A stretch of DNA of 64,000 bases, from NCBI GenBank assembly GCA_018303365.1, contig JAGVYI010000016.1, positions 15,330-79,329 of the forward strand, read 5' to 3'. Origin of the DNA: Candidatus Woesearchaeota archaeon (lineage in GTDB: Archaea; Nanobdellota; Nanobdellia; SCGC-AAA011-G17; JACPNG01). This document shows positions 1 through 64,000 of this stretch, piece by piece. Under the pieces are notes generated by a model. The model was given only the letters and a program-made list of their open reading frames with translations. It was not told where the DNA came from and searched no databases. Numbering within the stretch: the stretch's first letter is position 1; the number at the start of each line of letters is the position of its first letter. Made by a program: the position numbers and the translations under genes.

Positions 1-435
1 GGTCGCTTTTTTGAACAGACTCTTCCTTTGATTGAAGAGCGTTATATTAAGACCGGAAAGGTTCGTTTTGTCTACAAGGATTTCCCTTTAGAGAGCATTC
101 ATCCACAGGCACTTCCAGCTGCTAGCGCTGCCCGGTGTGCAGGTGAACAGGGCAAGTTTTGGGATTATCATGACCTTATCTTCAATAATCAAGCTTTATT
201 GAGTGATACAAATTATAAGCAATGGGCTGAACAACTTGGTCTTGACATGGATGACTTTAGTTCCTGCTATGACTCTGGCAAGTATGTAAATGATATACGG
301 GCTGATCTTCAAGAGGGTTCGCGTGCTGGTGTTCAGGGCACTCCTGGCTTTCTGATTAACGGCCAACTTGTAAGTGGTGCACAGCCTTTCGCAAACTTTG
401 AGCAGGTCATCGAGGCGGAGCTTTCTGCAGCTTAA
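1..435 (+). CDS. DsbA-family thiol:disulfide oxidoreductase, partial. The 5' end, including the CxxC site, lies upstream of the window.
   Basis: The open frame runs from base 1 with no stop. The C-terminal half matches the DsbA/COG1651 thioredoxin fold (FVYKDFPL...GTPGFLINGQLVSG). Confidence 0.55.
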   Translation, partial: GRFFEQTLPLIEERYIKTGKVRFVYKDFPLESIHPQALPAASAARCAGEQGKFWDYHDLIFNNQALLSDTNYKQWAEQLGLDMDDFSSCYDSGKYVNDIRADLQEGSRAGVQGTPGFLINGQLVSGAQPFANFEQVIEAELSAA

Positions 436-440
436 TCTTT

Positions 441-971
441 ATGAGGGGGCGCTTTTTTCAGATTAAGGAGGTGCTCTCCCACCGCCTTTACTTTTTTTTG
501 TTTATTTTTTTTTCTCTATTTTATATTGGTATTTATTATGGAATTATCCGGTTTTTTTTCTATGGCTTACAAACATTTTTCGTGACTTACAGGCCTTCTT
601 ATGTTTATCCTGCTATTTTTTTGAATTTTATGATTGCACTTCTTGTTGGAACTAACATTTCTCTTCTGGTTTTTTGGATAAAAGAAATTCGCTCTCTTGG
701 TTCTGGAGGCTCTGTTGCCGGGTTTTTTGGCATCTTCGCCGCAGCTCTTGCCAATGGCTGTCCTGGATGCATTGCTGGTCTTTTTCCTTTGTTCCTTTCC
801 CTTTTTGGAATTACTGCTTCACTTAGCATTTTGCCTTTTAATGGGCTTGAGCTTCAAGCGGCAAGTGTTCTTCTTTTGGGAACTTCTATTTTCTTTCTTT
901 CCGGGCAGCGCCGACTTGTTTGTCCAGCCAATATTACAGTTTCCAAGAACGTTAATTTTAAAAGGAGGTAG
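441..971 (+). CDS. Polytopic membrane protein with a CPGC motif in a hydrophobic segment; candidate membrane redox partner for the flanking DsbA-like and Trx-like proteins.
   Basis: Very hydrophobic 176-aa ORF. ANGCPGCIAGLFP contains the only CxxC pair. It lies 5 nt after the DsbA-like gene and 14 nt before the CPHC Trx-like gene. Confidence 0.4.
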   Translation: MRGRFFQIKEVLSHRLYFFLFIFFSLFYIGIYYGIIRFFFYGLQTFFVTYRPSYVYPAIFLNFMIALLVGTNISLLVFWIKEIRSLGSGGSVAGFFGIFAAALANGCPGCIAGLFPLFLSLFGITASLSILPFNGLELQAASVLLLGTSIFFLSGQRRLVCPANITVSKNVNFKRR

Positions 972-985
972 GCGGTTAGTCTAAT

Positions 986-1363
986 ATGTGTTCTGTTACC
1001 TTTACTTTCCTTATTGCTAGCCTTTTTGTCCTTGCTGGCTGTACAGGCAATGTTGTCAAGGTTTTACCCGGGGAATATGATGGGTTTGTTTCATGTCTTC
1101 TTGACAAGAACGTAAAGATGTACGGTGCTTATTGGTGTCCTCATTGTGCTAACCAAAAAGAACTGTTTGGAGATTCTTTCACCCTTTTTGAGGCAAGTGG
1201 TGGATATGTTGAGTGCGACCCGAAGGGTAGAAATGCCCAGCCACTTGAATGTACAAAGAAAGGCATTACTGGATTTCCTACTTGGATTTTCTCAGAGGGT
1301 CAGCGCGTTAGCGGTACCCAACCGCTTACTTCATTAAGTGAACTTTCTGACTGTCCATTATGA
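986..1363 (+). CDS. Thioredoxin-like lipoprotein with a CPHC active site, of the VKOR/DsbB-associated Trx-like domain type.
   Basis: The N-terminus has a lipobox-like LAGC. YGAYWCPHCANQKELFG closely resembles the Trx-like domain fused to bacterial VKOR homologues. Confidence 0.5.
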   Translation: MCSVTFTFLIASLFVLAGCTGNVVKVLPGEYDGFVSCLLDKNVKMYGAYWCPHCANQKELFGDSFTLFEASGGYVECDPKGRNAQPLECTKKGITGFPTWIFSEGQRVSGTQPLTSLSELSDCPL

Positions 1364-1986
1364 AGTATGACCTATTTATAGTTTTTTTTCTTGCTTTGCT
1401 TTCCCCCCTTTTTATTTCTCTTTTTACTATACATCTTTTCGTTTATGATGCTGGATTTTATCATGATGCTTTTTTGAAGTATGGGGTTTATGAGCGTGTG
1501 CCTTTTGATGCAGATTCAGCTCTTTTAGATATTATTTCTTTTCTTCGAGGAGGAGAACTTACTTCTTCTGTTTTTTCTGAAACAGAATTTCTTCATCTAT
1601 TAGACGTCAGGAACTTATTTTTTTACGGAGAAATAATCTTTTATGCCATTAGCATCTTATTCTTATTCTGGATTGGATTTCTTTTCTTTCGTCGCCACTA
1701 TGCCCTAATTTTCTATCTCTTTTTCTATGGAGGCCTGTTTTCTATATTACTTTTTTCACTTTTTACTTTGCTACCTTTCTCTTCTATATTCCTAAACTTT
1801 CATCTGGCCTTTTTTTCTAATGATTACTGGATACTGCCTTCTGATTCTTCGCTTGTCCTTCTATTCCCTCAGGAGTTTTTCTTTGATTTTTATCGTATTA
1901 TACTACTTTATAGTTTTATCTGGTCATTTTTGTTTCTTGTTATAGCTTTTCTTATTTATAGGCTCAGGTTACGTACCCTTTTATGA
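1360..1986 (+). CDS. Integral membrane protein, function unknown.
   Basis: Multiple hydrophobic helices. Its start overlaps the stop of the preceding gene (ATGA). Confidence 0.3.
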   Translation: MKYDLFIVFFLALLSPLFISLFTIHLFVYDAGFYHDAFLKYGVYERVPFDADSALLDIISFLRGGELTSSVFSETEFLHLLDVRNLFFYGEIIFYAISILFLFWIGFLFFRRHYALIFYLFFYGGLFSILLFSLFTLLPFSSIFLNFHLAFFSNDYWILPSDSSLVLLFPQEFFFDFYRIILLYSFIWSFLFLVIAFLIYRLRLRTLL

Positions 1987-2608
1987 GAAGTTTTCCTAGT
2001 GTGCTTATCTTTATATCCAGCTTCCCCCTTTTTTGTTGCACGTCAACAAGGCCTAGTTGTTTGAGCCCTTCAGATTTTATTGTTCCATTTACATGATAGG
2101 AGACAAGTGGAAGACTCATCTTCGCTTTTCTACTTAGTTCTTCAAGAGATGCACAGCACCCGTCTTCATACAGCAGTTTTAGAATATTCAACTTTCTCTC
2201 AGTGAGGATCTTATAATACGAGAATTTCAGCACAGGCAATAGCATCACTTGGTTCTCAGCCACACTAAATGCTTTTAGTCCATTTACGAATGCCGCCGAA
2301 GTTGCTGCACACTGGGTTTCCCTGTCTCCTGTTGCTACATTTACAATGATATTCTTGTCTCCTTCCTCGCTTCTTATTTTTGAGACCGCCCTGAACATTT
2401 CTTCCCATACTTCACCCTTGATTTCTTTTATCTGCACCTGTATCTTGAATTTTTCAATCTCTTTTTTCAACTTATTTGCGTCATCTATTCTTTTTGGCGG
2501 AGAGATAAGGATAATCCTATCTGTGGGGAATTCCTTTAACCCCACAAAAATGGCATCTAGGTTATCCCCTACAGGAGCAACGACAATGTTTTTCATGTTT
2601 TGTAACAT
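1964..2608 (-). CDS. Rossmann-like (CARF/Csa3-like) N-terminal domain fused to a C-terminal winged helix-turn-helix; putative ligand-responsive transcription regulator.
   Basis: The N-terminus NIVVAPVGDNLDAIFVGL...RIILISP looks like a CARF/Rossmann domain. The C-terminus LNILKLLYEDGCCASLEELSRKAKMSLPLVSYHV is a wHTH. Confidence 0.3.
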   Translation of the reverse strand: MLQNMKNIVVAPVGDNLDAIFVGLKEFPTDRIILISPPKRIDDANKLKKEIEKFKIQVQIKEIKGEVWEEMFRAVSKIRSEEGDKNIIVNVATGDRETQCAATSAAFVNGLKAFSVAENQVMLLPVLKFSYYKILTERKLNILKLLYEDGCCASLEELSRKAKMSLPLVSYHVNGTIKSEGLKQLGLVDVQQKRGKLDIKISTLGKLLIKGYVT

Positions 2609-2723
2609 AAAAAGGTAGTATTTAAGATTTTTCTTTGTTTTTTTCTTCTTAAAACCCTTTTTTTATCTTAAAGCGAATTAAATTATACTCTCTTTCAGTT
2701 GCTTTATGTCGGAGGTGGTATTT

Positions 2724-2846
2724 ATGCGCCAAGTTGTTGTTTGCCGTGGAGGCAAATGCTATGATCTGACAAGGGACCTTTTTGAAGATGATGACGACCT
2801 TATTTCCCAGATAGAGTCTGACTTGTGGAAGGGGGTGGTCTCTTAA
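2724..2846 (+). CDS. Possible 40-aa micro-protein, MRQVVVCRGGKCYDL...
   Basis: GGAGGTGG lies 6 nt upstream of the ATG. It is absent from the ORF track because it is short. No homology support. Confidence 0.2.
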   Translation: MRQVVVCRGGKCYDLTRDLFEDDDDLISQIESDLWKGVVS

Positions 2847-2883
2847 AGGAAATATTTATATAAGTTGTCTGTGTGTATTCTCC

Positions 2884-3138
2884 ATGGCAAAGGTAAAAGT
2901 TTATTCAACGAGTACCTGTCCTTGGTGCCATAAGACCAAGGAATTTCTTAAGGAACACCGTATTCCTTTTGATGATATTAATGTTGAGGAAGATCAAAAG
3001 GCTGCTCAAGATATGGTTAAAAGGTCTGGTCAGATGGGTGTTCCTGTTATTGATATTGCTGGCGAGATTGTTGTTGGCTTTGACAAATCTCGCATTGAAA
3101 AAGCCCTTAAGAAGAACGGTCTACTTAAAGCAGCATAA
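2884..3138 (+). CDS. Glutaredoxin / NrdH-like redoxin.
   Basis: 84 aa with a CPWC active site, TCPWCHKTKEFL...GVPVI..GFD. Confidence 0.75.
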   Translation: MAKVKVYSTSTCPWCHKTKEFLKEHRIPFDDINVEEDQKAAQDMVKRSGQMGVPVIDIAGEIVVGFDKSRIEKALKKNGLLKAA

Positions 3139-3173
3139 TCAACATTTATATAGTTGTTTTCTTTTTTTCTTTT

Positions 3174-3869
3174 GTGCTTAGGGTTGCTGTTTTGGGCAAG
3201 GATAAGAAACGCGTTTCTTTTTATACCGCTATCCTTAGACGTACAGGCAATTTTCAGATAGTTACCCGACAGCCGGATGTTGTTTTTTCTATTGGTGGCG
3301 ATGGCTCTTTTTTTTATGCGGAGAGGGCATATCCCGGGATTCTAAAGGTTTTAGTTAAAGACAGCAAGGTGTGCCGACTTTGCAGCAGCCCTAAGTCTTT
3401 CTCTACTATTTTATCTTCCCTTCTTAATAAAAAATACAAGGTGGGTTTCTTAAAGAAATTGGGGGCATTTATTCACGGGAAACAATTTTTTCGGTGCATC
3501 AATGATTTTGTAATTAGAAATACCCGTCAGTATGAAGCTATCCGTTTTTCTGTTTTTGTTGGTTCAAAAAGGGTTGCTTCTTCTGTTATTGGAGATGGAA
3601 TTATAATTTCTACTTCCCGAGGCTCTGGTGGATATTTTTCTTCTGTTACAGAGAAATCTTTCTCAAATGGTTTTGGTATTGCTTTTAATAATCCTACCCT
3701 ACCTATTAAACCGATTTTTTTTAAGGATGGTCAAGGTGTTTCTTTTGTTCTTGAGCGAGGGGAGGCTATTTTGAGTTCTGACAATAATCCGAAAGTTGTT
3801 CCTCTTAAGAAAGGCAATCGCGTTTCTTTTAGGAGCATTAAAGAACGAGGAGTTTTGTTTGAGTTTTAG
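3174..3869 (+). CDS. nadK: NAD+ kinase.
   Basis: GTG start. GGDG motif (SIGGDGSFF) and the DGIIISTSRGSGGY motif of NAD kinases are present. Confidence 0.75.
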   Translation: MLRVAVLGKDKKRVSFYTAILRRTGNFQIVTRQPDVVFSIGGDGSFFYAERAYPGILKVLVKDSKVCRLCSSPKSFSTILSSLLNKKYKVGFLKKLGAFIHGKQFFRCINDFVIRNTRQYEAIRFSVFVGSKRVASSVIGDGIIISTSRGSGGYFSSVTEKSFSNGFGIAFNNPTLPIKPIFFKDGQGVSFVLERGEAILSSDNNPKVVPLKKGNRVSFRSIKERGVLFEF

Positions 3870-3909
3870 ATTTAGGTGCAATAATTATGAGAGATGATTT
3901 TCTTTTACT

Positions 3910-4413
3910 TTGAAGGTAAGTCGAGAAACTGATGTTAATAGGATCTTGGACGAATTTTCAGGCAAGTTACCACAGTTTCCAGATGGCAGGATTGACTATT
4001 CCGAATCTTTGAGGGCACCAGTTATAACTTGTTTTGTAAGATTTAAAGATAAAGTTCTTCTTTTGAAAAGAAGCGATAATGTTGGGGCATATCGGGGAAA
4101 GTGGAATGCTGTTGCTGGCTATATTGATGAAGCAAAACCTCTCTCTATGAAGGTGATGGATGAACTCAAAGAGGAGCTTGGAATTCTACATGATGATATT
4201 CTTAGGATTGAATTTGGTGCGCCTTATGAATTTTATGACCTTGGTATAGAAAGGACATGGATTATCTATCCATGTGTTGCTGATTTAAGAAATAACCGAA
4301 AAATAAGGCTTGATTGGGAGCATACTGCGTTTAAGTGGATCTATCCTGATGAAATATTTGATTATGATATTGTTCCACGCTTAGATGAAAGCTTAAACCG
4401 TGTATTGGGGTAG
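3910..4413 (+). CDS. NUDIX hydrolase.
   Basis: Nudix box GYIDEAKPLSMKVMDELKEELGI. The start codon (TTG at 3910) is uncertain. Confidence 0.65.
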   Translation: MKVSRETDVNRILDEFSGKLPQFPDGRIDYSESLRAPVITCFVRFKDKVLLLKRSDNVGAYRGKWNAVAGYIDEAKPLSMKVMDELKEELGILHDDILRIEFGAPYEFYDLGIERTWIIYPCVADLRNNRKIRLDWEHTAFKWIYPDEIFDYDIVPRLDESLNRVLG

Positions 4414-4929
4414 ATAACTTGCTGCCTTTTTTATAATACGGCTCATTTGACTCATAAGCGGAAATGTATCCCTACTTTTACTCGCAAGATTTTTCTCCAG
4501 ACCTTCTTTTTTTGACCTCATTGTCTGGAGAAGCGTTTCATAGTCTTGAAAATACGTTCCATTCTCTTCAAACCATTCTTCTGCATATCTTATTGACTGA
4601 TACCTTCTGTCAGAGATTAACTGTCTTGCCGTGATTATATTAATCCCTCTTAAGACTGCCCCTTCTGCTGTCTCTTTTACGCAGAAAGCTGCATTAATTC
4701 CAGTTATAAGCAAGAATTTGACATCCCATTTTCTTAACAGATTTTCTAGTGTTCCACTAGTGAACCCATCATCACTATCTTTTTCAATGAATATGTGCCT
4801 TTTAACCTCTTGAATAATTTCCCTTAATCTTTTGGTTGTCCTTCCCTTTCCCTGATACTCTAACGCTATAAGCGGGTAGTCTTGCACACAGTTTATATAA
4901 ATCGATAGACGGTGCCTCAACTTTACCAT
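4393..4929 (-). CDS. Isochorismatase-family cysteine hydrolase (nicotinamidase-like).
   Basis: Catalytic region LITGINAAFCV and D...K spacing typical of PncA/isochorismatase hydrolases. Confidence 0.6.
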   Translation of the reverse strand: MVKLRHRLSIYINCVQDYPLIALEYQGKGRTTKRLREIIQEVKRHIFIEKDSDDGFTSGTLENLLRKWDVKFLLITGINAAFCVKETAEGAVLRGINIITARQLISDRRYQSIRYAEEWFEENGTYFQDYETLLQTMRSKKEGLEKNLASKSRDTFPLMSQMSRIIKKAASYLPQYTV

Positions 4930-5000
4930 TTTTTGTGTGCATGGCTGCTCTTTTTACAGTCTTCTTAGAATCGTATGTTTTAACCGTCTTTCTATAATTA

Positions 5001-5543
5001 TTGCGGCTTTTAAGCCTAGCGAAATTTATATATAGGCTATTTTTGGTATTTTTCTCTATGACCCAGAAACACCAGTCAGTAGCTTCTGTTTATAAGGGAT
5101 TTTCAGACAAATACAGTCTTCCCTCATTTAAGAAACTTAATAATATTTTTGAGATAAGTGCTTCTTTAGCTGATGGCAAAGACCCTAAATTCTTTCTTCG
5201 TGACCTGAGGCGCTGTATGGTCGAGAAGGTATCTGAATGTGCTAACTTTGTTGAAGACATTCTTTCTCCTTCATCTAACTCGGCTGCTCTATTTTACGAA
5301 GGGCGCTCTATTAATGGCAAGGTTCACGAAGATGCAGTACTTGTTTTGAAAACATTGATGCCTTTTGTCAGGCGCTCATTTCTTTTAGATATTCTCTCTG
5401 ACGATTCTGGAGAGTCTAAATTCATTACCGAGATTTTCTGCATATGGGGAGATATTCAACAAGCAATCAAGCGTATTTCCACTTCTCTTGAACTTTCCTG
5501 GAAGGAAAAAAGCAAAGCTAATTTCGAGAAGTATATTGGTTAA
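5001..5543 (+). CDS. Hypothetical protein.
   Basis: ORF only. It ends 1 nt before the adk start. The true start may be the internal Met at MTQKHQ. Confidence 0.3.
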   Translation: MRLLSLAKFIYRLFLVFFSMTQKHQSVASVYKGFSDKYSLPSFKKLNNIFEISASLADGKDPKFFLRDLRRCMVEKVSECANFVEDILSPSSNSAALFYEGRSINGKVHEDAVLVLKTLMPFVRRSFLLDILSDDSGESKFITEIFCIWGDIQQAIKRISTSLELSWKEKSKANFEKYIG

Positions 5544-5544
5544 G

Positions 5545-6165
5545 ATGCGCATTTCTCTTCTTGGCGCACCTGGGTCTGGCAAAGGAAGTCAAGCTAAACT
5601 TTTGTGCGAGAGATACTCTCTTGAATGGATTTCTACAGGTGCTCTTTTCAGAGAGGCTATTTCAAATGGAACCGCTCTTGGACGTCAGGTTGCACCTTAC
5701 CTTGAGAAGGGGGTTCTTGTTCCCTATAGCCTTACAATGGATCTTCTTCGCGGGCGGCTTTCTGCTCGGCATGATGATTTTCTTCTTGACGGATTTCCAC
5801 GCACTACTGAGCAGGCAAAATCTTTTACAGACATCAATTCTTTTGATCATGTAATTTTTCTTCGCGTTCATGATGAAGTTATTGTATCCCGTCTTTCCAG
5901 CCGATATGTATGTTCTTGCAGCATTGCCTATAATCTTCTGACAAAAAAACCAAAACAAGATCTTACTTGCGATGTATGCAAAAGGCCTCTTTATCGGCGT
6001 GATGATGATAAGCCAGAAGTTATCCGTTTGCGCCTTGCTATTTATCATCAGGAGACAGAACCTCTTATTAAATATTATAAAGATAGGGGTATTCTGCTTG
6101 ATGTTGACGGTTCTCTTTCAATCAATAAAGTATTCTCCCAGATTACCTCTTTTCTAGACGGCTAA
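5545..6165 (+). CDS. adk: Adenylate kinase, bacterial/long type with a zinc-binding LID.
   Basis: P-loop LLGAPGSGKGSQ, the LID cysteines CSCS...CDVC, and conserved RxDD. Confidence 0.85.
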   Translation: MRISLLGAPGSGKGSQAKLLCERYSLEWISTGALFREAISNGTALGRQVAPYLEKGVLVPYSLTMDLLRGRLSARHDDFLLDGFPRTTEQAKSFTDINSFDHVIFLRVHDEVIVSRLSSRYVCSCSIAYNLLTKKPKQDLTCDVCKRPLYRRDDDKPEVIRLRLAIYHQETEPLIKYYKDRGILLDVDGSLSINKVFSQITSFLDG

Positions 6166-6208
6166 TTTTCCACGAAGTTTTTAAATACCCGCTTTCTTTA
6201 TTTTCTTC

Positions 6209-6964
6209 ATGCAAAAAAGAGGACAACTTTACATTATTGCTGCACTTATTTTTAGTGCAGTTCTTTATACCCTTGCTACGCAAGCAAATACCTACAGGCA
6301 AGAAGACTTTGCCGAGGGTTTTGATGACCTTTCGACCAACTATGCTACTGAGAGCGAACGTCTTGTCAATTCACTTTTATATTCTAATCAAGATGTTCTT
6401 TCCGGGTTTACTAATTTTACACTTCTTTTTACCGGCTATACTAAATCGAAGAATCCTTCCTTTGGCTTGATATACATCTTTGAATTTAATGAGACTATTC
6501 AGGTTGGCAATTTTCTTGACCGGCCTATTATTATTGATACCGGTGATGCACAAAGTTATGATTTTCATAATTTGGAGGGGTGTTTTGACCGCGTTTCTGC
6601 TGTTGTGAAGTTTGCTGGTCTTTCTTTTTCCAGCGACGTTGCTGCAGGTGATATCCAGGAGTGCATTCTTACTTTTCCTACCAAGGATCAGATATGGATT
6701 GGAGTTGATGATGCCTGGTATCCTTTCTCTGTTGTTCGCGGCAAACCAACACTTATGATTGTTACCCGCCAAGAAGCCCAAGAACAAAGAAAGGTTTTTA
6801 TAGGCGGTGAAGGATTTGTTCGTAACAACCGTGACCGTCCTGGACTTCGCTCTCATTGCGAACAGTTGTCTTTGACTTCATGTGAGCTTGCAGGCAATAG
6901 GCGTCTTTGCTGTGTCAGGGATGGTGATTGCGTTCCGCAATATAACTGCATGGAAGAGGGGTGA
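6209..6964 (+). CDS. Class-III signal peptide (archaeal type IV pilin-like) protein.
   Basis: N-terminus MQKRGQ followed by about 20 hydrophobic residues (LYIIAALIFSAVLYTLA). It is first in a run of three overlapping pilin-like genes. Confidence 0.5.
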   Translation: MQKRGQLYIIAALIFSAVLYTLATQANTYRQEDFAEGFDDLSTNYATESERLVNSLLYSNQDVLSGFTNFTLLFTGYTKSKNPSFGLIYIFEFNETIQVGNFLDRPIIIDTGDAQSYDFHNLEGCFDRVSAVVKFAGLSFSSDVAAGDIQECILTFPTKDQIWIGVDDAWYPFSVVRGKPTLMIVTRQEAQEQRKVFIGGEGFVRNNRDRPGLRSHCEQLSLTSCELAGNRRLCCVRDGDCVPQYNCMEEG

Positions 6965-7401
6965 TGTTTATCTTGAAAAAAGGTGTCGGTGCTCTTATAG
7001 GATGGGTTCTTCTTCTGGGTTTTGTTATTAGTATTGGCACTATGGTTTTTTTGAGTTTGCGGACTCATACTACTGAGCTTAGCGATCGTACTGTGAATTA
7101 TATATCTGGGCGCCTTGAATGTTCGGAAATCAACATTAACGTTGTTACTGCTCCTTCTTGCTCTTCGTTCTCCGTGACTAACAGGGGTGTTCTTAATATC
7201 GACCAAGTTGCTGTACGAATTTATAACGGCGAGACCCCAGTTGGTCAAACCCAGATATTTGAGAGTGTTATTGCGCCACATGCAACTGTAGATTATACGC
7301 CAGATTCTTCTGGTGAGCGCATAGAGGTTATTCCTATTGTTCTTATTGATAACAAACCATCAGGCTGTCTTGAGCGGAGGATTATCAAGCCATGTGGTTG
7401 A
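6961..7401 (+). CDS. Class-III signal peptide pilin-like protein.
   Basis: MMFILKKGVGALIGWVLLLGFVISIGTMVFL. ATGA overlap with the upstream gene. Confidence 0.5.
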   Translation: MMFILKKGVGALIGWVLLLGFVISIGTMVFLSLRTHTTELSDRTVNYISGRLECSEININVVTAPSCSSFSVTNRGVLNIDQVAVRIYNGETPVGQTQIFESVIAPHATVDYTPDSSGERIEVIPIVLIDNKPSGCLERRIIKPCG

Positions 7402-7862
7402 CTTCCAGGCAGGGTATTTCACCCTTTATTGCGACTGTTCTTCTGATTGGGCTTACAGTTACTGTTGCGCTTACAGTTATTCTTTGGGGTAGGAGTTACA
7501 TCCAAGAGCGCGCTGCTAAAGAAGGGGCTCTTTCTGAGAAGCAACTTACCTGCAAGATGATTTCATTTACTGCTACCCAGTCTTATCAGCAGTCTGGAGA
7601 GGTACACCTTGTGCTTAAAAATAAGGAAGACATTTCTATTGATAAATTTACTTTCCGCATTGAAGGGTCTGCTGCTGAACCAAAAGAGCGATATGATACG
7701 CTTCCTTCCCTTGCTACCAAAGAATATATTCTTTCATTTACTGAGGATGAACTGCAAAATATCGACCAGGTTTTTATTGTTCCTTGGCTTCGCGTTGCTT
7801 CAGGAGTTTATGTTCCCTGTTCTGACCAACATTTAACGGTCAATATTCTTTCGACTTCTTGA
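7392..7862 (+). CDS. Archaeal pilin/flagellin-like protein (DUF361-type N-terminus).
   Basis: RQGISPFIATVLLIGLTVTVA is the canonical archaeal class-III, DUF361-like N-terminus. Confidence 0.6.
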   Translation: MWLTSRQGISPFIATVLLIGLTVTVALTVILWGRSYIQERAAKEGALSEKQLTCKMISFTATQSYQQSGEVHLVLKNKEDISIDKFTFRIEGSAAEPKERYDTLPSLATKEYILSFTEDELQNIDQVFIVPWLRVASGVYVPCSDQHLTVNILSTS

Positions 7863-10217
7863 TTTTTCTTTGTATATTCCAAGTGCATAAAGAATACTTA
7901 TCAAGATGCTTGTTATCAGCAAGTTTGCTGTTGTAAATACCGGGAAGGCTCTTTCCCTTATGCATTCTGCCTGCTCTGCTGGTGTAAATTCAAACCTACA
8001 CAATTCATTTGTCCCCCTATAAACACATTTTGAGATGTCCCTTGTTCTGATGTTTGTTTCCGGGTCACATTCTGACCATTCTGTTGCAGTACAGTCCCAC
8101 TCTGCAAGGCACCTTGTCTGTCCTTTTGAGCACCCTTCGTTGTTGACACCTGTGCACAAGGGCGTTGATGTGCAAAGGTCCTGAAGGTTTGTTACACCGT
8201 CGCAGTCAAAGTCGTCTGTCCCACATGGCCTTACTTCCAGCTTGTTCGCTGATTTTACTTTTCTTTCCCCTACCTTGACATTGAAGTAATATTCAGGGTC
8301 TCCCTGCAAGAATCCATCATCTGTCCAATTAGCAGCCCAGATAGTCCTTGCTGACCTGTTGTCTATTCTTGTTGGTGTTGGAGGTGGAGGGGTTAGGGTA
8401 TCTCCAACAAGATCATCTTCAATCACTTCAAACTGCAGTTCTTTTCCATTGCAGTCTGGTCTTGTTTGTACTGTGATATTTACTTCTTTTCTATCTGCCG
8501 AGCAAGTTGGTTGCCATGATGCTGCTGTGATTGAGCAGCAATCCGGGTCTACACTATTACAGCGAGCATCTGCTGTGCATATTCCATCCGGGAGTGGATT
8601 ACAGCCGCATGCATATGAAGTACATGCGTTTCCTTGAAGACAGCTATCCTGCTGCTGATTACAGTCAGGGCATAAGCAATTTTCCCCTGGCTCACAGCTG
8701 TTTATACCATTACACTGGTAGCAGGTTCCTCCACGCGCCGTGGCGTCTTGCAGACAGGTGTAGCAATTCTCTCCTTGTTGAAGTTGATTGTCTCCGCATG
8801 TTCCACAGGTTTGACCTGTTGCTATAAGATCTTGCGGGCATGTTTGGCATATTTCTCCTTCATCTATTATTCCGTTTCCGCAACTTTGACATACTCCCGG
8901 GGGCATATCTTGGGGGCAAGTACCACAGTTTTCTCCATTAAGATAGTCTGGTTGGTTATTTCCACAGCTTAGGCATGTTTGTCCGGGCATGTCTTGCGGG
9001 CAGTTCCTGCAGTCTTCTCCTGTATCTGGGACACTGTTTCCACAGAAGCTATTTCCAGAGCAGTCTGGGTCAGGGGGTGTACATCCAGCTAAACATCCGT
9101 CTCCTCCCTGGCATGTGAGTGCATCACAGTCTGGGTCTGGTGTTAAGCAGCTTTGTGGTCCACATCCATCTCCCGGAGCACAAGTTGCTGCGCCACCACA
9201 ATCTGGGTCTATTGGATTGCACCCAATTACACAAAAACCATCTTCTCCATTGTCACATACTCTTCCTACACAATCTGGATCTGATGGCAGACAACCTGCC
9301 AGGCACCCATTTCCTACTTGGCAAGTTGTTTGTCCGCAATCTGGGTCTTGCGGGTTACATATGCCGCCTCCACATCCGTCGCCTGGAAGACACGTTCCTC
9401 CGCCGCAATCCGGATCTATTGGGTTGCAACCTACAGCACACGCATCACCTGGTGAACACGTTGCAACAGGAAAGGATGTGCAAACCCATGAGCCTTGGTT
9501 TTGCAGGCAGACCTCTCCATTTCCACACCCCGCATCGTCCGGACAGTTGTTACAATCTTCTCCTGTGTTTATTCTTCCATTCCCACACTCAGTTGTTGGT
9601 CCTTCTTCTGTTACTTCCAACAAGGGTGATTTTCTTAAAATCACTTCTGTTCCATTATCAAGGATGTGTGCGTTGAAATAATATTCTGGGTTGTCTGTTA
9701 TGAATGGGAAGATGCTTTCGTCCTGCCAATCTGCAATCCAAGATGAGCGGGCTTGACCTTCGCTATTAAATGGTGCTGGGAGTGGGTCTGGAGTGTAATC
9801 GTCATCAGGCGTTATTGGGGTGTCTTTTTCAAGGATATCCCACTGTACAATTTTCCCTCTGCAAGCCTGCGAACCCTCTACAGAGAGGAATACACGTTGT
9901 CTGTTTCCCGCTCTTGTTATTTCAATCAGGCTTGTATCTTTCCAGTTTATTGTATTGATACTACAACAGGCGGGATCTCCTTCATCTACTCCGGTAGAAG
10001 GGTCAAGATCAAATCCTCCTTGCGCATTATTGCAGTTATTGTCTATTCTATCTGTACAGTCTTCAACTTGGCCGTAGAAAATTAACGGATCGTTTGGGTT
10101 GCAATCCAAGGGATTGTCTGTTATTGGCTGCTGAAATCCTTGTGGTGATGCTGTTTGCACGACTAATAGAAGAAAACCAAGTATTAGTACTGCAAACACT
10201 CCTTTTTTGATTGGCAT
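7833..10217 (-). CDS. Giant secreted cysteine-rich surface protein with tandem C-x-P-x-DPDC repeats and a C-terminal transmembrane anchor.
   Basis: Signal peptide MPIKKGVFAVLILGFLLLVV. At least 6 tandem ~23-aa repeats (CNPIDPDCGGGTC..GDGC..). About 12% Cys. C-terminal TM helix plus KEKSRSRK tail. Confidence 0.7.
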   Translation of the reverse strand: MPIKKGVFAVLILGFLLLVVQTASPQGFQQPITDNPLDCNPNDPLIFYGQVEDCTDRIDNNCNNAQGGFDLDPSTGVDEGDPACCSINTINWKDTSLIEITRAGNRQRVFLSVEGSQACRGKIVQWDILEKDTPITPDDDYTPDPLPAPFNSEGQARSSWIADWQDESIFPFITDNPEYYFNAHILDNGTEVILRKSPLLEVTEEGPTTECGNGRINTGEDCNNCPDDAGCGNGEVCLQNQGSWVCTSFPVATCSPGDACAVGCNPIDPDCGGGTCLPGDGCGGGICNPQDPDCGQTTCQVGNGCLAGCLPSDPDCVGRVCDNGEDGFCVIGCNPIDPDCGGAATCAPGDGCGPQSCLTPDPDCDALTCQGGDGCLAGCTPPDPDCSGNSFCGNSVPDTGEDCRNCPQDMPGQTCLSCGNNQPDYLNGENCGTCPQDMPPGVCQSCGNGIIDEGEICQTCPQDLIATGQTCGTCGDNQLQQGENCYTCLQDATARGGTCYQCNGINSCEPGENCLCPDCNQQQDSCLQGNACTSYACGCNPLPDGICTADARCNSVDPDCCSITAASWQPTCSADRKEVNITVQTRPDCNGKELQFEVIEDDLVGDTLTPPPPTPTRIDNRSARTIWAANWTDDGFLQGDPEYYFNVKVGERKVKSANKLEVRPCGTDDFDCDGVTNLQDLCTSTPLCTGVNNEGCSKGQTRCLAEWDCTATEWSECDPETNIRTRDISKCVYRGTNELCRFEFTPAEQAECIRERAFPVFTTANLLITSILISILYALGIYKEKSRSRKNIDR

Positions 10218-10266
10218 TCACCTCTTTTTTGTTTTAGGTGTGCCTTATTTTAAATATCTTTGTTTT

Positions 10267-12564
10267 TTAGAATAAGCGACCTACCCAGCTTCCTATGTTA
10301 TCTATCATTCTTTCAATAACATTTCTTCTTTCTATCCCTTCTTCGGTTAACTCCTCTAATGCTTCCCGCCACTTTCCTGTCCTGATGAGCTTTACAACAT
10401 TCTCTTCTTCAAGCCCCTTTCTTTGCTTTACCAACTGTTCACGTTGCGCTAATTCCTCTGGTGGCAGTTCTGTTCCAAGAGCTGGTGCTGGCAAGTCTTC
10501 GCATAGGGGGGCGTCAAAATCAATAAGCCCGTCCCCATCACGGTCACAAATACTTTTTGTTGAGTCACTTGCTTCATTTATAAGACCGTCACAGTCTTCA
10601 TCCCTTCCTATTAGGTCACAGCACTCTGTTCCTACATTTCCTTTTTGTTCATAGTATTCGCACCTATTTGCGCATATTCCGTCTCCATCAAAATCAAACC
10701 ATCCACCACGGCACCCACTGCATTGTCCTTGTTCACATGTGAGGGCATTATTTGCAGCACAACTGTTGCCACATTCTCCACAATTGTTGGGGTCATTTCT
10801 TGCATCAAGTTCACACCCATCAGATAAGTCTCCGTTGCAATTTCTGAATCCTTGGTTACAACTTTCAATTAGACATACCCCAGATTCACACCTTCCCCTT
10901 GCATTTTGAAGATTACAACTGTTCCCTATTGCACCACAGTTACTTACGTCATTGTTTAGGTCTGCACAGGTGCTTGTTTGTGAATTCCACGAACAACTTT
11001 CTCCTGTTGCAACGTTGCATGGGTTTTGCAAGCAAGTTGTTTCATCTTTATAGTCTTGGCAGCTATTTGCATTTTCTTGGCATGCTGTACATAGGTCTGG
11101 TAGAAGAGTTCTTTGTGTGTAAAAGCAATTGCCCCCACATGTATCACAGACTTGTCTTGAGCATGTGCTTAGAAGGCCGCTTCCACATTCTTGACAGGAT
11201 GCGCAGGCACATTCTCCCCTGTTAATACATGCTGGGTTTGATGAACAGGCATCCTGTGTTGCACACCCATCTGAGCCTATTTGGCAACCTGCGGGGGTGT
11301 TCCTACATATATCTTGGCAATCATTTATCCCGTCTTCGTCTGAATCTCCTGCGGGTACAAGACGATATCCTTGGCAGATTCTGTTATCCTGAGTGCATTC
11401 TCCGTGAGTATTACATTCTTTTTCTCCACCACAGGTTCGTCCTTCAAATGTTCTGCTTAGGATACAGCCTGATGGGCACGTACAAATGCTTGGATTTCCT
11501 TTGATGCTTGGGTTTGTACATGTTTCGCCACATGCTGCAACATCTGTTGTCACCACCTGTTGTTGACCTACGCAATCCGGGTCTGGTGTGCTGCACCTTA
11601 ATGCACACCCGTTTCCCGCGGCACATGTTGATATTGACGTACAATCTTGGTCATAGTATGCACAATTTACTCCTAATTCTACCGGGCAAAACCCATCAGT
11701 TGCTCCGCATGCATAACATGTGTTGCAGATTTCTACTGCTTGTCTTGAATTGAGAGTGAAACCAAGTAGTCCGCAGGCGGTTGTTGTTCTTTCTCCTTCA
11801 ACAATTGTCCTTGTAGGCTGGGTTGTTTGCTGCTCTGTTCCTGTTTGCGTGCTTGCAGGAGCACTTGCCCTTATTGTTAGGCTTGTCTGCCCTGTTGCTC
11901 CAGCACTGTCTGTTACTGTAAGCCTGACAGTGTATTGACCTGCACTTTGATAGGTGTGGCTTGGGTTTTGTATCCTAGCTGTTTGTTCGTCTCCAAAATC
12001 CCAATTGTATGTAAGTATTCCTCCGTCTGGGTCTGATGAACCTAAACTATTGAATCGTACTGTTAGAGGAACTGTTCCTGAAAGAGGGTCTGCGTTTGCC
12101 CTTGCAGTTGGAGGATTGTTTAGCGGCTCTTGGGTTGTTCCTGTTTGTTGTGGTGCTGTTACGGTTATTGTGACAGTTTGACTTGCGCTTTCTCCTTTGT
12201 CATCTCTTAATGTAAATGTTGCTGTGTAGATTCCAGGTTGATTATAAGTTTTGGTTGGATTCTGGCTGTTAACTGGCTGAGACCCATCACCATAATCCCA
12301 TGTGGCAACTGTTGGGTCTCCATCTGGATCTGTTCCAGAACCAAAGAACCTTATAGTATGAGGGGCATTTCCTGATGGAGGGTTAGCTTCTATACTTATT
12401 ATTGTAGGTGCTCTGTTTTCTGGTTGTGCTTGCTCCTCTCCTGTCTCTTCAGGTGGTGGTGGGGGGATACCTCCTGGACCGCCGAGCTGAGCATTAGATA
12501 CTCCTATAGGGAGTAAAATAAGAATGATTAGTATTGCAATTAGTCTCTCTGACCTCTTTTTCAT
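10267..12564 (-). CDS. Large secreted protein with two PKD-like domains, Asp-rich Ca-binding (thrombospondin type-3-like) repeats and a Cys-rich region.
   Basis: Signal peptide, then PPPPPEE. PKD signatures WDYGDGS and WDFGDE. DSDEDGINDCQD and DRDGDGLIDFD repeats. It shares a CSTPDPDC motif with the neighbouring protein. Confidence 0.7.
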   Translation of the reverse strand: MKKRSERLIAILIILILLPIGVSNAQLGGPGGIPPPPPEETGEEQAQPENRAPTIISIEANPPSGNAPHTIRFFGSGTDPDGDPTVATWDYGDGSQPVNSQNPTKTYNQPGIYTATFTLRDDKGESASQTVTITVTAPQQTGTTQEPLNNPPTARANADPLSGTVPLTVRFNSLGSSDPDGGILTYNWDFGDEQTARIQNPSHTYQSAGQYTVRLTVTDSAGATGQTSLTIRASAPASTQTGTEQQTTQPTRTIVEGERTTTACGLLGFTLNSRQAVEICNTCYACGATDGFCPVELGVNCAYYDQDCTSISTCAAGNGCALRCSTPDPDCVGQQQVVTTDVAACGETCTNPSIKGNPSICTCPSGCILSRTFEGRTCGGEKECNTHGECTQDNRICQGYRLVPAGDSDEDGINDCQDICRNTPAGCQIGSDGCATQDACSSNPACINRGECACASCQECGSGLLSTCSRQVCDTCGGNCFYTQRTLLPDLCTACQENANSCQDYKDETTCLQNPCNVATGESCSWNSQTSTCADLNNDVSNCGAIGNSCNLQNARGRCESGVCLIESCNQGFRNCNGDLSDGCELDARNDPNNCGECGNSCAANNALTCEQGQCSGCRGGWFDFDGDGICANRCEYYEQKGNVGTECCDLIGRDEDCDGLINEASDSTKSICDRDGDGLIDFDAPLCEDLPAPALGTELPPEELAQREQLVKQRKGLEEENVVKLIRTGKWREALEELTEEGIERRNVIERMIDNIGSWVGRLF

Positions 12565-12647
12565 GCTTGATTCTCTTTTTATTTGTATTTTTGAAAATAT
12601 GTTTTTCTTTTAAAACCTTTTGATTCTATTTTCAATAGTTTTTTAAG

Positions 12648-13670
12648 GTGCGTTCTTTTCTTTTTTTGGTCATGGTTAATCAAGAATTAATTAATTATCT
12701 TAAAAATGGGCTTTCACAGGGAAAATCTGTTGACTATCTTCGCTCTGAGCTTACTAAAGCGGGGTGGCCTTCTTCCTTGATTTTTGATGCTGTTCAAGCA
12801 GTTTCAGTACAGAAAACTTCTTTACCAAAACAACCTGCTTTAGAGAAAGGGCCTGAACAACCTTCTGTTCAGAAGCCTTTCGAGAAGACACCTGTTTCTT
12901 CCCCTATTAAAGCTGGATCTTCTTCAGAGGAGTATTTTGGTTATAGTGCTCCTGCTCCAAGTAAATTAAAGCTTTCTTCCAAACACTATATTGCCTTTGG
13001 AGCTGCAGGTATTTCTCTTGTTGTACTTGGAATTGTTTTGTTCTTTGTTTTTGGGCCTGGTGGTGGAGAGCGTGTCCTTACTGTTTCTGAACAATCTGGT
13101 GGTGGTTCAGCTTCAGTTGCTTCTTCTGGAAGTAGTACTACCCCTCTTAGCAATACTTCTTCTCAGAGTATTCCTTCTTCAGGTGACTTTGGCATACCAT
13201 CTAGTCAGGTTAATGCCCTTGGCAGTCAGGGTAGCGCGGTTTGTGAAAATGGGGTTTTAGAGGCTGGAGAGACCTGTGATGGGAATTGTCCGACTAACTG
13301 CACTTCCTCATCTTCCTGCGTTAGTGCTGTCCTTTATGGAAGCGCTCCTTCTTGCACCTCACAATGTGTTCTTGCCAACATAACCTCTTGTGTTTCTGGA
13401 GATGGCTGCTGCCCCTTTGTTTGCAATGGTTTTACTGATTCTGACTGTTCTGGCGGACAGCAAATTAATCAAACGTCAAATCAGAGTTCTGGACAAGGAG
13501 CGTTGCAAAGCTGTTCTTCTCAGGGAGGTAGTGTTTGTCCTTCCGGCCAAAGCTGTTCTGGCAGCATTGTTTCTGCTTCAGATACTTCTTTATGCTGTAT
13601 CGGTACTTGTGAGAGTTCATCTGAAGAAGACTCTGGAGTTGCTCCTCCACCTCCACCCCCTTCAATGTGA
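12648..13670 (+). CDS. Single-pass membrane protein with a Ser-rich linker and a Cys-rich extracellular C-terminal domain.
   Basis: N-terminal soluble domain, TM at YIAFGAAGISLVVLGIVLFFVF, Ser-rich segment, at least 20 Cys in the last 150 aa, and a PPPPPPPS tail. Confidence 0.5.
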   Translation: MRSFLFLVMVNQELINYLKNGLSQGKSVDYLRSELTKAGWPSSLIFDAVQAVSVQKTSLPKQPALEKGPEQPSVQKPFEKTPVSSPIKAGSSSEEYFGYSAPAPSKLKLSSKHYIAFGAAGISLVVLGIVLFFVFGPGGGERVLTVSEQSGGGSASVASSGSSTTPLSNTSSQSIPSSGDFGIPSSQVNALGSQGSAVCENGVLEAGETCDGNCPTNCTSSSSCVSAVLYGSAPSCTSQCVLANITSCVSGDGCCPFVCNGFTDSDCSGGQQINQTSNQSSGQGALQSCSSQGGSVCPSGQSCSGSIVSASDTSLCCIGTCESSSEEDSGVAPPPPPPSM

Positions 13671-13745
13671 TGGGTGGTGTTCTAGTTGATTTGTTGATGG
13701 GTTGTTACGAAAATCTTTATATACCGCTTATAGTCTTTTTATTTA

Positions 13746-14327
13746 TTGAAAATGAAGCAACACTCTATGAATCGTAAAGTTATCTTACCCTTTGTTGGTT
13801 TACTTTCTTTGTCTCTTCTTGCTGTTTTTGCTTTTTCCCAACAGTCTGTTGTCGAGGATATACTCCGTGTTTCTTATAGCCAACTTAGAAATCAAGTTGG
13901 TTTTCGAGTTGGCACTACTGGCGTTACCTTCCCAAATTTTTATGTCTGGTCCAACTATTCCTATAATTATGTTGGTCTTGATAATCAAAGTAATTACCAA
14001 TATCTGCGCTTTCCTATGTACTTTGCTGAAACTCAACAACTCGCAGAGGGCTGGGTAAGTGGTTCAAAGCTAATTTTTTCTGCTCCAAATAATACAAATC
14101 CAGATGGTGTTGAGACTGTTAATACACAGTTTTACGTTCTCTACAAAGAAGGAGTTCCTTCAAATGCGGGTCATCGCTATACTTATCTTTGTTGCTATGA
14201 CGATTCTGCTGGGGCCTACCCAAACTCAACAGTTCTCTGCCAAAATGCAGACACAACTAAAATCACGAGCAAAGTTACAGACAACAGACCCAATGGTTAT
14301 TACTGCGGTTGGAATATAGCCAGGTGA
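13746..14327 (+). CDS. Secreted protein, unknown function.
   Basis: Signal peptide MKMKQHSMNRKVILPFVGLLSLSLLAVFAFS. Confidence 0.4.
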   Translation: MKMKQHSMNRKVILPFVGLLSLSLLAVFAFSQQSVVEDILRVSYSQLRNQVGFRVGTTGVTFPNFYVWSNYSYNYVGLDNQSNYQYLRFPMYFAETQQLAEGWVSGSKLIFSAPNNTNPDGVETVNTQFYVLYKEGVPSNAGHRYTYLCCYDDSAGAYPNSTVLCQNADTTKITSKVTDNRPNGYYCGWNIAR

Positions 14328-14331
14328 TTAG

Positions 14332-14577
14332 ATGATTAAGAAATCTATATTTGCTTTGATTTTTGTTTTTGGTTTATTCTTGTTTGGTTGCAGTTCTGGG
14401 CTAAGGGAAGCGAGCGGAAGTCTTCCTGTATCTCCCGGAACACCTGAGCAGGCGTCTGAGAATGCCGGTGTTGAGTCTGGTACTCCAAGCAGTCCTCCTC
14501 CATTTACCGGAGCTGTTATTGCTGAAGTTCCTCCTTTACCTGAACCTCCAGTGCAAGAAAGGTCTTCTCCTTACTAA
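14332..14577 (+). CDS. Small Pro-rich lipoprotein-like protein.
   Basis: LFLFGCSS lipobox-like motif after a signal sequence. Confidence 0.3.
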   Translation: MIKKSIFALIFVFGLFLFGCSSGLREASGSLPVSPGTPEQASENAGVESGTPSSPPPFTGAVIAEVPPLPEPPVQERSSPY

Positions 14578-14602
14578 CTTTTGCTTTCTATAAATTTTTC
14601 AG

Positions 14603-15141
14603 AAACATTTATTAATAACTCATTAAACATTAATTTCAATGAAAAAGAGGTCAAAGAAGAAGCCTTCTTCCAAGTTTTACCATCACCAGCTTTACATTCC
14701 AATCATTCTTGTTCTTTCTTTTGCTTCCCTTGCTTTGCTTTGGATATTTAGCACAGGTGCAACCGGTTATGCCACCTACAGCTTCGGCAACACTGTTCCG
14801 CAGGGGTTTGGAGTTCCGTGGAATGTATTTTCTTCACAGCATGAGAATATAATAAGCTCATCAAACGGAATGATTACTGCCCAGGCAGACTATGTCTATA
14901 AGTATGGCTATGTGTGGGATGGCAGCCAATGGACGCGCTTTGAGTTTCCACAGCAAAAGGTGTCTAATAATTGGGTTGCAAGAGAAGCTTCTTTTGATGT
15001 TAACAGTCTTGGTCTTACTGCTGGAGAATATTCTGTTGTTGCATATACATGCCAGTATGTGAATAAGGAATGGAAGTGCGGCTGTCGAACCTCACAGTGT
15101 CGAAACGGTGTTGATGGTGGTATGTGGCAGTTGCAGAAGGT
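14603..15141 (+). repeat. Direct repeat copy A, about 540 bp: promoter plus 5' coding region shared with 21063..21607.
   Basis: Manual alignment gives about 85-90% nt identity, including the TATA box, the ATG, the signal anchor and the CQYVN.EWKCGCRTSQCR domain. Confidence 0.8.
14608..14618 (+). promoter_or_regulatory. Archaeal TATA box (TTTATTAATAA) centred about 26 nt upstream of the ATG of paralog A; implies a leaderless transcript.
   Basis: An identical element at identical spacing precedes paralog B (21068..21078). Confidence 0.45.
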
Positions 15142-15991
15142 AAGAGTTACTGGTTCTTCTCTTGGTCCAAATGCTGAAATTCCAAGGAATATTGAGCTAG
15201 ATGTTCCCCATAGCCAAACCATATATAGAGGCGATTTATACTATTTAACTATAAATGTCTGGGGTGTTTCTAGCTTAGAGGGAATACATTACAAAGTGTT
15301 GTATTGTGATGCCACTGTTAATCCTAGTTGTGAACCAAACGTTGAGGGAAATAACATGATTCTAAATTCTAGTAATTGGAGATTTTTTAGAGGAACGACG
15401 AGAGGATGGAATAACTTCAACGCGACAGTTGCAAGATGGAGTGGGGATCGTACAGGGGGATTCAATTCCCTTTTTGGGCGCACAACCCCTCCAGAGGGTG
15501 AATATCGAGTTAGGTTTGTGTTGAATGGTATTGAATCTCAAGTCTATAATTTTAAGGTTGAGGATAGCAGGCCGGACAGGTCTCCTAGTTCGGCTGATTT
15601 TACTATATATCCGGCCCAAATGATCGAAGGCCAATCAGTTACCCTCCAGATTATAGCTACAGGAATTGCTTCAAGAAATGGTCTTGAAGATGCTGCAATT
15701 GAAATCAATACCTGTTATGCGGGGTCTTTTTCAAGTGATTATGAGGAACGAGATTGTTTTCCTGTTGGAGGTCAGAACACGCAGCGTCTTCCTCCTGCAG
15801 GGGATGATCCCTGGATACTTAGCAGTGACTCTTTATTTTCTCGAGCAACACTGTTAACTAGACCTTCAACTATTGTTCGTCCTAGGGAGGGTGGTAGTTA
15901 TCGGCCAGAGGAAGGTTACTACAATGTGTGGATTAAGATATATGGTACTGAATCTCATGTAAGCAGAATTGGAGTTAGAAGTTCTCCATAG
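14639..15991 (+). CDS. Surface protein paralog A: conserved N-terminal signal-anchor plus Cys-containing domain, with a unique C-terminal domain.
   Basis: MKKRSKKKPSSKFYHHQLYIPIILVLSFASLALLWIF... The first ~170 aa are nearly identical to those of the 21099 gene. Confidence 0.65.
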   Translation: MKKRSKKKPSSKFYHHQLYIPIILVLSFASLALLWIFSTGATGYATYSFGNTVPQGFGVPWNVFSSQHENIISSSNGMITAQADYVYKYGYVWDGSQWTRFEFPQQKVSNNWVAREASFDVNSLGLTAGEYSVVAYTCQYVNKEWKCGCRTSQCRNGVDGGMWQLQKVRVTGSSLGPNAEIPRNIELDVPHSQTIYRGDLYYLTINVWGVSSLEGIHYKVLYCDATVNPSCEPNVEGNNMILNSSNWRFFRGTTRGWNNFNATVARWSGDRTGGFNSLFGRTTPPEGEYRVRFVLNGIESQVYNFKVEDSRPDRSPSSADFTIYPAQMIEGQSVTLQIIATGIASRNGLEDAAIEINTCYAGSFSSDYEERDCFPVGGQNTQRLPPAGDDPWILSSDSLFSRATLLTRPSTIVRPREGGSYRPEEGYYNVWIKIYGTESHVSRIGVRSSP

Positions 15992-16031
15992 TTTTCGAAA
16001 TATTTATATATTCCCATATAATCTTTCATTT

Positions 16032-16529
16032 ATGTTTTACCAAAAGAGGGGTATTTCACCACTTATTGCTACTGTCTTGATTCTTGGTTTTACCGTGGCA
16101 CTTGGTGTTCTTATTATTAATTTTAGCACTTCGTTTACAAGAAATATTCAGGAACAGACAACGGAATCTTCAAACACCCAGATTATCTGTGCTCAAGAAG
16201 TACTATTTAGCATTTCTAATGCCTGCGATGCAGGAAATAATATTGTTCGCGTGACTGTCAAAAATGATGGTTCCAGAGATATTGATCGGTTTATCTCTAG
16301 ATTTTATAGGAGTGAGAGTGATGTTGCTCAAGAGACCCTTACATTTATTAATAATGGCAATGGCATTTCTTCTTTTAACATAGAGTCTGATGAGGTTACT
16401 ATTCCTAATGGTCCTGTTCGCCAAGTTGAACTTATCCCTGTTGTTACTATCTCTGGCAAATCTGTTACGTGTTCAACCAATGTTGACTCTTTCGGAGCTG
16501 TTCTTGGAGATGGTCTTCTTGGTTGCTGA
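16032..16529 (+). CDS. Archaeal pilin-like protein (DUF361-type).
   Basis: MFYQKRGISPLIATVLILGFTVALGVLI. The internal Met was chosen as the start; the ORF-track start at 15969 is upstream. Confidence 0.55.
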   Translation: MFYQKRGISPLIATVLILGFTVALGVLIINFSTSFTRNIQEQTTESSNTQIICAQEVLFSISNACDAGNNIVRVTVKNDGSRDIDRFISRFYRSESDVAQETLTFINNGNGISSFNIESDEVTIPNGPVRQVELIPVVTISGKSVTCSTNVDSFGAVLGDGLLGC

Positions 16530-16538
16530 AGGGTCATT

Positions 16539-17060
16539 ATGAAGCTGGGTGAGGTTTGGGTTTCTGCAGTTCTTTACTTGGCTTTGGGTCTTATACTTAT
16601 CACAATTGTTCTTGCTGCCGGCATCCCTCTTATTAACAAAATACGAGACCGCAATACTGTTGCGCAAACAAAGGACATTCTTTTTGTCCTTGATAAAAAC
16701 ATCCGAACTGTTGCTTCTGAAGGCACAGGCTCAAAGCGCTATGTAAGTCCGGTTAACATTGATGCGGGAGAGCTTGTTTTTGATTCTGACCAAGACAGAC
16801 TTTCCTGGAGCATGACAACAAGCAACAAACTTGCAGAGCCCAGTCTTACACTTCAGGAAGGAGTACTGTTTCTTCGCCTTGATGAGACTCCTATTTCTGA
16901 TGAGTATAAGGTTAATCTGTGGCTTGATTACCTGAATCTCTATGACCTTTTCATGGTTTCAGACTTTTCCAATCCTTTTTCTGGAACTTATAGTCTTTCT
17001 ATTGAAAATAATGGAACCTATGCCAATGGTCGACCCACGATTGTTTTAAGGGTTGCTTAG
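16539..17060 (+). CDS. Pilin-like / pilus-assembly accessory protein (FlaF/FlaG-like N-terminal anchor).
   Basis: N-terminal hydrophobic anchor VSAVLYLALGLILITIVLAAGIPLINKIR, then a beta-rich domain. Confidence 0.4.
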   Translation: MKLGEVWVSAVLYLALGLILITIVLAAGIPLINKIRDRNTVAQTKDILFVLDKNIRTVASEGTGSKRYVSPVNIDAGELVFDSDQDRLSWSMTTSNKLAEPSLTLQEGVLFLRLDETPISDEYKVNLWLDYLNLYDLFMVSDFSNPFSGTYSLSIENNGTYANGRPTIVLRVA

Positions 17061-17609
17061 GAAAAAACCTCTGATATACCTTTCTGGTTAAATTTTATTA
17101 ACTCTTTCACCAGAAATCCCAGTACTTTAGTACGGGGAGGATGTCACTGACGATTATTTCATAGATTGTCGTAAACTTCCAGAAGGGAATCCTTATAGAC
17201 CTCTGTATAATAGATTGGGAAGTTCTCATTATCGCCCTGTTGGTTGGCATAACATGGTGCATGAATTGCTACATAGGTTTGGAGCAACGGATATTTATCA
17301 AGGAACTCTTGATGTTGGAGACCCTCAAAGTAGAGAATTGGAAATATCAATGGACCAAAGATATGGGAGAGTATTATGGGAGATGAGATAAAGAATTGTG
17401 TAGAGTGGGTGGGTTTAGAAAGGGACGGAAATATTTGTTCACAAGAAGAATTGGAAAGCATATACTTAGATAGATACAATAGACAATTAATTGGATTAGA
17501 ATAGATTAAAATTCTTATTAAAAATATCTGTGTCTTATCTAACTTAGATTTAACAGAAAATTATATAAGCCCTTATTTTTTATAATCTTAGTCAAAAGAG
17601 GGTGATGCT

Positions 17610-19232
17610 GTGGAACTTGGTCTTTTTAGTAAAAAGAAAGAGAATCAACCGCAACAACCCCCTTCTTCAGTGCAATCTTCTTCTCAACAAAAACCTGTTT
17701 TTTCTCTTGAAGGTGATAAACCTCCAGCACAGCTTCCAGACTTTACAGATGTCTCAAAGGTTGATGTCCGCTACCCATTGCTTGCACCCTATGCTTTAGT
17801 TCACATTTACTGGGATGCTCCATCTCACGAGCTTGTCTATGAGGTTGAAGAGCCTCAACTCTCTTCTGAAGAAAAAGAAATGCTTTCAACCCTTGAGGAT
17901 GGTATTCGCGAGCTTATCAACATTAGCTTTGTAAACATCAAAGACGAGACGATCATTATTTCTTACCTTGAGAAAAATTTGCAGGTTTTACTCTCTGAGT
18001 TTCACCTACGTATAAAAAAAGAAACTTTCTTGAAGTTTATGTACTATATGTACCGCGACTTTGTCGGCCTTAATGAGATTGAGCCACTTATGCATGATTA
18101 TTATATTGAGGATATTGAATGCAACGGCTCCCAAACGCCCCTTTATATTATTCACCGCAAGTATCAGAATTTGCGAACAAATATTGTTTTTCCTTCAAAC
18201 CAGCCTCTTGCAAGTTTTGTTGAAAAGCTTGCACAGAAAACAGGGAAGTATGTATCATATGCAACGCCCCTTCTTGACGGCAGGCTTCCTGATGGTTCCC
18301 GTGTAAATGCAGTCTATTCCTCTGATGTTTCAAGCAGAGGACCGACTTTTACTATTAGGAAGTTTTCGCGTGAGCCATGGACTCCAATAAAACTTGTTGA
18401 TTTTCGTACTGTTTCTCCCGAGATTCTAGCATATCTTTGGATTCTTATTGAAAACGGTACCAATATCATGGTTGTTGGCGGGACCGGCTCTGGAAAGACT
18501 TCATTTTTGAATGCTATTGCTTTTTTTATTCCGCCTGCTGCCCGTATTGTCTCTATTGAAGATACAAAAGAACTGCAACTTGAGCATGAAAACTGGCTTC
18601 CAAGCATTGCCAGAGAAGGGATTGGTCTTGCTTCGTCCACTGGTCAGAAAAGGGGAGAGGTTACTTTATTCGACCTTCTTCGTGAGAGTTTTCGCCAGCG
18701 TCCTGATTATGTTATTGTTGGAGAGATTCGTGGCAAAGAGGCCTTTGTCCTTATCCAAGGGGCAAGTTCTGGCCATCCTTCTTTTGCAACAATGCATGCG
18801 GAGTCTGTTGAGTCCATGGTCAGGCGTCTAATGACTGAGCCTATTAATTTATCTCCCGCACTTGTTGAATCTATTGATGCTGTCTGCGTTTTAGTTCATG
18901 CAAAGGTTGGCGGCAAAGATGTTCGCCGGATTCGCGATATTTCTGAAATTATCAAGGTTTATCCAGACGGACAGGTGAAAACTAACGTACCCTTTGTCAG
19001 GGATCCACGCAGCGACAAATTTTATTTCCGTACTGGAAGCTATGTCTTTCAAAAGGTTGTTACCCAGCAAGGCATCAACCTGCAGGAGCTGAATCTTGAG
19101 TTTTCACGCAGGGCAAAGCTTCTTTTCAAACTATATGAGCAGAAAATTTTTGGATTTTCCGAAGTTCAGCAAGTTATTCACCAGTACTATAAATCTTCTA
19201 AGGAGGTTCTTTCCAGGTTCGGGATTTCTTAA
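17610..19232 (+). CDS. Type II/IV secretion-family ATPase (FlaI/TadA/PilB-like) of the archaeal pilus system.
   Basis: Walker A VVGGTGSGKTSF, the Asp/His boxes and GEIRG. GTG start, with AGAGGGTGA 5 nt upstream. Confidence 0.8.
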   Translation: MELGLFSKKKENQPQQPPSSVQSSSQQKPVFSLEGDKPPAQLPDFTDVSKVDVRYPLLAPYALVHIYWDAPSHELVYEVEEPQLSSEEKEMLSTLEDGIRELINISFVNIKDETIIISYLEKNLQVLLSEFHLRIKKETFLKFMYYMYRDFVGLNEIEPLMHDYYIEDIECNGSQTPLYIIHRKYQNLRTNIVFPSNQPLASFVEKLAQKTGKYVSYATPLLDGRLPDGSRVNAVYSSDVSSRGPTFTIRKFSREPWTPIKLVDFRTVSPEILAYLWILIENGTNIMVVGGTGSGKTSFLNAIAFFIPPAARIVSIEDTKELQLEHENWLPSIAREGIGLASSTGQKRGEVTLFDLLRESFRQRPDYVIVGEIRGKEAFVLIQGASSGHPSFATMHAESVESMVRRLMTEPINLSPALVESIDAVCVLVHAKVGGKDVRRIRDISEIIKVYPDGQVKTNVPFVRDPRSDKFYFRTGSYVFQKVVTQQGINLQELNLEFSRRAKLLFKLYEQKIFGFSEVQQVIHQYYKSSKEVLSRFGIS

Positions 19233-19234
19233 TT

Positions 19235-20209
19235 ATGGCAGACACATCTTCGTTTGTTGACAAAGAGACTCTTTCGCGCTATGTTGCTTTTCGCAAGAAG
19301 CACAAAGGGGATTTGAAAGATGAGTATGTTCTTTATTCTTCAAGCCCATTTGGACAGTTTGCTAATTCTATTTTTGAATCTGTTTCGCTAAATCTTATAA
19401 AAAAATATCCGCAATATTTCAAGAGTTTGTTTAAGGTCCTACGCGCTTCTGATTTTCCAATTCTTTCAAAGACATATGTCAGCATTATTCTACTTGTTGG
19501 GTTAGCTTCTTATCCTGTTTTTTTTATTCTTCTGCTTCTTTTATTTGGATTCTCAATTACCGGCTTTCTTAACACTTTTCTTCTAAGCCTTTTTGGTGCT
19601 GGACTTGCTCTTTTTCTTGCTTACCAATACCCTTCTTTTTTGGTTTCTTCGCGTCAGAGAAAGTTAAAAAATGACCTTCCATTTGCAGTTATCCATATGG
19701 CTGCTGTTGGAGGCAGCGGAGCCCATCCTTCTTCTATGTTCAACCTTATTGCAACCTCAGATGAGTATAAAGGGGTTCATCCAGAATTTAAGCGGGTTCT
19801 AAACGCTGTGAACCTTTTTGGATATGACCTAAGCACTGCTCTTCGCTCTGTTGCTGACAGTACTGGCTCGAGGGATATTCGCGACTTTTTCGGGGGTATG
19901 GCAACAACAATTGAAAGTGGCGGCAGCATGAAGGAGTTTCTTGATTCAAAGTCTGAGGACCTGATGGTAACATATCGTCTTGAGCGCAAGAAGTTTATCG
20001 AGAGCCTATCAACCTATTCTGATATTTACATTAGCCTATCAATTGGCGGGCCCCTTTTCTTTTTTATTGTCCTTGCTATCTTAAATCTACTTGGCGGTTC
20101 TGTCGGCGGGGTTGCGATCGGCACTCTTGCCACTATCGGTACTTTTGTTATCCTTCCTCTTATCAACCTCGGATTTTTAGCATTTTTAAAATTTAGCAGT
20201 TTAGAATGA
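19235..20209 (+). CDS. FlaJ/TadB-like membrane platform protein, first half.
   Basis: TM segments flank a GspF-like cytoplasmic helical domain. It starts 3 nt after the ATPase stop. Confidence 0.6.
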   Translation: MADTSSFVDKETLSRYVAFRKKHKGDLKDEYVLYSSSPFGQFANSIFESVSLNLIKKYPQYFKSLFKVLRASDFPILSKTYVSIILLVGLASYPVFFILLLLLFGFSITGFLNTFLLSLFGAGLALFLAYQYPSFLVSSRQRKLKNDLPFAVIHMAAVGGSGAHPSSMFNLIATSDEYKGVHPEFKRVLNAVNLFGYDLSTALRSVADSTGSRDIRDFFGGMATTIESGGSMKEFLDSKSEDLMVTYRLERKKFIESLSTYSDIYISLSIGGPLFFFIVLAILNLLGGSVGGVAIGTLATIGTFVILPLINLGFLAFLKFSSLE

Positions 20210-21060
20210 TTAATTTCAAGAAAGAATATTTTGTCGGCATCAGTCTTGCTTTGGTTTTACTAGTTCTAGATGTCTTGTTTCTTCGCTCTACCCGCTGGTT
20301 TATTGCTATTATTATTGTTTCTATCAATATTGGCTGGCTTCAGTTCTGGATTGACTTTTTTCGTGAACAGAACCGTCAGAAGGAAATTGATACAAAATTT
20401 CTTGAGTTTGTTCGCAATCTTGTCAGCACTGCCAAATCCGGTCTTTCAATTCCCAGGGCTATTATTCAAGCTTCTGGTGAGGACTATGGCGCTCTTACAC
20501 CATATGTTCGAAAGCTTTCTCACCAGGTTGAGTGGGGTGTTCCTGTTGAAAAGGCTCTTTTGACCTTTGCAAAGGATACTCGAAATGCTGTGATCAGCAG
20601 GTCTGTTTCTATTGTTATTGAAGCGAGCAAGGCTGGCGGTGATATAGAAAATGTTCTTGATTCTGTTACTGATTCTGTGATGTACGTAAAGAAAATCAAG
20701 CAGGAGAGGAAAAGCGGAACGTACTCGCAAATAGTCCAGGGTTATATTGTTTTTTTTATTTTCATTGCAATAATGCTTGTTTTGCAGCTCTGGCTTTTTC
20801 CACAGTTTTCTAATTTGAAAGGTCTTGGCCAAGGCGGCTCAGAGCTTGCTGGTTCTCTTGGTACAGGTGCTATTTTCGGTGAAGGAAAGCGTGCTGACAT
20901 AGATAGCATTTTTTTTAGTCTTATTCTTGTACAAGGTTTTTTTTCGGGAGTTATGATTGGTGCGTTCTCTGAAGGAAGCGTGAAGCGCGGTCTTTTGCAT
21001 TCTCTTGTTTTGATGACTCTTGCAACGCTTATTATTACAACTGCGAAGGGCGGGATTTAG
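20206..21060 (+). CDS. FlaJ/TadC-like membrane platform protein, second half.
   Basis: A second GspF-like domain between TM segments. ATGA overlap with the first half. Confidence 0.6.
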   Translation: MINFKKEYFVGISLALVLLVLDVLFLRSTRWFIAIIIVSINIGWLQFWIDFFREQNRQKEIDTKFLEFVRNLVSTAKSGLSIPRAIIQASGEDYGALTPYVRKLSHQVEWGVPVEKALLTFAKDTRNAVISRSVSIVIEASKAGGDIENVLDSVTDSVMYVKKIKQERKSGTYSQIVQGYIVFFIFIAIMLVLQLWLFPQFSNLKGLGQGGSELAGSLGTGAIFGEGKRADIDSIFFSLILVQGFFSGVMIGAFSEGSVKRGLLHSLVLMTLATLIITTAKGGI

Positions 21061-21062
21061 CA

Positions 21063-21607
21063 AAACATTTATTAATAACCCATTAAACATTAATTTTAAT
21101 GAAAAAGAGATCAAAGAAGAAGCCTTCTTTTAAGTTTTACCATCACCAGCTTTACATTCCAATCCTTCTTGTTCTTTCTTTTGCCTCCCTTGCTTTGCTG
21201 TGGATATTTAGCACCGGTGCGACTGGTTATGCCACCTACAGCTTTGGCAACACTGTTCCGCAGGGGTTCGGTGTTCCTTGGAATTTGTTTTCCAGTCAGC
21301 ATGAGAACTTGCTTGATTCTTCTGATAATACAATAAATGTTAAGGCAACTTTTGTCTATAAGTGGGGTTATATATGGGATCATAATGTCAGGCAGTGGAA
21401 GGGGTTTGAGTTTCCACAGCAGAAGGTATTTAATAATTGGGTTGCAAGAGAGGCTTCTTTTGATCTTAATAGCTTAAACCTTGTCCCTGGAGAGTATTCT
21501 GTTGTTGCCTATACCTGCCAGTATGTGAATAATGAATGGAAGTGCGGCTGTCGAACCTCACAGTGTCGAAGCGGTGTTGATGGAGGCATGTGGCAGATAC
21601 AGAAGGT
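21063..21607 (+). repeat. Direct repeat copy B (partner of 14603..15141).
   Basis: See copy A. Confidence 0.8.
21068..21078 (+). promoter_or_regulatory. Archaeal TATA box (TTTATTAATAA) for paralog B; leaderless spacing.
   Basis: Same element and spacing as at 14608. Confidence 0.45.
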
Positions 21608-22832
21608 TGATATTATTTCTGGCATAACCAAAGTAGGGACTGTGACTTATCGTGATGGCGATGCTTTTATTGGAGAAAATAAAAATAATCCAAAATGGGT
21701 TTGGAATTTAGAAGGTTTAACTACAAGTAATCCTACTCTTGGTGTTGAAAATGATTGGAAATATAGGGGTGTGTCCGATAGGGATACTGGTGTTTCTAGT
21801 GCTATTGGGGTTAGACAGTGTACAAACCTTCCAAATAATTATATTACCATTTGTTTTGCTGATATTGTTGGTTTAAACGAGAACATAGATAATTATACTA
21901 TATCCTTTGAGGAGAATATTGATTTGAGTGGTGCTGGAGGAAGATTTTCAACTTATATAGCCCGAAATGTTATTACCATTAGTAGTAATACCCAAAGTAT
22001 TGACTTGCATTCTTCTGCATCCCACGTTGTTACAAATTATGTTGCTTTAGTTATAGATGATTTAGATTCTAATAAGATAAACTTGTTCTATAAGGGGAGT
22101 AGGGGTTTTGTATTCTTTAGTGATTTAGCGAATTCAAAAGTGGCACTCTCCAATGATTGGTCCAATGATTTGCGACTTGATTTGATGAGTGGGTCTGGTG
22201 ACTTATACTCTTTGCACATTAATTCTCCTGTTGATGTTATTTCAGCTTTGTTCCGTGCTAGTGGTGGACGCGGTTTTTCTTCTCTTGGTAGCACACGTGG
22301 TTATGAAGAGTCTGGAGAATTGGTGTGGCAGTCTGACGACCCTAATACCGGAGTTGCTCTTTACTCTTTGAATATAGGGGCAATAGATGCAGACCTTCGA
22401 ACGTTGTATGGTGTTGTCATAAAAAATCCACGCGGCAATGGGGCTTCTGATGAAATATCCTTAGAAGTTCCAAGCAAACAACTTAGGGGGATTATTGAGA
22501 TAACTTCTCCTTCACTTAGACAACGAAAGGAAATTGCACTGGGGGGGTCCATAGGCAATAATCCATTATTTTCGGATAGCAATTATGGACTACTTACTTT
22601 TTCAAGAGACAGTCCAAGCCTAGAAACCAGTCTGTCTAGTTCAGAGAATGATTATGGAAGGAGGATATTTATGGAAGTAGATGTTGATTCTATAGCATAC
22701 ACTTCCCGTTCTCTTGACCTTTCAAGGCTAAGAACAGCATCCCCCCAAAATCCAGTTACGATAAATCATTTATTAGGAAGAGATATTACAATAACCGGAG
22801 TAACAGATAATTCAATAACAGTACTACAATAA
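21099..22832 (+). CDS. Surface protein paralog B: the same conserved N-terminal module, with a different C-terminal domain.
   Basis: The N-terminal ~170 aa are nearly identical to the 14639 gene; the remaining ~400 aa are unrelated. Confidence 0.65.
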   Translation: MKKRSKKKPSFKFYHHQLYIPILLVLSFASLALLWIFSTGATGYATYSFGNTVPQGFGVPWNLFSSQHENLLDSSDNTINVKATFVYKWGYIWDHNVRQWKGFEFPQQKVFNNWVAREASFDLNSLNLVPGEYSVVAYTCQYVNNEWKCGCRTSQCRSGVDGGMWQIQKVDIISGITKVGTVTYRDGDAFIGENKNNPKWVWNLEGLTTSNPTLGVENDWKYRGVSDRDTGVSSAIGVRQCTNLPNNYITICFADIVGLNENIDNYTISFEENIDLSGAGGRFSTYIARNVITISSNTQSIDLHSSASHVVTNYVALVIDDLDSNKINLFYKGSRGFVFFSDLANSKVALSNDWSNDLRLDLMSGSGDLYSLHINSPVDVISALFRASGGRGFSSLGSTRGYEESGELVWQSDDPNTGVALYSLNIGAIDADLRTLYGVVIKNPRGNGASDEISLEVPSKQLRGIIEITSPSLRQRKEIALGGSIGNNPLFSDSNYGLLTFSRDSPSLETSLSSSENDYGRRIFMEVDVDSIAYTSRSLDLSRLRTASPQNPVTINHLLGRDITITGVTDNSITVLQ

Positions 22833-22888
22833 ATTCTATCGGTTTAATATTCACAAAAAGCTTATAAGCCTCTTTTCTTTTTGTATTT

Positions 22889-25834
22889 TTGATGTTTAAA
22901 AGAGGTGTAAGCCATATTGACTGGGCTATTAGTATTGGCATCTTTCTTGTCCTTGTCCTCAGCATTGTTGTTTTTTTAAGACCTGGAGTTGAGACTTTTA
23001 CAAGCCATCAGGCGCTTGTGCAAACTGTCGAGTCAAACCTTAGAAGTGAATTTTCCAACGAACTTGAAAAGACTCCAATTTTTATTAATTCCACTGAGCA
23101 GCGTGCTGGAGATTACCAGATTACTTTCACTTTTGATGGTGGGGGCTTTCCATTTGAGGGAGAGAATGAAGAGTTTGTTGTTGTTGACTCTTTGAGCGCT
23201 GTTGTCCCGACTCAAATTTCAGGGGATGGCAGGGACCGTACACTTCGCTTTGACGGGTTTTTAGACCCACGCAAGACAAATGTGTTTTATATTCTCCATG
23301 CAAACGACACAACTTATTTGTCTTCTAATTTGGAGAACACATTTGTTCTTTTTGCTGGCTTAAACTTTTCTTATGACTTTGGAGTTACCAGAATAGAGCG
23401 CGGTTTTGACCTTTCAAGACTTCGTACAATTGAGCAGGATTATGATGCACTTAAAGAAACTTGGGGAATTCCTTCGGACAGAGAGTTTCTTATTCAAATT
23501 GCGCAGACTGACACATTTCGCTATACTTTTGATGACATTATTTTTCGCTATGCCAGACAAGACCCTACTTTTCAATCAGATGTTTTTGTTAAGGAGTTTA
23601 GAGATATTCTTCTTGACCCAAATGGTACGCGCACACCAATTCTTGTGAATATTCAAGCTGGGTTTTTTGGTGAGCCTACAAAGATTATATGCGCTGTTGA
23701 TGAAGATTGTGGGGTTTGCAACAGTTGTGTTAACGGCCAATGTGAAGCAGTCTCTTTTGGCAGTGATCCTCTTAACCAATGCAAAGATGTTGACTGCAGT
23801 GATTATTACTTTGGGTTTGTCGGCGGTGTTTGCTATGGGCGCGCTTCTATCCAGTCTGTTTGCAATGGTGCTGGGGCATGTACACAGGTTTCCGAGGATG
23901 ATTGTCCTGTTTCTGGTCGCGGAGAGTCATCAGGTGTGAGCTGTAGTGAATGCCAGCAAGAGAGCGGGTGCTCTGGGACCACTATGGGTTCTTGCTCTGT
24001 TGCTCTAGATGGTACAGATTGCATGGGGCTGTGCTCGCAGTGTGTTTCAGGTGCGTGCCGCCAGGCACCTTCTGATGATGCCTCGTGCGGCACTATTGAC
24101 TGCGATAACCTTGATGGATATAGCGTTGTTGGAGACAACTCTGCAAGCGGCAGTGCGAGCTGTGTTTTACGGGATTACTCCGACTTAACTTCCAATCGCT
24201 GTGAGGGGCTTCTTGACTGCCGAGATCCAAATACCGCCCCTGATTGTTCTGTTTTTACAGATAGGACTTTAGCTAATTGCGGTGTTTGCCAGCGTGTGCA
24301 AAGCTGTTCTCCTAATGGTGCGACCTGTACCACCTATCCTGCTAATACTCCCTGCGGCCCAGACAGGGTTTGCACTGAGACGGGTCAGTGCGTACGCTCT
24401 CCTCTTGAGATTCGTGGGGTCAAGCGCTTTACTTCCGGCAATTATGAATATGGTTTTGTTCGTATTTATCCTGGCGGGAAAATTATTCTTGATGGAGACA
24501 ATGTTGCTATTACTGTTGATGCATTTTTTGAAAATAACGGTGCTGTTGAGAGCAATACTTTTTCTCCACATCTTACTATTCGCGGCAGAGAGATTACTGG
24601 TTCTGGCCCTTATGCCCTTCAAGGAGGAAGGGGTCGCTATGAATGCGGGTGGAATGATGCTTGCTGGTGGGGAAGCGGAGGAGATTCCTCTCTTGTTTTA
24701 GATGCCAGTGCTGTATCTACAGGGGCTGTTAATGTTCGTTCTGGTTCTGGAGGTCCTGGAGGCAGGGCTTCTGTGATATTCAGGAATGCCCAAAATGGAA
24801 ACGTTGCGTCTTTGAGTGTTATTGGGGCTTCAGGAGCCAATAGCGGCATTAGTTCTTTTGGATGTAGCGGTTATAATGGTGGCAGTGCTGATGTTTCCTT
24901 TGAGTCTAGCTCTTTAAATATTGGGTCTGTTGTTGTTCAAGGAGGAGATGCTTCTTCTCCTGCATGTGTCGGTGAACCTGGGACCGGCGGGAGTGCTACT
25001 TTTCGTGGCAGCGGCAGTGGAGCTTCTATTACCTTTACTTCTTCTTTTAATTTAGAGGGTGGGGATGGCACCAGCGGTTATAGTTCTTATTATAGAACTT
25101 CTGTTTTTGGGCGCGGTGGATCTGCAGAGGTTTCTTTGAGCAATGGCGGAGATGTTTCTTTTCTTGGGCCAGTAAACCTTCAAGGCGGTATCGGCGGTTA
25201 CTCCTCAGGTGCGGGTGTTATGAGCATATCTGCAAACAGACTATCCCAAAAAAGGGAACTTGTTATTGCTGCTGGCCAAGCGCGAAGCGGTGTTTGCCGT
25301 GCTTATACCTGTTGGGATTCTGGGGCAGTGCTTAATTCACAGGGTGGAGAAGCGCGTTTGAGCTTTTCAGGGAATTCTTATACTTCTGAGGGGCCTGTTA
25401 CACTTACTGCTGGGTCTGGGTTTTCTGTCTCTTCTGGAGGCAGCGCCCTTGTTTCCATTCAAGCAACAAACAGCTTTTCTTATACTTCTCCTTTTACTCT
25501 GCGCGCCGGGAACTCTTTTGATGGGTGCCTTAATGGCTATTATGGAGGAAATGCAATTGTTGATATCAATAGTCAGACTATTTCAGGCAGCTCCTCTTTT
25601 ACTACTTATGGTGGTAATGGAGGCCGCGCCTCTGAACCTTACTGGTGTAATGATGCGTGCTATGAACGTGTGGGGGGTAATGGGGGAGATTCTCTTTTGC
25701 GCCTTCGTACCAGTTCAACAGACCCACCCCATAATGGGCAGGGAGGGAGTGTGGGAGGCAATGCCGGAAGTTTTTGTCGTTATAAGCAGTCTTCGCGACC
25801 AACAAATGGGAGGTTTGCAACAGAAAGATATTGA
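22889..25834 (+). CDS. Giant (981 aa) pilin-anchored surface protein: class-III-like N-terminus, a Cys-rich region, and a long Gly/Ser-rich repetitive region that may be beta-helix-like.
   Basis: MMFKRGVSHIDWAISIGIFLVLVLSIVVF. Dense Cys clusters across aa 260-480. Recurrent GG.G/SGS segments in the C-terminal half. Confidence 0.65.
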   Translation: MMFKRGVSHIDWAISIGIFLVLVLSIVVFLRPGVETFTSHQALVQTVESNLRSEFSNELEKTPIFINSTEQRAGDYQITFTFDGGGFPFEGENEEFVVVDSLSAVVPTQISGDGRDRTLRFDGFLDPRKTNVFYILHANDTTYLSSNLENTFVLFAGLNFSYDFGVTRIERGFDLSRLRTIEQDYDALKETWGIPSDREFLIQIAQTDTFRYTFDDIIFRYARQDPTFQSDVFVKEFRDILLDPNGTRTPILVNIQAGFFGEPTKIICAVDEDCGVCNSCVNGQCEAVSFGSDPLNQCKDVDCSDYYFGFVGGVCYGRASIQSVCNGAGACTQVSEDDCPVSGRGESSGVSCSECQQESGCSGTTMGSCSVALDGTDCMGLCSQCVSGACRQAPSDDASCGTIDCDNLDGYSVVGDNSASGSASCVLRDYSDLTSNRCEGLLDCRDPNTAPDCSVFTDRTLANCGVCQRVQSCSPNGATCTTYPANTPCGPDRVCTETGQCVRSPLEIRGVKRFTSGNYEYGFVRIYPGGKIILDGDNVAITVDAFFENNGAVESNTFSPHLTIRGREITGSGPYALQGGRGRYECGWNDACWWGSGGDSSLVLDASAVSTGAVNVRSGSGGPGGRASVIFRNAQNGNVASLSVIGASGANSGISSFGCSGYNGGSADVSFESSSLNIGSVVVQGGDASSPACVGEPGTGGSATFRGSGSGASITFTSSFNLEGGDGTSGYSSYYRTSVFGRGGSAEVSLSNGGDVSFLGPVNLQGGIGGYSSGAGVMSISANRLSQKRELVIAAGQARSGVCRAYTCWDSGAVLNSQGGEARLSFSGNSYTSEGPVTLTAGSGFSVSSGGSALVSIQATNSFSYTSPFTLRAGNSFDGCLNGYYGGNAIVDINSQTISGSSSFTTYGGNGGRASEPYWCNDACYERVGGNGGDSLLRLRTSSTDPPHNGQGGSVGGNAGSFCRYKQSSRPTNGRFATERY

Positions 25835-26550
25835 AAATGACTTTTTTGTTTTGGGATAGAGATGGTGTTTTTTCAAAAAAAGGGTCTACTCTCTTTTTTT
25901 TAATCGTTCTTATACTCTTAGGAATAGGCGCTTATTTTGGATATCGTTATTTTTTTCCTGATGACCAGAAAACCTTTAATCAGTCTATCTTAGAAGAAGA
26001 TGTTGGGGGTTGCTCTAGCATTGATGATCCTTTTTTGCGCCGCTCTTGCATTCATTTTATTTTGGGTAATCCCAACATTACTGAAGAACATTTTCTTTTT
26101 ACTGACCCTTTAGCACGCACTTTTGAGAGCATCCATAGCGCCACTGTTTATCCTAATGGAACACAAATTCCTTGCGAACGCATTGACGATGCTGGTCTTA
26201 GCGAGGCCTGCCTTTCCTTGAAAGGGCAGGATACCACGTGCTCTGATTCGTGCAAGGCTTGGGTTTCTTATCTTAGTGCAATAAAAAAAGATGATCCTTC
26301 TTTATGCGATTCCCTGACAGAGGTTCTTGTTTCATCTAAGGGGGTTTCACTTCGAGGGGCTTGCTTTTCTTTTTTTGAGGGTTATGATACTCCACCACTT
26401 GAATCTCTTGAACACAATGAGAAGTATTACCGCGATGCTCTTTTTTCTTTGAAATTAGAAGAATGCGAAAAAATTACTCTGGACTCTTTTCGTGAGAAGT
26501 GCAGAGAAGATGTTTCTCTACGCCTTTCTGTTCTGGAGGATCAACAATGA
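25831..26550 (+). CDS. Class-III signal-like membrane-anchored Cys-containing protein.
   Basis: SKKGSTLFFLIVLILLGIGAYFGY. ATGA overlap with the upstream gene. Confidence 0.45.
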   Translation: MKMTFLFWDRDGVFSKKGSTLFFLIVLILLGIGAYFGYRYFFPDDQKTFNQSILEEDVGGCSSIDDPFLRRSCIHFILGNPNITEEHFLFTDPLARTFESIHSATVYPNGTQIPCERIDDAGLSEACLSLKGQDTTCSDSCKAWVSYLSAIKKDDPSLCDSLTEVLVSSKGVSLRGACFSFFEGYDTPPLESLEHNEKYYRDALFSLKLEECEKITLDSFREKCREDVSLRLSVLEDQQ

Positions 26551-26963
26551 TTTTCTCCAATCGCTCAGGGTATCTTAGAACACTTGAGGCAATTATTGCT
26601 GCTGTCCTTGTCCTTATATTCATTTTTACACTTCTTCCAAGGCGTGAGATTTCTTCCCCTGAGACCCCTTATGTTGTTCAAAGCTCACAGGAATTTATAT
26701 TGAACCAGATTCTTGTTAATGACACTCTTCGCGGGTGTGTTGTTTCTGATCCGCTGTGCGAGAATTCTGATGCTATGCGTCAGCTTATTCTAGACAATCT
26801 TCCTCCGGGGTACACTTATGGATTTAAGATTTGTGACACTACTAATTGCCTTATTTCTACATCTCCGGATAAGTCGGTCTTTGTTGATGACGTGCTTCTC
26901 TCTGCTGATTTGGCAAGCCAGAATCCAAAAGTATTTCGCCTTTGGCTCTGGGAAGGAGAGTAA
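26547..26963 (+). CDS. Pilin-like small protein.
   Basis: MIFSNRSGYLRTLEAIIAAVLVLIFIFTLLP. ATGA overlap; internal start chosen. Confidence 0.4.
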   Translation: MIFSNRSGYLRTLEAIIAAVLVLIFIFTLLPRREISSPETPYVVQSSQEFILNQILVNDTLRGCVVSDPLCENSDAMRQLILDNLPPGYTYGFKICDTTNCLISTSPDKSVFVDDVLLSADLASQNPKVFRLWLWEGE

Positions 26964-26994
26964 TCTTTAAAAATATCCTAGTTTTCTGTTTCCT

Positions 26995-27441
26995 ATGCTT
27001 CGAAAGGTTCTGGCTATCTTTATTTTTCTTATTCCTTTTGCTCTTGCCCAGTTTAGCCCTCCGGTTTACATTACCAATCCTGATACTGGCGAGTGCCGCT
27101 ATTACTTTGCAGGGGATGCTGCTCATTTTAATCCCAGACCCGAGAATTTCACAGTTACTATAGGTCCTGTTAATGCTTTTTCAGATGTTCTTGAAGCCTG
27201 TACGGTCTACCATTGTATTTCTAGTGGAGGGGGCTTTGGTGTTTCTAAGGAGTGTATTTGTCCAAATAGGGGCATATTTGTTAATAATACCGGCTGCGTT
27301 GGAGGTAAAGAGGCGAATCCTATTGTTTCAGATAGCCCCTCTTTTGATTTTGGACGTATTGTTTTAGCTATTAGCTTAATTGTTAATGGATTTTTATTGT
27401 ACTTTCTTTTAAAGAGGAGGAAGACTTATCATCAACATTAA
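26995..27441 (+). CDS. Secreted Cys-containing protein with a C-terminal TM anchor and basic tail.
   Basis: Signal peptide MLRKVLAIFIFLIPFALAQ. C-terminus IVLAISLIVNGFLLYFLLKRRK. Confidence 0.5.
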   Translation: MLRKVLAIFIFLIPFALAQFSPPVYITNPDTGECRYYFAGDAAHFNPRPENFTVTIGPVNAFSDVLEACTVYHCISSGGGFGVSKECICPNRGIFVNNTGCVGGKEANPIVSDSPSFDFGRIVLAISLIVNGFLLYFLLKRRKTYHQH

Positions 27442-27542
27442 AAGAAAAGTATTCTAATTATCAAAATGACTATCTCTAGGGTTAAAGTCCTAATGATAAA
27501 GAAGCGAAATCTTTAATAATACTCTTCTTTTTTCTTAACTAT

Positions 27543-28172
27543 ATGATGACGATGCTGACTGGCTTTTTGCGTCGCCTTAGTTTTCTTTTTCGCCGTAGGC
27601 GTCATGTGAAGCTTGGTCTTTATGGACCACCAAACTCAGGGAAGACCACTCTTGCAAACCGCATATGTAAAGACTGGATTGGTGAGGAGATGGGCATTGC
27701 TTCACGTATTCCTCATGAAACAAGGGAAGTTGTTATTAAAGAGAAGATTGAAATGAAGTCGCGCGGGCGTTTTCTTAGTTTCAACTTGGTTGACACTCCC
27801 GGAATTGCAACCAAAATTGATTATGAAGATTTTCTCAAGTATAATATGAGTGCAAAGGATGCAAAACAACGGGCGAAAGAAGCAACAAAAGGTGTTATTG
27901 AGGCTATTAAGTGGCTTGATGACATGGATAGTGTAATTGTTGTACTTGACTCTACGAAGGATCCATATAGTCAAGTTAATTTAACAATTATTGGAAACCT
28001 TGCTGCCCGTGATATTCCTGTTCTTGTTGTTGGTAACAAGGTTGATGTGAGGAGTTCAAATCTGCGACGTATTCAGAATGCATTTCCACAATACAATATT
28101 ATTGGTATTAGTGCTTTAAGAGGCAAGAACATTGAGGCTTTTTATGAGGCTCTTTTTAAGCTTGTGCGATAG
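27543..28172 (+). CDS. Small Ras/Era-like GTPase (archaeal GTPase of the DUF2073/DUF2072 triad).
   Basis: G1 GPPNSGKT, G3 DTPG, G4 NKVD. Confidence 0.7.
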   Translation: MMTMLTGFLRRLSFLFRRRRHVKLGLYGPPNSGKTTLANRICKDWIGEEMGIASRIPHETREVVIKEKIEMKSRGRFLSFNLVDTPGIATKIDYEDFLKYNMSAKDAKQRAKEATKGVIEAIKWLDDMDSVIVVLDSTKDPYSQVNLTIIGNLAARDIPVLVVGNKVDVRSSNLRRIQNAFPQYNIIGISALRGKNIEAFYEALFKLVR

Positions 28173-28186
28173 GAGGTTGATGTACT

Positions 28187-28588
28187 GTGCTTACTTTACA
28201 ATTCATTCCACGTGCTGAGGTAGAACACCTTCCATCTTCTTCCAGAATTCGCAGACTCCTTGCTCTTGTGAAGGAAGATAAAATTGTCCTTCTTGAAGGG
28301 CGGCTAAGCCCTACTGAAGAGACAGAGCTTATTCAACGCACTATGGAAGATGTTTCAAAGGATTTTAAAGGTATTGAGCTTTGTACAATTTATCCTGGAA
28401 GCAGTCATAATGATAACCTTATCAGCAAACTGAGGCATAGCCTCATTGGTTTTCTTCTTGGTGACCGCCAGGGTCTTACAGTTATTGGGCCTGCTACAAT
28501 TATTAAAGAGATTCGTCGTGATCCTAATAAAGTTCAGGTTATTACAGAGAGTATTCGTCGCCGTAAGCGCCGAAACTCACGAAGGTAG
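28187..28588 (+). CDS. Conserved archaeal protein co-occurring with the GTPase (DUF2073-like).
   Basis: Position and size; a conserved partner in the archaeal GTPase/Zn-ribbon triad. The assignment is from memory of family organisation. Confidence 0.4.
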   Translation: MLTLQFIPRAEVEHLPSSSRIRRLLALVKEDKIVLLEGRLSPTEETELIQRTMEDVSKDFKGIELCTIYPGSSHNDNLISKLRHSLIGFLLGDRQGLTVIGPATIIKEIRRDPNKVQVITESIRRRKRRNSRR

Positions 28589-28590
28589 GT

Positions 28591-28968
28591 ATGCCTCACC
28601 AATGTGTTCGTTGTGGAAACCTGTATCCCGATGGTTCTTCCCAATTGCTTGAGGGTTGCAAATGCGGTGGGAAATTTTTCTTCTTTGTTAAAAAGCATGA
28701 GGTTGAAGAGGCAAAAGAGCTTGTTGCTACCCTTACGAAGAAAGACAAGGACACGATGGAGCAGGATGTTTATGATATTCTTGGGATTGAAGACCAGACC
28801 AAGCCTGTTATTTTGGATCTTGAATCAATCCGGGTTTTAAGCCCTGGCAAATACCAGCTTGATGTTGTTGAACTTTTCAAGGGAAAACCACTTGTTTACA
28901 GGCTTGAAGACGGGAAGTACATTATTGATCTTGCTTCAAGTTTCCGGCGTCAGCAGGCAGACCGCTGA
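28591..28968 (+). CDS. Zn-ribbon protein (DUF2072-like).
   Basis: CVRCGN...CKCGG is a C4 zinc ribbon. It is the third member of the triad. Confidence 0.45.
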   Translation: MPHQCVRCGNLYPDGSSQLLEGCKCGGKFFFFVKKHEVEEAKELVATLTKKDKDTMEQDVYDILGIEDQTKPVILDLESIRVLSPGKYQLDVVELFKGKPLVYRLEDGKYIIDLASSFRRQQADR

Positions 28969-30823
28969 TTTCACTAAAGAATCTTTTTATCCTTACTTCA
29001 GGGTATTTTGAAATTGTTATGTTCCATTCTTTTGGAAGATATTTTAAGTAATTTTGCCATGCGTACCTCTCATCAATAAACACAACAACCCCCTTGTCTT
29101 TTTTGCTTCTTATGCACCTTCCTGCTGCCTGGATAGTCTTTGTTATTGCCGGGACAGTGTAACCATATTCCCATCCTTTTTTGAACCTTTTATCATAGTA
29201 TTTTATGAGCTGTTCTGTTTCTAAGTCTGGCTTTCCTAACGGCAGGCCGACAATAAGCACTCCCTTTAGAAGATCTCCTGGAAGGTCAATCCCTTCTGCA
29301 TAGGACCCTGCATTTGACCCAAGGAGCACAGCCCCGATTTTCCTGTACCCTTTGAACTTTTCAATAAGCTCTTCTTTCTCTTCTTTTGTCATTCCCTGCT
29401 GTTCAAGAAGCATTGTCCTGTGGCAATGTTTTGTTAGCTCCTGATATACATCATCTCTTATCTGATAACTTGGGAAAAATACTGCACAGTTTCCATGTAT
29501 TTCTTTTATTATCTGTGATGTAAGCTGCCCTATCTCTTGATACATTTTTGTATTTCTCATGGAGTATTTTGTTGTTGTTTTTGGCACAACAATACTTAGC
29601 CTGTTCTTTTTTGGGAACGGGTCTTTGTATTCTTTTATTACCGCATTTATCCCAAGCAGGTCTGCGTACATCTTTGCTGGCTTTAGCGTTCCGCTTATTC
29701 CTATAATCATTGCCTGCGATGCTATTTTCTTTAGTAGCGGTGCTGGGTCAAGGCATCGGTAGGTGAGAGTGTACTGAGGCCTTTCTTTTCTATAGGTCCT
29801 CTGGAGAATGCGTGCAAATCCTTCATCTTCACCTCCCCATGTATTGAGAAACTCTGCCAGGGTCTTTGTAAAGCTTTTTTGTTTCAATTCAAGGGTCTGC
29901 TCTCCAACAAAGTCGAGGTCTCCTACTAGCTGGTCTTTGTTGCCTATCTTCTCTATTTTGTCTCCCCACTCACCTTTTTTTATGAGAACTTCATTTTTAT
30001 CAAGACCCAGCTTTTTACTCAGGTCTTCAAGCGCTAGCCCAATTTCTTTTACTGTCTCTGCTATCTCTTTGTAGCCTAAGGATTCACATTCTTTTCTTGC
30101 TGCTTCCAGGCTGAATGACGAGATGCTTATTGTAAGAAGGTCTCTTATCCTTGCAGGTAGGTTGTGCGCTTCATCTATTATAATTATTGCTTTTGTAAGG
30201 TCTTTACCTATCTTTCCAAGAAGGTTATTTCTTACGTTCTCGTTGAATATGTGGAAGTAATCTGCAATGATTATGTCCGAACTCTGTGCATGCATTGCTG
30301 TTATCTCGTAGGGGCATACTTTTTTTACCTTACACACTTCTTTTACTTTTTCAACGTCATTAGTATCTGTTTCTAATATTTTTAATACGCTTTTTGCGCT
30401 TGAAGACACCTTTCCTTTTTCCTTTAGGTTGCTGTAGAATTCACAGTCTTTTCTTTCTACAAGCGATGTGCAGTATTCACTAAACTCTGCAGCAGACAAA
30501 TCTGCCACTCCTGATTGCAGACACATCCATTTTTTTCCTATGAAATCTGCAACCTTTAATCTTGTACTGTGCCTTTGTTTTATTTTCTCTACTGTTTCCA
30601 GAACTATCTTATGCTGTGTGTGCCTGTTTGTAAGAAAGAAGACTGTCTTATTTTCCTTTTTTGCAACGGCAAGTGCTGGTGCCAGCGCTGCTGCTGTCTT
30701 TCCTATTCCTGTTGGCGCGTGAATCAGTATATGTTCTCTTTTCTCGAGCGCTTCTTTTATGTCCTGAATGAGCTGGAGCTGTGTTTCTCTTACTTTGCTA
30801 TGCGGAAAGAGAATATCATGCAT
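28922..30823 (-). CDS. xpd: XPD/Rad3-family 5'-3' DNA helicase with an FeS cluster.
   Basis: Walker A APTGIGKTAAAL, DEAH box IIIDEAHNL, and four FeS Cys (CLQ...C..C....CPYE). Confidence 0.8.
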   Translation of the reverse strand: MHDILFPHSKVRETQLQLIQDIKEALEKREHILIHAPTGIGKTAAALAPALAVAKKENKTVFFLTNRHTQHKIVLETVEKIKQRHSTRLKVADFIGKKWMCLQSGVADLSAAEFSEYCTSLVERKDCEFYSNLKEKGKVSSSAKSVLKILETDTNDVEKVKEVCKVKKVCPYEITAMHAQSSDIIIADYFHIFNENVRNNLLGKIGKDLTKAIIIIDEAHNLPARIRDLLTISISSFSLEAARKECESLGYKEIAETVKEIGLALEDLSKKLGLDKNEVLIKKGEWGDKIEKIGNKDQLVGDLDFVGEQTLELKQKSFTKTLAEFLNTWGGEDEGFARILQRTYRKERPQYTLTYRCLDPAPLLKKIASQAMIIGISGTLKPAKMYADLLGINAVIKEYKDPFPKKNRLSIVVPKTTTKYSMRNTKMYQEIGQLTSQIIKEIHGNCAVFFPSYQIRDDVYQELTKHCHRTMLLEQQGMTKEEKEELIEKFKGYRKIGAVLLGSNAGSYAEGIDLPGDLLKGVLIVGLPLGKPDLETEQLIKYYDKRFKKGWEYGYTVPAITKTIQAAGRCIRSKKDKGVVVFIDERYAWQNYLKYLPKEWNITISKYPEVRIKRFFSEISGLPADAGNLKQDQ

Positions 30824-30938
30824 TTTGTACTTTTTATTTTATTAGCTTATAAGCTTTTCATTTACCGGTCTTATATTAGTTATGGGGCTGTTCCAGACTT
30901 TATAAAGAAAGAATTCTTAGAAGAACACTGCCCAGTTT

Positions 30939-31592
30939 CTAAATAATCTCTACTTTTATACTTTCTTTTTCTACCAAACTCTTGAACTTTTCTGCATCTT
31001 CTTTTGACCCTATAATACTTCCATAGTGCATTGGTATTGCTATCTTTGGCTTTATTTTCTTTGTCGCCTCTGCTGCTTCTGCTGCGGTCATAACATATGT
31101 CCCGCTTACAGGGATAAGGAGGATGTCAATGTCAAGATTATTCATTTCTTCAATAAAATCACTATCACCACAGTGATAGATTCTCTTGCCATCTATTGTT
31201 ATAAGGTACCCGACCTTTTCATCTTCTTTTGGATGAAATGGTATCCCCTTGGACCTGAATTTGTTTGTATTGTATGCAGGATATGCCTCCACTTTTAGGC
31301 CTTCTATTCGGAGTTTACTTTTTGGTCTTACAATCTTCTTTTTGTTATTTTCATACCTCATTAGTTTACTCACACAATCCTGCGTTGCGACGATTACTGT
31401 ATTTTCCTTTACGATTTTATTGATGTCTTCAATACTGCAGTGGTCATAGTGCTCGTGGGTGATTAGAATTACATCTGCCTTTTCTTCTTTTTCTATTTTA
31501 AAAGGATCAATGTAGATTATTTTTCCTTCTTTACTTCTTATTTTAAAGCAGTCATGATTTATCCTTTCTATTTCTATTCCTAGGATGTTCAT
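30939..31592 (-). CDS. Metallo-beta-lactamase-fold hydrolase.
   Basis: HEHYDHC motif. Confidence 0.6.
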   Translation of the reverse strand: MNILGIEIERINHDCFKIRSKEGKIIYIDPFKIEKEEKADVILITHEHYDHCSIEDINKIVKENTVIVATQDCVSKLMRYENNKKKIVRPKSKLRIEGLKVEAYPAYNTNKFRSKGIPFHPKEDEKVGYLITIDGKRIYHCGDSDFIEEMNNLDIDILLIPVSGTYVMTAAEAAEATKKIKPKIAIPMHYGSIIGSKEDAEKFKSLVEKESIKVEII

Positions 31593-31630
31593 GCGATTTT
31601 TCTTTTTCTTCTATTTTAAAAGTTTCTTAT

Positions 31631-32182
31631 TCAGTAATCCCTTACTTCCCAGATAACTGCGTTTCTTCCCGGTATGTTTCCCAGACAGATTTCATAAGCA
31701 CTAAACTCAATAATGCAATCAGGAAACAGCTCTATTAGGGCCATCATGTCTTGGTAACTTGACGGTGTCAGAAACAGCTCTAACATCATTCTTGCTTTTA
31801 GCCCTTCCGCTCTTTTTCTAAAATTTCCTAGCGCTTCTCTCATTCCTACCTTATCTGTTGAATACTCTAGGAGATAATGGCGAATACTTGTCTCAAGCTC
31901 ACCTTGGAGTGTCAGTCTTCTATCTGGTGCACTTTCGTTAAATGTTATTAAATCTTTTTCAGCCCCCCTTTTTATTATTTCTTCTTGCCTTTGCCAAATT
32001 TTATCAAATGGGACTTCATATAACGCTTCTCCTCCACCCCCTTTTCCTTTGTACCTTATTGAGACACTTCCCGTATAGCCGCTTTTTACAATCTCTTTAA
32101 AAGAATCCCACATTCGAAGGTGATTGCCAAACATGCCCCCTTGCAGTAAACGATAGTTCTCTTCTTTTGTCTTTACTATCAT
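31631..32182 (-). CDS. Conserved hypothetical protein.
   Basis: ORF with no recognisable motif. Confidence 0.3.
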   Translation of the reverse strand: MIVKTKEENYRLLQGGMFGNHLRMWDSFKEIVKSGYTGSVSIRYKGKGGGGEALYEVPFDKIWQRQEEIIKRGAEKDLITFNESAPDRRLTLQGELETSIRHYLLEYSTDKVGMREALGNFRKRAEGLKARMMLELFLTPSSYQDMMALIELFPDCIIEFSAYEICLGNIPGRNAVIWEVRDY

Positions 32183-32295
32183 CTATTCCTGCCTTATTTT
32201 TTACTTTATATCTTTAAGGCTGTTTTATTGTATATTTAGGCTCCCTATTAAGGAATCACAGAAATTCTTTTATATATGTTAAATGGTCTCTTTTT

Positions 32296-32982
32296 ATGCC
32301 TACCTTGCTTCCAGATATGAGCCTTCAGCAATTTCAATTGTTTATCAAAGAAGTTTACGAGCTACCAAATAACCGTCAATTTGAATTGGCTGAAATGATC
32401 AACAATATCCAAAGATTTGCCATGCGCAGTTTAAAGGGCATACGTAAAGGCGACATTGACCGCACTAAAAAAAATCTACTTATCTCTTTCGGTTGGTTTA
32501 TGTCTACCCTTATTAGGTTGAAGATAGACCTTGAAGATGAAGTCTGGAAGCGTTTTCCTTATGTCTGTTCTTATTGTAACTCTTGCCCATGCTCCTGTAA
32601 AGAAATCAAACCTGAGCATCGCCGAGAAGTATCTTTTGATGCTTCAAAAAGACCAAAGAACCTTTCTGGTTTTCAAAGGATGTTTAATGAAATTTACCCT
32701 TCTTCTTTGCGCTCTCTTGACCATGCGGGGGTTCATCTTGCGGAAGAACTTGGTGAGTTCTCTGAGGCCTTATGGGCGTATCGCAGCAATCGTGCTCCTG
32801 AGACTTTTCAAGAAATTATGATGGAGGCTGCAGACTATTTTTCATGTTTGGTTGGAATCTTTAATTCCCTTCGTGTTAACCTTGCCTTTGAGCTTTCCAA
32901 CTTATTTCGAAATAACTGCCATGAGTGTCACAAAGCTCCATGCACCTGTAGTTTTGCAACCATACGGGCATACCGCTCATAG
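32296..32982 (+). CDS. MazG-like nucleotide pyrophosphohydrolase domain protein with a Cys cluster.
   Basis: AEELGEFSEAL...EAADYFSCL is an EExxE/D MazG-type motif. CSYCNSCPCSC is a Cys cluster. Confidence 0.35.
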   Translation: MPTLLPDMSLQQFQLFIKEVYELPNNRQFELAEMINNIQRFAMRSLKGIRKGDIDRTKKNLLISFGWFMSTLIRLKIDLEDEVWKRFPYVCSYCNSCPCSCKEIKPEHRREVSFDASKRPKNLSGFQRMFNEIYPSSLRSLDHAGVHLAEELGEFSEALWAYRSNRAPETFQEIMMEAADYFSCLVGIFNSLRVNLAFELSNLFRNNCHECHKAPCTCSFATIRAYRS

Positions 32983-33942
32983 CTTCTGGTTTACCCTCCA
33001 ACGCGGATTAATATCGATTTCTTCTGGATTTTTTGCATTCTCTTTTTCCTGCATAGCCTGCCAAGCAATCATTGCTGCTTGGTCTCCAGCATAGTACATT
33101 GGAACTGCCCTGCATGCAGCTTTTCTTTCTTTACACATTATATCCAGCATTGCGGTGAGCCTTTTATTTGCTGCTACCCCTCCAATTAACAAGAGTTCTT
33201 TTTTCCCTGTAAAAGCCATTGCCCGTTCTGTTATTTCTGTTAGCATTGCGAAGATGGTTTCTTGCATTGAATAGCAAAGGTCTTCTTTTTTTGCTCCTTT
33301 TTTATATAGGTTTGTTGCCTGCGTTACAATGCCAGAAAATGCTACATCCATACCCTTTACACTATATGTAAGCGGAATATACCTGCCTTTCTTTGCATAT
33401 TCTTCTATTTTTGGCCCATAAAGCGGTCCTTCGCCAAGGTCAATATTTCTTGCGAATTTGTCCAGGGCATTTCCAAGGCCCGTGTCCAGGGTCTCTCCGA
33501 GTATGTAATAGGTATCTTTTTCTTTGGTAATAAGCTGCGTGTTTGCTCCTGATACAAAGAGAAACAATGGGTCTTTTGCTTTTGTCAGAAGTGTACCGAT
33601 AGAGAGGTGCGCTCTTATGTGGTTTACTGGGATTATTTTTTTGTTGTACTTTTTTGCAATTTCTTTTGCAAGACTGACTCCTTGCAGCAAGCAGGGTGGC
33701 AGGCCTGGTCCAGCAGTTACTCCGATTATGTCTATTTCTTCTAGGGACATCTTTGCTTTTTCCAGTGTTTTTTTAAGAAGAGAATGTTTTTCAGTTTCGA
33801 AGACCTTTGCTGCTTCTTGAGGCACGATTCCGCCGGATTTTGTATGATAGATTATCCTTTCATCTGCTAGAAACCTGCCTTTTTCATTTACGATTGCAAT
33901 ACCAAAGGTATGTGCAGAGGATTCGATTGCCAAGACTTTCAT
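32977..33942 (-). CDS. kae1: tRNA N6-threonylcarbamoyladenosine synthase Kae1 (KEOPS catalytic subunit).
   Basis: MKVLAIESSAHTFGIAIV..., HxxH metal site (NHIRAHL), ASKH fold. Confidence 0.85.
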   Translation of the reverse strand: MKVLAIESSAHTFGIAIVNEKGRFLADERIIYHTKSGGIVPQEAAKVFETEKHSLLKKTLEKAKMSLEEIDIIGVTAGPGLPPCLLQGVSLAKEIAKKYNKKIIPVNHIRAHLSIGTLLTKAKDPLFLFVSGANTQLITKEKDTYYILGETLDTGLGNALDKFARNIDLGEGPLYGPKIEEYAKKGRYIPLTYSVKGMDVAFSGIVTQATNLYKKGAKKEDLCYSMQETIFAMLTEITERAMAFTGKKELLLIGGVAANKRLTAMLDIMCKERKAACRAVPMYYAGDQAAMIAWQAMQEKENAKNPEEIDINPRWRVNQKL

Positions 33943-35129
33943 TTTCTTGCTGCTATTTCAATAATATCTTTATGTTTTAATTTGTGCTCTTTTCCTATCA
34001 CCCTTTTTGTCCTTACATCAAACGCTTTTATGAAATTCTTTCCAAAATCTGTGTGAAGATGGTATGCAAAGTCAAGGGCTGTGCTTTCTTTTGGCAGAAG
34101 AAAACAATCCGGGAGTACATTTCCCTTGCTGTCTTCTAATTTGTTCATTCCCCCTGGGAAGACTGCGATGTATTCAAGAAGATTGAATACCGCTGTATTT
34201 AGCACTTCCTGTACACCTGTGCTTTTATACCTTGCTAATACTTCTTTTTTTATGAACTCAAGGGCTTCTTTCTGTTTTTCTGTTGGCTCTTTTCTTATGC
34301 TAAATTCTTCTTCTCCAGGTATATATTCTATTATTTCTTTTTTTGCTGCTTCTTTGAGAGCAAGCTCTGCTTCTGCGCTGCAAGGAACTATTTTATATTC
34401 CTTATTTTCCTGTTTTAGTTTTTGAATGTTTTTTTCTGAAGATTTTCTATCAATTTTATTTGCTGCAATAAGGATTGGTTTTGTTTTTTTTCTTAGGTTT
34501 ATTGCCAGAGCAACAAGGTCTTTTTCTTCCCAGGATAGTATATTCTTGTAGAGATTGAGCTCTCTTTGCGCTTCTTTTATATGCTCTTCAGTCACTTTTA
34601 ATCCTGAAAGCTGTTTTGCAAGGGCTTCTGCGAGTTCAAGTTGCTCCTGCTGGATTTTTCTTGCAAAGCGCTCCCACCCTTTTTTGAGAATCTCCAGATA
34701 CCACATATCGAGTTCGGTTTCTAGGAATAATATGTCCTTTATTGGTTCATATTCTCCATCCCCTATTGGCTCTCCCTGAGCATTGAGGCTTCCAGAGGCA
34801 TCTACTATATGGATAAGGACATCTGCTTGGCGAAGGTCATCAAGAAACTGGTTTCCTCTTCCCTTTCCTTTGTGAGCATCTGGCACAAGGCCTGCAACAT
34901 CAATGAGTTTTACCGGCACAAATCTATAGCTTCCAAGAACATACCCTTCTTTTGGGTTTGATGTCTTACTGAATTCTCTAGCAACATCTTCTACTTTTAC
35001 ATAAGCTACGCCCTCGTTTTTTTCTATTGTCGTAAATGGGTAATTTGCTATTTCAACTTCTGCGAGTGTTGCTGCTTTGAAAAATGTAGATTTTCCTGCT
35101 GATGGTTTTCCTACAAGACCTACTATCAT
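33939..35129 (-). CDS. Obg-family GTPase (YchF/DRG-like) with a C-terminal TGS domain.
   Basis: GLVGKPSAGKSTFF P-loop, DVAGLV. Its stop overlaps the Kae1 start (ATGA). Confidence 0.7.
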   Translation of the reverse strand: MIVGLVGKPSAGKSTFFKAATLAEVEIANYPFTTIEKNEGVAYVKVEDVAREFSKTSNPKEGYVLGSYRFVPVKLIDVAGLVPDAHKGKGRGNQFLDDLRQADVLIHIVDASGSLNAQGEPIGDGEYEPIKDILFLETELDMWYLEILKKGWERFARKIQQEQLELAEALAKQLSGLKVTEEHIKEAQRELNLYKNILSWEEKDLVALAINLRKKTKPILIAANKIDRKSSEKNIQKLKQENKEYKIVPCSAEAELALKEAAKKEIIEYIPGEEEFSIRKEPTEKQKEALEFIKKEVLARYKSTGVQEVLNTAVFNLLEYIAVFPGGMNKLEDSKGNVLPDCFLLPKESTALDFAYHLHTDFGKNFIKAFDVRTKRVIGKEHKLKHKDIIEIAARK

Positions 35130-35234
35130 GTGGTTGTTACTGCTTTAAGCGTTTTAAAAGGATTTTGCTTGGCTTTTGTGACTTCTTTTGCGTGTTGACG
35201 CATTTTTATAAAGACCAGCCCTTTTCTTGTTTTC

Positions 35235-35480
35235 ATGAAACGCACAACAAAGAAGAAAAACAGTGTTCCTCGTGCTGTTGCACCTGGTGCTGCTTCTAAA
35301 CCAAAAAGTTCTTGTTTTGCTTGTTGTGGCGGCAAAGGTGGCTACGTAATTATGGGCATCATCCTCCTTCTTTTAGCTTATGCGCTTTGGGTTGGGGTCT
35401 GGAATCTTACCCAAGTAGTTGCTCTTTTGCTTTTCCTCATGGCAATCAAGAAGTTTATTATGGTGGCTACCTGCCGCTAA
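35235..35480 (+). CDS. Possible small membrane protein.
   Basis: ORF with a basic N-terminus, a CFACCGG motif, and one TM helix. Confidence 0.2.
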   Translation: MKRTTKKKNSVPRAVAPGAASKPKSSCFACCGGKGGYVIMGIILLLLAYALWVGVWNLTQVVALLLFLMAIKKFIMVATCR

Positions 35481-35668
35481 TTTTTTATTTTTTCTATGTT
35501 ATTTTATTATTGAAAGGTTTAAAAATTTGGGTAATTCTATATTATTATTGTGAGAGATAAAATACTGCCCCAAATAATAGAAAAAGCAGGGTTTGATTTT
35601 CAGTGGAGCGCTGAAAGGGTTTGGGCTCTAAAATACCCTGTTGAAGATATGCATATCAAAGAATTAGA

Positions 35669-35962
35669 ATGGCATTTGAAATTCCTTTTTGGAATAGAAA
35701 AGATGGATTTTATGATTTAACACCAAACGAGGTTATTAATAACCCAGATAATTTTAAAGAGGAATATAGTAGAACCATGAAAGCAGATATGACTTATCCG
35801 ATAGATATCATGAAAAACAATGGAAGGTGGCTAATTTTAGATGGGTTGCATAGATTAGTTAAATCTAAGATTCTTGGTTATAGTAAAGTAAAGGTCAGGA
35901 AAATCCCGCGCTCAGAAGTTCCAAATATTGAAAAGCAGGGGCGATTTAAGAAACCTATTTAA
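35669..35962 (+). CDS. ParB/sulfiredoxin-like nuclease domain protein.
   Basis: WLILDGLHRLVKSKILGYSKVKV matches the ParB-box pattern h.L.DG.HR...A...G...V.V. An upstream frame (35531-35719) may encode a frameshifted N-terminus. Confidence 0.35.
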   Translation: MAFEIPFWNRKDGFYDLTPNEVINNPDNFKEEYSRTMKADMTYPIDIMKNNGRWLILDGLHRLVKSKILGYSKVKVRKIPRSEVPNIEKQGRFKKPI

Positions 35963-35987
35963 ATGTGGATTTTTGTTTCTTTTCTAA

Positions 35988-36108
35988 GGGCCCATAGCTT
36001 AGCCTGGAGATTTTCGGGCAATTGGAGCACCGGTCTTATACGACCACTTCCGGTATAAATTACCTCTAAGAAAGCCGGGGGTCCCCGGTTCAAATCCGGG
36101 TGGGCCCA
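35988..36108 (+). tRNA. tRNA-Ile (anticodon UAU) with a canonical 32-nt intron between positions 37 and 38, and about 14-15 extra nt in the D-loop (possible second intron).
   Basis: Acceptor GGGCCCA/TGGGCCC, T-arm CCCGG-TTCAAAT-CCGGG, anticodon stem CCGGT/GCCGG, loop CUUAUA|intron|A. A 4-bp BHB helix CUUA:UAAG is flanked by 3-nt bulges. Confidence 0.6.
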
Positions 36109-36113
36109 TTTTT

Positions 36114-36632
36114 ATGAAATCTCGCGTTTTTGTTAATAAGGTAGAGATAGAGCATCTTAATTGGCTGAGTGTTTGCACAGGTGTTCCTATTTCGTATAAG
36201 GGTGGTGTAGATTTAGCAAACGAGGCAATAGGTATTGAACTTAAGTCACGCCTTCTAAAACCTCGTTCTATAGAGCCTTATCCTAACTTCGCTGTTCATG
36301 AATATCAGTTCAAGTTGTTTCCTGAAGAGAAGCCTGACAGGGAACTTTTTTGGGCGTTTATGCTTTATAACCTTGACATCCCTATTTCTTCTATTAGGGG
36401 CGATAGTGATTTAAAAAAGTATATTGTTGATAGGAGAGTTTGGTTTTTTGATTGGGGTTATGTCAGTCAATTTCCAGTATCAAACGTAAAGACAGGGCCT
36501 TATATTTATGTGCATGGCCGGTCTTTTGCCTCTGAGAAATTCAACTCTTTTGAAGTAGAAGGCGGCTTATTGTATTTTCCTGTTGGTTCTTCATTAGAGG
36601 AGAAGCTTTCTTTTTTGACGAAAAACAATTGA
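36114..36632 (+). CDS. Hypothetical protein with a possible PD-(D/E)xK nuclease-like motif.
   Basis: GGVDLANEAIGIELK gives D...E.K spacing. Weak. Confidence 0.25.
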   Translation: MKSRVFVNKVEIEHLNWLSVCTGVPISYKGGVDLANEAIGIELKSRLLKPRSIEPYPNFAVHEYQFKLFPEEKPDRELFWAFMLYNLDIPISSIRGDSDLKKYIVDRRVWFFDWGYVSQFPVSNVKTGPYIYVHGRSFASEKFNSFEVEGGLLYFPVGSSLEEKLSFLTKNN

Positions 36633-36721
36633 AGAAATTCAAGGAGACTTAGAGAAAACTATAGCTAATTCTAGAGGGTATTTTTATATCTATTTTTGTA
36701 AAGGGTTAATTTTCATGTTTT

Positions 36722-37126
36722 TTACTTAGAAATTACCATTTTTAATGACCACCTGCCACTTCCCAGAAGAGCAAGAGAACTTGTTGCTCCTAGAAGAAGA
36801 AAGACAAGCTCTATTCCTCCGTCTTGAATGAAAAATCCGTTTTTGAGATGTACTGTAAAAAGTGCGACTGCCATATCCATTGCAAGAAGCGTGCTTGCTA
36901 GCTTTGTAAGTATTCCTAGCAGTATCGCAATACCCCCAAAAAATTCTAGTATTGCTAGAGCCCATGCTGCTAGCGCCGGAAATGGCACACCAATATTTGT
37001 GAGAAGTCCTGTGAATCCAGGTATGCCTCCAAACAGCTTTACGTATCCGTGTGCAATAAATATTACTCCTACAACAACGCGTAGTATAAGTAAAGCTATT
37101 CCTTTTTTATTCTGCATGTGATTCAA
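36722..37126 (-). CDS. DoxX-family membrane protein.
   Basis: Four TM helices and a DoxX-like N-terminus, ILRVVVGVIFIAHGYVKLFGG. Confidence 0.6.
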   Translation of the reverse strand: MNHMQNKKGIALLILRVVVGVIFIAHGYVKLFGGIPGFTGLLTNIGVPFPALAAWALAILEFFGGIAILLGILTKLASTLLAMDMAVALFTVHLKNGFFIQDGGIELVFLLLGATSSLALLGSGRWSLKMVISK

Positions 37127-37582
37127 GAGTATCTTTAATTCAAATATCTTTCAGGTTTTTTTATTCTTGAACTTTATTCGGTGTCATGGAGATGTGCAAG
37201 CAATTTCTCTAGATCGGGAATCGGGATTTCTACATGACCCCAAACCTTCGCCTCAATACTATCATCAACATCATTGCGACCTGCTTTTCTAACACAATTT
37301 ATATGGACTGCTTCTCTGGACTGGGTAATTGTATAATAATCATAAATGACGTCAGGCTTACCATTTCTATGCCTCGGAATTAAATTTTCCATAACCCTTC
37401 CATCATGGCCTTCGTAGATTGTCTCACCGTTCCGCTTCAAAATATAATAATCCATACCGATAAAGGCATCAACTACCTTATAGAAATATGTGTTGGTAAA
37501 TATGAGTTTTTCAAAAATATTCTTTAATAGCATGAACTTTTGTAATGAGGTTACCCTTTGCTCTTTTCTGTGGCCAATCATT

Positions 37583-37628
37583 TCGCCCTTTCGAGGCGAA
37601 GACCCGGGTTCAAATCCCGGCCGGAGCA
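37583..37628 (+). tRNA. tRNA-Glu (anticodon UUC) 3' portion, positions ~27-73. No canonical 5' acceptor or D-stem is found upstream.
   Basis: Anticodon arm UCGCC-CUUUCGA-GGCGA, T-arm CCGGG-UUCAAAU-CCCGG, acceptor 3' CCGGAGC-A. Upstream GCUC....GUGGCCAAUCAU resembles a degraded tRNA-Glu 5' part. Confidence 0.5.
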
Positions 37629-37648
37629 CTTTGTTTCTGATATAGAGA

Positions 37649-38350
37649 ATGTTCTTTGTTTCTTTATCTTATATCATCCTTAACGTCAATATTTATAAAC
37701 CGCGTCTATTTTTGGTGCCACTCATGATAGTCTTGACAATGGCCTTTAGGTTTGCAGTTGTATTCATATTCGCACTTGTTTTTGGACTAGAGAGACAGAG
37801 GGCACATAAGCCTATTGGGTTTGGTACATTCGTCTTTGTATCTATCGGGGCTTGTGCTTTAGCATTAATTTCAGTAATTACGAACCAAGGAGGGTCGTTA
37901 CCTTTACTTGCGGCTATCGTTACCGGAATTGGATTTTTAGGAGCTGGTGCCTTAATTAAGACTACAGATAAAATATTTGGATTTACAACAGCGGCTAGTA
38001 TATGGTTATTTTCAATAATTGGACTTACAATTGGGATTGGGGAATATATTGTGGGATCTATTCTTTACTTTCTTTGTTGGATGGTTGTCTTTATTGATAG
38101 ACAACTTGAGAATAGGGGTATTGGGTCTTATCAAAAGAAGATAACCATACGAACTACAAAAGATATAACATCTGAAGAACTTCATTCTGTACTTCAAGCA
38201 AAAAGATATAAACTTGTAAGTGTTGAGATTAATACTAAATCTCATGAGTATTTTATAACCTTGCTGTTGGAGGGTGCTAAGGCGGATATAAATGACCTTC
38301 CAAAAAGGCTTTTTAAGGTGTCCTGGGTGGCATCTTTTAAAATAGAATAA
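37649..38350 (+). CDS. mgtC: MgtC/SapB-family membrane protein.
   Basis: ALVFGLERQRAHKPIGFGTF...GIGFLGAGALIK signature. The start may be the internal Met at 37703. Confidence 0.65.
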   Translation: MFFVSLSYIILNVNIYKPRLFLVPLMIVLTMAFRFAVVFIFALVFGLERQRAHKPIGFGTFVFVSIGACALALISVITNQGGSLPLLAAIVTGIGFLGAGALIKTTDKIFGFTTAASIWLFSIIGLTIGIGEYIVGSILYFLCWMVVFIDRQLENRGIGSYQKKITIRTTKDITSEELHSVLQAKRYKLVSVEINTKSHEYFITLLLEGAKADINDLPKRLFKVSWVASFKIE

Positions 38351-38428
38351 TTTTACCTCAGTTATATCCCTTTTGACTTAGACTTTTGAGAAAGCTTTAT
38401 AAATCGCCTTTTGAGAAATGACTTTCAG

Positions 38429-38530
38429 ATGAAGCGAAGTTCACGACGTTGGAAGAAAAAGGGTCAAATGCGCTGGAAATGGCAGCGTAAGCGAATGAAA
38501 AAGGAAAGACGCAAGCGTCGTGCCAAGTAG
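38429..38530 (+). CDS. rpl41e: Ribosomal protein L41e (33 aa). Not in the ORF track.
   Basis: Translates to MKRSSRRWKKKGQMRWKWQRKRMKKERRKRRAK, which matches the archaeal L41e pattern (KRSSRRWKKKGRMRWKW). Confidence 0.65.
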   Translation: MKRSSRRWKKKGQMRWKWQRKRMKKERRKRRAK

Positions 38531-38538
38531 TTCTGGCT

Positions 38539-38829
38539 ATGAATACTATTACTCAAAAAAGGCTTAAGAAATACTTTCAACTAACAAGCGAAGCTTTGAC
38601 CGAGGCTAAGGCTTCTTTGGAGAATCCTTCTTTTGATGGTGCTCGTGCTGATTTTTTAGATATGATTGAGCGTTACCTTTCTGATGCAGACTACTTTGCT
38701 AAGAAAGGGGATGTTGTGACAGCATTTGCAGCTCTCAATTATGCCCATGGCTGGCTTGATGCTGGTGCCAGCGTTGGTCTTTTCAAGGTTCATAATAACA
38801 GGCTTTTCACTGTTGATGATGTTGACTAA
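38539..38829 (+). CDS. Conserved hypothetical protein.
   Basis: ORF immediately downstream of L41e. Confidence 0.35.
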   Translation: MNTITQKRLKKYFQLTSEALTEAKASLENPSFDGARADFLDMIERYLSDADYFAKKGDVVTAFAALNYAHGWLDAGASVGLFKVHNNRLFTVDDVD

Positions 38830-39443
38830 AGATTCTTTATTACTATGTTTGGTAAAAATTTATTCCTGAATTCAAATAGAACTGTTACTTCTGTTTCAAT
38901 ATCTATATTTTTAAACATTTTATGTAATTTATCTAGAAATCCTTTAATCTTATTATTATCATTAAATAAGAACGTCCCAATTAAATCATACTCTCCTTCA
39001 AGTTTTGCTGCAAGGTAGCACAAACTTTCATTTTTTATAAAGTCATATACTTTATTGACGAATTCTTTTCTCTTAATCTTAAATATTATATTATAAGGAC
39101 TGTAACCCATTCTTAGAGAATTAAATATTGTGTGATATGCTTTAATTATCCCCTCCTTCTTTAATTTTTTCATCCTGTTAATAATTGTTTTGCTATCAAC
39201 ATTTAACTTATTTGCAATCTTGCTTGCAGGGATTCTTGCCTCTTCTTCTAAACATTCAAGTATTTGAATATCAATCTTATCCACCTTGGTCTTCTGTTTA
39301 TCTTCTTTTTCTTTCCTTTGATTTATCTTTATGCCGAATAGGTTATATGGGGGTGTTTCATATCTTGAGATTGTGGAAACTTTTATGTCTGCGTACTTGG
39401 TTATTAGATATAATTTAGATAATTGTTCTTGGAATTCATTCAT
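38826..39443 (-). CDS. Lrp/AsnC-family transcription regulator (HTH plus RAM domain).
   Basis: HTH DIQILECLEEEARIPASKIANKLNVDSKTIINRMKKLKKEGII, followed by an AsnC-type ligand-binding domain. Confidence 0.65.
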   Translation of the reverse strand: MNEFQEQLSKLYLITKYADIKVSTISRYETPPYNLFGIKINQRKEKEDKQKTKVDKIDIQILECLEEEARIPASKIANKLNVDSKTIINRMKKLKKEGIIKAYHTIFNSLRMGYSPYNIIFKIKRKEFVNKVYDFIKNESLCYLAAKLEGEYDLIGTFLFNDNNKIKGFLDKLHKMFKNIDIETEVTVLFEFRNKFLPNIVIKNL

Positions 39444-39598
39444 GTCTTTTGCTATAACTGTTATTGTTACATTATAAAAACTTGAAGTTGTAGATATTCC
39501 AATATAAAAATCAAGATTTTCTAATTCTTTGAGGATGTTTTCTGTTAAGTTGACCTTGAGGAATATAATCTTTGTGAAGTATCCAAGATTTTTAAAAT

Positions 39599-39889
39599 CT
39601 ATAACTTATTAAGTGTTGATGACTTACTTAACTTTATTTTTTTTGATATGTTTGTTATTGGTTCCCTTGCATTGCTGATTAGATTTTCAATAATAACTTT
39701 GTATTTTCTATCCACTCTTTCTTTATAGTTTATCATTTTATCTGTTATTATAGAACTATTAGGAGTATTATATATAATACTTTCCTTTGTGTTCCATATA
39801 TCTGTGGTAACATCTATAAACTTTGAAGTACGCTGCAATGTATGGCTTGGATATCTCCTGTAATTGGTGGGACAATAATCAAACCACAT
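39599..39889 (-). pseudogene. Lrp-like HTH fragment; possibly the disrupted N-terminal part of a tandem-Lrp gene.
   Basis: A second HTH, NLISNAREPITNISKKIKLSKSSTLNKL, lies 155 nt upstream of the Lrp gene on the same strand with no continuous frame. Confidence 0.25.
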
Positions 39890-40876
39890 AATGATTTATC
39901 TTCCCAGTCAAATAGTAAGCTTAAATCCCCATTAATTGCTAGTGTAGAAATAAACCAGAATTGTATGCTCAGCTGTTCTTATTGTTATTTGAATAGGAGG
40001 GAGAAAAGCAACCATGTTTTAACAGAGGGGGCTTTAAAATATACCATTGATGAAATGACGAGGGTTGGTGTTTCTATCATAACTCTTGCTGGAAAGGAGA
40101 TCTTCTTTGATGATAAGGGTATAAACATTCTTAAATTTCTCGACTCTTTAAAGATAAAAAAGGGTAATTTAAGATATGGATTTATAACTAACGGTTATCT
40201 TCTTCCTAAGTATTTGCCTAAACTTAAAAAAATTGATTTTGATTGGATGGATATTTCTATTGATAGTTTTACAAATGGTAGTAAATCTTACAAAAATGTG
40301 GCAAGAGTTATTTGGGAGCTAGCTAACGATGAGGTTTTATCAAATAAACTGACTATTAGCAGTATCCTTTCTGAAGACAATAGTCTGGATTTGCTTGATT
40401 TAAGTTTACATTTGGATAAAATAGGGATTAAGCACCAGACAATAACCCCCAACTTCGATCAAAATCAAGATAGTTTAGTCCCATTACAAAAATATGTGGG
40501 AGTTTTTGAGAATTATGTTAATAATGGTAACTTTAAAAACTTAAAAGTATATTTTGTTGTTTCTGGAGACAAAGATAAAGAGTGGTTTAAAACCCATTAT
40601 AACCTTAAGAAAAAATTTATTGATTCCCTTGACCAAGACACTTATTATCTGGATTCAAGTGAACATATATTTGTTCTATTTCATAATCCTTTGCGTTATT
40701 TTAGATTAACAGCAGATGGCTATATTCTTCAAGGGAGGGATATCTTCCAACCAAACTACCGTGACTTTGCGGTTGGAAATGTAGAATTAGACCCTTTAGG
40801 CGACATTCTTGTTAAATTACTTAGGAAAAGCGAGGTCTTTGATTATTATATTCCACAACTTAAACTTGCAATTTAG
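39842..40876 (+). CDS. Radical SAM domain protein.
   Basis: CMLSCSYC is a CxxxCxxC motif near the N-terminus; TIM-barrel-like length. The true start may be internal. Confidence 0.55.
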   Translation: MAWISPVIGGTIIKPHNDLSSQSNSKLKSPLIASVEINQNCMLSCSYCYLNRREKSNHVLTEGALKYTIDEMTRVGVSIITLAGKEIFFDDKGINILKFLDSLKIKKGNLRYGFITNGYLLPKYLPKLKKIDFDWMDISIDSFTNGSKSYKNVARVIWELANDEVLSNKLTISSILSEDNSLDLLDLSLHLDKIGIKHQTITPNFDQNQDSLVPLQKYVGVFENYVNNGNFKNLKVYFVVSGDKDKEWFKTHYNLKKKFIDSLDQDTYYLDSSEHIFVLFHNPLRYFRLTADGYILQGRDIFQPNYRDFAVGNVELDPLGDILVKLLRKSEVFDYYIPQLKLAI

Positions 40877-40944
40877 TTTACTTTTGATTTAATAAACTGC
40901 TTCTAACCGGCTAAGTTAAATATCACTTTATCTCTATTTTTCTT

Positions 40945-41382
40945 ATGAAAGTTATTGTTGTCTCTGGAACACCCGGGACTGGTAAGACAAGATATGCGAA
41001 GAGACTAGCAAAAGAGAAGAATTATCTTTATATTGATATTAATGAGTTTGTCCTAAAACAAAAGATTCCATATGTGTATGACCGAAGACGCAAGGCAAAA
41101 GCAGTAGATATTTTTGAATTAAAACGTAAGCTTATTTCTCACTTAAAAAAACTATCTGAAAGAGGAGCTGTTATTGATTCTCATCTTGCGCATTATTTAC
41201 CAAAAAGATATGTAAGCCTTTGCATAATTATGAAATGTTCTATTCCAAAACTTAAGAGGCGCCTTAAGAGCAGGGGTTATTCGGAGGCCAAGATTTCTGA
41301 GAATGTTGATGCAGAGCTTTTTGATGTTTGCTTTAATGAGGCTTTAGAAGCTGGACATAAAGTCAAGGTGATTTTTAGTTGA
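40945..41382 (+). CDS. Fap7/adenylate kinase isoenzyme-6-like P-loop NTPase.
   Basis: VSGTPGTGKT P-loop. The size and architecture match archaeal Fap7 (KAD6). Confidence 0.6.
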   Translation: MKVIVVSGTPGTGKTRYAKRLAKEKNYLYIDINEFVLKQKIPYVYDRRRKAKAVDIFELKRKLISHLKKLSERGAVIDSHLAHYLPKRYVSLCIIMKCSIPKLKRRLKSRGYSEAKISENVDAELFDVCFNEALEAGHKVKVIFS

Positions 41383-41533
41383 GCTTTAAAGTCTTACTTA
41401 GGGTTAGCAGGCCTCTTGGTCCTTTAGTTTTTCTTTTTGGCAGCTTTCTTTGGAGGGTAGGCCACTTAATATTTTTTCCAGCTTATTTTTCTATCTTTTC
41501 CTTATCGTCTTTTTTATGCAGGGTTAATGATTT

Positions 41534-42001
41534 TTACAATGTTGTTTCTGATTCTAAGTTTTCTTTTATTTTCGAGACTATTTCTTTTTTTTCTTCTTTT
41601 GATAATTCTAAAATTGATTTTTTTGATAGAACGTCAAGGAAGTTGCTATACACGTCCTTATACATAGGAATAATATGGAAATGAAGATGCGTTACCAAAC
41701 CTCCTGTTTGTAACAGGACCACCCTTTTTGGGTTAAATGCTTTTTTAATGGCTTTTGAAATTCTAAATAATACTCTTTGCATGTCGAAATATTCTTCCTC
41801 TGACAGTTCTGTGATGTCTTCCTTGTGCTTTCTTAGTGCAAGGAGTGTATACCCTTTTGTTGGTGGGTTTATATCCAAAAATGCAATGACCTTCTTATCT
41901 TGATATATTATTCCTTTAGTTTCAATTTGATTCTTGCATATAAAACAGTCTTCTTTGGTAACCCTTTTTAATTTACTTATATCAAACTGTTTTTCTTTCA
42001 T
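41534..42001 (-). CDS. HIT-family (histidine triad) nucleotide hydrolase.
   Basis: HLHFHIIP histidine triad. Confidence 0.7.
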   Translation of the reverse strand: MKEKQFDISKLKRVTKEDCFICKNQIETKGIIYQDKKVIAFLDINPPTKGYTLLALRKHKEDITELSEEEYFDMQRVLFRISKAIKKAFNPKRVVLLQTGGLVTHLHFHIIPMYKDVYSNFLDVLSKKSILELSKEEKKEIVSKIKENLESETTL

Positions 42002-42010
42002 TATAGAAAT

Positions 42011-42199
42011 TTATTTCTTATCTTGGAAGATAGTATACCCACAGGCTCCACAAGTCTGCCTGTTACTGTGCTGTGCTAAAAAAGTTCCTGGTCCACATCT
42101 TTGGCATGAAGCTCCTTTATCTAGCTTATCGCCTTGAACTTTATATTTTTTCCATCGCTGACTTACTTTTTTATTTTTTGGTTTTGCTTTTTTTGCCAT
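42011..42199 (-). CDS. rps27ae: Ribosomal protein S27ae (eS31).
   Basis: Lys-rich N-terminus plus C4 zinc ribbon, CQRCG...CGACG. Conserved position after S24e. Confidence 0.75.
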   Translation of the reverse strand: MAKKAKPKNKKVSQRWKKYKVQGDKLDKGASCQRCGPGTFLAQHSNRQTCGACGYTIFQDKK

Positions 42200-42200
42200 T

Positions 42201-42479
42201 TTACTTCTTTTTTTCTTTCTTTCTCTTTTTTATTTCTTCTGTCTCTTTTAATGCTTCTGGTGTCTCGTATTGGTGCAAGTTTGCAGTTATTTTATTTTCT
42301 CCAAATTTACTATTGATGCGTTTTATAATGATCGTATCTTCTGTGCATCCAAGAAGGCTTGCGATCTCTTTTTTGAGTTCCTCTTTTTTTGGTATTGCCC
42401 CTTTTACTTGTGCTTCTATCAAGATTTCCTTTCTTTTGAACAAGGGATTTTCAGTTTTTTCATTTATTTTAAGGCTCAT
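42201..42479 (-). CDS. rps24e: Ribosomal protein S24e.
   Basis: NPLFKRKEILIEAQVKGAIPKKEELKKEIASLLG matches S24e. Confidence 0.8.
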   Translation of the reverse strand: MSLKINEKTENPLFKRKEILIEAQVKGAIPKKEELKKEIASLLGCTEDTIIIKRINSKFGENKITANLHQYETPEALKETEEIKKRKKEKKK

Positions 42480-42658
42480 CTTGCTTTTATTACATATTCT
42501 CCCTTTGCATTAATACCGATTTTCTTTGCAACCTCTGAGCTGTTTGCATCTAATATTGTGATTCTTCCCTGCCAATTTTCTGAGAATTCCTTTCCCTTAC
42601 ACAATGAGCATTCTTCTCCTTTTACAAAGATTTTACACTTTCTACACACTTTTCTCAC
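42476..42658 (-). CDS. spt4: Transcription elongation factor Spt4 / RNAP subunit E''.
   Basis: CRKC...CSLC zinc ribbon plus SENWQGRITILD. Confidence 0.8.
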   Translation of the reverse strand: MRKVCRKCKIFVKGEECSLCKGKEFSENWQGRITILDANSSEVAKKIGINAKGEYVIKAR

Positions 42659-43218
42659 TTTGCTTTTCCTGTTTTAGTTTTTTTCTTTAATTCTTCTTCT
42701 ATCCACTTAAGGGATCCCAGACCGACTTGCCTCATTGTTAATCCTACTTTTGGATTTGTCGGATCTTTATAGGATGTTGCGATAATTCTTGCACGGCACC
42801 TGTCCCCTACTTTCAGGTTTTTTTTGCTCTCTTTTCCTGCAAGAACTTTGCTTTTTGAGAAGCTGACAAAGTCGTCCATTGCCTGAGAGACGTGAATAAG
42901 GCCATCGATAGGGCCGATTTCTATAAATACGCCAAATTCTGCTATGTCTGTTATTCTTCCAAGGACGACTTCCTGCAAATCTGGCTTGAAAGTGTAGATT
43001 TTACACACTGTTTCGTAATAAGGGGCACCATCTCCAGGAATAATTACTCCTTCCCCAATTTCTTCCACCGTGGCTACTCCAAGAACAAAACCTAAATCTT
43101 TTGAAATATAGCCTTCAAAACGCTTATTGAGTCCGTGTAGGACCGCTTTTTTTGTATCTTCCTGGAATAGGTCTGGCGGCACCCTCACGTGGGTCTTTAT
43201 TGTTGTCTCGTAAAACAT
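42655..43218 (-). CDS. rpoE: DNA-directed RNA polymerase subunit E' (Rpb7 homologue).
   Basis: N-terminal Rpb7 fold plus S1 domain (GRITDIAEFGVFIEIGPIDGLIHVSQ). Conserved operon with Spt4-S24e-S27ae. Confidence 0.85.
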   Translation of the reverse strand: MFYETTIKTHVRVPPDLFQEDTKKAVLHGLNKRFEGYISKDLGFVLGVATVEEIGEGVIIPGDGAPYYETVCKIYTFKPDLQEVVLGRITDIAEFGVFIEIGPIDGLIHVSQAMDDFVSFSKSKVLAGKESKKNLKVGDRCRARIIATSYKDPTNPKVGLTMRQVGLGSLKWIEEELKKKTKTGKAK

Positions 43219-43230
43219 TTGTTTTTGCTC

Positions 43231-43590
43231 CTATTCCTGTGCAATTGTAAGGTATTTTTTTTGTCTGATTGTTATGATAGTTCTTCCCTGCTTTTTAAGC
43301 TTTCTTTTTAATTCTTTGTCTTGGGTTGCCACCCACCATTCTTTTTTTGTTTTGAGTATGCTATCATCCACATCCTTATTTATAGATTCTATCCTTTTTG
43401 GTTGCAGGAGTTCTAGCATAGACATCACCATTTTTTCCTTTGGTTTTCCTTTGATTTCCTGCTCTGTTTTGTCTACAATGGCTAGGGTGTGTGGATAATC
43501 ACAAATCCTTTGTATTTCCCTTTTTATATCAATTTTTTCCGCCGCACACCGAAGCAGAAAATCTGTATCCATCACTATTATTTTTTGCAT
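43231..43590 (-). CDS. PIN-domain protein; the conserved archaeal gene upstream of rpoE'.
   Basis: IIVMDTDFLL, an acidic residue in the first beta-strand, then downstream Asp residues. Confidence 0.5.
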   Translation of the reverse strand: MQKIIVMDTDFLLRCAAEKIDIKREIQRICDYPHTLAIVDKTEQEIKGKPKEKMVMSMLELLQPKRIESINKDVDDSILKTKKEWWVATQDKELKRKLKKQGRTIITIRQKKYLTIAQE

Positions 43591-43784
43591 TCTTTGCTTT
43601 CTCTTTATAAACCTTTCTTCTTTTTTAGTTCTCTTATTCTGTTTTATAAATATTTTCTGTATTTTCTGCTATTCTGCTTCTTTATGGTCTAAAATGCCTG
43701 TTTTTTGGTGTTTTTAAGCTCGAAAGGTTTTTAAACTATGGCTTGATTTTTAGTTATATCTTGCTGTTTTTTGCCTATTTGTGA

Positions 43785-45683
<1,899 letters not shown>

Positions 45684-45691
45684 GTGAGCTT

Positions 45692-48121
45692 ATGCCTGAG
45701 GAGATTCAACCACGTCTTATTGAAGAGGAGCTTAAAAATTCCTATCTTAATTATTCTATGAGTGTCATTGTTGGTCGCGCTCTTCCAGATGTTAGAGATG
45801 GTCTTAAGCCTGTTCATCGTCGTATTCTTTATGCTATGCATGAGCTTGGTATGCATTATAATCGTCCATATAAAAAATGCGCGCGTATTGTTGGGGAAGT
45901 TTTGGGAAAGTATCATCCTCATGGAGACAGTGCTGTTTATGATGCACTTGTCCGTATGGCTCAGCCTTTCTCTCTCCGCCACCCTCTTATTGATGGGCAG
46001 GGTAATTTTGGCAGCATTGACGGCGATAATGCGGCCGCAATGAGGTATACAGAAGCACGTCTTTCCCAAATTGCAGGTGAAATTTTATTCGACATAGAGA
46101 AAGAGACTGTTGATTTTACCCCTAATTTTGATAATTCTTTAAAAGAGCCGGTTGTGCTTCCATCACGCATTCCAAACCTTCTTGTTAACGGTAGCTCTGG
46201 GATTGCTGTTGGCATGGCAACAAATATTCCTCCGCATAACCTTCGTGAGGTTTGCCGGGCACTAACACATTTTATTGACAATCCTGAATGCAGTGTTTCT
46301 GATATAATACCTTTTATTCAAGGTCCAGACTTTCCTACTGGTGGAAACATATGCGGGCGTCAAGGCATTCGAGAGGCTTACGAGACTGGCCATGGACGCA
46401 TTATTGTTCGCGGAAAGGCTGAAGTGAAGGGAAAGAAAATTGTAATTACCGAGATTCCATACCAAGTTAACAAGACAACCCTTATCGAGGCCATAGCAGC
46501 TCTTGTCCGTGAAAAACGAATAGAAGGCATTTCTGATATTCGAGACGAATCCGACCGGAGGGGCATGAGTATTGTTATTGAACTTAAAACCAATGCCAGT
46601 GCAGATGTTGTCCTGAACCAGCTCTATAAACACACAAACCTTCAAACTACTTTCGGCGTTCAACTATTGGCCCTTGTTGATAGTCAGCCAAAGGTTCTTT
46701 CCATTTTGGATATCTTCTCCCACTACATTTCTTTTAGAAAGGGAGTTATCCTTCGCAGTATAACTTTTGACTTGGTAAAAGCAGAGCGACGACTTCATAT
46801 TCTTGCAGGTCTTCGTGTCGCATTGCAGGATGTTGATGGTGTTGTCAGTCTTATCCGCTCTTCAAAAGATGTCGAAACTGCAAGGATTGGTCTTGTCTCC
46901 CGATATAAACTCTCTGAACTTCAAGCGAACTCTATTCTGGATATGCGTCTTCAACGTTTTACGTCTCTTGAGCAGGAGAAAATTTACAAAGAGATTGAAG
47001 AGCTTCGGGTGACTATTTCTGAGCTTCAATTAATCCTTTCTAATGAGTCAAAAGTTTTTGCTATTATTAAAAATGAGCTTTCCAACCTTGCTGAGCAGTA
47101 TGGGGATGAGCGCCGAACAACCATTATTTCTGCAACTGAAGATTTTGAGACTGAGGACCTTCTTGAGAAGCAGGATGTTGTTATTACTGTTACCCATTCA
47201 GGGTATATTAAACAAACTCCTCTTGAGCTTTATCGTCAACAACGTCGCGGTGGAAGGGGAACCAGGGCTACTTTAACTAAAGAAGAAGATCTTGTTGAGC
47301 ATCTTTTCGTCACTAGTAACCTTAACCATCTTCTTTTCTTTTCTAATCTTGGTCGTGTGTATTGGTTGCACGCATATCAAGTTCCAGAGGGATCCCGTTA
47401 TGCTAAAGGCAAGGCGCTTGTCAATCTTCTTTCGTTGCAGGAAAGAGAGTACGTAGCTGCAGTCCTTCCAATTCAAACGTTTGATGACCAACACTACCTT
47501 CTTTTCGCGACAAAACAAGGCCTTTTGAAAAAAACAAATCTGTATCTTTATTCCAGGCCACGGAAAACAGGAATTGTTGCAATTGGTCTTAGAGATGGTG
47601 ACGAAGTCGTACAAGTGCGCCTCACCCCAGGAACATTGCGAATGGTTCTTGCAACAAAATATGGGTTTGCGCTTCGTTTTGATGAATCCGCTATTTCCCC
47701 TGTTGGTCGCGGTGCTGCAGGTGTTCGCGGTGTTCGTTTGCGATCTGGAGACTGTGTCATTGGTATGGAAGTTGATGTTCCTGGAGCTTCTCTTTTGAGC
47801 GTTACCAAGAATGGATTTGGTAAGCGCAGCAACCTTGAAGACTATAGGCTTATATCGCGCGGAGGGAGGGGTGTTGTGAACATTAAGACAAAATACCTTT
47901 ATCCTGATAACAGAAATGATGCGGTTACAAGCATCAAAACTGTGCGTGATGGTGACGAGGTGCTTCTTATTAGTCATAAGGGAGTCATTATTCGCCTTCC
48001 GGTTGGTGGGATTCCTTTGGTTGGGAGGGGTGCCCAAGGAGTTCGCCTTATGCGCCTTGATGAAGATGATGCGCTTGTTAGTATGGCCCGTATTATTGTT
48101 GTGCACGACAATGGTAATTAA
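45692..48121 (+). CDS. gyrA: DNA gyrase subunit A.
   Basis: [10 protein letters not shown] active-site Tyr region; C-terminal beta-pinwheel repeats. Confidence 0.9.
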
Positions 48122-48189
48122 TCTTCTATTTCCCATTTACTTCTTTGTTTTTCATGAATATTTTTAAATAGAATATTCTCTTCTTTTGC

Positions 48190-48813
48190 ATGTTCTTTTC
48201 TTCTCTCCCCAGACTTGAGGCTTTAGTCTATGCAACCCTTATTCTTTTTGTTACAAAAGGAACATCTATTGCTCAAAATTCTCATCACGAACCTAAACCT
48301 GTGATTCCTATCTATTCGGATGAGGCGGTCTGGGGCAATACTGTTGACGCGTTCAGACAGGGCACTGGGTTAGGCGGTTTCCGGGCTATCCCTAATTTTT
48401 CCTATGTTCTTGGAAAACCAGAAAATCCAGATTATAACACTTCTGTTAGTCTTGGTAGAGGCGGTTCGCTTACACTTTCCCATAGGCGGGATGGCCAGAT
48501 TGTTTGTTTTGTTAACAATCCCCAGGATTATGACTTAGAGGTTATTACCCCTCCAAGAAACTATGATGTTAATGTGGCAGAAGATATTTCAATTTCTATA
48601 AGTCTTGATCCTGCAGGTTTATCTTGGAAGGAATTAGGCACATTTTCTTCTGATATGTTTCCGGATGGCGTTCTTCGTATTGATTTAGGAGATGTTCTTT
48701 CTGGTTACCATGTTCGCATTACTGACCCGCCTAACGGCAGGAAACACAAAAGTGCTCCTGGTGAAGAAATCGAGGGTGTTCGTTTGCGTTGGCCCTGCCT
48801 TGATGTTTCTTAA
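48190..48813 (+). CDS. Secreted hypothetical protein.
   Basis: N-terminal hydrophobic signal. Confidence 0.35.
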   Translation: MFFSSLPRLEALVYATLILFVTKGTSIAQNSHHEPKPVIPIYSDEAVWGNTVDAFRQGTGLGGFRAIPNFSYVLGKPENPDYNTSVSLGRGGSLTLSHRRDGQIVCFVNNPQDYDLEVITPPRNYDVNVAEDISISISLDPAGLSWKELGTFSSDMFPDGVLRIDLGDVLSGYHVRITDPPNGRKHKSAPGEEIEGVRLRWPCLDVS

Positions 48814-50052
48814 TTACTTTTCTTTTATTGTTCCCCATCCTATGAGGCGGAAACGTGCACCAAGAAGTCTTGATAGTGTTATTCTATCTGTTTTATCTGC
48901 ACAGACGGGTATTTTTAGTTTAATATGGAACTTTCCTTTTGTTATTTCGTTTACTGTCCCTACCGTTGCTGCGGCATTAACGTTGAGCATGAGTGTCTCT
49001 CCTTTTTTTATTGGTTCAACAATAAGTTCATCTTTTGCTCCAACAACCCTGTCTAGCAGGTGCGGCTCTAATGTTAGGTCCCACCATGTTGGTGGTAATT
49101 TTCCCTTAAGCCCTACGACACTTCCTGTGAGCGCGTCTGACTTTACTGTGCTTGGATCGAGTTTTGTTGCAATCGCTATCGACCCTCCAGGGATAGCATC
49201 GTTTATCTTCTGATCTGCAGTTCTTATTTCAGTTATTTCTGTTATGATTGGCTCATAGATTACTTTTCCTTCTTTTTCTTTTTTTCTACCTGGTCTGATT
49301 TCTATGTTGTCTTTCTCTTTAAGGGCCCCTTGCTTGAGTGACCCACCAAGCACACCTCCGACCAGCTTTTCTATAGGGGTTCCAGGTCTATTTGTATCAA
49401 AACTTCTTGCAACAAACATCCTTGGTTCTTTTTTTCTGTCCCTTTTTGGTGTTGGAAATAGTTCTTCTATTGCCTGGATAAGCACGTCAATATTGATTCC
49501 ATGTTGCGCTGATATTGGGATAACTTTAGCATCCTTTGCAATTGTATTTTTAATAAACTCCATGATTTCTTTGTAGTTTTCTTTTGCTTTATCCTTTGAC
49601 ACTAAGTCTATTTTGTTTTGTACAATAAGAATATTTTTTATTCCCGTGATTTCAAGGGCCATGAGGTGCTCCTTTGTTTGTGGTTGTGGACATTTTTCGT
49701 TTGCTGCAATAAGGAGCAGTGCTGCATCCATGATTGCTGCTCCTGAGAGCATTGTTGCCATAAGGGTTTCATGCCCTGGTGCGTCAACAAGACTGATAAT
49801 CCTCTTGTCTTCTATTTCTCCATGTTCTTTGCACTTTGGTTCTATTTTGAAACGTTCCGCTTCTTTACACTTTTTACAAGCGTAAAAGGTTGCATTTGCG
49901 TAGCCTAGCCTTATTGTGATTCCTCTTTTGAGTTCTTCTGAATGCGTGTCGGTCCATTTTCCAGAAAGTTGCTCTGTAAGGGTTGTTTTTCCATGGTCAA
50001 CATGGCCGACCATTCCTATATTTATCTCTGGCTGGGATGTTTCTGTGCTCAT
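48814..50052 (-). CDS. eif2g: Translation initiation factor aIF2 gamma subunit.
   Basis: GHVDHGKTTL, DAPGH, NKIDL, and the zinc knuckle CKKC...PKC. Confidence 0.9.
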   Translation of the reverse strand: MSTETSQPEINIGMVGHVDHGKTTLTEQLSGKWTDTHSEELKRGITIRLGYANATFYACKKCKEAERFKIEPKCKEHGEIEDKRIISLVDAPGHETLMATMLSGAAIMDAALLLIAANEKCPQPQTKEHLMALEITGIKNILIVQNKIDLVSKDKAKENYKEIMEFIKNTIAKDAKVIPISAQHGINIDVLIQAIEELFPTPKRDRKKEPRMFVARSFDTNRPGTPIEKLVGGVLGGSLKQGALKEKDNIEIRPGRKKEKEGKVIYEPIITEITEIRTADQKINDAIPGGSIAIATKLDPSTVKSDALTGSVVGLKGKLPPTWWDLTLEPHLLDRVVGAKDELIVEPIKKGETLMLNVNAAATVGTVNEITKGKFHIKLKIPVCADKTDRITLSRLLGARFRLIGWGTIKEK

Positions 50053-50091
50053 GGAAGAATTCTACTGTTTTAGCCTTTTAAACGTTTTGCC

Positions 50092-50430
50092 TTATTTTTT
50101 CTGCATACCTGAAACATGCAATATATCTTTTATTTCTTTGAACTTTACCCTTCTAAGGTTGTTGATAATAAGGTCATGGCTTGGAAGAAGACATTCTACC
50201 TCTAACCTTCTTATTTGTACTTTACCGATGTTTCCAAATTCTAGAATCTTTTTTGGACACTCCCCAGTCAAATGAGGATTATTTATATCAAAGAGACTGA
50301 TAAAGTAAGGGTGTGTTGGTCTTGTTTCACTAGAACTTTTTTTCCCAATGATGACACTCTTTACTTTGTACTCACTTTGCTGTCTCTTCTGTAGGGTTTG
50401 TCTTGGTTTCCTGCTTGGCTTCTTGGGCAT
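50092..50430 (-). CDS. Hypothetical protein between S6e and aIF2-gamma.
   Basis: ORF whose first 59 nt overlap the S6e 3' end in another frame. The start is uncertain and there is no internal ATG. Confidence 0.25.
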   Translation of the reverse strand: MPKKPSRKPRQTLQKRQQSEYKVKSVIIGKKSSSETRPTHPYFISLFDINNPHLTGECPKKILEFGNIGKVQIRRLEVECLLPSHDLIINNLRRVKFKEIKDILHVSGMQKK

Positions 50431-50818
50431 TATCTTCTTCCTCTTTTTTTATACCAAGGGCCTTTTCTATTGTTTCTTGGCCTTCTTTTGTTATCTTTAG
50501 ATTGACTTGTGCTGTTTGTGGGGTGATTGTATTTCCCCTTATTGTTTTTCTTTTTTTCAGACCCTTCTTTCTTTTTCGTAAGCCAGGCCCTTTTGACAAG
50601 AGTGCGCGTTTTTTCTGATCAGACCCTACGTCCGCTCTCATTGGAAACCCCGCATTGTCACTCCCCCCTGTTATCTGTAATTCAAACCCATTCAACTCAA
50701 TGGCTTCTCCTGTGACAACTTCGTGAATTTTCTTTCCTAATAGCGGGTCTGCCTGCACAACTTTATGATAGCTTTTGCCTGATTTTGGATGAGCTATTGT
50801 TATCTTTATTTCAGTCAT
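50372..50818 (-). CDS. rps6e: Ribosomal protein S6e.
   Basis: ITGGSDNAGFPMR signature. Confidence 0.85.
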   Translation of the reverse strand: MTEIKITIAHPKSGKSYHKVVQADPLLGKKIHEVVTGEAIELNGFELQITGGSDNAGFPMRADVGSDQKKRALLSKGPGLRKRKKGLKKRKTIRGNTITPQTAQVNLKITKEGQETIEKALGIKKEEEDNAQEAKQETKTNPTEETAK

Positions 50819-50881
50819 TTTTCCCTCTTTGCGCTTTATTAAACTTTATTATATAGTGACTATACAATATATATACCGAGC

Positions 50882-52603
50882 CTATATCCCCCAAATTGCA
50901 TTTGCTTCTCTTTTCTTTCTTGCTATCTCTTTGAGCAATTCAACTTCGTCCTCTTTTAAATATTTCGCTAACTTTTTTAGCTTTTTGAATTCTTCTTCTG
51001 TCAAATCGCTATAGAGTATATCTCCTTCTGCTATCTGTCTTCCGATAATGATCCCTGGAAGCGATATTGCTGCTTGTTTTCCTTTGTCGATCTCGTGGGC
51101 ATTTTCGCGCTCGTACTGTATGCTCTTGACTACAGCAATTTGCTTTTCTTTTTTGAACAGCGGTGTTCCTGCTTTAAGTCTTCCTACAATAACTTCAGCC
51201 CCCACTATTGCAGGGTTTGACTGGCGGAACACATATCCGTGGAGAATAATGAGTTTACAGGGGTGTGGGATATTCTGCAGGTCTTTTGCTTCCTTTTTCT
51301 TTTTTTCTTCTTCCTGCCAAGCTTTGAGGTCGTCAATTAACCTATAAATAACATTTCCTGTAATGACCTTTACTCCATCTATCTTTTCTTGCCCTACATT
51401 AAATCCAAGAATTACCCTGTCTGTTTCTTCTTTCTGGCTTGTTGTTTCTGCAATATCTTTTTTTGTTATTTTTCCTATGCCTGCTTTTTTTATTCTTATC
51501 CCCTGTTCATGTAGTAGGTTTGTCAGGGCCTCAAGTGAACCCAATGATTCTGCTTTGATTGTAATCCCTTCTTTATCTGTTTCAAATATAACTTCCTGTA
51601 CCTCTTTTTTGATTTCTTCTTTTGTCTTTTCTATTTCTTTTCCTGCCACCCTTATCGGCATTCCCGCTATTGCTTCTTTACTCTCTGGGGCATAGATTAT
51701 CACACCTGCTGTAGCAGTTACTTCTTTGGTCCTCTTGGGCCTTCCTTTCTCCTGAAGGAAAAGGGCTCTTGCTTTTGTTATGATTGGTTTTTCAAGCCCC
51801 CCGATAACAAGTGTGTCCCCAACAGTTAATCTTCCTTCATAGATTATTGCATCCAAAATTGTTCCTAGGCCTTTTTCTTCTCTTACCTCTAGGATTGTTC
51901 CTTTGGCATGACCACTTACTTCTGTTTTCAGTTTTTCTTGCAGATAGCGCTGTGCCAGGCCGGTAAGCACCATCAGCATTTCCGGGATTCCTTCTTTTGT
52001 TTTTGCTGAAACAGGTATTAGGGCGACTTGTTTTGTATAATCCTCGACCCTGTCGAATCTTTCTGCTCCAAATCCGATTTCATACAGTTTTCCGACAATC
52101 TCGTATAGTTTTGCATCTATATTGTTTTTTGTTGTTTCGTCTTGACTGTTAATTGCTGCAATCATGGTTCCGCCTTTTTTTTGCCATCCTGGAACAAGGT
52201 CAATTTTATTTAACGCCACAATGAACGGTGTTTTGTATCCTTTAAGAATTTCTACTGCTTCAATTGTTTGCGGTTTTACTCCCTCATTTATATCAATTAC
52301 AAGTATTGCTATGTCAGCAAGATTACCCCCTCTTTTTCTTAGGTTAGTGAATGCTGCATGACCTGGAGTATCAATAAACAGAATTCCTGGTAAAGTTATT
52401 TTAAGGTCTAGTTTTTCAAGCAGTTTGCCGCATGTTTTTTTTATATAGTTGAGCGGCACATCAATAGAAGATAGTTTTTGTGTAATTCCGCCTGCTTCTT
52501 TTTGTGTGATAGAAATCTCTCTAATTGATTCTAGTATTGTTGATTTTCCATGATCGACGTGACCTATGACTGTCACGACCGGTTGTCTTATATTTTTTGT
52601 CAT
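50882..52603 (-). CDS. infB: Translation initiation factor aIF5B (IF2-like GTPase).
   Basis: VVTVIGHVDHGKSTILESIR, DTPGH, NKID. Start placed at the internal MTKNIRQP Met; the ORF-track start at 52693 lies inside a hairpin. Confidence 0.85.
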   Translation of the reverse strand: MTKNIRQPVVTVIGHVDHGKSTILESIREISITQKEAGGITQKLSSIDVPLNYIKKTCGKLLEKLDLKITLPGILFIDTPGHAAFTNLRKRGGNLADIAILVIDINEGVKPQTIEAVEILKGYKTPFIVALNKIDLVPGWQKKGGTMIAAINSQDETTKNNIDAKLYEIVGKLYEIGFGAERFDRVEDYTKQVALIPVSAKTKEGIPEMLMVLTGLAQRYLQEKLKTEVSGHAKGTILEVREEKGLGTILDAIIYEGRLTVGDTLVIGGLEKPIITKARALFLQEKGRPKRTKEVTATAGVIIYAPESKEAIAGMPIRVAGKEIEKTKEEIKKEVQEVIFETDKEGITIKAESLGSLEALTNLLHEQGIRIKKAGIGKITKKDIAETTSQKEETDRVILGFNVGQEKIDGVKVITGNVIYRLIDDLKAWQEEEKKKKEAKDLQNIPHPCKLIILHGYVFRQSNPAIVGAEVIVGRLKAGTPLFKKEKQIAVVKSIQYERENAHEIDKGKQAAISLPGIIIGRQIAEGDILYSDLTEEEFKKLKKLAKYLKEDEVELLKEIARKKREANAIWGI

Positions 52604-52684
52604 TTTCCATGCTCTCTTCGGTTTCCATTGAAATTTGTCTGTTTTTAAAAGCTTTTGTGCATTTTTTATTAAGAAATAGAAAGA

Positions 52685-52703
52685 GGGAGGCATTACGCCT
52701 CCC
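52685..52703 (-). terminator. Perfect 7-bp hairpin (GGGAGGC-5 nt loop-GCCUCCC) followed by a T-rich run on the minus strand. Candidate terminator for the upstream micro-ORF, or a regulatory structure in the aIF5B leader.
   Basis: gggaggcattacgcctccc is followed by tttttcttgttttt on the plus strand; the minus-strand reading gives the hairpin plus UCUUUCUAUUUCUU. Confidence 0.35.
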
Positions 52704-52720
52704 TTTTTCTTGTTTTTATC

Positions 52721-52804
52721 TCTTCTTTTTCTTGGCTGTTTTCTTTGAAGCTGTAGTTTTCTTACTTTTTGCTACAGCTTTCTTTGCTGTTTTATTTGCC
52801 ATTT
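52721..52804 (-). CDS. Possible 27-aa Lys-rich micro-protein, MANKTAKKAVAKSKKTTASKKTAKKKKR.
   Basis: ATG preceded by GGAGGTGG at -8 on the minus strand. The composition is histone-H1-tail-like. Confidence 0.25.
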
Positions 52805-53022
52805 GTTTTTTCCACCTCCGCGGTGTTATCGTAATGTATTCTTATGTCTCCTTCTTTTGGCTTTTTTAGTAAAGAAAGAGAAATTCGGTTACTTTTAATC
52901 TCTTTAACCTCTATTTTATAGTATATAAATGTTTCTATTTTGTTATTACCTATAGATAGTCCTCTTATTTTTTGAAGTGATTATTTCATAATTTTTTTAA
53001 GTGATACCTTCATCTTTTTTGG

Positions 53023-53448
53023 ATGTCTATTGCTTCTTTTTTGAAGAGTCTCTTTTCTTTTCCTTCAAATTCTTTTGAAAGTGTTGTTTTATTGAAGGGC
53101 GTGGCTTCCCAGATTTGTGAGCTTGCTAGGGCGCATTATCCTCGCGAGGTTGTTTATTTTCTTTCAGGAAAGATTCTAAACCACACTCTTTTTATTGACG
53201 GGCTTCTTTACCAGCATTACTCTTCTGATAGTAGACATGGAATAGTATATCAAAATCTTCCTATTCTTTCTTCAATGGTCGGGTCTTTTCACAGTCATCC
53301 TGGTTTTTCATGTAACCCTTCAAAAGCAGACCTTTCTTTTTTTAGGAAGTACGGCTTTGTCCATTTTATTATTAGAAGACCATATGATTCTTCTTCTTTT
53401 TGTGCTTATGACAGTTATGGGCACCCAATACCATTTCAATTCTCATGA
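53023..53448 (+). CDS. JAB1/MPN/Mov34 (JAMM) metalloprotease-family protein.
   Basis: HSHPGFSCNPSKAD has the H-x-H-x7-S-x2-D JAMM motif. Confidence 0.65.
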   Translation: MSIASFLKSLFSFPSNSFESVVLLKGVASQICELARAHYPREVVYFLSGKILNHTLFIDGLLYQHYSSDSRHGIVYQNLPILSSMVGSFHSHPGFSCNPSKADLSFFRKYGFVHFIIRRPYDSSSFCAYDSYGHPIPFQFS

Positions 53449-54158
53449 TCTTCTTGTTTCATTTTTTTTGTACAATAAGCTGCAATATTCTCAAGATTAA
53501 TCACATCTTCTTCATTGTATTTCAATAACAACTCAAAATACTCTCCATCGTTTGAAGCGTGCATAGCTTTCCATAATTCAACAGGATTTCCATAGAGGTG
53601 CTCTGGTCTTTTGAGATTGAGCTTTTTTTCTATCTCTTTTAGTCCTCCTTTCAGTCTTATTCTCTGGCATGCTCCTTTAAGGTCATAGTGAGGTCCATCG
53701 AAAACAACCCCTTCACTTCTCAGTTTTGGAAGGTCAAAGGCGCTACCATTGAAGGTAACAAGCACTTTGGCTTTTGATAGCTCCTTTGCTATTTTGGACA
53801 TGTCCCAGTTTATCCCCTTCACCCAAGTCTTTGTCTTTTCTCCGTCGTAGATTCCGACCATAATTGGTTTTCCTGCCTGATCAACTTCAATGTCAAGATA
53901 TTTTGCTTCTTCCTTAAAATAATCATATATCCTGAACATCTCCCTTTTAGGCCAGTTTGCAAAGGCTCTACTCTCTTCTTTTTGCAGGTGCTCTTTTGCT
54001 TTTTCTATTAGGGAGTCATACTTTTTCTTGTTCTCTTTTTCTATGCCTTTGATTTTTTCTGCATTGAGAAATCCATTCCAGTCTTTTACCTGTCTTTTTA
54101 TTTTATTATTCTTTTTAATCCCTATTTTCGGAAGGAAAATAAAAGAGTGTCTTACCAT
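53436..54158 (-). CDS. RNase H-like (DnaQ/YprB-type) 3'-5' exonuclease domain protein.
   Basis: LDIEVD...NGSAFDLPKL...YNEEDV acidic motifs with DEDD-like spacing. Confidence 0.45.
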   Translation of the reverse strand: MVRHSFIFLPKIGIKKNNKIKRQVKDWNGFLNAEKIKGIEKENKKKYDSLIEKAKEHLQKEESRAFANWPKREMFRIYDYFKEEAKYLDIEVDQAGKPIMVGIYDGEKTKTWVKGINWDMSKIAKELSKAKVLVTFNGSAFDLPKLRSEGVVFDGPHYDLKGACQRIRLKGGLKEIEKKLNLKRPEHLYGNPVELWKAMHASNDGEYFELLLKYNEEDVINLENIAAYCTKKMKQEDHEN

Positions 54159-54782
54159 TTATTTCTTACTTCGTGTTAGTGTGAAAATAATGAGGATAAC
54201 TACGAGTATTGACCCTATAATGCTCATTATTATTATTATTGGTTTTTTAGCTTGTTCTTGTGACGTTAGGTTAACTACAATATTATTTTGATCTTCAGCC
54301 GGTGTTTCTACCTCGTTTTCTGGTTCTTGGACACCCGCTTCTATTTTTTGATATCGACAGAAATTACTTACACAGGTTCCTTGAATGGCCTGGTCGTCTT
54401 TTTTGCAGTCGCTGTCCTTAAGACAATTAAAACAAAGGTTATTTTTGCATTCGTCTGCGCACGCCTTACTCTCCCTTACATTGAACTCAAATTTTGCTGA
54501 CTCAAAAATGATCCTGTCCACTTCAATTTCTACACCATCTATCCGCTTTGGACTTCCTTTTGAGAGTATTTGTCTTTTATTGTTTAGACATACAATAACC
54601 TTGTTATTTCCTTCGTCAATTTTTAAAAGGGTCATATTATAGCCTTCGAAAAATGTATTTTCTCCTATTTCTATTTCAGACCTTATAATTCGAGCTTCTG
54701 CAATCTGCCCAATTAGCCCTAATACTATAATAAGAAAGAGGATGCCTTTGATTGTCTTTTTTTTCATAGTCATTGTTCTCAT
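54159..54782 (-). CDS. Secreted Cys-rich protein with a C-terminal TM anchor and basic tail.
   Basis: Signal peptide, CADECKNNLCFNCLKDSDC cluster, and a C-terminal IIIIMSIIGSILVVILIIFTLTRSKK. Confidence 0.5.
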   Translation of the reverse strand: MRTMTMKKKTIKGILFLIIVLGLIGQIAEARIIRSEIEIGENTFFEGYNMTLLKIDEGNNKVIVCLNNKRQILSKGSPKRIDGVEIEVDRIIFESAKFEFNVRESKACADECKNNLCFNCLKDSDCKKDDQAIQGTCVSNFCRYQKIEAGVQEPENEVETPAEDQNNIVVNLTSQEQAKKPIIIIMSIIGSILVVILIIFTLTRSKK

Positions 54783-54909
54783 ATTGGATTTTCTTATTTA
54801 AGTGTTTTTCTTGTTGCCTTTTTTATATACCCTTTTGATTGCCCAAATCTTTATATATTTTAGCATTTCCTAGAGATTACATAATAATACCTAATCTGAG
54901 TGATAAAAG

Positions 54910-56043
54910 GTGGCAGAATTTTCTTTTATGGCATTTCAAGGCTTTCTTGCTTCCTTGCTCTTTATTATTGCTTTTTTTTCATGGCTTTCTGTCCGCCGAA
55001 GGGTTGGCCCTGCTTTTGAGACTGCCGCTGCCTTTCACGCCCTTCTTATCGCTTCACTTGCTTTTGTCATAAGACCTTTTACTTTTTTCTTTGATAATAT
55101 GATACTCTCTTTTGCATTTTACAGTATTCAGGTTATTCTCCTTGGGGTTGCCTTTATAATTGTTTATCGTATTTATGACCGGCGGAAGGTTGGGACTCTT
55201 CCTTCTGGGGCTTCTCCTGTCTCCTTTTTAAAATCAACTTCTAAGGATGTGCGTCGCACCGAGATTTTTGAGCTTGAAAAAGCACTTGAGCGGCACCATG
55301 CTACCATTCGCAGGGAGAAAGCAAGGCTTGATTCCCAACAGCAAAAATTAAAAGAGCGTGAACGTACCTTTAATGAGCGCCTATCTTCTTTTAAAACAGA
55401 CCTTTCTGCTCTTAGGCGTTTGCGGGCAGAGCAGGAGGATTTGTCTGAAGATAAGGCGCAGCTTGAACATGACCATAAGCTTCTTACAGAAAAACAGCAA
55501 ACTCTTGCTACACAGTCTCAGGAGCTAAAAGAGCGTGAACGTAAACTTTCTAGGGATGAAAAAACTATTGTGGATGTAAAGGAAGACCTTGAAGAATCCC
55601 GCAAAGACATTGAACGCAGACAATCTCACCTTGATAAAAGGCTTACAGAGACAAAACAACTTCAAGAACATATTCAAAATGAGAAGCATTTTCTTAGCCG
55701 TGAGCGCAAGGAACTTGAGAAGTTTCACTCAAAGCTTCGTGAACAAGAAGCTGATTTTCTGGAAGAGCGCTCAGATTTTCTTAGAGAAAAAGAAAAGTTT
55801 GACAAGAAGCGTCTTGAGCTAAAATCTCGTGAAGAACAACTTGATGACCTCTCTGACAGGCTTTCACGTGAGACGGGGATAGTTCAGCAGCAGCGTCGTG
55901 AACTGAGCAGGGAGCGTGAACGTCTTTACAAAGAGGTTGCAAATCGCGAGGCAAAGTTTGTAAAAGATATTGAAAGGCGTGAGGCGAAACTTCAAAAAGA
56001 ACAGGAACATCCTTCTACCAAGAAAGGAGGAAAATCACCATGA
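54910..56043 (+). CDS. Membrane-anchored long coiled-coil protein.
   Basis: 3-4 N-terminal TM helices, then about 250 aa of Glu/Arg/Lys-rich heptad-like sequence. Confidence 0.5.
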   Translation: MAEFSFMAFQGFLASLLFIIAFFSWLSVRRRVGPAFETAAAFHALLIASLAFVIRPFTFFFDNMILSFAFYSIQVILLGVAFIIVYRIYDRRKVGTLPSGASPVSFLKSTSKDVRRTEIFELEKALERHHATIRREKARLDSQQQKLKERERTFNERLSSFKTDLSALRRLRAEQEDLSEDKAQLEHDHKLLTEKQQTLATQSQELKERERKLSRDEKTIVDVKEDLEESRKDIERRQSHLDKRLTETKQLQEHIQNEKHFLSRERKELEKFHSKLREQEADFLEERSDFLREKEKFDKKRLELKSREEQLDDLSDRLSRETGIVQQQRRELSRERERLYKEVANREAKFVKDIERREAKLQKEQEHPSTKKGGKSP

Positions 56044-56375
56044 GTGCAACTGACATCCTTTTCGGACTTAGTATTTTCTCATTTCTTTTTGCTATTTTCC
56101 TTATCTTCTTTGGTTTTCGTGTTCTTCGCTACGAAACTGAAGAATTTCGCCAACGCTTTGCCATTGTTCTTGTTGGATTCATTTTTTATGGTATAACACT
56201 TATTTTTGATTTGATTTTGTTCTCTTCTGTTTTTGGAGAACTCCCTTCTTTTCTTGTTTCTTTACAACCTATTCTTGTAAAGGTACAACTTTTGGCGCTC
56301 CTTCCACTTAGCGCCCTTTTTATCTTGGTTGCTGTCTTGTCCATTCCACACAACAGGCCAAAAGAGGATAATTAA
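56040..56375 (+). CDS. Small membrane protein.
   Basis: Three predicted TM helices. ATGA overlap with the upstream gene. Confidence 0.35.
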   Translation: MSATDILFGLSIFSFLFAIFLIFFGFRVLRYETEEFRQRFAIVLVGFIFYGITLIFDLILFSSVFGELPSFLVSLQPILVKVQLLALLPLSALFILVAVLSIPHNRPKEDN

Positions 56376-56411
56376 CCAAATACTTTATAAAGTTCTTTCA
56401 CTTATTTTCTT

Positions 56412-57344
56412 TTGATGATTAAATCATTCAGCGTTTCTCAAAAAGGGGCTTCATCAGAGCCTCTTTCTTCACTACAGGCTTCCCGCAAAACTTTCTTTAT
56501 TGATTGTCTTGAACCAAAAGAGGCAGAGCTTAAGGAATTGGTGAGCAAGGTTGGCGTTACTCTTTCTGATTTGAAAAATTGCCTTGACCCTCACGAACAT
56601 GCCCGTATCGAAAACAGGAAAAATTATTCTCTTATTATTCTTCGCGCAGTTAGTCTTAAGGGACGTAACCCGACCGTTCCTATAGGCATTTTTTTATTTA
56701 GAAACGCGATTGTTCTTGTTCATGGAGCCGAGTTAAAAGGCGTATCAGACCTTCTTGAAGATTATAAAACCCTTCTTATTTCTGATAGTCTTTCTGACTT
56801 GATCTATACTGTTTTACACCACCTTCTTCTAGATTTCTCGTTATCTCTTGATACAATTGAGGAGGCTTTTGCTCCCCTTGAGGACAAGGCGCTTTTTACT
56901 TATGATAAGAACTATCCAACCAAGATTTTTTCTTCTAGGAAAACCCTTCTTTATCTTCGTAAGAGCCTTTCTATGAACAGGGAAGTTATCGACCTTATTG
57001 GAAAGGGTTATGTTCCGTGGATTAGGGATCTTGAGCCTTTTTCTCGCCTTTATACCGAATTTATCCAACTGATTGATGTTGAAGAACTTTTCCGTGAGCG
57101 TCTGACCAGCACAATCGATATTCATCTTTCTGCTACCTCTAACAGGCTCAATGAAGTTATGCGTTCTTTTACGGTTATTGCTTCCCTTCTTCTTGTTCCT
57201 ACTGTTATTTCAAGCATTTATGGAATGAACTTTCTCTTCCTTCCGTTTGCAAAGCACCCTCTTGGTTTTTACTTTACAATTGGATTTATGGCAATCTCTG
57301 TTAGCATGATGCTCCTTTTTTTCAGGAAAAAACAATGGTTGTAG
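56412..57344 (+). CDS. corA: CorA-family Mg2+/Co2+ transporter.
   Basis: Two C-terminal TM helices and the YGMNF signature. Confidence 0.75.
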   Translation: MMIKSFSVSQKGASSEPLSSLQASRKTFFIDCLEPKEAELKELVSKVGVTLSDLKNCLDPHEHARIENRKNYSLIILRAVSLKGRNPTVPIGIFLFRNAIVLVHGAELKGVSDLLEDYKTLLISDSLSDLIYTVLHHLLLDFSLSLDTIEEAFAPLEDKALFTYDKNYPTKIFSSRKTLLYLRKSLSMNREVIDLIGKGYVPWIRDLEPFSRLYTEFIQLIDVEELFRERLTSTIDIHLSATSNRLNEVMRSFTVIASLLLVPTVISSIYGMNFLFLPFAKHPLGFYFTIGFMAISVSMMLLFFRKKQWL

Positions 57345-57347
57345 CTT

Positions 57348-59837
57348 ATGCGTCGTCGCACTTCTCAAAGAAAACGCCATCAACTTGAGGTTTTCTTAGT
57401 TGTTGTCTCCCTTTTTGCCATTTTAGGACTTCTTAACCTATTTGAGGTTTATTTCACAGGTTTTGTTGTCTTTACCCCCCAAGAGGATTTGTGGAACTTT
57501 TCTGATTCATCTTTGTATTCATACAATTTGAGCGTTGTTTCTTTTAACAATAGTGTGGTCAGCCTTGTTCATTTTTCCAAATCGGTTTCAGTTTCTTTTT
57601 CTTTTCCTTCTTCTTTTTATTTTAATTCCAGTGAGGTGTCTTTTGCTGATGGTCGCGCTTCTCTTATTGAGCATACCCTCTTTGCTTCTTACATTCTTAG
57701 AGATGGAGATGCTGGCTACAGCAGTACAGAAGATAGCTGGATTAAAAGTGATGAAGAAGACGAGACCTTTGGTCTTTATGATTCCCATAAGGTAAGAGAT
57801 GAAGACGATGATGATCATGAGCGTTACCTTATTCGTTTTCGTGATGTATTTTCCACACTTCCTTCTGATGCAAACATTACCCAGGCGACACTTTATCTTC
57901 GTGTTGAAGGTGATGACGATGATGGTACTTTGAGTCTTTATGAACTTAGACGTGACTGGATTGAAGGCAATGTTAATGGCAAGTTAGATGAATCTGGTGA
58001 GCAAGGCGTTACCTGGACTGACGCACAGGCTTATGGAGATGGCACTGCCTCTGTTTCTTGGGAGGCTGGTGGAGCAAGCGGCAGTAGTGACAGGGGCCAA
58101 TCTGTTGTTTCAAGCGTTGATGTTCCTTCTGATGAGGAGACTGTGTCTTTTGATGTCACTTCATCGATTCTTAGCTGGAAGAATGGAGAACCAAACTATG
58201 GCTGGATTATTGTCGGAGATGATGAGGGTGCAAAAAAGGTCTTTAGCAGTAAGCATTCAAACAGCGGAAAAAGGCCGCTTCTTACAATTAATTATACCCG
58301 TCCTTTCTTTTCTTCTTCAGCGCAGCTTATTACCCTTTTTTCTCCGCTCTTATTTTCAGACGGGTTTAATTTTACAGGGTTCTCTGCTGATGGGTCTGGT
58401 GTTTCTTTTCAGCTAAGCCCTGATAACCAGACATGGTATGCTTATGTTGATGGGGCCTGGCAGCCTTCTTACGAGACCACTTTGATTTCTTCTCTTAGCG
58501 AGGGCATTTCTTCTTTCCCTTTTTCTCCAACCCTTTATGTGCGCACTTACCTTGATGGAAACAACACGTCTTGGGTTGAAGGCTTTTCTCTTTCTTACGC
58601 TTCTTATCCTTTCTTTGGTCTTATTAGGACTTCGGCTCTTTCTCTTCCGGTGGTTAATTCTACAGGTATTTTTCTTGCAGACTATGATGGCAATGTTTCT
58701 TTTAATTATTCTTTTAATGATGGTGATTCATGGACTCTTGTTGATGCAAATAGCACAATCTCCCTTTTGAATGAAAGCAACCTTACTTTCAATGCAGAGC
58801 TTGCTTTTTCTGGTGGTCTTTCGCCTGTCTTACGTTCTTTTTCCCTTTCCTATGCTTCCTGCATTGAATCCTGGGAATGTTCTTTGTGGTCTTCTTGCTT
58901 TCCCAACAGTACCCGCAGCCGCTCTTGTAGTGACAGTTCCTCTTGTGGAACAACTCTTTTGATACCTTCTTTAGTTTCATCGTGTGTTTATTACCCTCCA
59001 AATTACACCCTTCCATCTGATACTACACATCTTATTGGTCTTGTGCACAACCGGACCACCACGATTGATGTAAATAGCACAATGATATCTCTTACTTCTA
59101 GTGAGGACTTTTCTAACATCTCTGTTATTGTAGCAACAAATATATCACTTCCTTCTTCTCCTTCTTCGGTTAGCCTTGTTGGTCTTGCCCGTAATATTAC
59201 TTTTACTAATCAGAGTCTTAATTCGGCCCTCATAAACGCTTCCCTTACTTTCTTTTATGACCCTTCAGATTTAGCTTCTCTTGGTGTTTCTGAAAATTCC
59301 CTTCGCATTTATTATTACAATGATAGCTCCTCTTCTTGGGAGATTCTTGATAGCTTTGTGAATACTACAGACTACAGCGTTTACGCTTTAGTTAATCATT
59401 TTAGTTTGTATGCCCTATTTGGAGAATCTGGTTCTTCATCCAGCTCTTCGTCTGGGGGTGGTTCCAGAAGACGAGACAAGACTTTGACAGGTGTCTTTAC
59501 AGAGCCTTCTTTGTTGCAGGAATCTGGGGAGTCTTCTTCTAGCAAGGAACCGACTTCCCTTACAACCTGTTTTGACAGTGTTCTTAATCAGGGAGAAGAA
59601 GATATTGATTGCGGTGGGCCTTGTGCTGCCTGTACCTCTCAAGACCTTTTACCTTCCAAGCCAGAAGAATCTTCTTCTGATAGGGGGTTCATTACCGGTC
59701 TTTTCAATTTTGAGAAAGATATTCTTTCACATCTTAGCATTTCAAATGTTGTAGCTCTTTTTGTTACAATTGCCTTTGCCTCTTATTACTTATTCTTTCA
59801 TTCTTTCAGACGCTTTAGAAAAGAGGAAAATAGGTAG
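57348..59837 (+). CDS. Large Ser-rich surface protein with an N-terminal signal anchor and a C-terminal TM anchor.
   Basis: N-terminal TM; about 20% Ser; many N-x-S/T sequons; C-terminus VVALFVTIAFASYYLFFHSFRRFRK. Confidence 0.5.
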   Translation: MRRRTSQRKRHQLEVFLVVVSLFAILGLLNLFEVYFTGFVVFTPQEDLWNFSDSSLYSYNLSVVSFNNSVVSLVHFSKSVSVSFSFPSSFYFNSSEVSFADGRASLIEHTLFASYILRDGDAGYSSTEDSWIKSDEEDETFGLYDSHKVRDEDDDDHERYLIRFRDVFSTLPSDANITQATLYLRVEGDDDDGTLSLYELRRDWIEGNVNGKLDESGEQGVTWTDAQAYGDGTASVSWEAGGASGSSDRGQSVVSSVDVPSDEETVSFDVTSSILSWKNGEPNYGWIIVGDDEGAKKVFSSKHSNSGKRPLLTINYTRPFFSSSAQLITLFSPLLFSDGFNFTGFSADGSGVSFQLSPDNQTWYAYVDGAWQPSYETTLISSLSEGISSFPFSPTLYVRTYLDGNNTSWVEGFSLSYASYPFFGLIRTSALSLPVVNSTGIFLADYDGNVSFNYSFNDGDSWTLVDANSTISLLNESNLTFNAELAFSGGLSPVLRSFSLSYASCIESWECSLWSSCFPNSTRSRSCSDSSSCGTTLLIPSLVSSCVYYPPNYTLPSDTTHLIGLVHNRTTTIDVNSTMISLTSSEDFSNISVIVATNISLPSSPSSVSLVGLARNITFTNQSLNSALINASLTFFYDPSDLASLGVSENSLRIYYYNDSSSSWEILDSFVNTTDYSVYALVNHFSLYALFGESGSSSSSSSGGGSRRRDKTLTGVFTEPSLLQESGESSSSKEPTSLTTCFDSVLNQGEEDIDCGGPCAACTSQDLLPSKPEESSSDRGFITGLFNFEKDILSHLSISNVVALFVTIAFASYYLFFHSFRRFRKEENR

Positions 59838-59844
59838 GGTTTTT

Positions 59845-60189
59845 TTAGAATGAAAGCGTATCTTCCTCTTTAAGACTTTCTGCTTTTCCCTTTCTTAGTT
59901 CTATCATATACTTTGCTTTCTTTTTCGGGACAATCCATGGGGTAAAAGGGAGCACACCTTTTTTTATATCTACAATCTTTTTTTTGCTGTCCAGCCAGAT
60001 GATATCAAGAGGAGCGAATACAAAAAGCATATCTACGGTCATATTCAATTTTGTTTCTTTTTTTCCAAGAAATATCGTTGCCTCACCTTCTCTTAGATTT
60101 TTTTTGCAGCGTTGCCCTAAGAATCTTTGCCATGGTGTCGTGCACCAGCGGACTTTTCTTGCAACGACTTTATCCCCATTTTTAATCAT
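59845..60189 (-). CDS. DUF192-like small protein.
   Basis: Size and the MTVDMLFVFAPLDIIWLD core. Weak. Confidence 0.3.
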   Translation of the reverse strand: MIKNGDKVVARKVRWCTTPWQRFLGQRCKKNLREGEATIFLGKKETKLNMTVDMLFVFAPLDIIWLDSKKKIVDIKKGVLPFTPWIVPKKKAKYMIELRKGKAESLKEEDTLSF

Positions 60190-60236
60190 TTTTAAGGCAA
60201 ACCTATATAAAGTTATTATTAAGACTTTCTTTTGTC

Positions 60237-61571
60237 ATGGAATTTTGTGCAGTTGGCGGTTATAGTGAAGTTGGCCAGAATATGAGTGCCCTTCGTGTCG
60301 GTGATGAGGTTGTAACCCTTGATATGGGTTTTTATCTTCCTAAACTTATGGATTTTGAAGAGGAGGGGGGGGATAGGCGAAATCTTACAACTGATGGGCT
60401 TATACGTCTTGGTGCTATTCCTAATGATGCTCCTCTAGCAAAATGGCGGCCACTTACAAAAGCGGTTGTTCTTAGTCATTGCCACTTAGACCATCTCGGT
60501 GCAACACCCTACCTTGCTCCGCGCTATGGAAATGCCCCTGTTCTTGGCACACCGTACACTACACGTGTTCTTCGTGACATGATCCGCGATGAGCGTCTTT
60601 CTTTCAAGCAACCTATTAAGACAGTCAATCCTAACTCATTTATTCGCGTTTCAAAAAATATTGAAATTGAATTTATTGGCGTTACTCACAGTACAATCCA
60701 AACCGCAATAGTCGCGGTCCACACACCAGAAGGGATTGTGCTTTATGCAAATGATTTTAAATTTGACCAGCATCCTATTGTAGGACAGAAACCAAATCTA
60801 AAACGTCTTCGACAGTTCAGCAAGGAAAATGTTGTCGCACTTGTTATTGATGCTCTTTATGCCCATGCGCCTGGAAAGACCCCCTCTGAGCGTGTTGCCA
60901 GGCATATGCTTGAAGATGTTCTTTTGAATTCCGATAATGCTGGAAATGCTATTTTTACGACCACTTTTGCTTCCCATATCCCTCGCTTGAAGAGCCTGAT
61001 TGAATTTGGCTCAAAGCTTAACCGCAAGGTTGTCTTTTTAGGCCGTAGCCTTTTGAAATATGCCCGTGCTGCTGAAGCGATTCAGGCAGTTAATTTCTCT
61101 TCACAGGCAGAGATTGTAGGTTCTGCAAACAGAATTGCTGCCAAGCTTCAGGAAATTGAGAAAAAAGGAAAGGATAATTACCTTGTTGTTTGCACTGGAG
61201 GGCAGGGAGAGCAGACCTCTGTTCTTAATAAGATAATGACCAAGCAACTTCCTTTCGATTTTGCTGCAGATGATCATATGGTGTTTTCCAACAGGACCAT
61301 CCCTGTTCCTATTAATATCGCCAATCGTGCCAGGCTTGAAGAGAAGCTCCGTCGCCGTGGTGTCCGCATTTTTAAGGATGTTCATGTCTCAGGGCATGTT
61401 TTTAGGGAAGACATTCGTGACTTATTTAAAATGGTCAAGCCACAGCATGTTATTCCCTGCCAGGGGAACAGCACGGTTCTTAGTCCATGCGTCGAACTTG
61501 CCAAAGAATGTGGCTATCAAGAAGGAAAGTCTGTTCATTTATTTCATGATGGTCAGAAGATTTCTTTGTGA
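60237..61571 (+). CDS. rnj: Archaeal RNase J (beta-CASP metallo-beta-lactamase ribonuclease).
   Basis: HCHLDHLGA motif and beta-CASP motifs; about 445 aa, typical of aRNase J. Confidence 0.75.
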   Translation: MEFCAVGGYSEVGQNMSALRVGDEVVTLDMGFYLPKLMDFEEEGGDRRNLTTDGLIRLGAIPNDAPLAKWRPLTKAVVLSHCHLDHLGATPYLAPRYGNAPVLGTPYTTRVLRDMIRDERLSFKQPIKTVNPNSFIRVSKNIEIEFIGVTHSTIQTAIVAVHTPEGIVLYANDFKFDQHPIVGQKPNLKRLRQFSKENVVALVIDALYAHAPGKTPSERVARHMLEDVLLNSDNAGNAIFTTTFASHIPRLKSLIEFGSKLNRKVVFLGRSLLKYARAAEAIQAVNFSSQAEIVGSANRIAAKLQEIEKKGKDNYLVVCTGGQGEQTSVLNKIMTKQLPFDFAADDHMVFSNRTIPVPINIANRARLEEKLRRRGVRIFKDVHVSGHVFREDIRDLFKMVKPQHVIPCQGNSTVLSPCVELAKECGYQEGKSVHLFHDGQKISL

Positions 61572-61653
61572 GGACTTAATATATCGCTAATAAATGAAAG
61601 GCAACATTTTTCGTTCGAAATGTTTAAATAAATGAAGTATTTATTTAAATGAC

Positions 61654-61911
61654 ATGGTGAAAACAAGACCAAAAGATTCAGGCGAACATCATGGGCGGCG
61701 AAAGAGAAAAGCAGATGAAGTCTCTTGCTATTCCTGTGGTGGTGTACTAAAGAAATCGCTTAGTATTTGCCCTAAATGTAAGAGCAAACTAAAAAAAGAA
61801 ACCGAAGCAGATAGCAACAAATCAAAGGGAAGCGTAGGTTGGTTAATTTTTTGGATACTATTTTTTTGGCCTGCCGCGGTTATATATTTTTTTATGAGAA
61901 GATGGGAGTAG
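61654..61911 (+). CDS. Zn-ribbon small membrane protein.
   Basis: CYSCGG...CPKC ribbon plus a C-terminal TM. Confidence 0.35.
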   Translation: MVKTRPKDSGEHHGRRKRKADEVSCYSCGGVLKKSLSICPKCKSKLKKETEADSNKSKGSVGWLIFWILFFWPAAVIYFFMRRWE

Positions 61912-61999
61912 TTTAATTTACCCTTTTAAATATGAAGAACTGCTCCCCGTTCTTGATGTGTTACATTCACTTTTTAATAGAACCTTGTTAATCATGTTA

Positions 62000-62073
62000 T
62001 GGACTCGGCGGGATTCGAACCCGCGGCCCCCGCCTTGCGAAGGCGATGCTCTACCAGACTGAGCTACGAGCCC
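62000..62073 (-). tRNA. tRNA-Ala (anticodon CGC).
   Basis: GGGCUCG acceptor with a G3:U70 wobble, anticodon loop UUCGCAA, T-loop UUCGAAU. Confidence 0.85.
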
Positions 62074-62482
62074 TTATGAAGTTATCTGCTTTTTCAATCA
62101 ATCCATTTAGGTTTTTAAACTTTAAGAGTTTTTGTGCTTCTTCTTTTTCAGCCCACATGAAAGCTTCATGCTCATCTGACAGGATGACTTTATCTTCTTT
62201 TGTTTCTCCAAGAAAGTATGTGACTTCTTTTTTTACTTTATTTCCTTGAAAATAATATATCCAGTATGTTTTTTCTTTGAAGTTGTCTTCCAACTTAATA
62301 TCATCTAATCCAGTCTCTTCTTTTGTCTCTCTTCTTGCTGTTTTTTCATCTGACTCTCCTTTTTCTTTGGTTCCTTTCGGAAAATTGAAGTTAGTGTGCC
62401 CCTTTCCTTTTAATAGGAGATACTCCACTCTACCATTTTTCTCTTTATATACAATAATTCCTGCTGATATTTCGCTTTTCAT
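62051..62482 (-). CDS. NUDIX hydrolase.
   Basis: Nudix box GKGHTNFNFPKGTKEKGESDEKTARRETKEETGL. Start placed at MKSEISAG. The last 7 codons run into the 5' end of tRNA-Ala. Confidence 0.65.
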   Translation of the reverse strand: MKSEISAGIIVYKEKNGRVEYLLLKGKGHTNFNFPKGTKEKGESDEKTARRETKEETGLDDIKLEDNFKEKTYWIYYFQGNKVKKEVTYFLGETKEDKVILSDEHEAFMWAEKEEAQKLLKFKNLNGLIEKADNFIRARSSVW

Positions 62483-62486
62483 TTTA

Positions 62487-62561
62487 TGGGGTTGCCCGGA
62501 TTTGGACCGGGGTCTGGGCATCCCGAATGCCCGATGCTCGTCCAAGCTACACCACAACCCC
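62487..62561 (-). tRNA. tRNA-Pro (anticodon CGG).
   Basis: Acceptor GGGGUUG/CAACCCC, anticodon arm GGGCA-UUCGGGA-UGCCC, T-arm CCCGG-UCCAAAU-CCGGG. An extra G lies at -1. Confidence 0.75.
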
Positions 62562-62616
62562 CTTGTATATGTGACATTACAGCTATCTTTATAAAAATCG
62601 CTGCTGTCTTTACTTT

Positions 62617-63819
62617 ATGAAGTTTGCCCATCTTGCTGACTGCCATATTGGTGGCTGGCGAGAAGAATCCTTGAAGGCTCTTGGCATAAAATCCTTTGAA
62701 AGAATAATGGATATTTGTATTAAAGAGCATGTTGGATTTATCCTTATTGCTGGTGACCTCTTTAACACGGCTATCCCATCTATAGACCTTCTACGCGAGA
62801 CTGCAGCCCTACTTCGCCGCGTTCGTGACCATGATATTAATGTTTATATTATTCCTGGAAGCCATGATTTTTCTTATAGTGGTAAGACTATGCTTGATGT
62901 TCTTGAAGAGGCTGGTTTAGTTCATAATGTTATGCGCTTTGATGATGATGGAAAACTTGTCTTTACAACAGACAAAACAGGGGTTAAGTTAACGGGTCTT
63001 CTTGGTAAAAAGGGGGGTCTTGAGCGTCTTGATTATGAGCGCCTTTCACGAGAGCATCTTGAGAAAGAAGCAGGGTTTAAGATTTTTTTATTTCATACCC
63101 TTATCAATGAATTCAGGCCTCCCGAGCTTGAGATGGTTGATAGTACCTCCGTTGCCACCTTACCAAAAAATTTCCATTATTATGCGGGTGGGCACCCTCA
63201 TTTTGTTTTTAAAACCTCTTTTTCAGATGGCATTCTTTCCTACCCAGGACCTTCTTTTCCGAATAACTTTAAGGAGCTTGAAGAGCTTGGTTGCGGAGGA
63301 TTTTACATTGTTGATGATAAGCTTAACATTCGCCATATCCCAATTCGCCTGAAAGAAGTTGTTTCTTATGTGTTTGATGCCGCTGACAAGACTCCTGATG
63401 CTATTGAAAGAGACGTAATTTCAACTGTCAAAGATGTTACAGACAGGATTGTTACTTTGCGTTTTGAAGGGGTGCTTTCTTCTGGCAAACCTTCTGATAT
63501 TAATTTTCGCAACATTTTCTCAAACCTTTCTTCTGCTTACTGTGTGCTCAAGAATACGCATAAACTAACAAGCAAGGAGTTTATTGAAGAGGAGACTATT
63601 GCTTCAGAGCAAATCTTAGAGATTGAGTCTTCAGTTGTTCGGGATAATAAGAGCCCTGTCGATATTTCTTCTTTTGGTATTTCCAATATAGAGTCTTTTG
63701 TTTCCTCTCTTATGGTCTGTCTTAATACAGAGAAACAAGACGGGGAGAAGAATGCTGATTTTGAGAAGCGTGTTGTCCGCAATGTTTCTTCGTTGTTCTC
63801 CCTGCAGGAGAATTTATAA
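62617..63819 (+). CDS. mre11: Mre11 DNA double-strand-break repair nuclease.
   Basis: Phosphoesterase motif I MKFAHLADCHIG, motif II GDLF, motif III GSHD. Confidence 0.8.
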   Translation: MKFAHLADCHIGGWREESLKALGIKSFERIMDICIKEHVGFILIAGDLFNTAIPSIDLLRETAALLRRVRDHDINVYIIPGSHDFSYSGKTMLDVLEEAGLVHNVMRFDDDGKLVFTTDKTGVKLTGLLGKKGGLERLDYERLSREHLEKEAGFKIFLFHTLINEFRPPELEMVDSTSVATLPKNFHYYAGGHPHFVFKTSFSDGILSYPGPSFPNNFKELEELGCGGFYIVDDKLNIRHIPIRLKEVVSYVFDAADKTPDAIERDVISTVKDVTDRIVTLRFEGVLSSGKPSDINFRNIFSNLSSAYCVLKNTHKLTSKEFIEEETIASEQILEIESSVVRDNKSPVDISSFGISNIESFVSSLMVCLNTEKQDGEKNADFEKRVVRNVSSLFSLQENL

Positions 63820-64000
63820 TGCTTTTTTTGAGACTTGTGCTTCACAATATAAGAAGTTATGTTGATGCCACTATTAACTTTCCAAAGGGAAGCGTTCTTC
63901 TTTCCGGAGATGTTGGCAGCGGGAAATCCACGATTCTACTTGCTGTTGAGTTTGCTCTTTTTGGTATTAACAGGGGGTTTATTTCTGGCAGTACTATTTT
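63819..64000 (+). CDS. rad50: Rad50 ATPase, N-terminal part (runs off the window).
   Basis: The ATG overlaps the mre11 stop (TAATG). Walker A SGDVGSGKSTIL. Confidence 0.7.
   Translation, partial: MLFLRLVLHNIRSYVDATINFPKGSVLLSGDVGSGKSTILLAVEFALFGINRGFISGSTI

Follow-up and report, generated by a model that had tools for sequence, protein, structure and literature searches.

The window analysed here is a 64-kb stretch of DNA from a tiny groundwater Candidatus Woesearchaeota (DPANN) archaeon. It contains an archaeal type IV pilus operon, in which genes for a T2SSE ATPase, T2SSF platform proteins, and a pilin with a class III signal peptide are clustered. Two further genes, which we call pA and pB, lie on either side of this core. 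Their products are predicted to be membrane-anchored cell-surface proteins, and the two genes begin with the same module of DNA. The relevant features are:

7863..16031, no strand assigned: 8.2-kb lineage-specific insertion, between the pilin-like gene w156 and pil165
14603..14638, + strand: upstream 36 nt of copy A, with a TATA-like sequence (TTTATTAATA) ~26 nt before the ATG
14603..15141, + strand: direct repeat copy A, i.e., putative core promoter and first ~168 codons of pA
14639..15991, + strand: pA, 450 aa (NCBI MBS3117766.1, hypothetical protein)
14750..15154, + strand: shared domain in pA, predicted all-beta (AF2 pLDDT 92.8), member of a large unannotated family
16032..16529, + strand: pil165, type IV pilin with a class III signal peptide (KRG/ISPLIATVLILGF); TIGR02537, UpsA-like
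16539..17060, + strand: second pilin-like protein (DUF7289, weak)
17610..19232, + strand: pilus assembly ATPase, T2SSE/VirB11-type (PF00437, E = 2.4e-34)
19235..21060, + strand: two platform genes (T2SSF), 19235-20209 and 20206-21060 (PF00482 twice, 1e-13 and 3e-17)
21063..21098, + strand: upstream 36 nt of copy B, the same putative promoter
21063..21607, + strand: direct repeat copy B, i.e., putative core promoter and first ~170 codons of pB
21099..22832, + strand: pB, 577 aa (NCBI MBS3117773.1, hypothetical protein)
21210..21620, + strand: shared domain in pB, by profile match (AF2 domain pLDDT above 90)
22892..25834, + strand: pilin-like gene g981, with a ~258-aa homologue in relatives

The repeated module and the two proteins

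Comparison of the window with itself, as proposed in the preliminary description and done here by self-BLASTN, confirmed a single pair of direct repeats. Positions 14603-15141 match 21063-21607 in one HSP (83.7% identity over 545 columns, E = 7.6e-167), and the 64-kb window holds no other non-self match by this search. The copies lie 6.46 kb apart around the pilin, ATPase, and platform genes, as that description had stated. Its estimate of 85–90% identity was slightly high, because a central stretch of ~70 nt is only about 55–60% identical. This stretch separates two gapless blocks, one with 91% identity (14603-14847 vs. 21063-21307) and the other with 86% (14919-15141 vs. 21385-21607). The longest exact run common to both copies is 37 nt. 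Sixteen percent of positions differ between the copies, both of which run in frame into a long ORF.

The 5′ edge of the repeat lies 36 nt before both ATGs (14639 and 21099), at AAACATTTATTAATAAC; in the alignment, copy B begins 2 nt past the stop codon of the second T2SSF gene. The upstream segments (14603-14638 and 21063-21098) are identical at 34 of 36 nt, with 2 differences, and the 34-nt upstream pattern is confined to these two sites in the window, against 0 expected. Judged by standard archaeal promoter geometry, we infer that these 36 nt comprise a BRE/TATA core promoter, probably giving rise to a leaderless mRNA. The 3′ edge is sharp, at about codon 170/172 of pA and pB, and the homology ends (aa 168–170) with the last strand of a predicted domain. 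By its content, each copy thus spans a putative core promoter followed by a signal anchor and a single, complete domain of ~135 aa that is predicted to be a beta sandwich.

Self-BLASTN and protein alignment together support the earlier view of two paralogous surface-protein genes with a common promoter and 5′ module; the lengths given there for the ORFs, 450 and 577 aa, were also correct. The N-terminal 172 aa of the two proteins are 81% identical, and the CQYVN.EWKCGCRTSQCR motif that had been picked out lies within them. In pA, a Lys-rich N-terminus and one TM/signal anchor are followed by the shared domain (aa ~38–172) and two internally repeated, Ig-like-looking, beta-rich units (z = 4.0 for the internal repeat). 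In pB, the same anchor and the shared domain (aa ~38–174) precede a 405-aa orphan beta-rich C-terminal region. Past the shared module, pA and pB have no BLASTP match to one another, and their Smith-Waterman score compared with shuffles is unremarkable (z = 0.95), so the claim that the C-terminal parts are unrelated holds at the sequence level. A very remote kinship of fold may exist, since the C-terminal folds are not confidently predicted: in the AF2 model of pB, the domain has a pLDDT above 90 and follows a TM helix at residues 19–36, and the C-terminal part has a pLDDT of 30–55.

Neither protein matches any NCBIfam or Pfam model, including TIGR02537. The prepilin peptidase motif [KR]-[GA] is absent from both, with KFYHHQLYIPIILVL lacking G/A at −1. 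These two results rule out pA and pB as archaeal type IV pilins.

Two insertions in a conserved pilus operon

We compared the operon with 80 orthologous Woesearchaeota/Nanoarchaeia loci (±10 kb; ATPase 54–66% identical). Its synteny is kept in up to 80 of them: pil165 is conserved in 60/80, the second pilin-like gene in 65/80, and the two T2SSF genes in 77/80 and 72/80. By contrast, none of the 80 loci contains the shared domain or a homologue of pA or pB, and both genes are therefore lineage-specific insertions. No sister species carrying pA/pB genes was found. In four loci (L021, L027, L026, and L018), w251, w145, w156, and pil165 are contiguous, without the 8.2-kb and 1.8-kb insertions. In relatives, the g981 homologue lies directly 3′ of the second T2SSF gene (−4 to +1 nt), placing pB as an insertion between these two genes.

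The two insertions differ in what they carry. pA forms the end of an 8.2-kb block of surface genes upstream of the major pilin, comprising g794, a PKD protein, g340, g193, the lipoprotein g81, and pA itself; pB stands alone between the second platform gene and g981. Because these are two separate insertions, the bracketing of the core genes is a by-product and not a designed cassette. Other lineage-specific additions in the operon, besides the 8.2-kb block and pB, are two small genes and, in a pilin-like gene, an extension of 720 aa.

The shared domain family

Searches from pA and pB at E ≤ 1e-3 recovered at least 736 cluster representatives (clusters at 50% identity). The profile of one alignment of the family (A6, 47 sequences) matches the whole ~135-aa domain in both pA (E = 1.1e-39) and pB (E = 1.3e-37). 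Nevertheless, the domain has no match in Pfam or NCBIfam, nor by sequence to any PDB chain. The family signature in A6 is Y-x-C ... W-K-C-G-C-R-x-x-x-C ... W-Q-x-Q, with a four-cysteine pattern of C-x8-CGC-x4-C ... WQxQ. Residues C138, C147, G148, C149, C154, W163, and Q166 (pA numbering) are invariant in A6. In a second alignment of 150 sequences (A5), the invariant residues are C140, C149, and W165 (pB numbering); G150, C151, C156, and Q168 occur in at least 90% of rows. An extra N-terminal cysteine pair found in most bacterial members is missing from pA and pB. The predicted fold is a disulfide-type beta sandwich of ~135 aa (pLDDT 93).

Secreted enzymes or lipoproteins of bacteria make up most of the family, and its named members belong to DPANN archaea and one CPR bacterium. 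In 87 of 150 relatives, the domain directly follows an N-terminal hydrophobic segment. The same arrangement is seen in the AF2 model of pB, where the hydrophobic helix at aa 19–36 precedes the domain, in keeping with a putative extracytoplasmic location. Elsewhere, the domain follows a signal peptide and precedes highly variable C-termini, or it ends polysaccharide- or cell-wall-degrading enzymes. Among 91 members, the partner domains include Beta_helix (11), TIG (11), Polysacc_lyase, Chondroitinase_B, GH114, GH18, GH5, Polysacc_deac_1, Peptidase_M23, Amidase_2, and SLT_3. The partners of archaeal members are GLUG, Laminin_G_3, and CARDB-like domains, none of which is an enzyme.

Because relatives are fused to glycan- and cell-wall-degrading enzymes or placed behind signal peptides, the company that the domain keeps points to glycan or cell-wall binding; fold class and partner domains together suggest a surface or glycan-binding module. 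A close parallel is with the CBM-type, FN3/Ig-like accessory modules of glycoside hydrolases and polysaccharide lyases. As in those modules, the pA/pB domain is a predicted all-beta sandwich of ~135 aa, and its family is secreted and terminal on Beta_helix lyase-like, GH5, GH18, GH114, polysaccharide deacetylase, M23, Amidase_2, and SLT proteins. The carbohydrate-active partners are found in relatives, not in pA or pB, and none of the Pfam CBM models matches the domain, even at E ≤ 1. A more ambitious proposal, which we put forward tentatively and regard as possible rather than probable, is that the four-cysteine beta sandwich represents a new glycan- or cell-surface-binding family, with which small episymbionts would bind the host envelope at the base of diverse surface proteins; here, it would have been duplicated with its promoter to give two co-regulated adhesins in a pilus operon.

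Divergence and origin of the two copies

We consider it likely that pA and pB are lineage-specific surface proteins derived from an old partial gene duplication, i.e., that they arose by an ordinary mechanism and have no switching or cassette role. The copied unit would have consisted of the BRE/TATA promoter, the Lys-rich N-terminus with its one signal-anchor helix, and one complete ~135-aa domain; past the domain boundary, each gene would run into an unrelated C-terminal region. Both genes are insertions in a type IV pilus operon that is otherwise conserved in Woesearchaeota. Co-expressed from near-identical putative promoters beside the pilus genes, they could each display a distal domain of their own on the binding or stalk domain that both have next to the membrane, plausibly with a role in host or substrate attachment.

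The divergence between the copies is mostly silent. Over the whole shared module, dN is 0.12 and dS is 0.60; for codons 1–62, the values are 0.014 and 0.33, and dN/dS ranges from 0.04 to 0.2. About 25% of four-fold sites differ (7/29, 4/6, and 6/24 in three segments), compared with a strain diversity of only 0.02–0.4% within the same contigs. The copies have therefore coexisted for a long time without collapse. From these patterns, the likeness of the modules appears to be maintained mainly by purifying selection on protein and promoter, not by frequent recombination.

An alternative is concerted evolution, in which recurrent gene conversion mainly keeps the modules alike, selection is minor, and the duplication is perhaps much older than the synonymous divergence suggests. 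Three observations favor it: (i) in a strain contig (L010), a mid-contig cluster in copy B (21269-21315, 47 nt) differs from the window at 10 sites, nine of which carry the copy-A base; (ii) the central 38 codons show more synonymous change than the flanks do (8/20 vs. 22/120 identical-residue codons; Fisher p = 0.04); and (iii) the upstream 36 nt are closer (2/36 differ) than four-fold sites (7/29). Some sequence exchange between the copies is possible, given the mosaic and the uneven synonymous divergence. However, ~24% of four-fold sites differ even in the most conserved segments, and homogenization has therefore been rare at most. Within its 47 nt, the L010 tract interleaves 10 informative sites that are A-like with 5 that are B-like, and a divergent B allele or bubble-merging by the assembler fits it at least equally well. 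The observed dN/dS means that selection alone can account for the protein-level identity, and conservation of a promoter is expected from its function. We therefore regard concerted evolution as improbable.

The position of the genes raises a different possibility, that the shared module serves specifically for docking at the type IV pilus, bringing differing cargo or adhesin domains to its machinery or fibre. Indeed, both genes lie inside the operon, each directly upstream of a pilin-like gene (pil165 and g981). Against this, the domain occurs in 0/80 of the orthologous pilus loci, archaeal homologues (P0079, P0129, and P0029) are found in contexts without T2SSE or T2SSF genes, the family is mostly bacterial and made up of secreted enzymes or lipoproteins, and only pil165 has a TIGR02537 match (27.9 bits, cut-off 20, for this archaellin/type IV pilin N-terminal domain), with pA and pB also lacking the class III cleavage motif. 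A docking function is thus decidedly unlikely.

Still less probable, in our view, is that the repeats are working recombination substrates, by which the 6.46-kb block is deleted, duplicated, or excised, or C-terminal cassettes are swapped, giving phase or antigenic variation. The geometry is suitable, since the core genes lie between direct repeats of about 540 nt, and several assemblies break inside the repeats. However, the copies are only 84% identical, with no perfect run longer than the 37 nt noted above, and a quarter of their four-fold sites have diverged. Homology lies only 5′ of the variable part, and the second crossover site that swapping would require therefore does not exist. Neither silent promoterless cassettes nor extra copies were found in the window; both copies have the upstream 36 nt and full ORFs.

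Population data were available as contigs from at least 16 metagenome assemblies that are long enough to show gene order. Gene order was uniform in the sets recovered with pA (7 contigs), the first and second T2SSF genes (15 and 22), and g81 (22). None of the spanning contigs has a recombinant, deletion, or duplication junction, the two C-termini are invariant, and the 90% clusters of pA and pB (5 and 8 near-identical members) contain no hybrid protein. An anomaly resembles a duplication or circle junction: at the ends of two contigs (L008 and L009), the 3′ flank of the second T2SSF gene runs into 61 nt that match copy A at 100%. An artefact of contig ends or strain mixing fits this better, because the joint lies <141 nt from the ends of k141 MEGAHIT contigs, a similar SNP cluster occurs at the opposite end, and the same sample also yields the normal junction (L105). 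The suggestions that the pilus block can be deleted or duplicated through the repeats, and that exposed tips vary by cassette exchange, were thus not borne out. The preliminary description had named two findings that would tell against its cassette idea. One, structural invariance of the locus in population contigs, was observed, and with it the cassette idea fails; the other, that the C-termini are diverged homologues, was not. A bolder variant of the adhesin proposal holds that rare copy exchange, as in the L010 mosaic and the L008/L009 junction, may be real recombination able to excise or duplicate the pilus core.

That the second copy is a chimeric mis-join of assembly or binning can be set aside as having almost no probability: the source is metagenome-assembled and contigs often break at repeats, but the same 21-kb stretch is recovered at 99.96–99.99% identity from JGI, MEGAHIT k141, and ANAN16 scaffolds and an NCBI MAG, so the repeat pair is not an assembly artefact, and the 16% divergence and in-frame continuation of each copy argue the same way.

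Cassette-type surface variation is known from gene conversion between pilE and pilS in Neisseria and from polymorphic proteins with constant N-termini and variable C-termini, e.g., CDI/Rhs. Like these, pA and pB are surface proteins with a constant N-terminus and different C-termini, with repeated DNA at the constant part. Unlike them, they have no silent promoterless cassettes, no homology 3′ of the variable part, no downstream orphan C-terminal modules or immunity-like genes (pilin genes follow instead), and no change of the attached C-terminus among population contigs. With neither silent cassettes in the window nor population heterogeneity in spanning contigs, the locus was rejected as a pilE/pilS-like antigenic or phase variation locus.

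Sets of archaeal pilin paralogues have in common a class III signal peptide and a hydrophobic helix; PilA1-6 of Haloferax volcanii, with their conserved hydrophobic domain, are similar. In related loci (L011, L028, L060, and L079), tandem pilin paralogues have common 5′ modules and diverged 3′ parts, and upstream sequence is also duplicated in some, with the L060 repeat beginning 76 nt before the ATG. As in pA and pB, paralogues that are neighbors in a pilus operon retain nearly identical 5′ modules and originate by local duplication. The differences are that pA and pB lack the [KR]-G/A cleavage motif and a TIGR02537 match, that their common part includes a whole 135-aa globular domain, that the copies are 6.5 kb apart and not in tandem, and that their C-termini are unrelated and not diverged.

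Two aspects extend beyond this locus. First, the shared domain defines a large, confidently folded, and wholly unannotated extracellular family, making it a good candidate for a Pfam or CAZy-type entry. Second, compared with its 80 relatives, the conserved Woesearchaeota pilus operon is here a collecting site for lineage-specific surface-protein genes. In Nanoarchaeota, hypothetical surface proteins with an N-terminal anchor, and likewise a homologue of the FlaJ/TadC pilus platform, have been described as having raised densities of non-synonymous SNPs (PMC6142677). A pilus operon that collects surface-protein genes is relevant to the question of how DPANN archaea, which depend on hosts, vary the surface by which they attach.

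Two surface-protein genes with a common 5′ module

14639–15991: pA, 450 aa, hypothetical protein MBS3117766.1 (locus tag J4430_02710)
21099–22832: pB, 577 aa, hypothetical protein MBS3117773.1 (locus tag J4430_02745)

The surface-protein genes pA and pB, from a Candidatus Woesearchaeota archaeon, flank genes for a pilin with a class III signal peptide (TIGR02537, 27.9 bits; cut-off, 20), a further pilin-like protein, a T2SSE ATPase (E = 2e-34), and two platform proteins of the T2SSF type. Residues 1–172 of pA and pB are 81% identical. At the DNA level, there are two gapless direct-repeat blocks, 14603–14847 versus 21063–21307 (91% identity) and 14919–15141 versus 21385–21607 (86%), with a spacing of 6460–6466 nt. 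Self-BLASTN of the whole 64-kb window returned a single non-self match, 14603–15141 (copy A) versus 21063–21607 (copy B), with 83.7% identity over 545 columns (E = 7.6e-167). The direct repeats of the preliminary description are thus real. Both edges of the alignment are sharp: similarity begins at AAACATTTATTAATAAC, 36 nt before each ATG (14639 and 21099), and ends at codon ~170/172. In the middle of the repeat, ~70 nt have an identity of only about 55–60%. A 34-nt upstream pattern is unique to the sites of the two copies, with 0 occurrences expected. The repeat is not an assembly artefact, because the same stretch (up to about 21 kb) was recovered at 99.96–99.99% identity in JGI, ENA (MEGAHIT k141, ANAN16 scaffolds), and Logan assemblies.

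The C-terminal parts of pA and pB had been described as unrelated, and at the sequence level this holds. BLASTP found no alignment between them better than E = 5, and a Smith-Waterman comparison against 300 shuffles gave z = 0.95, such that, at this level, we reject the alternative that they are diverged homologues. The pA C-terminus has no Pfam or NCBIfam match at E ≤ 0.1, and was otherwise searched in the window and related loci only; its internal repeat (z = 4.0; ...PPEGEYRVRFVLNGIESQVYNFKVE / ...PEEGYYNVWIKIYGTESHVSRIGV) suggests two Ig-like units. For the pB C-terminus, there is no homologue among 5.8 billion clusters; the only additional matches to full-length pB (P0014–P0016) cover its shared domain, and in those proteins the domain is C-terminal to a beta-helix. 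The AF2 model of this part of pB is beta-rich but unreliable (pLDDT 30–55). Overall, the structural description, i.e., a 5′ module repeated around pilus genes with differing C-terminal parts, is correct. An Rfam scan of the window reported one tRNA only, with no match in the pA–pB locus. ARAGORN calls a tRNA-Pro(CGG) at 62487–62561, where the Rfam tRNA model gives no report at the gathering threshold.

The shared module and its domain family

The module has three parts: (i) the 36-nt upstream sequence; (ii) an N-terminus that is rich in Lys and includes a single hydrophobic helix (aa 19–36 in the AF2 model); (iii) a globular domain (aa ~38–172). A TTTATTAATA box lies ~26 nt upstream of the ATG, a position from which, by standard archaeal BRE/TATA promoter geometry, we infer a putative promoter and a leaderless transcript. 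DNA homology between the copies stops where the last strand of the domain stops, meaning that the duplicated unit is exactly the putative promoter, the anchor, and one whole domain.

We built a profile from the two modules, and an exhaustive search of 1.84 billion cluster representatives with it gave 736 proteins at E ≤ 1e-3, 112 of them at E ≤ 1e-10; only the clusters of pA and pB themselves scored below 1e-30. This search and the full-length pB query supplied the family relatives. When the 172-aa module was the sole query of a word-indexed search, nothing matched, pA and pB included; when the domain alignment was the query, an indexed search yielded just 13 small proteins. The two-sequence module alignment, whose pattern is the Lys-rich N-terminus, matched no genome contigs, and a degenerate W-x-CGCRTSQC pattern found only two short unrelated stretches in a metagenome contig collection without Rifle contigs. 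The named family members are from Ca. Aenigmarchaeota, Ca. Moranbacteria, and a TARA marine sample. The domain falls outside all Pfam and NCBIfam models: at a threshold as loose as E ≤ 1, not even stand-alone members gave a match. Sequence comparison with PDB chains gave none either. In an alignment of 47 domain sequences, C138, C147, G148, C149, C154, W163, and Q166 (pA numbering) are invariant.

Among the best 150 relatives, the domain directly follows an N-terminal signal peptide or anchor in 87, is C-terminal in 34, stands alone in 21, and is internal in 6, with 2 lacking a domain call. Relatives with the domain on the N-terminal side have C-termini of widely differing length, with whole proteins of up to 1624 aa. 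Pfam partners in 91 family members are Beta_helix (11), TIG (11), MopE (4), fn3, Peptidase_M23, and NosD (3 each), and single cases that include Polysacc_lyase, GH114, GH18, GH5, Polysacc_deac_1, Apiosidase, Amidase_2, SLT_3, and F5/8 type C. Such a spectrum is typical of accessory modules that bind carbohydrate or the cell wall. Based on these partners, the shared, membrane-proximal domain is probably a glycan-binding module.

Three further observations concern the module. A [ST/L]-T-G-[NYF] motif directly follows the anchor in pA, pB, and many DPANN homologues (P0021, P0029, P0078, P0153, P0164), and is a possible signal for export or processing in DPANN. A large, 829-aa Ser-rich surface protein encoded at 57348–59837 has an N-terminus styled like those of pA and pB, with an Arg/Lys-rich start, one hydrophobic helix, and F-T-G-F-V-V. 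Lastly, a strain contig (L096) carries three changes at 21587–21600, the 3′ end of copy B, that convert W-Q-x-Q of pB, a motif conserved in the domain family, to W-K-x-K (P0011); these changes are not copy-A-like.

The pilus operon in related Woesearchaeota

Using the ATPase as query, we retrieved 80 Woesearchaeota/Nanoarchaeia loci (54–66% identity). Widely conserved in these loci are the pilin and pilin-like genes pil165 (16032–16529) and pil173 (16539–17060), the platform genes T2SSF1 and T2SSF2, the first ~260 aa of g981, and g154. The four loci most syntenic with the window (L021, L027, L026, L018) have an uninterrupted operon, in the order adenylate kinase – w251 – w145 – w156 – pil165 – pil173 – ATPase – T2SSF1 – T2SSF2 – a 258-aa g981 homologue – g154, and the g981 homologue starts −4 to +1 nt from the T2SSF2 stop. 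By comparison with these relatives, the window differs in four ways:

7863–16031: 8.2-kb insertion between pilin-like w156 and pil165, with pA at its end; no counterpart in relatives
21061–22891: 1.8-kb insertion consisting of pB; no counterpart in relatives
22892–25834: g981, pilin-like, 980 aa versus ~258 aa in relatives
25831–26550 (g239) and 26995–27441 (g148): two small new genes downstream of g981, absent from relatives

The 8.2-kb block contains a 794-aa ORF (g794) and a 765-aa PKD-domain ORF on the minus strand, the Cys-rich g340, g193, g81 (81 aa, lipoprotein-like), and pA. The ~720-aa extension of g981 is Cys-rich, then Gly/Ser-rich, with a GC content of 0.47. None of pA, pB, g794, the PKD protein, g340, g193, g81, g239, and g148 has a homologue in the 80 loci, and the shared domain does not occur within ±10 kb there; the window, as positive control, did give a match. 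The “bracketing” of the core pilus genes is therefore the outcome of two separate insertions. Moreover, the domain is not pilus-specific, since archaeal homologues elsewhere (P0079, P0129, P0029) have no adjacent pilus genes.

The same evolutionary process, with another module, is seen in related Woesearchaeota pilus loci, where tandem pilin paralogues have 130–320 nt of common 5′ sequence (80–96% identity). In L060, the common sequence already begins 76 nt ahead of the ATG.

Tandem pilin paralogues in related loci
L011: 6463–7184
L028: 325–1000
L060: 8329–9189
L079: 7243–9152

Several smaller features were seen in the same region. GC is raised at 8–12 kb, within the 8.2-kb block (0.44–0.48 versus about 0.40). 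A 550-nt gap (17061–17609) separates pil173 from the ATPase gene, versus about 45–50 nt in the four close-synteny relatives; it contains only small ORFs (42–45 aa on the plus strand, 106 aa on the minus strand) and has no Rfam match. L018 has a 652-aa minus-strand ORF between its pil173 and ATPase counterparts. T2SSF1 is 324 aa (19235–20209) versus ~433 aa in relatives (L021, 11814–13115), where the protein has ~110 more residues at its N-terminus and ~200 nt separate its gene from the ATPase gene before it.

Age of the duplication and population structure

Between the two copies, dN = 0.12 and dS = 0.60 over the whole module, and dN = 0.014 and dS = 0.33 over codons 1–62. Four-fold sites differ at 7/29 (codons 1–62), 4/6 (63–100), and 6/24 (101–170) positions, and the upstream 36 nt have two differences. 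Set against a strain-level divergence of 0.02–0.4% in the same contigs, these values indicate a duplication that is old relative to the population. Purifying selection on the protein and the putative promoter accounts for the similarity of the copies. The longest exact run common to both copies is 37 nt, a poor substrate for homologous recombination.

The preliminary description had likened the architecture to cassette-type variation, with repeats able to mediate deletion or duplication of the pilus block. Population contigs retrieved with pA (7), T2SSF1 (15), T2SSF2 (22), and g81 (22), from at least 16 assemblies, do not support this reading: gene order and gene sizes are canonical in every sufficiently long contig, copy A is invariably A-type and copy B invariably B-type, and the 90% clusters of pA and pB contain no hybrid proteins. 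Short contigs break inside both repeats (14701, 14850, 21121, 21161, 21492), as expected from repeat-induced fragmentation. Two anomalies bear on exchange. First, L010 has, in mid-contig, 10 clustered differences at 21269–21315, of which nine are the copy-A base and nine are synonymous; A-like sites are interleaved with B-type sites. Second, at the ends of L008 and L009, the T2SSF2 flank runs into 61 nt that match copy A exactly. We rejected the latter as firm evidence for a duplication or circle junction, since it lies at most one k-mer (141 nt) from the contig ends, the opposite ends have a similar SNP cluster, and the normal junction is present in the same sample (L105). Together, these cases are weak evidence for occasional exchange, and not for rearrangement.

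The variant-strain contigs L008 and L009, elsewhere 99.6% identical, also have 15 SNPs in 85 nt at 12454–12538, the 5′ end of the PKD-protein gene; either the N-terminus is hypervariable or strains are mixed at the contig end. At 12637, all other assemblies have two additional A's (AATAAAG versus AATAG in the window), which shifts the callable g340 start (350 versus 340 aa); the difference is probably upstream of the true g340 ATG.

Raised non-synonymous diversity has been described in Nanoarchaeota for hypothetical surface proteins anchored at their N-terminus and for a pilus platform homologue (FlaJ/TadC), with a role in host interaction discussed as possible by the authors (PMC6142677). Partial duplication is a well-known kind of event; the modest novelty here lies in a domain family that has no name yet and in the build-up of surface genes within the operon. 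The best explanation is that an old partial duplication gave rise to two lineage-specific surface proteins, pA and pB, which are putatively co-regulated, have in common a membrane-proximal, probably glycan-binding domain, and both entered a conserved type IV pilus operon by insertion.

Follow-up and report, generated by a model that had tools for sequence, protein, structure and literature searches.

Gene content of the locus

The window (the whole stretch of DNA analysed, 64 kb in length) includes a cluster of genes encoding a secretion ATPase, two proteins of about 300 aa, called here ORF1 and ORF2, and several pilin-like proteins. A protein 100% identical to the ORF2 product (P0121) carries the NCBI name Candidatus Woesearchaeota archaeon. 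The features are as follows.

14639..15991, plus strand: membrane-anchored or secreted protein, 450 aa, paralog of the 21099-22832 product
16032..16529, plus strand: 165-aa pilin-like protein; its N-terminus (MFYQKRG/ISPLIATVLILGF) reads as an archaeal class III signal peptide
16539..17060, plus strand: 173-aa pilin-like protein, hydrophobic at its N-terminus
17610..19232, plus strand: FlaI/PilB-type (VirB11-family) secretion ATPase, 540 aa
19235..20209, plus strand: ORF1, predicted N-half platform subunit, 324 aa, ATG start
20206..20209, plus strand: ATGA start/stop overlap of ORF1 and ORF2, read from the sequence
20206..21060, plus strand: ORF2, predicted C-half platform subunit, 284 aa, ATG start
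21099..22832, plus strand: the second of the two paralogs, 577 aa, likewise membrane-anchored or secreted, directly 3' of ORF2
22892..25834, plus strand: large Cys-/Gly-rich protein, 980 aa, with a pilin-like N-terminus, MFKRG/VSHIDWAISIGIFLVLVL
25837-26550 and 26547-26963, plus strand: two small genes overlapping by 4 nt, whose translations have pilin-like hydrophobic N-termini

The ATPase stop codon lies 2 nt upstream of the ORF1 start. ORF2 begins inside the ATGA at 20206-20209, where its start overlaps the TGA stop of ORF1 by 4 nt, and its reading frame is -1 with respect to that of ORF1. This type of junction suggests that translation of the two genes may be coupled. The initial annotation had described two half-size platform genes of an archaeon (324 and 284 aa) coupled by an ATGA, and both the coordinates and the sequence agree with that description.

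The ATPase carries a Walker A motif (GGTGSGKT) at residue 290, and T2SSE is its only Pfam domain (E 2.4e-34). It aligns with positions 26-522 of the 527-position NCBIfam FlaI model at 394 bits, the cutoff being 550 bits. Using BLASTP, it is 39-44% identical over nearly its full length to the ATPases of three other split-platform loci (L097, L099 and L100, described below); for the L100 ATPase, which carries the Pfam domains PilB3_N and PilB3_C, the figure is 39% over residues 50-536. Identity to haloarchaeal PilB is 32-36% (BLASTP). With CpaF the match is limited to the core region and reaches 126-174 bits, compared with 287-448 bits for archaeal ATPases.

The pilin-like genes encode proteins of 138-980 aa, and their class III-like N-termini were picked by eye. 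Their Pfam matches are few and weak. The 16032..16529 product has no above-threshold match, the 16539..17060 product matches DUF7289 under the gathering score (E 0.0026) and the 22892..25834 product has a weak, sub-threshold match to DUF7287 (residues 5-46, E 0.013). To judge from its sequence, the latter protein is a candidate tip or minor pilin or an adhesin. Neither of the two small genes at 25837-26550 and 26547-26963 gives a product with a Pfam match; both are also called as genes in two identical loci (L001 and L002). A prepilin peptidase gene was not found among the scanned ORFs of the 64-kb window.

The two paralogous membrane-anchored or secreted proteins share their N-terminus and the region upstream of their genes. 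This is visible at the nucleotide level as direct repeats (14603-14847 with 21063-21307, 91%; 14919-15141 with 21385-21607, 86%). The 21099..22832 product has no Pfam match. An 81-aa ORF at 14332 has an N-terminus that is lipoprotein-like, not Flp-like.

Domains and predicted structure of ORF1 and ORF2

Each of the two ORFs includes a single Pfam T2SSF domain (PF00482), and both exceed the gathering score of 25.2 bits.

19694-20071, plus strand: T2SSF domain of ORF1 (Pfam; residues 154-279, 51.6 bits, E 1.2e-13)
20407-20784, plus strand: T2SSF domain of ORF2 (Pfam; residues 68-193, 63.1 bits, E 3.3e-17)

The initial annotation was thus right in attributing one GspF-like domain to each ORF. It had also placed transmembrane (TM) helices around each domain, and a Kyte-Doolittle hydropathy scan does find hydrophobic spans bracketing T2SSF on both sides. 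There are four in ORF1 (approximately residues 80-102, 108-130, 262-286 and 296-320) and five in ORF2 (approximately 8-26, 31-50, 175-200, 233-255 and 262-281). ORF1 is laid out as a cytoplasmic N-terminus of about 75 aa, two TM helices, a GspF-like cytoplasmic domain and two further TM helices. The layout of ORF2 is two TM helices, a GspF-like cytoplasmic domain, one TM helix, a low-confidence loop (208-228) and two TM helices.

Sequence searches of the PDB with ORF1 and ORF2 gave no significant match. In the AlphaFold2 models (pLDDT 84.0 for ORF1 and 77.6 for ORF2), the cytoplasmic domains resemble the solved domains of PilC, EpsF, OutF and TcpE, and have the GspF/PilC-type helical-bundle fold. 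When the ORF2 model was compared with the EpsF, OutF and PilC domains using Foldseek, target-normalised TM-scores were 0.70-0.74 with a probability of 1.00.

Both families have invariant glycine motifs: G160-S161-G162 and G229-G230 of ORF1 in the N-half family, and S78-G79 and G144-G145 of ORF2 in the C-half family. A study of CpaF describes two superfamily-wide glycines at the ATPase-contacting tip of each cytoplasmic domain (PMC11300603). We assume that the motifs seen here correspond to these tip glycines.

Relationship to fused platform proteins

The two ORFs match different parts of the single-chain archaeal platform proteins. In one NCBIfam ArlJ model (555 positions) ORF1 aligns with positions 7-242 and ORF2 with 303-544; in a second ArlJ model (465 positions) ORF2 aligns with 197-452. 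The scores, 101 and 56.7 bits, are far under the equivalog cutoffs of 550 and 400. The haloarchaeal representatives compared, from which L096 (Natronorubrum) was left out as it looks degraded, have a fused PilC of 674-701 aa. Using hhalign, the N-half family aligns with residues 19-326 of this protein (score 168) and the C-half family with residues 432-677 (score 117, E 1.6e-15). Conversely, three fused haloarchaeal PilCs are recognised both by the N-half profile (82-94 bits) and by the C-half profile (67-72 bits). By these alignments ORF1 is the first half and ORF2 the second half of a fused FlaJ/PilC protein, in colinear order. The N and C families are also homologous to each other (hhalign score 55-58).

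Mean Kimura distances of the halves are 2.1-2.7 to fused haloarchaeal PilC and 4.9-5.9 to Tad, the latter being saturated. Neighbour-joining (NJ) trees place the halves of fused haloarchaeal PilC within the split forms, a hint of switching between fusion and fission. A tentative reading, less probable than not, is that the colinear two-gene platform common to Woesearchaeota and Thermoplasmata-type archaea is a split lineage distinct from Epd/Tad, in which the halves have the opposite order, that haloarchaeal PilC would be a secondary re-fusion and that the DPANN/Thermoplasmata form, and not Epd, could be the closest model of the state preceding Tad. The platform gene would then have changed between one gene and two on more than one occasion.

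The split might instead be the very fission that produced EpdJ/K and TadB/TadC, with this locus a surviving example of the ancestral split form. Here too there is one T2SSF domain per gene, as in Epd and Tad (PMC6668835), and the halves can be matched: TadC aligns best with the first half of fused PilC (hhalign score 73.6 versus 40.8) and the C-half family prefers TadB (90) over TadC (66.5). Epd has been proposed as a possible derivative of archaeal clade 2, and both include systems with two tadC-like genes (PMC4858521). The split clade is also large and old (2340 representatives at E <= 1e-3). Against this, the gene order is ATPase, N-half, C-half here, ATPase, C-half, N-half in Tad, and in Epd the ATPase comes last. 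The halves are far nearer to fused haloarchaeal PilC (168 and 117) than to the Tad profiles (59-90), as they are in Kimura distance, and the nested halves of haloarchaeal PilC would have to be re-fusions. A Flp-size pilin and a TadZ/FlaH gene are, moreover, absent from the locus. We consider a shared fission with Epd and Tad less likely than not. The NJ trees cannot place Tad, because the distances are saturated and because TadB and TadC were never recovered as clades in the bootstraps.

Conservation of the split

A genome scan using the C-half family as query returned only Woesearchaeota/Nanoarchaeia loci (80/80, all from metagenome-assembled genomes). The species loci that contain both halves number 74, and the split is universal among them: N-half and C-half are encoded by two genes that follow the ATPase in that order, and none is fused. 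The ATPase gene adjoins the pair in 69 of these; in the remaining five the contig stops before the position where it would be expected. On one related contig (L082) a C-half gene occurs without an adjoining N-half, and strict pairing is thus not universal.

The arrangement extends to four more distant loci (L097, L098, L099 and L100), again in the order ATPase, N-half (291-432 aa), C-half. Their N-halves score 132-336 bits with the N-half HMM and terminate in PE[VS]-stop, a 'PE-x-stop' end that they share with the window locus. L097 is from Thermoplasmata HGW-1. Both the two-gene layout and the position of the split are conserved within Woesearchaeota/Nanoarchaeia and extend to the more distant loci, one of them from a Thermoplasmata genome. 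That the split point is common to Thermoplasmata-type systems indicates that the split is old and functional.

Among the 150 closest ORF2 representatives (down to 28% identity), 23 proteins are at least 450 aa long and none of these has a second T2SSF-like region. Long relatives of ORF2 (577-876 aa) were considered as fused two-domain proteins and rejected, since Pfam, both family HMMs and hhalign find in them one T2SSF domain and a polytopic N-terminal extension.

These data also bear on whether the two genes are simply duplicated paralogs, each forming a homo-oligomeric platform of its own, for example for different sets of pilins. The N and C families are homologous, TadB and TadC were once treated as a duplication (PMC6668835) and several distinct pilin-like genes are present at the locus. 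The idea is nevertheless improbable: ORF1 and ORF2 map to different halves of the fused proteins, the paired genes of the 74 loci always adjoin in the same order, next to a single ATPase and with junctions of the kind seen in coupled genes, and the N-type and C-type proteins are distinct orthologous lines that can be followed as far as Thermoplasmata-type loci.

The junctions themselves vary. The spacing is -4 nt in 25/74 loci and +1 nt in another 25/74, and ranges overall from -23 to +227 nt (using first-start ORF calls); the three relative frames are represented by 34, 31 and 9 loci. This makes it very improbable that ORF1 and ORF2 are joined at the ATGA into a fused, full-length platform, whether by programmed -1 frameshifting or by readthrough of the stop codon. 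ORF2 does lie in the -1 frame across the ORF1 stop, and in nine of the 74 loci both ORFs are in one frame. However, ORF2 has its own ATG, at a position kept in its homologs, and no slippery heptamer could be seen by eye in the TTTAGAATGA context.

A single-base indel artefact, or a recent pseudogenising break in a fused FlaJ-like gene, could likewise leave a -1 frame and a 4-nt overlap, but is effectively refuted by the identical 324+284 split in four independent assemblies from different samples, by separate genes with differing junctions in three frames in all 74 loci, by the tight lengths of the ORF2 homologs (277-295 aa at 100% coverage, with a single exception of 252 aa at 90%), by the conserved C-terminal end of the N-half family, at which ORF1 stops, and by the two TM helices of its own with which ORF2 opens. 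The initial annotation had asked for a check that the boundary is not a sequencing frameshift, and the assemblies and related loci show that it is not. It had also offered a fission event as one explanation; a recent one is ruled out by the maintenance of the split across related and distant loci.

A model for the platform

We conclude that ORF1 and ORF2 are most probably the complementary inner-membrane platform subunits of an archaeal type IV pilus machine. We would give this reading, together with the steps outlined here, a probability of about 85%. The core is a three-gene unit in which the gene for a FlaI/PilB3-like, presumably hexameric ATPase is followed, after 2 nt, by ORF1 and, through the 4-nt ATGA overlap, by ORF2; pilin-like genes with candidate class III signal peptides lie on both sides. 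Translation coupled through the overlap would deliver ORF1 and ORF2 in a ratio of about 1:1. The two proteins may then pair back-to-back, the resulting pseudo-symmetric heterodimer being the counterpart of a single fused platform protein, by analogy with the back-to-back heterodimer modelled for CpaG/CpaH of the Tad system (PMC11300603). The heterodimer would dock onto the ATPase by way of the tips of its cytoplasmic domains, where the conserved glycines are assumed to lie, and movements driven by ATP would pass through it to the membrane helices. These in turn would extract processed pilins from the membrane and feed them into the pilus as it grows. For a DPANN organism, the most likely role of such a pilus would be attachment to a host or to a surface.

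Comparison with known systems

A split platform is not new. Two tadC-like genes have been described in archaeal clade 1, in many clade 2 and in clade 4B loci (Makarova, Koonin & Albers 2016, PMC4858521), and Denise, Abby & Rocha 2019 (PMC6668835) reported fission of the platform in Epd-like systems, where each gene has one T2SSF domain. Clusters of TadA, TadB and TadC are known in Nanohaloarchaeota and Undinarchaeota (PMC9563170). The layout is thus old, widespread in archaea and already published, and the split genes and their link to TadB/TadC carry little weight as a discovery. The initial annotation took the single polypeptide to be the usual form of archaeal platforms. This was overstated in view of these published two-gene forms and of the long relatives of ORF2, of which 0/23 are two-domain proteins.

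For the bacterial Tad system (TadB/TadC or CpaG/CpaH) we used four loci (L008, L009, L010 and L091). From L093, where TadB is split between two ORFs, TadC alone was used. A plasmid match from Granulicella (L092) was considered as a Tad locus and dropped, since it is a conjugative type IV secretion system. Searching plasmids with ORF2 using tblastn gave only weak actinobacterial TadB/C-like matches (E 0.04-0.7); because it missed haloarchaeal PilC, tblastn was not used in inferring relationships.

The Tad system resembles this locus in having, directly 3' of an ATPase gene, a pair of adjoining genes whose products, of about 300 aa, have a single T2SSF domain and flanking TM helices each, and CpaG/CpaH are thought to work as a single heterodimeric platform (PMC11300603). 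The TadB/TadC-like organisation proposed in the initial annotation holds to this extent. It does not hold for the order of the halves. Ralstonia TadB aligns with residues 266-365 of UpsF and Ralstonia TadC with residues 40-220; Tad therefore has a C-half-like gene followed by an N-half-like gene, the reverse of the window locus. This reversal bears on the scenario in which TadB and TadC arose from a 'stop codon in the ancestral gene'. Nor is the locus close to Tad in sequence: in addition to the lower profile scores given above, both halves and the ATPase are much nearer to euryarchaeal PilB3/PilC-type systems. The host is archaeal and the locus has no secretin, TadE/F/G or FlaH-type gene. Among the ORFs between 12.6 and 28.2 kb and the other scanned ORFs of the window there was no Flp-type pilin, TadZ (MinD/ParA-like) or TadV peptidase.

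The Epd (EppA-dependent) system of Methanococcus maripaludis and the Epd-like clade, compared here through its published description (PMC6668835), is also archaeal and also has two contiguous platform genes with one T2SSF domain each. Its order is platform, platform, ATPase and a FlaH/KaiC-like gene, whereas the ATPase comes first in the window locus and no KaiC/FlaH-like gene adjoins the ATPase and platform genes. The major pilins of Epd are very short, in contrast to the 138-980 aa of the pilin-like genes here.

The fold and topology are equal to those of ArlJ/FlaJ, PilC, UpsF and BasF, and ORF1 and ORF2 together are colinear with ArlJ. Those proteins differ in being one polypeptide with two T2SSF domains. 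The order ATPase then platform is that of flaI-flaJ in the archaellum; archaellin and FlaF/G/H genes are absent from the neighbourhood of ORF1 and ORF2.

The probable affinity of the system is with the PilB3/PilC-type pili of euryarchaeal 'clade 2' and not with Epd (clade 1, itself a possible fast-evolving derivative of euryarchaeal clade 2; Makarova 2016, PMC4858521) or Tad. The assignment is indirect: it comes from resemblance to haloarchaeal systems and to those with PilB3 domains. As in clade 2, an ATPase gene is followed by two tadC-like genes, and orthologs of both halves with an equal split point occur in a Thermoplasmata locus. When the neighbouring pilin-like genes were examined for pilins of the euryarchaeal PilA or arCOG02911-type families, the matches were limited to weak, sub-threshold ones to the haloarchaeal DUF7287 and DUF7289. 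There are also differences. The haloarchaeal representatives compared have a fused PilC, and Thermoplasmata-type relatives carry an N-terminal extension of 8-12 TM helices on the C-half that is lacking in the minimal ORF2 (284 aa). An N-terminal extension of about 100 aa on the N-half, common in other Woesearchaeota, is likewise lacking in ORF1. Finally, the host is a member of the DPANN (Woesearchaeota), not a euryarchaeon, and for DPANN biology the locus provides a compact candidate operon for a host-attachment pilus.

Two complementary platform genes

The initial annotation described a FlaJ-like platform protein encoded by two consecutive ORFs of 324 and 284 aa, joined by an ATGA overlap. 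The ORF list and the sequence itself confirm this arrangement:

19235-20209, + strand: ORF1, N-half platform subunit, 324 aa
20206-21060, + strand: ORF2, C-half platform subunit, 284 aa
20206-20209, + strand: ATGA, in which the TGA of ORF1 is overlapped by the ATG of ORF2

Each ORF has, as had been proposed, a single Pfam T2SSF match, at residues 154-279 of ORF1 (51.6 bits, E 1.2e-13) and 68-193 of ORF2 (63.1 bits, E 3.3e-17), both well over the gathering score of 25.2 bits. A hydropathy scan places two hydrophobic spans ahead of the domain in both proteins, ORF1 having two more after it and ORF2 three. AlphaFold2 models built from the family alignments are confident (pLDDT 84.0 for ORF1 and 77.6 for ORF2), and in both the cytoplasmic domain matches solved platform domains; for ORF2 these are EpsF, OutF and PilC (Foldseek probability 1.00, TM-score normalised to the target 0.70-0.74). 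ORF positions, T2SSF matches, hydropathy and model-structure matches together put the observation far beyond chance. The family alignments also include invariant glycine motifs: G160-S161-G162 and G229-G230 (ORF1 numbering) in the N-half family, and S78-G79 and G144-G145 (ORF2 numbering) in the C-half family.

The two ORFs occupy different parts of the NCBIfam ArlJ/FlaJ profile, ORF1 positions 7-242 of 555 and ORF2 positions 303-544 of 555 (197-452 of 465 in a second model). As a fused reference set we used three haloarchaeal PilC proteins of 674-701 aa, from plasmids. The N-half family aligns with their first half (hhalign score 168, E 1e-21; HMM 82-94 bits) and the C-half family with their second (hhalign score 117, E 1.6e-15; HMM 67-72 bits). 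These profile positions and alignments indicate that ORF1 and ORF2 complement each other, in the order in which a fused platform gene has its halves, and are not duplicate copies of one half.

Conservation of the split in Woesearchaeota

ORF2 is 100% identical to an NCBI protein of Candidatus Woesearchaeota archaeon, and all 80 related genome loci are from Woesearchaeota/Nanoarchaeia MAGs; the host is a DPANN archaeon. These loci come from a scan in which the C-half alignment was run against a single genome for each GTDB species, and 74 of them include both halves. N-half and C-half are separate ORFs in every one of the 74 (fused, 0/74), with the ATPase upstream in 69; the remaining five contigs end short of the ATPase position. 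The two genes overlap by 4 nt in 25 loci and are 1 nt apart in another 25, the other junctions ranging from -23 to +227 nt (first-start ORF calls), and the C-half occurs in all three frames relative to the N-half (34, 31 and 9 loci).

A frameshift at the boundary had been raised as a possible artefact. The identical locus, with genes of 324 and 284 aa and the 4-nt overlap, is present in four independent assemblies (three from ENA and one from JGI samples), and the separate ORFs, varied junctions and three frames of the 74 species loci exclude a sequencing indel. The variation in junction and frame also speaks against a conserved programmed frameshift.

At 53-65% identity, the C-half homologs have lengths of 277-295 aa, with one exception of 252 aa at 90% coverage. 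N-half homologs (312-481 aa) all have a conserved C-terminal end, and their spread in length is due to an optional N-terminal extension of ~100 aa. In the N-half alignment (A2) this extension is poorly conserved, charged and coiled-coil-like; it is carried by most Woesearchaeota N-halves and is absent from the window N-half (19235-19460 region) and a minority of relatives. The lone exception to the paired layout is a groundwater Woesearchaeota contig (L082:2131-5351; C-half gene 4494-5351). No N-half gene was found on this 7-kb contig; the gene ahead of its C-half encodes a protein of 786 aa, rich in Asn and Thr, that has a single TM helix at the C-terminus and lacks T2SSF.

In many Woesearchaeota relatives the pilus ATPase gene encodes 1000-1500 aa. 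The three long ATPases checked (L023:486-5042, L031:1249-4368 and L088:1178-4645) all carry a Pfam Intein_splicing domain within T2SSE, and the inteins of L023 and L088 also a LAGLIDADG homing-endonuclease domain. Long ATPase ORFs occur too in loci L030, L036, L039, L044, L046, L055, L056, L058 and L090. The window ATPase (540 aa) has no intein.

The surrounding pilus locus

The platform pair lies among the following genes:

14639-15991: membrane-anchored protein, 450 aa, paralog of 21099-22832
16032-16529: gene with a class III (prepilin)-like signal peptide, MFYQKRG/ISPLIATVLIL
16539-17060: gene with a class III-like N-terminus, weak DUF7289 match
17610-19232: T2SSE-family ATPase, 540 aa, Walker A GGTGSGKT, stop 2 nt upstream of ORF1
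21099-22832: membrane-anchored protein, 577 aa, paralog of 14639-15991
22892-25834: gene with a class III-like N-terminus, 980 aa, weak DUF7287 match
25837-26550 and 26547-26963: two genes with class III-like N-termini

Against the NCBIfam FlaI model the ATPase gives a nearly full-length match of 394 bits, under the 550-bit equivalog cutoff. By eye, a TATA-like TTATATAA is found ~40 nt 5' of its start (at about 17562) and GGGTGAT just ahead of the start; these suggest that ATPase, N-half and C-half would form a single transcription unit. The 550-nt gap 5' of the ATPase (17061-17609) contains a small ORF (17215-17391) with a HELLH zinc-protease-like motif (WHNMVHELLHRFGATDIY), which may be the remnant of a degraded gene.

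The two paralogs bracket the pilin/ATPase/platform core. They derive from a partial duplication (14603-15141 / 21063-21607; 245 nt at 91% and 223 nt at 86% identity) that takes in ~36 nt 5' of the start codons; their N-termini are the same, and they probably have a promoter region in common. A further trio with class III-like signals (6209-6964, 6961-7401 and 7392-7862, in the region 6209-12564) lies beside two large secreted proteins of 794 and 765 aa on the minus strand. The latter has PKD domains in its precomputed Pfam record; scanning of the former gave no Pfam match. The genes at 6.2-12.6 kb may extend the pilus/adhesion island to ~21 kb. There is no second ATPase or platform gene within the window, and no prepilin peptidase among the window ORFs scanned.

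The split form beyond Woesearchaeota

ORF2 was searched exhaustively with HMMER against 1.84 billion cluster representatives, which yielded 2340 proteins at E <= 1e-3, of which 988 reach <= 1e-10 and 121 reach <= 1e-30. Among the best 150 of these 2340 the majority are half-size, and 23 are at least 450 aa long. We considered these 23 as possible fused two-domain platforms, using both family HMMs on all and Pfam and/or hhalign on twelve; each has a single T2SSF, at its C-terminal end, and a second was found in none. Nine of the ten long relatives scanned for hydropathy have polytopic N-terminal extensions with many TM spans, the exception being P0372 (469 aa), with just a few spans before its T2SSF domain.

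Two long C-half forms belong to Thermoplasmatota. Thermoplasmata-type C-halves of 577-876 aa include P0381 (L097:8001-9896), P0379, P0286, P0309, P0322, P0326, P0327 and P0338; these have an N-terminal extension, estimated at about 8-12 helices from hydropathy spans that overlap, and no second T2SSF domain, and they too come after an N-half gene of their own (about 292 aa).

All four distant split loci fetched (L097, from Thermoplasmata HGW-1; L098; L099; and L100, whose ATPase has Pfam PilB3_N and PilB3_C) have the order ATPase, N-half (291-432 aa), C-half. Their N-halves score 132-336 bits with the N-half HMM and each terminates in PE[VS]-stop. Gene order, N-half orthologs and these shared ends indicate a split position common to Woesearchaeota and Thermoplasmata-type systems. 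The graded similarity of the window ATPase is consistent with this: 55-63% identity to Woesearchaeota, 39-44% to the distant split loci and 32-36% to haloarchaeal PilB, with only the ATPase core matching bacterial CpaF (126-174 bits).

Proposed function

The locus encodes two complementary single-domain membrane subunits as a conserved, tightly coupled gene pair that follows a pilus ATPase. The finding is real, and to read the pair functionally as a split platform is sound. Coupled translation would supply the subunits at about 1:1, and the two would pair into a pseudo-symmetric heterodimer that corresponds to a single fused PilC/FlaJ. The cytoplasmic domains of this heterodimer would dock onto the ATPase hexamer, and ATP-driven movements would be passed to the membrane helices, loading processed pilins into the pilus base. 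In a DPANN cell the pilus would probably serve attachment to a host or surface. For CpaG/CpaH, a published model has the two back to back, as a heterodimer that touches the CpaF hexamer via conserved glycines (Hohl et al. 2024, PMC11300603).

Comparison with known systems

Rather than a TadB/TadC-like rarity, the layout is an established and widespread archaeal arrangement. Two tadC-like genes occur in clade 1, many clade 2 euryarchaeal and clade 4B loci (Makarova, Koonin and Albers 2016, PMC4858521). TadA/TadB/TadC clusters have been described in Nanohaloarchaeota, one pilus cluster being reported to have an architecture identical to that of all known Undinarchaeota (2022 study, PMC9563170). 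Epd-like and Tad platform genes have one T2SSF each, which was explained by fission of a two-domain ancestor, TadC being N-like and TadB being C-like (Denise, Abby and Rocha 2019, PMC6668835).

We reproduced this last result with Tad loci on plasmids of Sinorhizobium, Ralstonia, Carboxydocella and Clostridioides. On UpsF, the Ralstonia proteins cover 40-220 (TadC) and 266-365 (TadB), and Carboxydocella TadB matches ArlJ 188-347. The TadC profile scores higher on the N half of haloarchaeal PilC (73.6) than on its C half (40.8), and the C-half family higher with TadB (90) than with TadC (66.5). TadC is thus N-half-like and TadB C-half-like, so that in Tad the ATPase is followed by the C-like and then the N-like gene, whereas the window locus has N then C. 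The Tad analogy holds for the two single-domain genes and fails for gene order, accessory genes and sequence affinity, the ORF1/ORF2 families being much nearer fused haloarchaeal PilC (mean Kimura distance 2.1-2.7, versus 4.9-5.9 for Tad, the latter saturated).

N-type proteins and haloarchaeal N halves form a clade in 98/100 NJ bootstraps, and a split-C-type clade without the fused haloarchaeal C halves appears in 0/100; TadB and TadC received no placement in the NJ analysis. The haloarchaeal C halves (of the PilC genes L007:9419-11524, L094:3453-5492 and L095:3459-5483) are nearest to the long Thermoplasmata-type C-halves (27-30% identity) and fall inside split C-half diversity (NJ, few fused taxa). 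There is a weak hint here that the haloarchaeal single-gene platform could be a secondary fusion. The Epd locus, known here from its literature description, has the order platform, platform, ATPase, FlaH-like gene, with very short pilins (PMC6668835), unlike the ATPase, N-half, C-half order of the window locus. The window split and the Epd/Tad split may go back to one event or to independent events, or the window form may be the state from which fused haloarchaeal PilC arose anew.

Follow-up and report, generated by a model that had tools for sequence, protein, structure and literature searches.

A pilin-like protein with a Cys-rich and predicted beta-helical C-terminal extension, encoded in a type IV pilus-like operon of a Woesearchaeota archaeon

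The question raised by this locus is whether a single protein of nearly a thousand residues, encoded among the genes of a type IV pilus-like system in a member of Candidatus Woesearchaeota (DPANN), a tiny archaeon of symbiotic type, could be a pilin-like subunit that carries a large adhesive region. The DNA analysed here (the window) is a stretch of 64,000 nucleotides, and all features given with coordinates below are on its plus (+) strand. The original prediction proposed a 981-aa open reading frame at 22889-25834. This reading frame exists when translation starts at the TTG codon at 22889, and the MMFKRG N-terminus that was quoted, MMFKRGVSHIDWAISIGIFLVLVLSIVVF, matches exactly. The ATG codon at 22892, one codon downstream, gives a 980-aa product with the N-terminus MFKRG, and it is the likelier start since it agrees with the public gene calls as well as with the leader consensus of the protein family. 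The gene thus delimited (22892-25834) is NCBI J4430_02750, annotated as 'hypothetical protein'; no paralogs of it are found within the 64-kb window.

It is conceivable that such a long reading frame is an artefact, either of chimeric assembly or of a frameshift that joins a 250-aa gene to a downstream gene. The proteins of the family to which the N-terminal part belongs are indeed almost always about 250 aa long, and the G+C content of the extension is 0.47-0.51, compared with about 0.40. However, 11 public contigs (ENA, JGI and Logan assemblies) from independent assemblies and several samples have a gene call for the identical 980-aa product, the frame is unbroken across the 8-residue linker, the third-position G+C of the beta-helix part (0.30) is that of the genome, and in-frame C-terminal modules are also present on three other family members. 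The presence of the same protein on 11 contigs shows that the fusion is not an assembly artefact, and the artefact explanation as a whole is extremely improbable. The higher G+C content of the extension is explained by its amino-acid composition, because the third-position value equals that of the genome; horizontal transfer of the extension was rejected on the same ground.

The first part of the protein, referred to as T_N (aa 1-258, or about 259; 22892-23665), is normally a stand-alone protein of about 250 aa ending in ...NIRVW. An exhaustive HMMER scan, for which a chimeric N+C query was used, identifies 379 representatives of this family at E<=1e-3. The C-terminus is within 5 residues of the fusion point of the target for 141 of 146 representatives, and the extension of the target begins exactly where the family ends. 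The architecture is therefore that of a modular pilin, with a free-standing N-terminal module, an 8-aa linker and a 724-aa C-terminal extension, in agreement with the original prediction that a pilin-type N-terminus is fused to other domains. C-terminal extensions are found in only four family members, that of the target being the largest. In one of the others (P0028) the C-terminal part is a Laminin_G_3 domain (PF13385, a ConA lectin; E 6e-12), and in the remaining two (P0035 and P0074) a triple-repeat module is attached at the same C-terminal point. Word-indexed searches with aa 2-265 and aa 521-980 gave no match and missed even the identical entry, and they are not counted as absence.

Profile comparisons connect T_N with little else. 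The pilin profiles TIGR02537, Pilin_N and TadE match neither the target nor 32 family members, and the TadE and Tad (TadE/G-like) Pfam profiles do not match the same set at E<=0.01. The sole Pfam match is a weak, sub-threshold one to DUF7287, an uncharacterised archaeal family. The likeness extends over the N-terminal 45 residues or so and covers the leader and the hydrophobic helix of T_N only; E is 0.002-0.013 for the target, 5 of the 32 family members match (best E 7e-4), and all scores are under the gathering threshold (19 versus 27 bits). A literature search on DUF7287-7289 yielded nothing useful. When T_N is compared by HHalign with the six other pilin families of the operon, no significant homology is detected (probability <=25%), only the KKG/TM register being aligned, and a profile search of the PDB with the T_N family alignment gives chance matches only (E about 1). 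In the single-sequence AF2 model of T_N (pLDDT 40.8) a helix is predicted for aa 8-53, of which only about aa 11-30 are confident. T_N is an uncharacterised, widespread protein family, having an invariant acidic residue at position +5 as described below.

The genomic context is a type IV pilus-like operon, in which pilin-like genes accompany a FlaI-type ATPase and a split FlaJ platform. Three pilin-like genes having KKG leaders (p251, p146 and p156) are at 6209-7862, and in relatives they are directly upstream of pil165. The two pilin genes upstream of the ATPase (15969-17060) are pil165 (16032-16529), which matches the archaellin/pilin N-terminal domain TIGR02537 at E 1.5e-6, and pil173 (16539-17060). 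These are followed by the pilus assembly ATPase (17610-19232; T2SSE), which is FlaI-like and scores below the FlaI cut-off, and by two FlaJ/TadC-type genes (19235-21060, individually 19235-20209 and 20206-21060), which both match PF00482 and correspond to the halves of ArlJ/UpsF. Between the second platform gene and the target is g577 (21099-22832), a lineage-specific secreted protein without a homolog in 80 related loci. The target is followed by g237 (25837-26550), a lineage-specific Cys-containing protein with the N-terminus SKKG followed by STLFFLIVLILLGIG, and then by g138 (26547-26963), a conserved pilin-like partner with the consensus mnKKG-yIrTLEAvIA. The gene order conserved over 80 Woesearchaeota loci is p251-p146-p156-pil165-pil173-ATPase-FlaJa-FlaJb-T_N-g138. 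Of 71 related loci, 65 have T_N directly after FlaJb, and T_N is itself followed by g138 in 64 loci. The possibility that in relatives the extension exists as a gene of its own beyond g138 was discarded, as the variable gaps there contain proteins with cytoplasmic-looking N-termini, none of which is a Cys/Gly/Ser-rich surface protein. A literature search on Woesearchaeota pili yielded nothing useful.

The leader of the target, MFKRG (22892-22906), is predicted to be a class III signal that would be cleaved after the glycine, as suggested by the family consensus and by the criteria for archaeal prepilins, which are G, A or S at -1, a charged residue at -2 and an H-domain of about 20 residues (PMC4371748). 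In the target these two positions are occupied by G and R, with K at -3, and the H-domain starts directly after the predicted processing site. This domain is visible in the family alignment and as a helix in the AF2 model: VSHIDWAISIGIFLVLVLSIVVFL (22907-22987), with D at +5 and W at +6, is made up of 24 hydrophobic residues that are followed by R-P-G. The linkage of the gene to the PilB/PilC-type ATPase and platform genes is a further property of class III substrates. None of the curated profiles for pilin N-termini (TIGR02537 or its Pfam equivalents) matches the target. Throughout the family the N-terminus reads M-x-K-K-G followed by x-S-H-V-D-W and 24 hydrophobic residues; the leader consensus is M-x-K(92%)-K/R(97%)-G(93%)/A(6%), D at +5 and F18 are invariant in all 32 aligned members, and P is present in about 99%. 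The N-terminal 32 residues are the best-conserved segment of T_N, with a share of the commonest residue of 0.65-0.74 as compared with 0.30-0.42 elsewhere, and the KKG leader is common to all seven conserved families of the operon (T_N and six others). The class-III-like character of the N-terminus that was originally proposed is supported by these features, and cleavage of the T_N leader by a prepilin peptidase is predicted. A motif search of the window and of 80 neighbourhoods revealed no prepilin peptidase. The helix may also terminate sooner than that of canonical pilins, as the 24-residue stretch runs straight into a near-invariant Pro-Gly.

A Sec signal anchor likewise has a basic N-region ahead of a hydrophobic stretch. 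If the N-terminus of the target were of this ordinary kind, the protein would be secreted by Sec or anchored at the surface by its signal, without any relation to the pilus, and its place in the operon would be a coincidence. Ordinary Sec signals, however, are not conserved to the degree seen for the N-terminal 32 residues of T_N, the 24-residue hydrophobic segment is not followed by a c-region of the signal peptidase I type, and the position directly after the platform genes is kept in the 65 of 71 loci mentioned above, in species whose ATPases are only 54-66% identical. A coincidental association with the operon is highly improbable in view of these observations.

A more serious alternative is that T_N is not a subunit of the filament. 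It would instead keep its uncleaved N-terminus as a membrane anchor and serve the pilus machine as an accessory protein, in the manner of the archaellum proteins FlaF/FlaG or of alignment proteins, and the extension would be displayed on the cell surface beside the machine, as a cell-anchored adhesin or an envelope-spanning element. This would be in agreement with the location of the gene downstream of the platform genes together with one small partner (g138), with the size of the module (250 aa, as compared with 145-173 aa for the pilins of the operon), with the absence of pilin profile matches and with the conserved R-P-G right after the hydrophobic segment. A preprint on archaeal type 4 filaments (TFF) also notes beta-helical or S-layer-like accessory proteins, which may help the filament to cross the envelope. 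On the other hand, the K-K-G that precedes the hydrophobic stretch in about 93-97% of the family, combined with the invariant acidic +5 residue, is typical of prepilins and difficult to explain for a plain anchor (PMC4371748), and the same leader is carried by pil165, a bona fide pilin by its TIGR02537 match. An accessory role is considered rather unlikely, and a processed, pilin-like T_N is preferred.

The extension consists of several parts. The linker FGEPTKII (23666-23689), defined by the family alignment, leads from the family end to the first Cys cluster. It is followed by a Cys-rich module of type I (23690-24016; CGxCxxC…DCSDYYFG…CNGAGAC), which has 36% identity to a unit that is repeated in the dockerin-bearing protein P0003, and by a Cys-rich module of type II (24017-24403; C..C..C…DDxxCGTIDCDxLD…NRCEGLxDCxD…), which has 33-42% identity to tandem units of other surface proteins. 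The type II units are tandemly repeated in P0002, P0004, P0005 and P0006, which are CBM96-bearing, membrane-anchored surface proteins. Searches of Pfam and NCBIfam with the Cys region gave no matches at permissive thresholds. The cysteine-rich region described in the original prediction is present, but the count of at least 45 Cys in about 250 aa was too high: there are 32 in aa 266-520, which is also the maximum of any 250-aa segment, and 42 in the whole protein. The motifs CGVCNSC, CSECQQESGC, CSQCVSGAC, GGDGTSGYS and GGNGG (twice) are found as quoted, whereas GGSGGPGG is inexact and reads SGSGGPGG. Having units in common with the stalk-like repeats of surface proteins, the Cys modules most likely form a stalk, as judged from sequence. 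A DsbA-type gene, that is, disulfide machinery, is also present in the window.

The remainder of the protein is dominated by glycine (19%) and serine (16%) in residues 521-981, where about 10 degenerate repeats of 27-46 aa are found, in agreement with the description of several hundred Gly/Ser-rich residues in repeats. The motif G[GA]x[AS]x[VLIFM]x[FLIVM] occurs 8 times as compared with 0.10 times expected from composition-preserving shuffles, the associated P value being optimistic since the motif was chosen after inspection of the sequence. The AF2 prediction for this region, calculated from the single sequence, is a right-handed parallel beta-helix of moderate confidence (mean pLDDT 59.6), in line with the solenoid that was originally suggested from the repeats. 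The domain would start with an N-terminal cap and the first irregular coils (24404-24676), predicted as beta-strands with lower confidence. In the following stretch (24677-25783) the model has about 10 degenerate three-stranded coils of 27-46 aa, stacked as a parallel beta-helix, with the consensus GG-[SDNE]-[AS]-x-[VL]-x-[FLI] … [VF]-x-[LV]-x-[GA]-G-x-G and a variable Gly-rich loop. The protein ends in a tail that is basic in sequence, KQSSRPTNGRFATERY (25784-25831; pLDDT about 26), and has no C-terminal membrane anchor.

A search for beta-helix or pectate-lyase-like profiles, which had been named as a check of the solenoid, returned 0 families for aa 506-981 in Pfam at E<=10 and NCBIfam at E<=1 (including Beta_helix, Pectate_lyase, Chlam_PMP and the haemagglutination domain). 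Foldseek finds no significant matches for the beta-helix model, and a scan of metagenome contigs with the domain revealed no relative. The beta-helix domain is thus without sequence relatives in the searches made. A likeness of the pattern GGSA-x-V-x-F to the 'GGAI' repeat of chlamydial PMP proteins is not supported, given the 0 matches at permissive thresholds. A sequence search of the PDB with the full protein gave only antibody light chains (best E 6.7e-5) over 'RGSGSGASITFTSS', which was dismissed as a compositional coincidence with the framework sequence 'RFSGSGSGTDFTLTISS'.

When compared with known right-handed beta-helix adhesins (the two-partner secretion (TPS) domains of EtpA and HMW1, VacA p55, and the autotransporter passengers UpaB, Hap, TibA and Ag43), the domain has 10-16% sequence identity and no profile match. 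Its coils, in the moderate-confidence model, are Gly-rich with variable loops (27-46 aa), and its export would depend on the N-terminal pilin-type signal, whereas these adhesins use type V secretion. A beta-helix could also be an enzyme, such as a polysaccharide lyase or a tailspike-like depolymerase, which on the pilus or the surface would break open a host cell's envelope or capsule; this is regarded as unlikely, and the extension-bearing protein is most likely a surface- or pilus-displayed adhesin.

Taken together, these data support the original reading in silico and favour, with a probability of roughly 0.6, a modular pilin-like protein of three parts that is displayed as an adhesin by the type IV pilus-like machinery. 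In such a protein the first part (aa 1-259) would be a single-copy core component of this machinery in Woesearchaeota. Prepilin peptidase would remove the basic leader MFKRG, and the hydrophobic helix with its acidic +5 residue would insert the protein into the filament base or the tip bundle, leaving a globular part of about 230 residues. The ATPase and the split platform would assemble T_N with the six other KKG-leader proteins, T_N being most probably a low-abundance (minor, tip-located) subunit. The two disulfide-rich modules of the second part (aa 268-505) would be a rigid stalk, and the beta-helix rod of about 10 coils and about 5 nm (aa 506-965) would offer the binding surface. Stalk and beta-helix would thereby be kept away from the cell, and the ligand that they bind would be carried by a host cell or a surface polymer.

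This design is known from bacteria. The modular type IV pilins of Streptococcus sanguinis, PilB (with a vWA module) and PilC (with a ConA-like lectin module), also have a small pilin module, a short linker and a bulky module that is not specific to pilus biology, and such pilins are proposed to be exposed at the tip and to mediate adhesion (Raynaud et al. 2021, PMC8179133). The Laminin_G_3/ConA lectin (PF13385) of the T_N family member P0028 is itself a module that is common in bacterial modular pilins (PMC8179133). The target differs from these in being archaeal, in having a KKG-type leader and no N-methylation motif of the IPR012902 type, in the size of its pilin-like module (about 250 aa) and in the three-part composition of its 724-aa graft (two Cys-rich modules and a beta-helix). 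The survey of modular pilins covers bacteria only, archaea being unmentioned (PMC8179133). The same paper discusses the minor pilin ComZ of Thermus, whose DNA-binding module is a beta-solenoid, a combination comparable to the pilin-like module and predicted beta-solenoid of the target; ComZ is bacterial and its module is part of a competence pilus, while the target is archaeal. Solute-binding proteins with class III signals are at least 4 times the size of pilins and need a PilB/PilC-type pair for surface assembly (PMC4371748). These are likewise large proteins with a pilin-type processing site (predicted for the target), and they have gained the class III signal, whereas here a conserved pilin-like component of the operon has gained an adhesin-like extension.

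In gene order the locus resembles that of TadG/KilN, a large minor tip pilin that has a C-terminal modular domain and is encoded after tadA-tadB-tadC, its variable domains being proposed to customise the pilus tip (PMC12075869). The target, too, has a modular C-terminus, and its gene likewise comes after an ATPase gene and two platform genes and is accompanied by genes of small pilins. It has no detectable similarity to the TadE/TadG profiles, and the domains of its extension are unrelated to those of TadG/KilN. In DPANN archaea there are System 1 TFF loci whose platform is split, as it is in the target locus. Such loci are regarded as the origin of the bacterial Tad system, the presumed ancestor being an Epd-like 'System 1' of archaea. 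A tip complex for this locus is suggested by analogy with TadG/KilN. Since bacterial modular pilins and TadG/KilN already have this design, the target is to be seen as a new archaeal member and not as a new principle. The remark that pilin-anchored megaproteins are poorly described in archaea holds only in part.

Attachment to other cells is the presumed way of life of Woesearchaeota and other DPANN archaea, and the target locus is a concrete, testable candidate for the molecules of cell contact. Most Woesearchaeota have the conserved seven-pilin operon, in which one core subunit would occasionally serve as a scaffold for binding modules. It is possible, as a tentative extension of the modular-pilin reading, that T_N is the archaeal counterpart of a tip pilin of the TadG/KilN type and that Woesearchaeota customise their tips by interchangeable C-terminal recognition modules (the beta-helix here, the ConA lectin in P0028 and the triple-repeat in P0035 and P0074), together with accessory surface genes inserted at the same junction. 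If this were the case, the host or substrate specificity of uncultivated DPANN archaea could be read from the graft in their genomes, and the orphan Gly-rich beta-helix would be a new class of adhesin, displayed by a type IV filament and not by type V secretion. On the modular-pilin reading as such, the principle of the modular pilin with an adaptable tip, experimentally established only in bacteria, would extend to an archaeal system of the kind regarded as ancestral to Tad. The locus is also of value for annotation; structure prediction, metaproteomics and imaging could be directed at it, and with it as a marker, genomes could be compared in their host-recognition repertoires.

Upstream of the gene a TATA-like TTATAA (22862-22867) is present with an A-rich stretch, its centre being about 27 nt before the ATG at 22892. 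Going by the sequence, this is possibly the target's own promoter, from which a leaderless mRNA would be transcribed.

The favoured reading, with a probability of roughly 0.6, is that the target ORF encodes a modular pilin-like subunit. The ORF is found without interruption at 22889..25834 on the forward strand, and the start is taken as the ATG at 22892 (product beginning MFKRG…) because this version equals the public gene call, being 100% identical to entry P0001 (980 aa, [quoted passage not shown]), and fits the consensus leader of its family. The residue numbering refers to the 981-aa ORF from the TTG at 22889; numbers in the 980-aa product are lower by one. The N-terminus and most of the motifs quoted in the original prediction are exact, but "GGSGGPGG" is really SGSGGPGG, and where at least 45 cysteines were claimed in about 250 residues, residues 266-520 contain 32 and the entire protein has 42. 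Residues 521-981 contain 19% Gly and 16% Ser.

When a single query that joins the N-part and the C-part is used in an exhaustive HMMER scan of 1.84 billion representatives, 379 proteins are found at E<=1e-3; among the 150 matches listed, all except the target itself align to the N-part only, and these are mostly 230-290 aa long. With the HMM of this family (T_N), 141 of the 146 full-length representatives have their last residue no more than 5 positions away from the C-terminal "…NIRVW" of the family, whereas the target reads "…NIQAG" at this point and then continues. As judged from sequence, its N-terminal 259 residues are a conserved protein that normally stands alone. Such a continuation could be read as an artefactual fusion, but 11 contigs of the ENA, JGI and Logan assemblies encode the identical protein, so the long ORF is not an assembly accident, and the probability of this reading is negligible.

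The T_N consensus is M-x-K-K-G followed by x-S-H-V-D-W-A-I-S-x-G-I-F-L-V-Y…, with 24 hydrophobic residues and then K/R-P-G. Position -3 is K in 92% of the family, -2 is K/R in 97%, -1 is G in 93% and A in 6%, +5 is D (invariant in a 32-member alignment) and +6 is W in 89%. Conservation is highest in the first 32 residues (commonest residue in 0.65-0.74 of the sequences, versus 0.30-0.42 elsewhere), and a best-conserved N-terminus is the behaviour of pilins, not of Sec signals. No pilin profile matches the T_N family, the sole match being to DUF7287, sub-threshold, over the first ~45 residues. A Sec protein unrelated to the pilus is very improbable. Archaeal prepilins are recognized by G/A/S at -1, a charged -2, an H-domain and, in a subset, an acidic +5 (PMC4371748), and the class III-like N-terminus proposed earlier is borne out, as a predicted signal, by the presence of these features in the target and its family.

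The leader x-K-K/R-G, right before a hydrophobic stretch, also occurs in each of the six remaining conserved operon families (p251, p146, p156, pil165, pil173 and g138), one of which is a profile-confirmed pilin. In the window, the genes with this leader are at 6209-7862, 15969-17060, 22892 and 26547 (seven conserved families including T_N), and the window-specific g237 (25837) has it as well, as SKKG followed by STLFFLIVLILLGIG. The common leader of the seven families and g237 implies that a single peptidase specificity would serve them all. A prepilin peptidase gene is found neither in the window nor in the 80 related neighbourhoods; HHalign gives no significant match between T_N and the other operon pilin families, and the single-sequence AlphaFold model of the N-module (pLDDT 40.8) is usable for the N-terminal helix only. 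It is possible, though somewhat unlikely, that T_N is an uncleaved membrane-anchored accessory protein, exposing the same extension at the cell surface.

The setting of the target is an archaeal type IV pilus-like operon on the forward strand. It comprises a pilin matching TIGR02537 (pil165, 16032-16529), a second pilin-like gene (pil173, 16539-17060), a T2SSE ATPase (17610-19232; FlaI-like at 394 bits, under the 550-bit cut-off), two T2SSF/FlaJ half-genes (19235-21060), the 577-aa secreted protein g577 (21099-22832), the target (22892..25834), the 237-aa protein g237 (from 25837), the 138-aa pilin-like protein g138 (from 26547) and, as the last listed gene, a 148-aa protein. Archaeal "System 1" type 4 filament loci are typified by a split platform gene; they are known from methanogens and DPANN archaea, and bacterial Tad pili are considered to stem from them (bioRxiv 10.64898/2026.04.22.720090). 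In 80 Woesearchaeota/Nanoarchaeia loci, fetched via the ATPase (54-66% identity), the conserved order is p251-p146-p156-pil165-pil173-ATPase-FlaJa-FlaJb-T_N-g138, with T_N directly after FlaJb in 65 of 71 loci and followed by g138 in 64.

Compared with this order, the window has one extension, by which the T_N gene is lengthened by 724 codons, and three insertions: ~8 kb of genes for Cys-rich and other predicted secreted proteins (7833-15991) within the upstream cluster of pilin genes, g577 at the junction of FlaJb and the target, and g237 between the target and g138. The pilin cluster is contiguous in the relatives, and the ~8 kb block consists of lineage-specific genes: a 794-aa Cys-rich protein (7833-10217, reverse strand; MPIKKG followed by VFAVLILGF), the 765-aa g765 with PKD domains and Cys-rich repeats (10267-12564, reverse strand), a 340-aa protein rich in Ser and Cys (12648-13670), and two proteins of 193 and 450 aa that have hydrophobic segments at the N-terminus. 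The last of these, g450 (14639-15991), is paralogous to g577 (21099-22832): the first ~165 residues are near-identical (MKKRSKKKPS.KFYHHQLYIPI…CGCRTSQCR.GVDGGMWQ) and the C-terminal parts unrelated; neither has a homolog among the 80 loci or a Pfam match. In another Woesearchaeota genome (locus L035, 14284-20337), genes for 1040-aa and 545-aa secreted proteins, the former with the N-terminus …WKRG followed by IVLSSFVVLVGFF, are inserted at the FlaJb-T_N junction, in parallel to g577, and this junction appears to be a recurrent insertion site for accessory surface genes. In the 56-nt gap following g577, a TTATAA and an A-rich stretch (22854-22867) are centred ~27 nt 5' of the ATG, and the target may be transcribed as a leaderless mRNA from an archaeal promoter of its own; in the relatives, unlike here, the T_N gene abuts or overlaps the platform gene. 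Downstream of the operon is a GTPase (MMR_HSR1)-OapB-OapC trio (27546-28968), also seen downstream, at variable distance, in at least 17 related loci; the proteins encoded in the gap before it have cytoplasmic-looking N-termini, and no surface proteins are seen there.

The extension begins with an 8-residue linker past the T_N end, followed by two Cys-rich modules without Pfam matches. Type I (residues 268-376) has 36% identity to a unit repeated in the dockerin-bearing protein P0003, and type II (residues 377-505) has 33-42% identity to tandem units in P0002, P0004, P0005 and P0006; in P0002 and P0006 these are flanked by a CBM96 domain on one side and a C-terminal membrane anchor on the other. 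Other surface proteins employ such units as tandem spacers, which suggests that the modules form a disulfide-stabilised stalk. At the window start, an envelope-related cluster (28-1986) encodes a DsbA/Thioredoxin_4 protein (28-435), a CPGC-containing multi-pass membrane protein (441-971), a small protein bearing WCPHC, a thioredoxin-type motif (986-1363), and a membrane protein that resembles Lit, the lipoprotein intramolecular transacylase (1360-1986). These genes are possibly a set for extracytoplasmic disulfide formation, in keeping with the abundance of Cys-rich secreted proteins around them.

For residues 506-981, no sequence relative is seen among the listed matches of the HMMER scan, or in the 80 loci, Pfam, NCBIfam or a metagenome contig scan. 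They consist of ~10 degenerate units of 27-46 aa, GG-[SDNE]-[AS]-x-[VL]-x-[FLI] … [VF]-x-[LV]-x-[GA]-G-x-G, with a variable loop. The single-sequence AlphaFold2 model is all-beta and periodic (pTM 0.68, mean pLDDT 59.6; strands 70-93, Gly loops <50), and upholds the predicted beta-solenoid at the fold level with moderate model confidence; most of the Foldseek matches to this model are beta-helix proteins, and no match is significant. A beta-helix with enzymatic activity, as a depolymerase, would be compatible with pilus display and is unlikely.

C-terminal extensions of >30 aa are present in only four of the 146 representatives: the target (724 aa), P0028 (242 aa), and P0035 and P0074 (~125 aa each). 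In P0028, a Pro/Thr linker precedes a Laminin_G_3/ConA-type lectin domain (E 6.4e-12), and in bacterial modular pilins, lectin modules of PF13385 rank with the most common grafts (PMC8179133); this graft also has a weak, below-cut-off match to the NCBIfam "TafC family fimbrial protein". The extensions of P0035 and P0074 each contain three "F-I-x-N-x-x-G-x-x-VAYID-x-x-G-x-L" repeats, a module without a profile match, and other members have insertions in the variable middle of the N-module (such as the CxDGxDNDGDG repeats of P0027). By their sequences, these members support a display role.

In the modular pilin mechanism, the leader would be removed and the ATPase and platform would assemble the N-terminal helix with the other KKG-leader proteins; the 75-kDa appendage would fit best at the filament tip, as argued for PilB and TadG/KilN, where the Cys-rich stalk and the ~5-nm beta-helix could expose a surface that binds a host cell or polymer. 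Bacterial modular pilins and the TadG/KilN tip pilin have this same design, and large archaeal proteins with a class III signal have been described before, including bindosome solute-binding proteins and the "relatively large pilins" of Haloferax; the target is therefore seen as an unusually large archaeal member of a known design. The uncharacterised features are the T_N family and the predicted sequence-orphan, Gly-rich beta-helix. As a prediction, this would be of use in annotation and in studies of DPANN cell contact, and involves no new principle.

The extension (residues 266-981, 716 aa) has no N-x-S/T sequon versus 8.2 expected from shuffles (P<0.0002), whereas the pilin-like module (residues 33-265) has 4 versus 1.7 expected. 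Sequons are likewise depleted in the secreted g577 (1 versus 7.8) and in g765 (0 versus 7.8), and not in cytoplasmic control proteins, which suggests selection against N-glycosylation sites in large surface domains. The G+C content is 0.47-0.48 at 24001-26000 and 8001-12000, versus ~0.40 elsewhere. Foreign DNA is rejected as the source, since the excess is in codon position 2 and not in position 3; the raised G+C reflects the Gly/Cys/Ser/Ala-rich proteins encoded there, as checked for the target and the neighbouring Cys-rich genes.

Follow-up and report, generated by a model that had tools for sequence, protein, structure and literature searches.

An archaeal tRNA-Ile(UAU) gene with two small predicted BHB introns

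Introduction

The usual archaeal route for reading the isoleucine codon AUA combines tRNA-Ile2(CAU) with the agmatidine synthetase TiaS. A contig assigned to Candidatus Woesearchaeota archaeon (JAGVYI010000016.1), of which a stretch of 64,000 nt was analysed here (the window), raises the question of whether AUA might be read there in a more direct manner, by a tRNA-Ile whose anticodon UAU is encoded in the genome. The candidate gene is 121 nt long, and the strands of both its D-stem and its anticodon stem are separated by far more nucleotides than a cloverleaf can hold. It was therefore necessary to establish whether this is a genuine tRNA gene, which nucleotides would have to be removed from its transcript, and whether a UAU anticodon is as confined to a few archaeal lineages as a first-pass annotation of the window had supposed.

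Results

A local Rfam scan aligned positions 1-71 of the tRNA model with 35988-36108 at 47 bits (gathering score, 29; E 3e-9), which bears out, end to end, the 121-nt gene that the first-pass annotation had drawn here. Two inserts interrupt the alignment, one of 21 nt in the D-loop, where the tRNA model expects 4, and one of 33 nt right after C32-U33-U34-A35-U36-A37. The gene starts with GGGCCCA UA GCUU AGCCUGGAGAUUUUCGGGCAAUUG GAGC A CCGGU and ends with CUUAUA[C...AA]A GCCGG GGGUC CCCGG UUCAAAU CCGGG UGGGCCC A. Its acceptor stem is GGGCCCA/UGGGCCC with the discriminator A73, its T-arm is CCCGG-UUCAAAU-CCGGG, and 24 and 39 nt separate the strands of the D-stem (GCUU/GAGC) and of the anticodon stem (CCGGU/GCCGG), respectively. 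The covariance model puts UAU at positions 34-36, and deletion of both introns yields a 75-nt cloverleaf that ARAGORN calls tRNA-Ile(tat), in agreement with the anticodon proposed earlier. That proposal had named two outcomes that would speak against it, a different anticodon or a D-loop of normal length under another D-stem pairing; with UAU at 34-36 and no such alternative D-stem found in the gene, neither is the case. The features of the locus are collected in Table 1.

Table 1. The tRNA-Ile(UAU) gene, its predicted introns and its flanking signals, in positions of the window. A vertical bar marks a predicted cut.
Feature	Position	Strand	Description
Purine-rich stretch AAGAAACC	precedes the TATA-like box	+	from the sequence
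TATA-like box TATTTAAAT	35956..35964	+	24-32 nt upstream of tRNA position 1; starts at -31/-32
Pre-tRNA-Ile(UAU) gene, complete	35988..36108	+	121 nt, CCA not encoded; Rfam RF00005 match with identical ends
Exon 1	35988..36007	+	positions 1-19: acceptor 5' strand, U8 A9, D-stem 5' strand GCUU, A14 G15 C16 C17 U17a G18 G19
Intron 1	36008..36021	+	14 nt, AGAUUUUCGGGCAA; non-canonical, D-loop, between G19 and U20
Intron 1 outer helix	35999-36001 with 36023-36025	+	3 bp (BHB scan)
Intron 1 central helix	36002-36005 with 36016-36019	+	GCCU (G15-U17a) with GGGC (BHB scan)
Intron 1 bulges	36006-36008 and 36020-36022	+	GG|A and AA|U (BHB scan)
Intron 1 inner helix	36009-10 with 36014-15	+	2 bp and UUU loop (BHB scan)
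Exon 2	36022..36040	+	U20 U20a G21, D-stem 3' strand GAGC, A26, anticodon stem 5' strand CCGGU, C32 U33 U34 A35 U36 A37
Anticodon TAT (UAU)	36037..36039	+	reads AUA (predicted); CUUAUA on model positions 32-37 (covariance-model alignment)
Intron 2	36041..36072	+	32 nt, canonical position 37/38
Intron 2 outer helix			anticodon stem, 5 bp
Intron 2 central helix	36035-36038 with 36067-36070	+	CUUA with UAAG (BHB scan)
Intron 2 bulges	36039-36041 and 36071-36073	+	UA|C and AA|A (BHB scan)
Intron 2 inner helix	36042-43 with 36065-66		2 bp
Intron 2 small hairpin	36052-55/36061-64	+	within the intron
Exon 3	36073..36108	+	A38, anticodon stem 3' strand GCCGG, 5-nt variable loop GGGUC, T-arm, acceptor 3' strand, A73
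T5 run	36109..36113	+	directly after A73

The spliced product keeps the four stems together with U8, A14, G18G19, G15:C48, U33, A37, G53:C61, UUC and A58. Its body is of class I and of the Ile type (G1-C72, G2-C71, G3-C70, A73, A37 and A38), and it carries the signature GGGCCCR...CUUAUA that is common to at least 85 archaeal-type genes. Position 21 is G instead of the near-universal A, as it also is in at least 16 relatives without introns, usually alongside U13. The gene is 100% identical across three independent metagenome contigs (L001-L003). No group I or group II ribozyme core, which takes hundreds of nucleotides, is present in inserts of 14 and 32 nt, and no Rfam intron family matches them. 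Judged by its sequence, the stretch at 35988-36108 is a real archaeal tRNA-Ile(UAU) gene with two small BHB introns.

Standard tRNA finders overlook the gene or mislabel it as Ser(UGA). The intron search of ARAGORN, which had been suggested as a check, missed it with or without the -i option, in the window as well as in the region, and gave the isoleucine UAU call only after both inserts had been spliced out. Whole-window Rfam scans (gathering threshold; E<=0.01) missed it as well through filter loss, and only the local scan found it. When the D insert alone was removed, ARAGORN -i placed the 32-nt intron after U34 and reported tRNA-Ser(tga) i(37,32), the same Ser(UGA) label that the program gives to 14 of the UAU genes among the relatives. 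An anticodon other than UAU, with the 32-nt intron lying elsewhere, for example after U34 to leave UGA, is nevertheless scarcely credible: the BHB scan described below finds no BHB at the U34| site, the class I body with its 5-nt variable loop is not that of a long-arm Ser tRNA, CUUAUA falls on positions 32-37 in the covariance-model alignment, and the BHB at 37/38 is conserved in 74 relatives. With no BHB at that site and a class I body, the Ser(UGA) call is a tool artefact. Because such genes are missed or mislabelled, a genome of this kind would seem to be devoid of an AUA decoder.

The borders of the two introns were sought by scanning every candidate pair of intron ends within the gene for the BHB geometry, that is, a central helix of 4 bp, followed 3' on each strand by a 3-nt bulge that is cut behind its second base, with further helices on either side. 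Among the strict hits only two leave a tRNA, and both are of the 3-4-3 (hBHBh') type. One of them is the 32-nt intron at 37/38 that had been proposed before, with CUUA:UAAG between two 3-nt bulges. The other lies in the D-loop and is the sole strict D-arm BHB compatible with a tRNA. For this loop, in which the surplus is 14 nt, the first-pass annotation was right about a second, non-canonical intron, but not about its borders: these had been put at about 36010-36024, whereas the best solution, 36008-36021, lies 2-3 nt to the left.

Taken by itself, the sequence of this one gene argues for the D-loop motif only modestly. Between 3 and 6% of shuffled D-loops match it with a tRNA-compatible BHB (p ~0.03-0.06, a value for a single sequence). 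Single-sequence folding of the pre-tRNA predicts neither BHB conformation; its minimum free energy (MFE) is -52.4 kcal/mol, compared with -36.6 kcal/mol for the two-BHB cloverleaf, and the MFE fold contains a continuous 7-bp hairpin in the D-loop and pairs the CCGG of the intron with the 3' strand of the anticodon stem. It was also observed that ACUUCCGGU in intron 2 (36046-36054) resembles the 5' anticodon-stem strand and pairs in the MFE fold with 36074-36082, which gives a competing conformation of the pre-tRNA. Since the shuffle test is marginal and the MFE folding is contrary, the case for the introns rests on the relatives of the gene.

These relatives were collected in two ways. Scanning GTDB at one genome per species with the pattern GGGCCCRTAGCTYAR-N4-34-RAGCR-N5-CTTATA returned, among the matches listed, at least 85 archaeal-type UAU genes, the remainder being intron-less bacterial genes, including those of CPR bacteria. 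Most of the archaeal-type matches listed belong to genomes with the labels Woese-, Pace-, Nano-, Micr-, Undin-, Aenigm- and Iainarchaeota, and some of the archaeal records are labelled otherwise ('Methanosarcinales', 'Thermoplasmata', 'uncultured archaeon'). A scan of metagenomes, in which extra bases were required after YYTGG, contributed 61 further loci. The D-arm predicted after splicing, GCTTAGCCTGGTTGGAGC, is exactly the one that intron-less relatives have; indeed, the D-arm of three intron-less genes from archaea, GCTTAG-CCTGGTTG-GAGC, is that of the window gene minus 36008-36021. In another 24 distinct genes an insert of 14-33 nt is found at the same place, right after G18G19. In these, exon bases G15-N17a pair with the 3' end of the intron and the 3' bulge is nearly always AA|U, with inner hairpins that are unrelated in sequence.

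Covariation at the D-loop BHB was measured in 27 distinct genes, picked by pairing-independent criteria, using fixed-length constructs across the junctions. Of the cells so compared, 95.9% are paired, versus 25-44% (about 41%) with slid partners; both sides have changed in 36 cells against 10 expected, and none of 500 shuffles reaches this. The change from C16:G to U16:A is seen in 6 of the 27 genes, and each of the two inner pairs occurs as 4-5 pair types. The BHB at 37/38 behaves in the same way in 74 distinct genes, with 92.4% of cells paired (89.5% in the central helix) versus 22-48% for slid partners and a covariation score reached by 0/500 shuffles. It is this comparative evidence, the match of the spliced D-arm and the compensatory changes, that fixes the borders of the introns and makes secure, through comparison of sequences, a D-loop BHB that is modest on a single sequence. 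G19|U20 thus appears as a conserved, covarying intron site in a Woese-/Nanoarchaeia-type subgroup.

The same comparison bears on two other accounts of the D-loop. The scan also returned a BHB for a 12-nt intron at 36009-36020 (central helix CCUG:CGGG, outer helix of 4 bp, inner helix of 1 bp), which would leave a 12-nt D-loop, AGCCUGGAAUUG. This register is improbable: its inner helix is 1 bp, it turns G15:C into G15:U, the D-loop that it leaves is present in 0 of ~180 relatives, whereas removal of 36008-36021 gives an intron-less D-arm exactly, and the relatives retain the GG|N ... AA|U register. Slightly less probable still is that the 14 nt are retained, so that the D-loop of the mature tRNA would be expanded and include a small additional hairpin, such as the stable 7-bp one of the MFE fold. 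A retained hairpin, however, needs neither 3-nt bulges nor a conserved AA|U, nor an insert whose removal leaves a normal 10-nt D-loop; it would bury G18G19; and in the relatives the insert varies freely in length (14-33 nt) and in sequence while the BHB geometry is kept. We therefore prefer the 14-nt intron at G19|U20.

Further intron sites were noted among the relatives. Six close relatives (L117, L131, L145, L149, L162 and L069) carry, in addition to the introns at G19|U20 and 37/38, a third one of 15 to ~150 nt in the T-loop after GTTCAAA, which the window gene does not have. Other relatives have introns at other sites of the D-arm or the anticodon stem, for example CCTGGTTAGA|...|AAGCG and GAGCGCCGT|....

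As to the distribution of such genes, the statement that a genomic UAU anticodon characterizes only a few lineages is outdated, given the 85 or more archaeal-type UAU genes, mostly in DPANN-labelled genomes. Among the matches listed (loci L005-L124), 81 of the 85 archaeal-type UAU genes have an insert at 37/38. The corresponding figure for neighbouring Gly(GCC), Glu(UUC) and Val(UAC) tRNAs is 9/53 (~17%), a rough baseline that depends on ARAGORN.

The surroundings of the gene are those of an archaeal transcription unit. TATA-like hexamers cluster at -36 to -30, and nowhere else, in 132 distinct archaeal regions upstream of UAU genes, and the window gene has its TATA-like box at this place. The T5 run downstream is probably an archaeal transcription terminator, with weak support from the relatives, of which 23 of 87 have TTTT at most 3 nt from the 3' end. 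The gene content of the window is archaeal (Kae1, XPD, YchF-like GTPase, eIF2-gamma, aIF5B, RpoE, S6e and OapB). The gene for the YchF-like GTPase adjoins tRNA-Ile(UAU) here and in 11 other loci, with 51-59% amino-acid identity, among them genomes labelled Woese-, Pace- and Nanoarchaeia. This adjacency assigns the organism to that DPANN group.

The small neighbouring ORFs without family matches, and a gene-bearing segment of 1,065 bp that is inverted in two other metagenome contigs, might suggest a pseudogene in decay or a tRNA-like attachment remnant by a mobile or rearranging segment. We give this suspicion very little credence, about as little as the retained insert. The stems and tertiary positions are all intact, the promoter is at the place typical of the clade and the gene has one and the same sequence in either orientation of the segment. 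AUA, moreover, is heavily used, with 32% of the isoleucine codons (26.6 per 1000) in the Pfam-supported genes of the window, yet ARAGORN and a regex scan found no other AUA decoder within these 64 kb; a T-arm/acceptor regex applied to both strands of the window likewise found no further hidden or disrupted tRNA such as tRNA-Ile2(CAU). Genes for EndA, RtcB, TiaS and IleRS were not found within the 64-kb window, a fraction of the genome, in Pfam scans of 60/70 candidate ORFs.

Several other features of the window were recorded. The inverted segment (35392-36456) contains the tRNA-Ile gene, a 97-aa ORF and 114 codons from the start of the ORF at 36114-36632; it is inverted at 100% identity in L002 (ENA ERZ4903072) and L004 (JGI 3300002105) relative to the window and to L001 and L003. 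There are no inverted repeats at the junctions of the inversion, only TTGGGGT in direct orientation at both; once inverted, the segment would give the 172-aa ORF a different C-terminus. On the minus strand, ARAGORN places a tRNA-Pro(CGG) at 62487-62561, a call that an 800-nt scan with the Rfam tRNA model does not repeat even at E<=1. The D-stem of this tRNA-Pro is weak (2 Watson-Crick and 2 G-U pairs), its T-loop has C54 (CUCAAAU), and it recalls the odd D-arm of the tRNA-Pro(CGG) of ARMAN-2 (PMC3239211). An unannotated 33-codon ORF on the plus strand (38430-38531), extremely basic (MKRSSRRWKKKGQMRWKWQRKRMKKERRKRRAK), matches ~20 other loci, mostly DPANN-labelled, with nucleotide identities of roughly 79-87%. 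Its product is probably ribosomal protein eL41; at first it had resembled a conserved small RNA, but Rfam gives no match. The OapB (origin-associated protein) homologue at 28187-28588 (+) stands beside the gene for an XPD-type helicase (28922-30823), and a replication origin may lie near it. DNA gyrase B and A genes occupy 43785-48121 (+). A type IV pilus/archaellum-like ATPase gene and two membrane-platform genes at 17610-21060 are followed by large ORFs without family match.

Discussion

We consider, with a probability of roughly 0.88, that the locus is an expressed archaeal tRNA gene, whose primary transcript with two short 3-4-3 BHB introns would be spliced to a UAU tRNA-Ile that would read AUA in place of the TiaS route. 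EndA is predicted to cleave behind the second bulge base, at G19|A and A|U20 for intron 1 and at A37|C and A|A38 for intron 2, and an RtcB-type ligase would presumably join the three exons. The predicted junctions are AGCCUGG|UUGGAGC (UAGCCUGG|UUGGAGCACC) and CUUAUA|AGCCGG (GGUCUUAUA|AGCCGGG). Addition of CCA after ligation would complete the 75-nt class-I tRNA with anticodon UAU, to which t6A37 would probably be added; a Kae1 gene is located 2 kb upstream. Charged with isoleucine, this tRNA would read AUA by a U34:A pair, and such direct reading would replace both tRNA-Ile2(CAU) and TiaS, the latter being presumably absent from the genome. As both motifs are strict 3-4-3 ones, even an EndA of strict specificity could process them, and relaxed specificity is not strictly required.

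Archaeal tRNA genes with multiple introns were reportedly described by Sugahara in 2007 and 2008. Thermoproteales and other archaea with a broad-specificity EndA have up to three BHB introns per tRNA, according to two reviews (PMC4090602, PMC4033280). The window gene is similar to theirs in combining a canonical and a non-canonical intron and differs in lineage, which is DPANN here. Its G19|U20 site is not among the positions listed in the text consulted of PMC4090602, where 20/21 and 22/23 are the non-canonical D-arm sites given.

Closer parallels exist within DPANN. ARMAN genomes have tRNA-Ile(UAU) and possess neither tRNA-Ile(CAU) nor TiaS (Fujishima et al. 2011, PMC3239211), and the pre-tRNA-Ile(UAU) of ARMAN-2, a member of Micrarchaeota, has a 25-nt intron at 37/38 that is cleaved in vitro by its own EndA (PMC3239211). 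The window gene shares with it the DPANN affiliation, the genomic UAU anticodon and the strict hBHBh' intron at 37/38. On the other hand, the ARMAN-2 gene has one intron, whereas the window gene has the additional D-loop intron at G19|U20 and belongs to an organism that groups with Woese-, Pace- and Nanoarchaeia-type genomes rather than with Micrarchaeota. EndAs of DPANN archaea with an L3 loop have been linked to disrupted tRNA genes (PMC5829648). We found no literature on TiaS or agmatidine in DPANN archaea beyond ARMAN. Nanoarchaeum equitans and Korarchaeum cryptofilum also have tRNA-Ile(UAU) in genomes without TiaS (PMC3919564, PMC6000648); the K. cryptofilum gene has one intron as against two in the window gene. 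The first-pass suggestion that tiaS may be dispensable thus has a published precedent in these two species and in ARMAN. Both were long deemed isolated exceptions, whereas the matches listed here span most of the DPANN phyla labels.

A UAU reader of AUA is also known in bacteria. In Mycoplasma mobile, U34 of tRNA-Ile2(UAU) reads AUA without any C34-modifying enzyme (Taniguchi et al. 2013, PMC3575796), and an adapted IleRS and ribosome are needed to avoid the reading of AUG (PMC3575796). This system is bacterial and intron-less and involves the loss of TilS rather than of TiaS.

Eukaryotic nuclear tRNA-Ile(UAU) genes always bear an intron at 37/38, with which the anticodon pairs, and, unlike the window gene, have no intron in the D-loop. 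In yeast the intron is needed by Pus1 to form pseudouridine at 34 and 36, and eukaryotes avoid misreading of AUG via pseudouridine 34, the synthesis of which is intron-dependent (PMC4090602). It is conceivable, though we consider it unlikely, that the DPANN 37/38 intron, which pairs U34 and A35 in the BHB helix, is needed for an anticodon modification that keeps U34 from reading AUG, which could explain why the UAU anticodon and this intron almost always occur together in DPANN archaea, and that the conserved G19|U20 intron, which sequesters G15-U17a, likewise gates a modification of the D-loop. We know of no archaeal case of intron-dependent pseudouridylation of tRNA-Ile(UAU). If true, this would be the archaeal counterpart of the intron-dependent formation of pseudouridine 34/36 in the eukaryotic tRNA-Ile(UAU).

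Multi-intron BHB tRNAs and TiaS-less UAU decoding have already been published, and the locus opens no new mechanism; it adds one well-resolved case of a two-intron tRNA-Ile(UAU). What goes beyond the first-pass annotation is that the UAU gene type is widespread across DPANN and not rare, and that the predicted G19|U20 intron is conserved and covarying in a subgroup. The survey of ~180 related genes shows tRNA-Ile(UAU) to be a hotspot of conserved BHB introns, at 37/38, at G19|U20, at other D-arm sites and at a T-loop site, and suggests that direct decoding of AUA by UAU is the norm across DPANN archaea and not an oddity.
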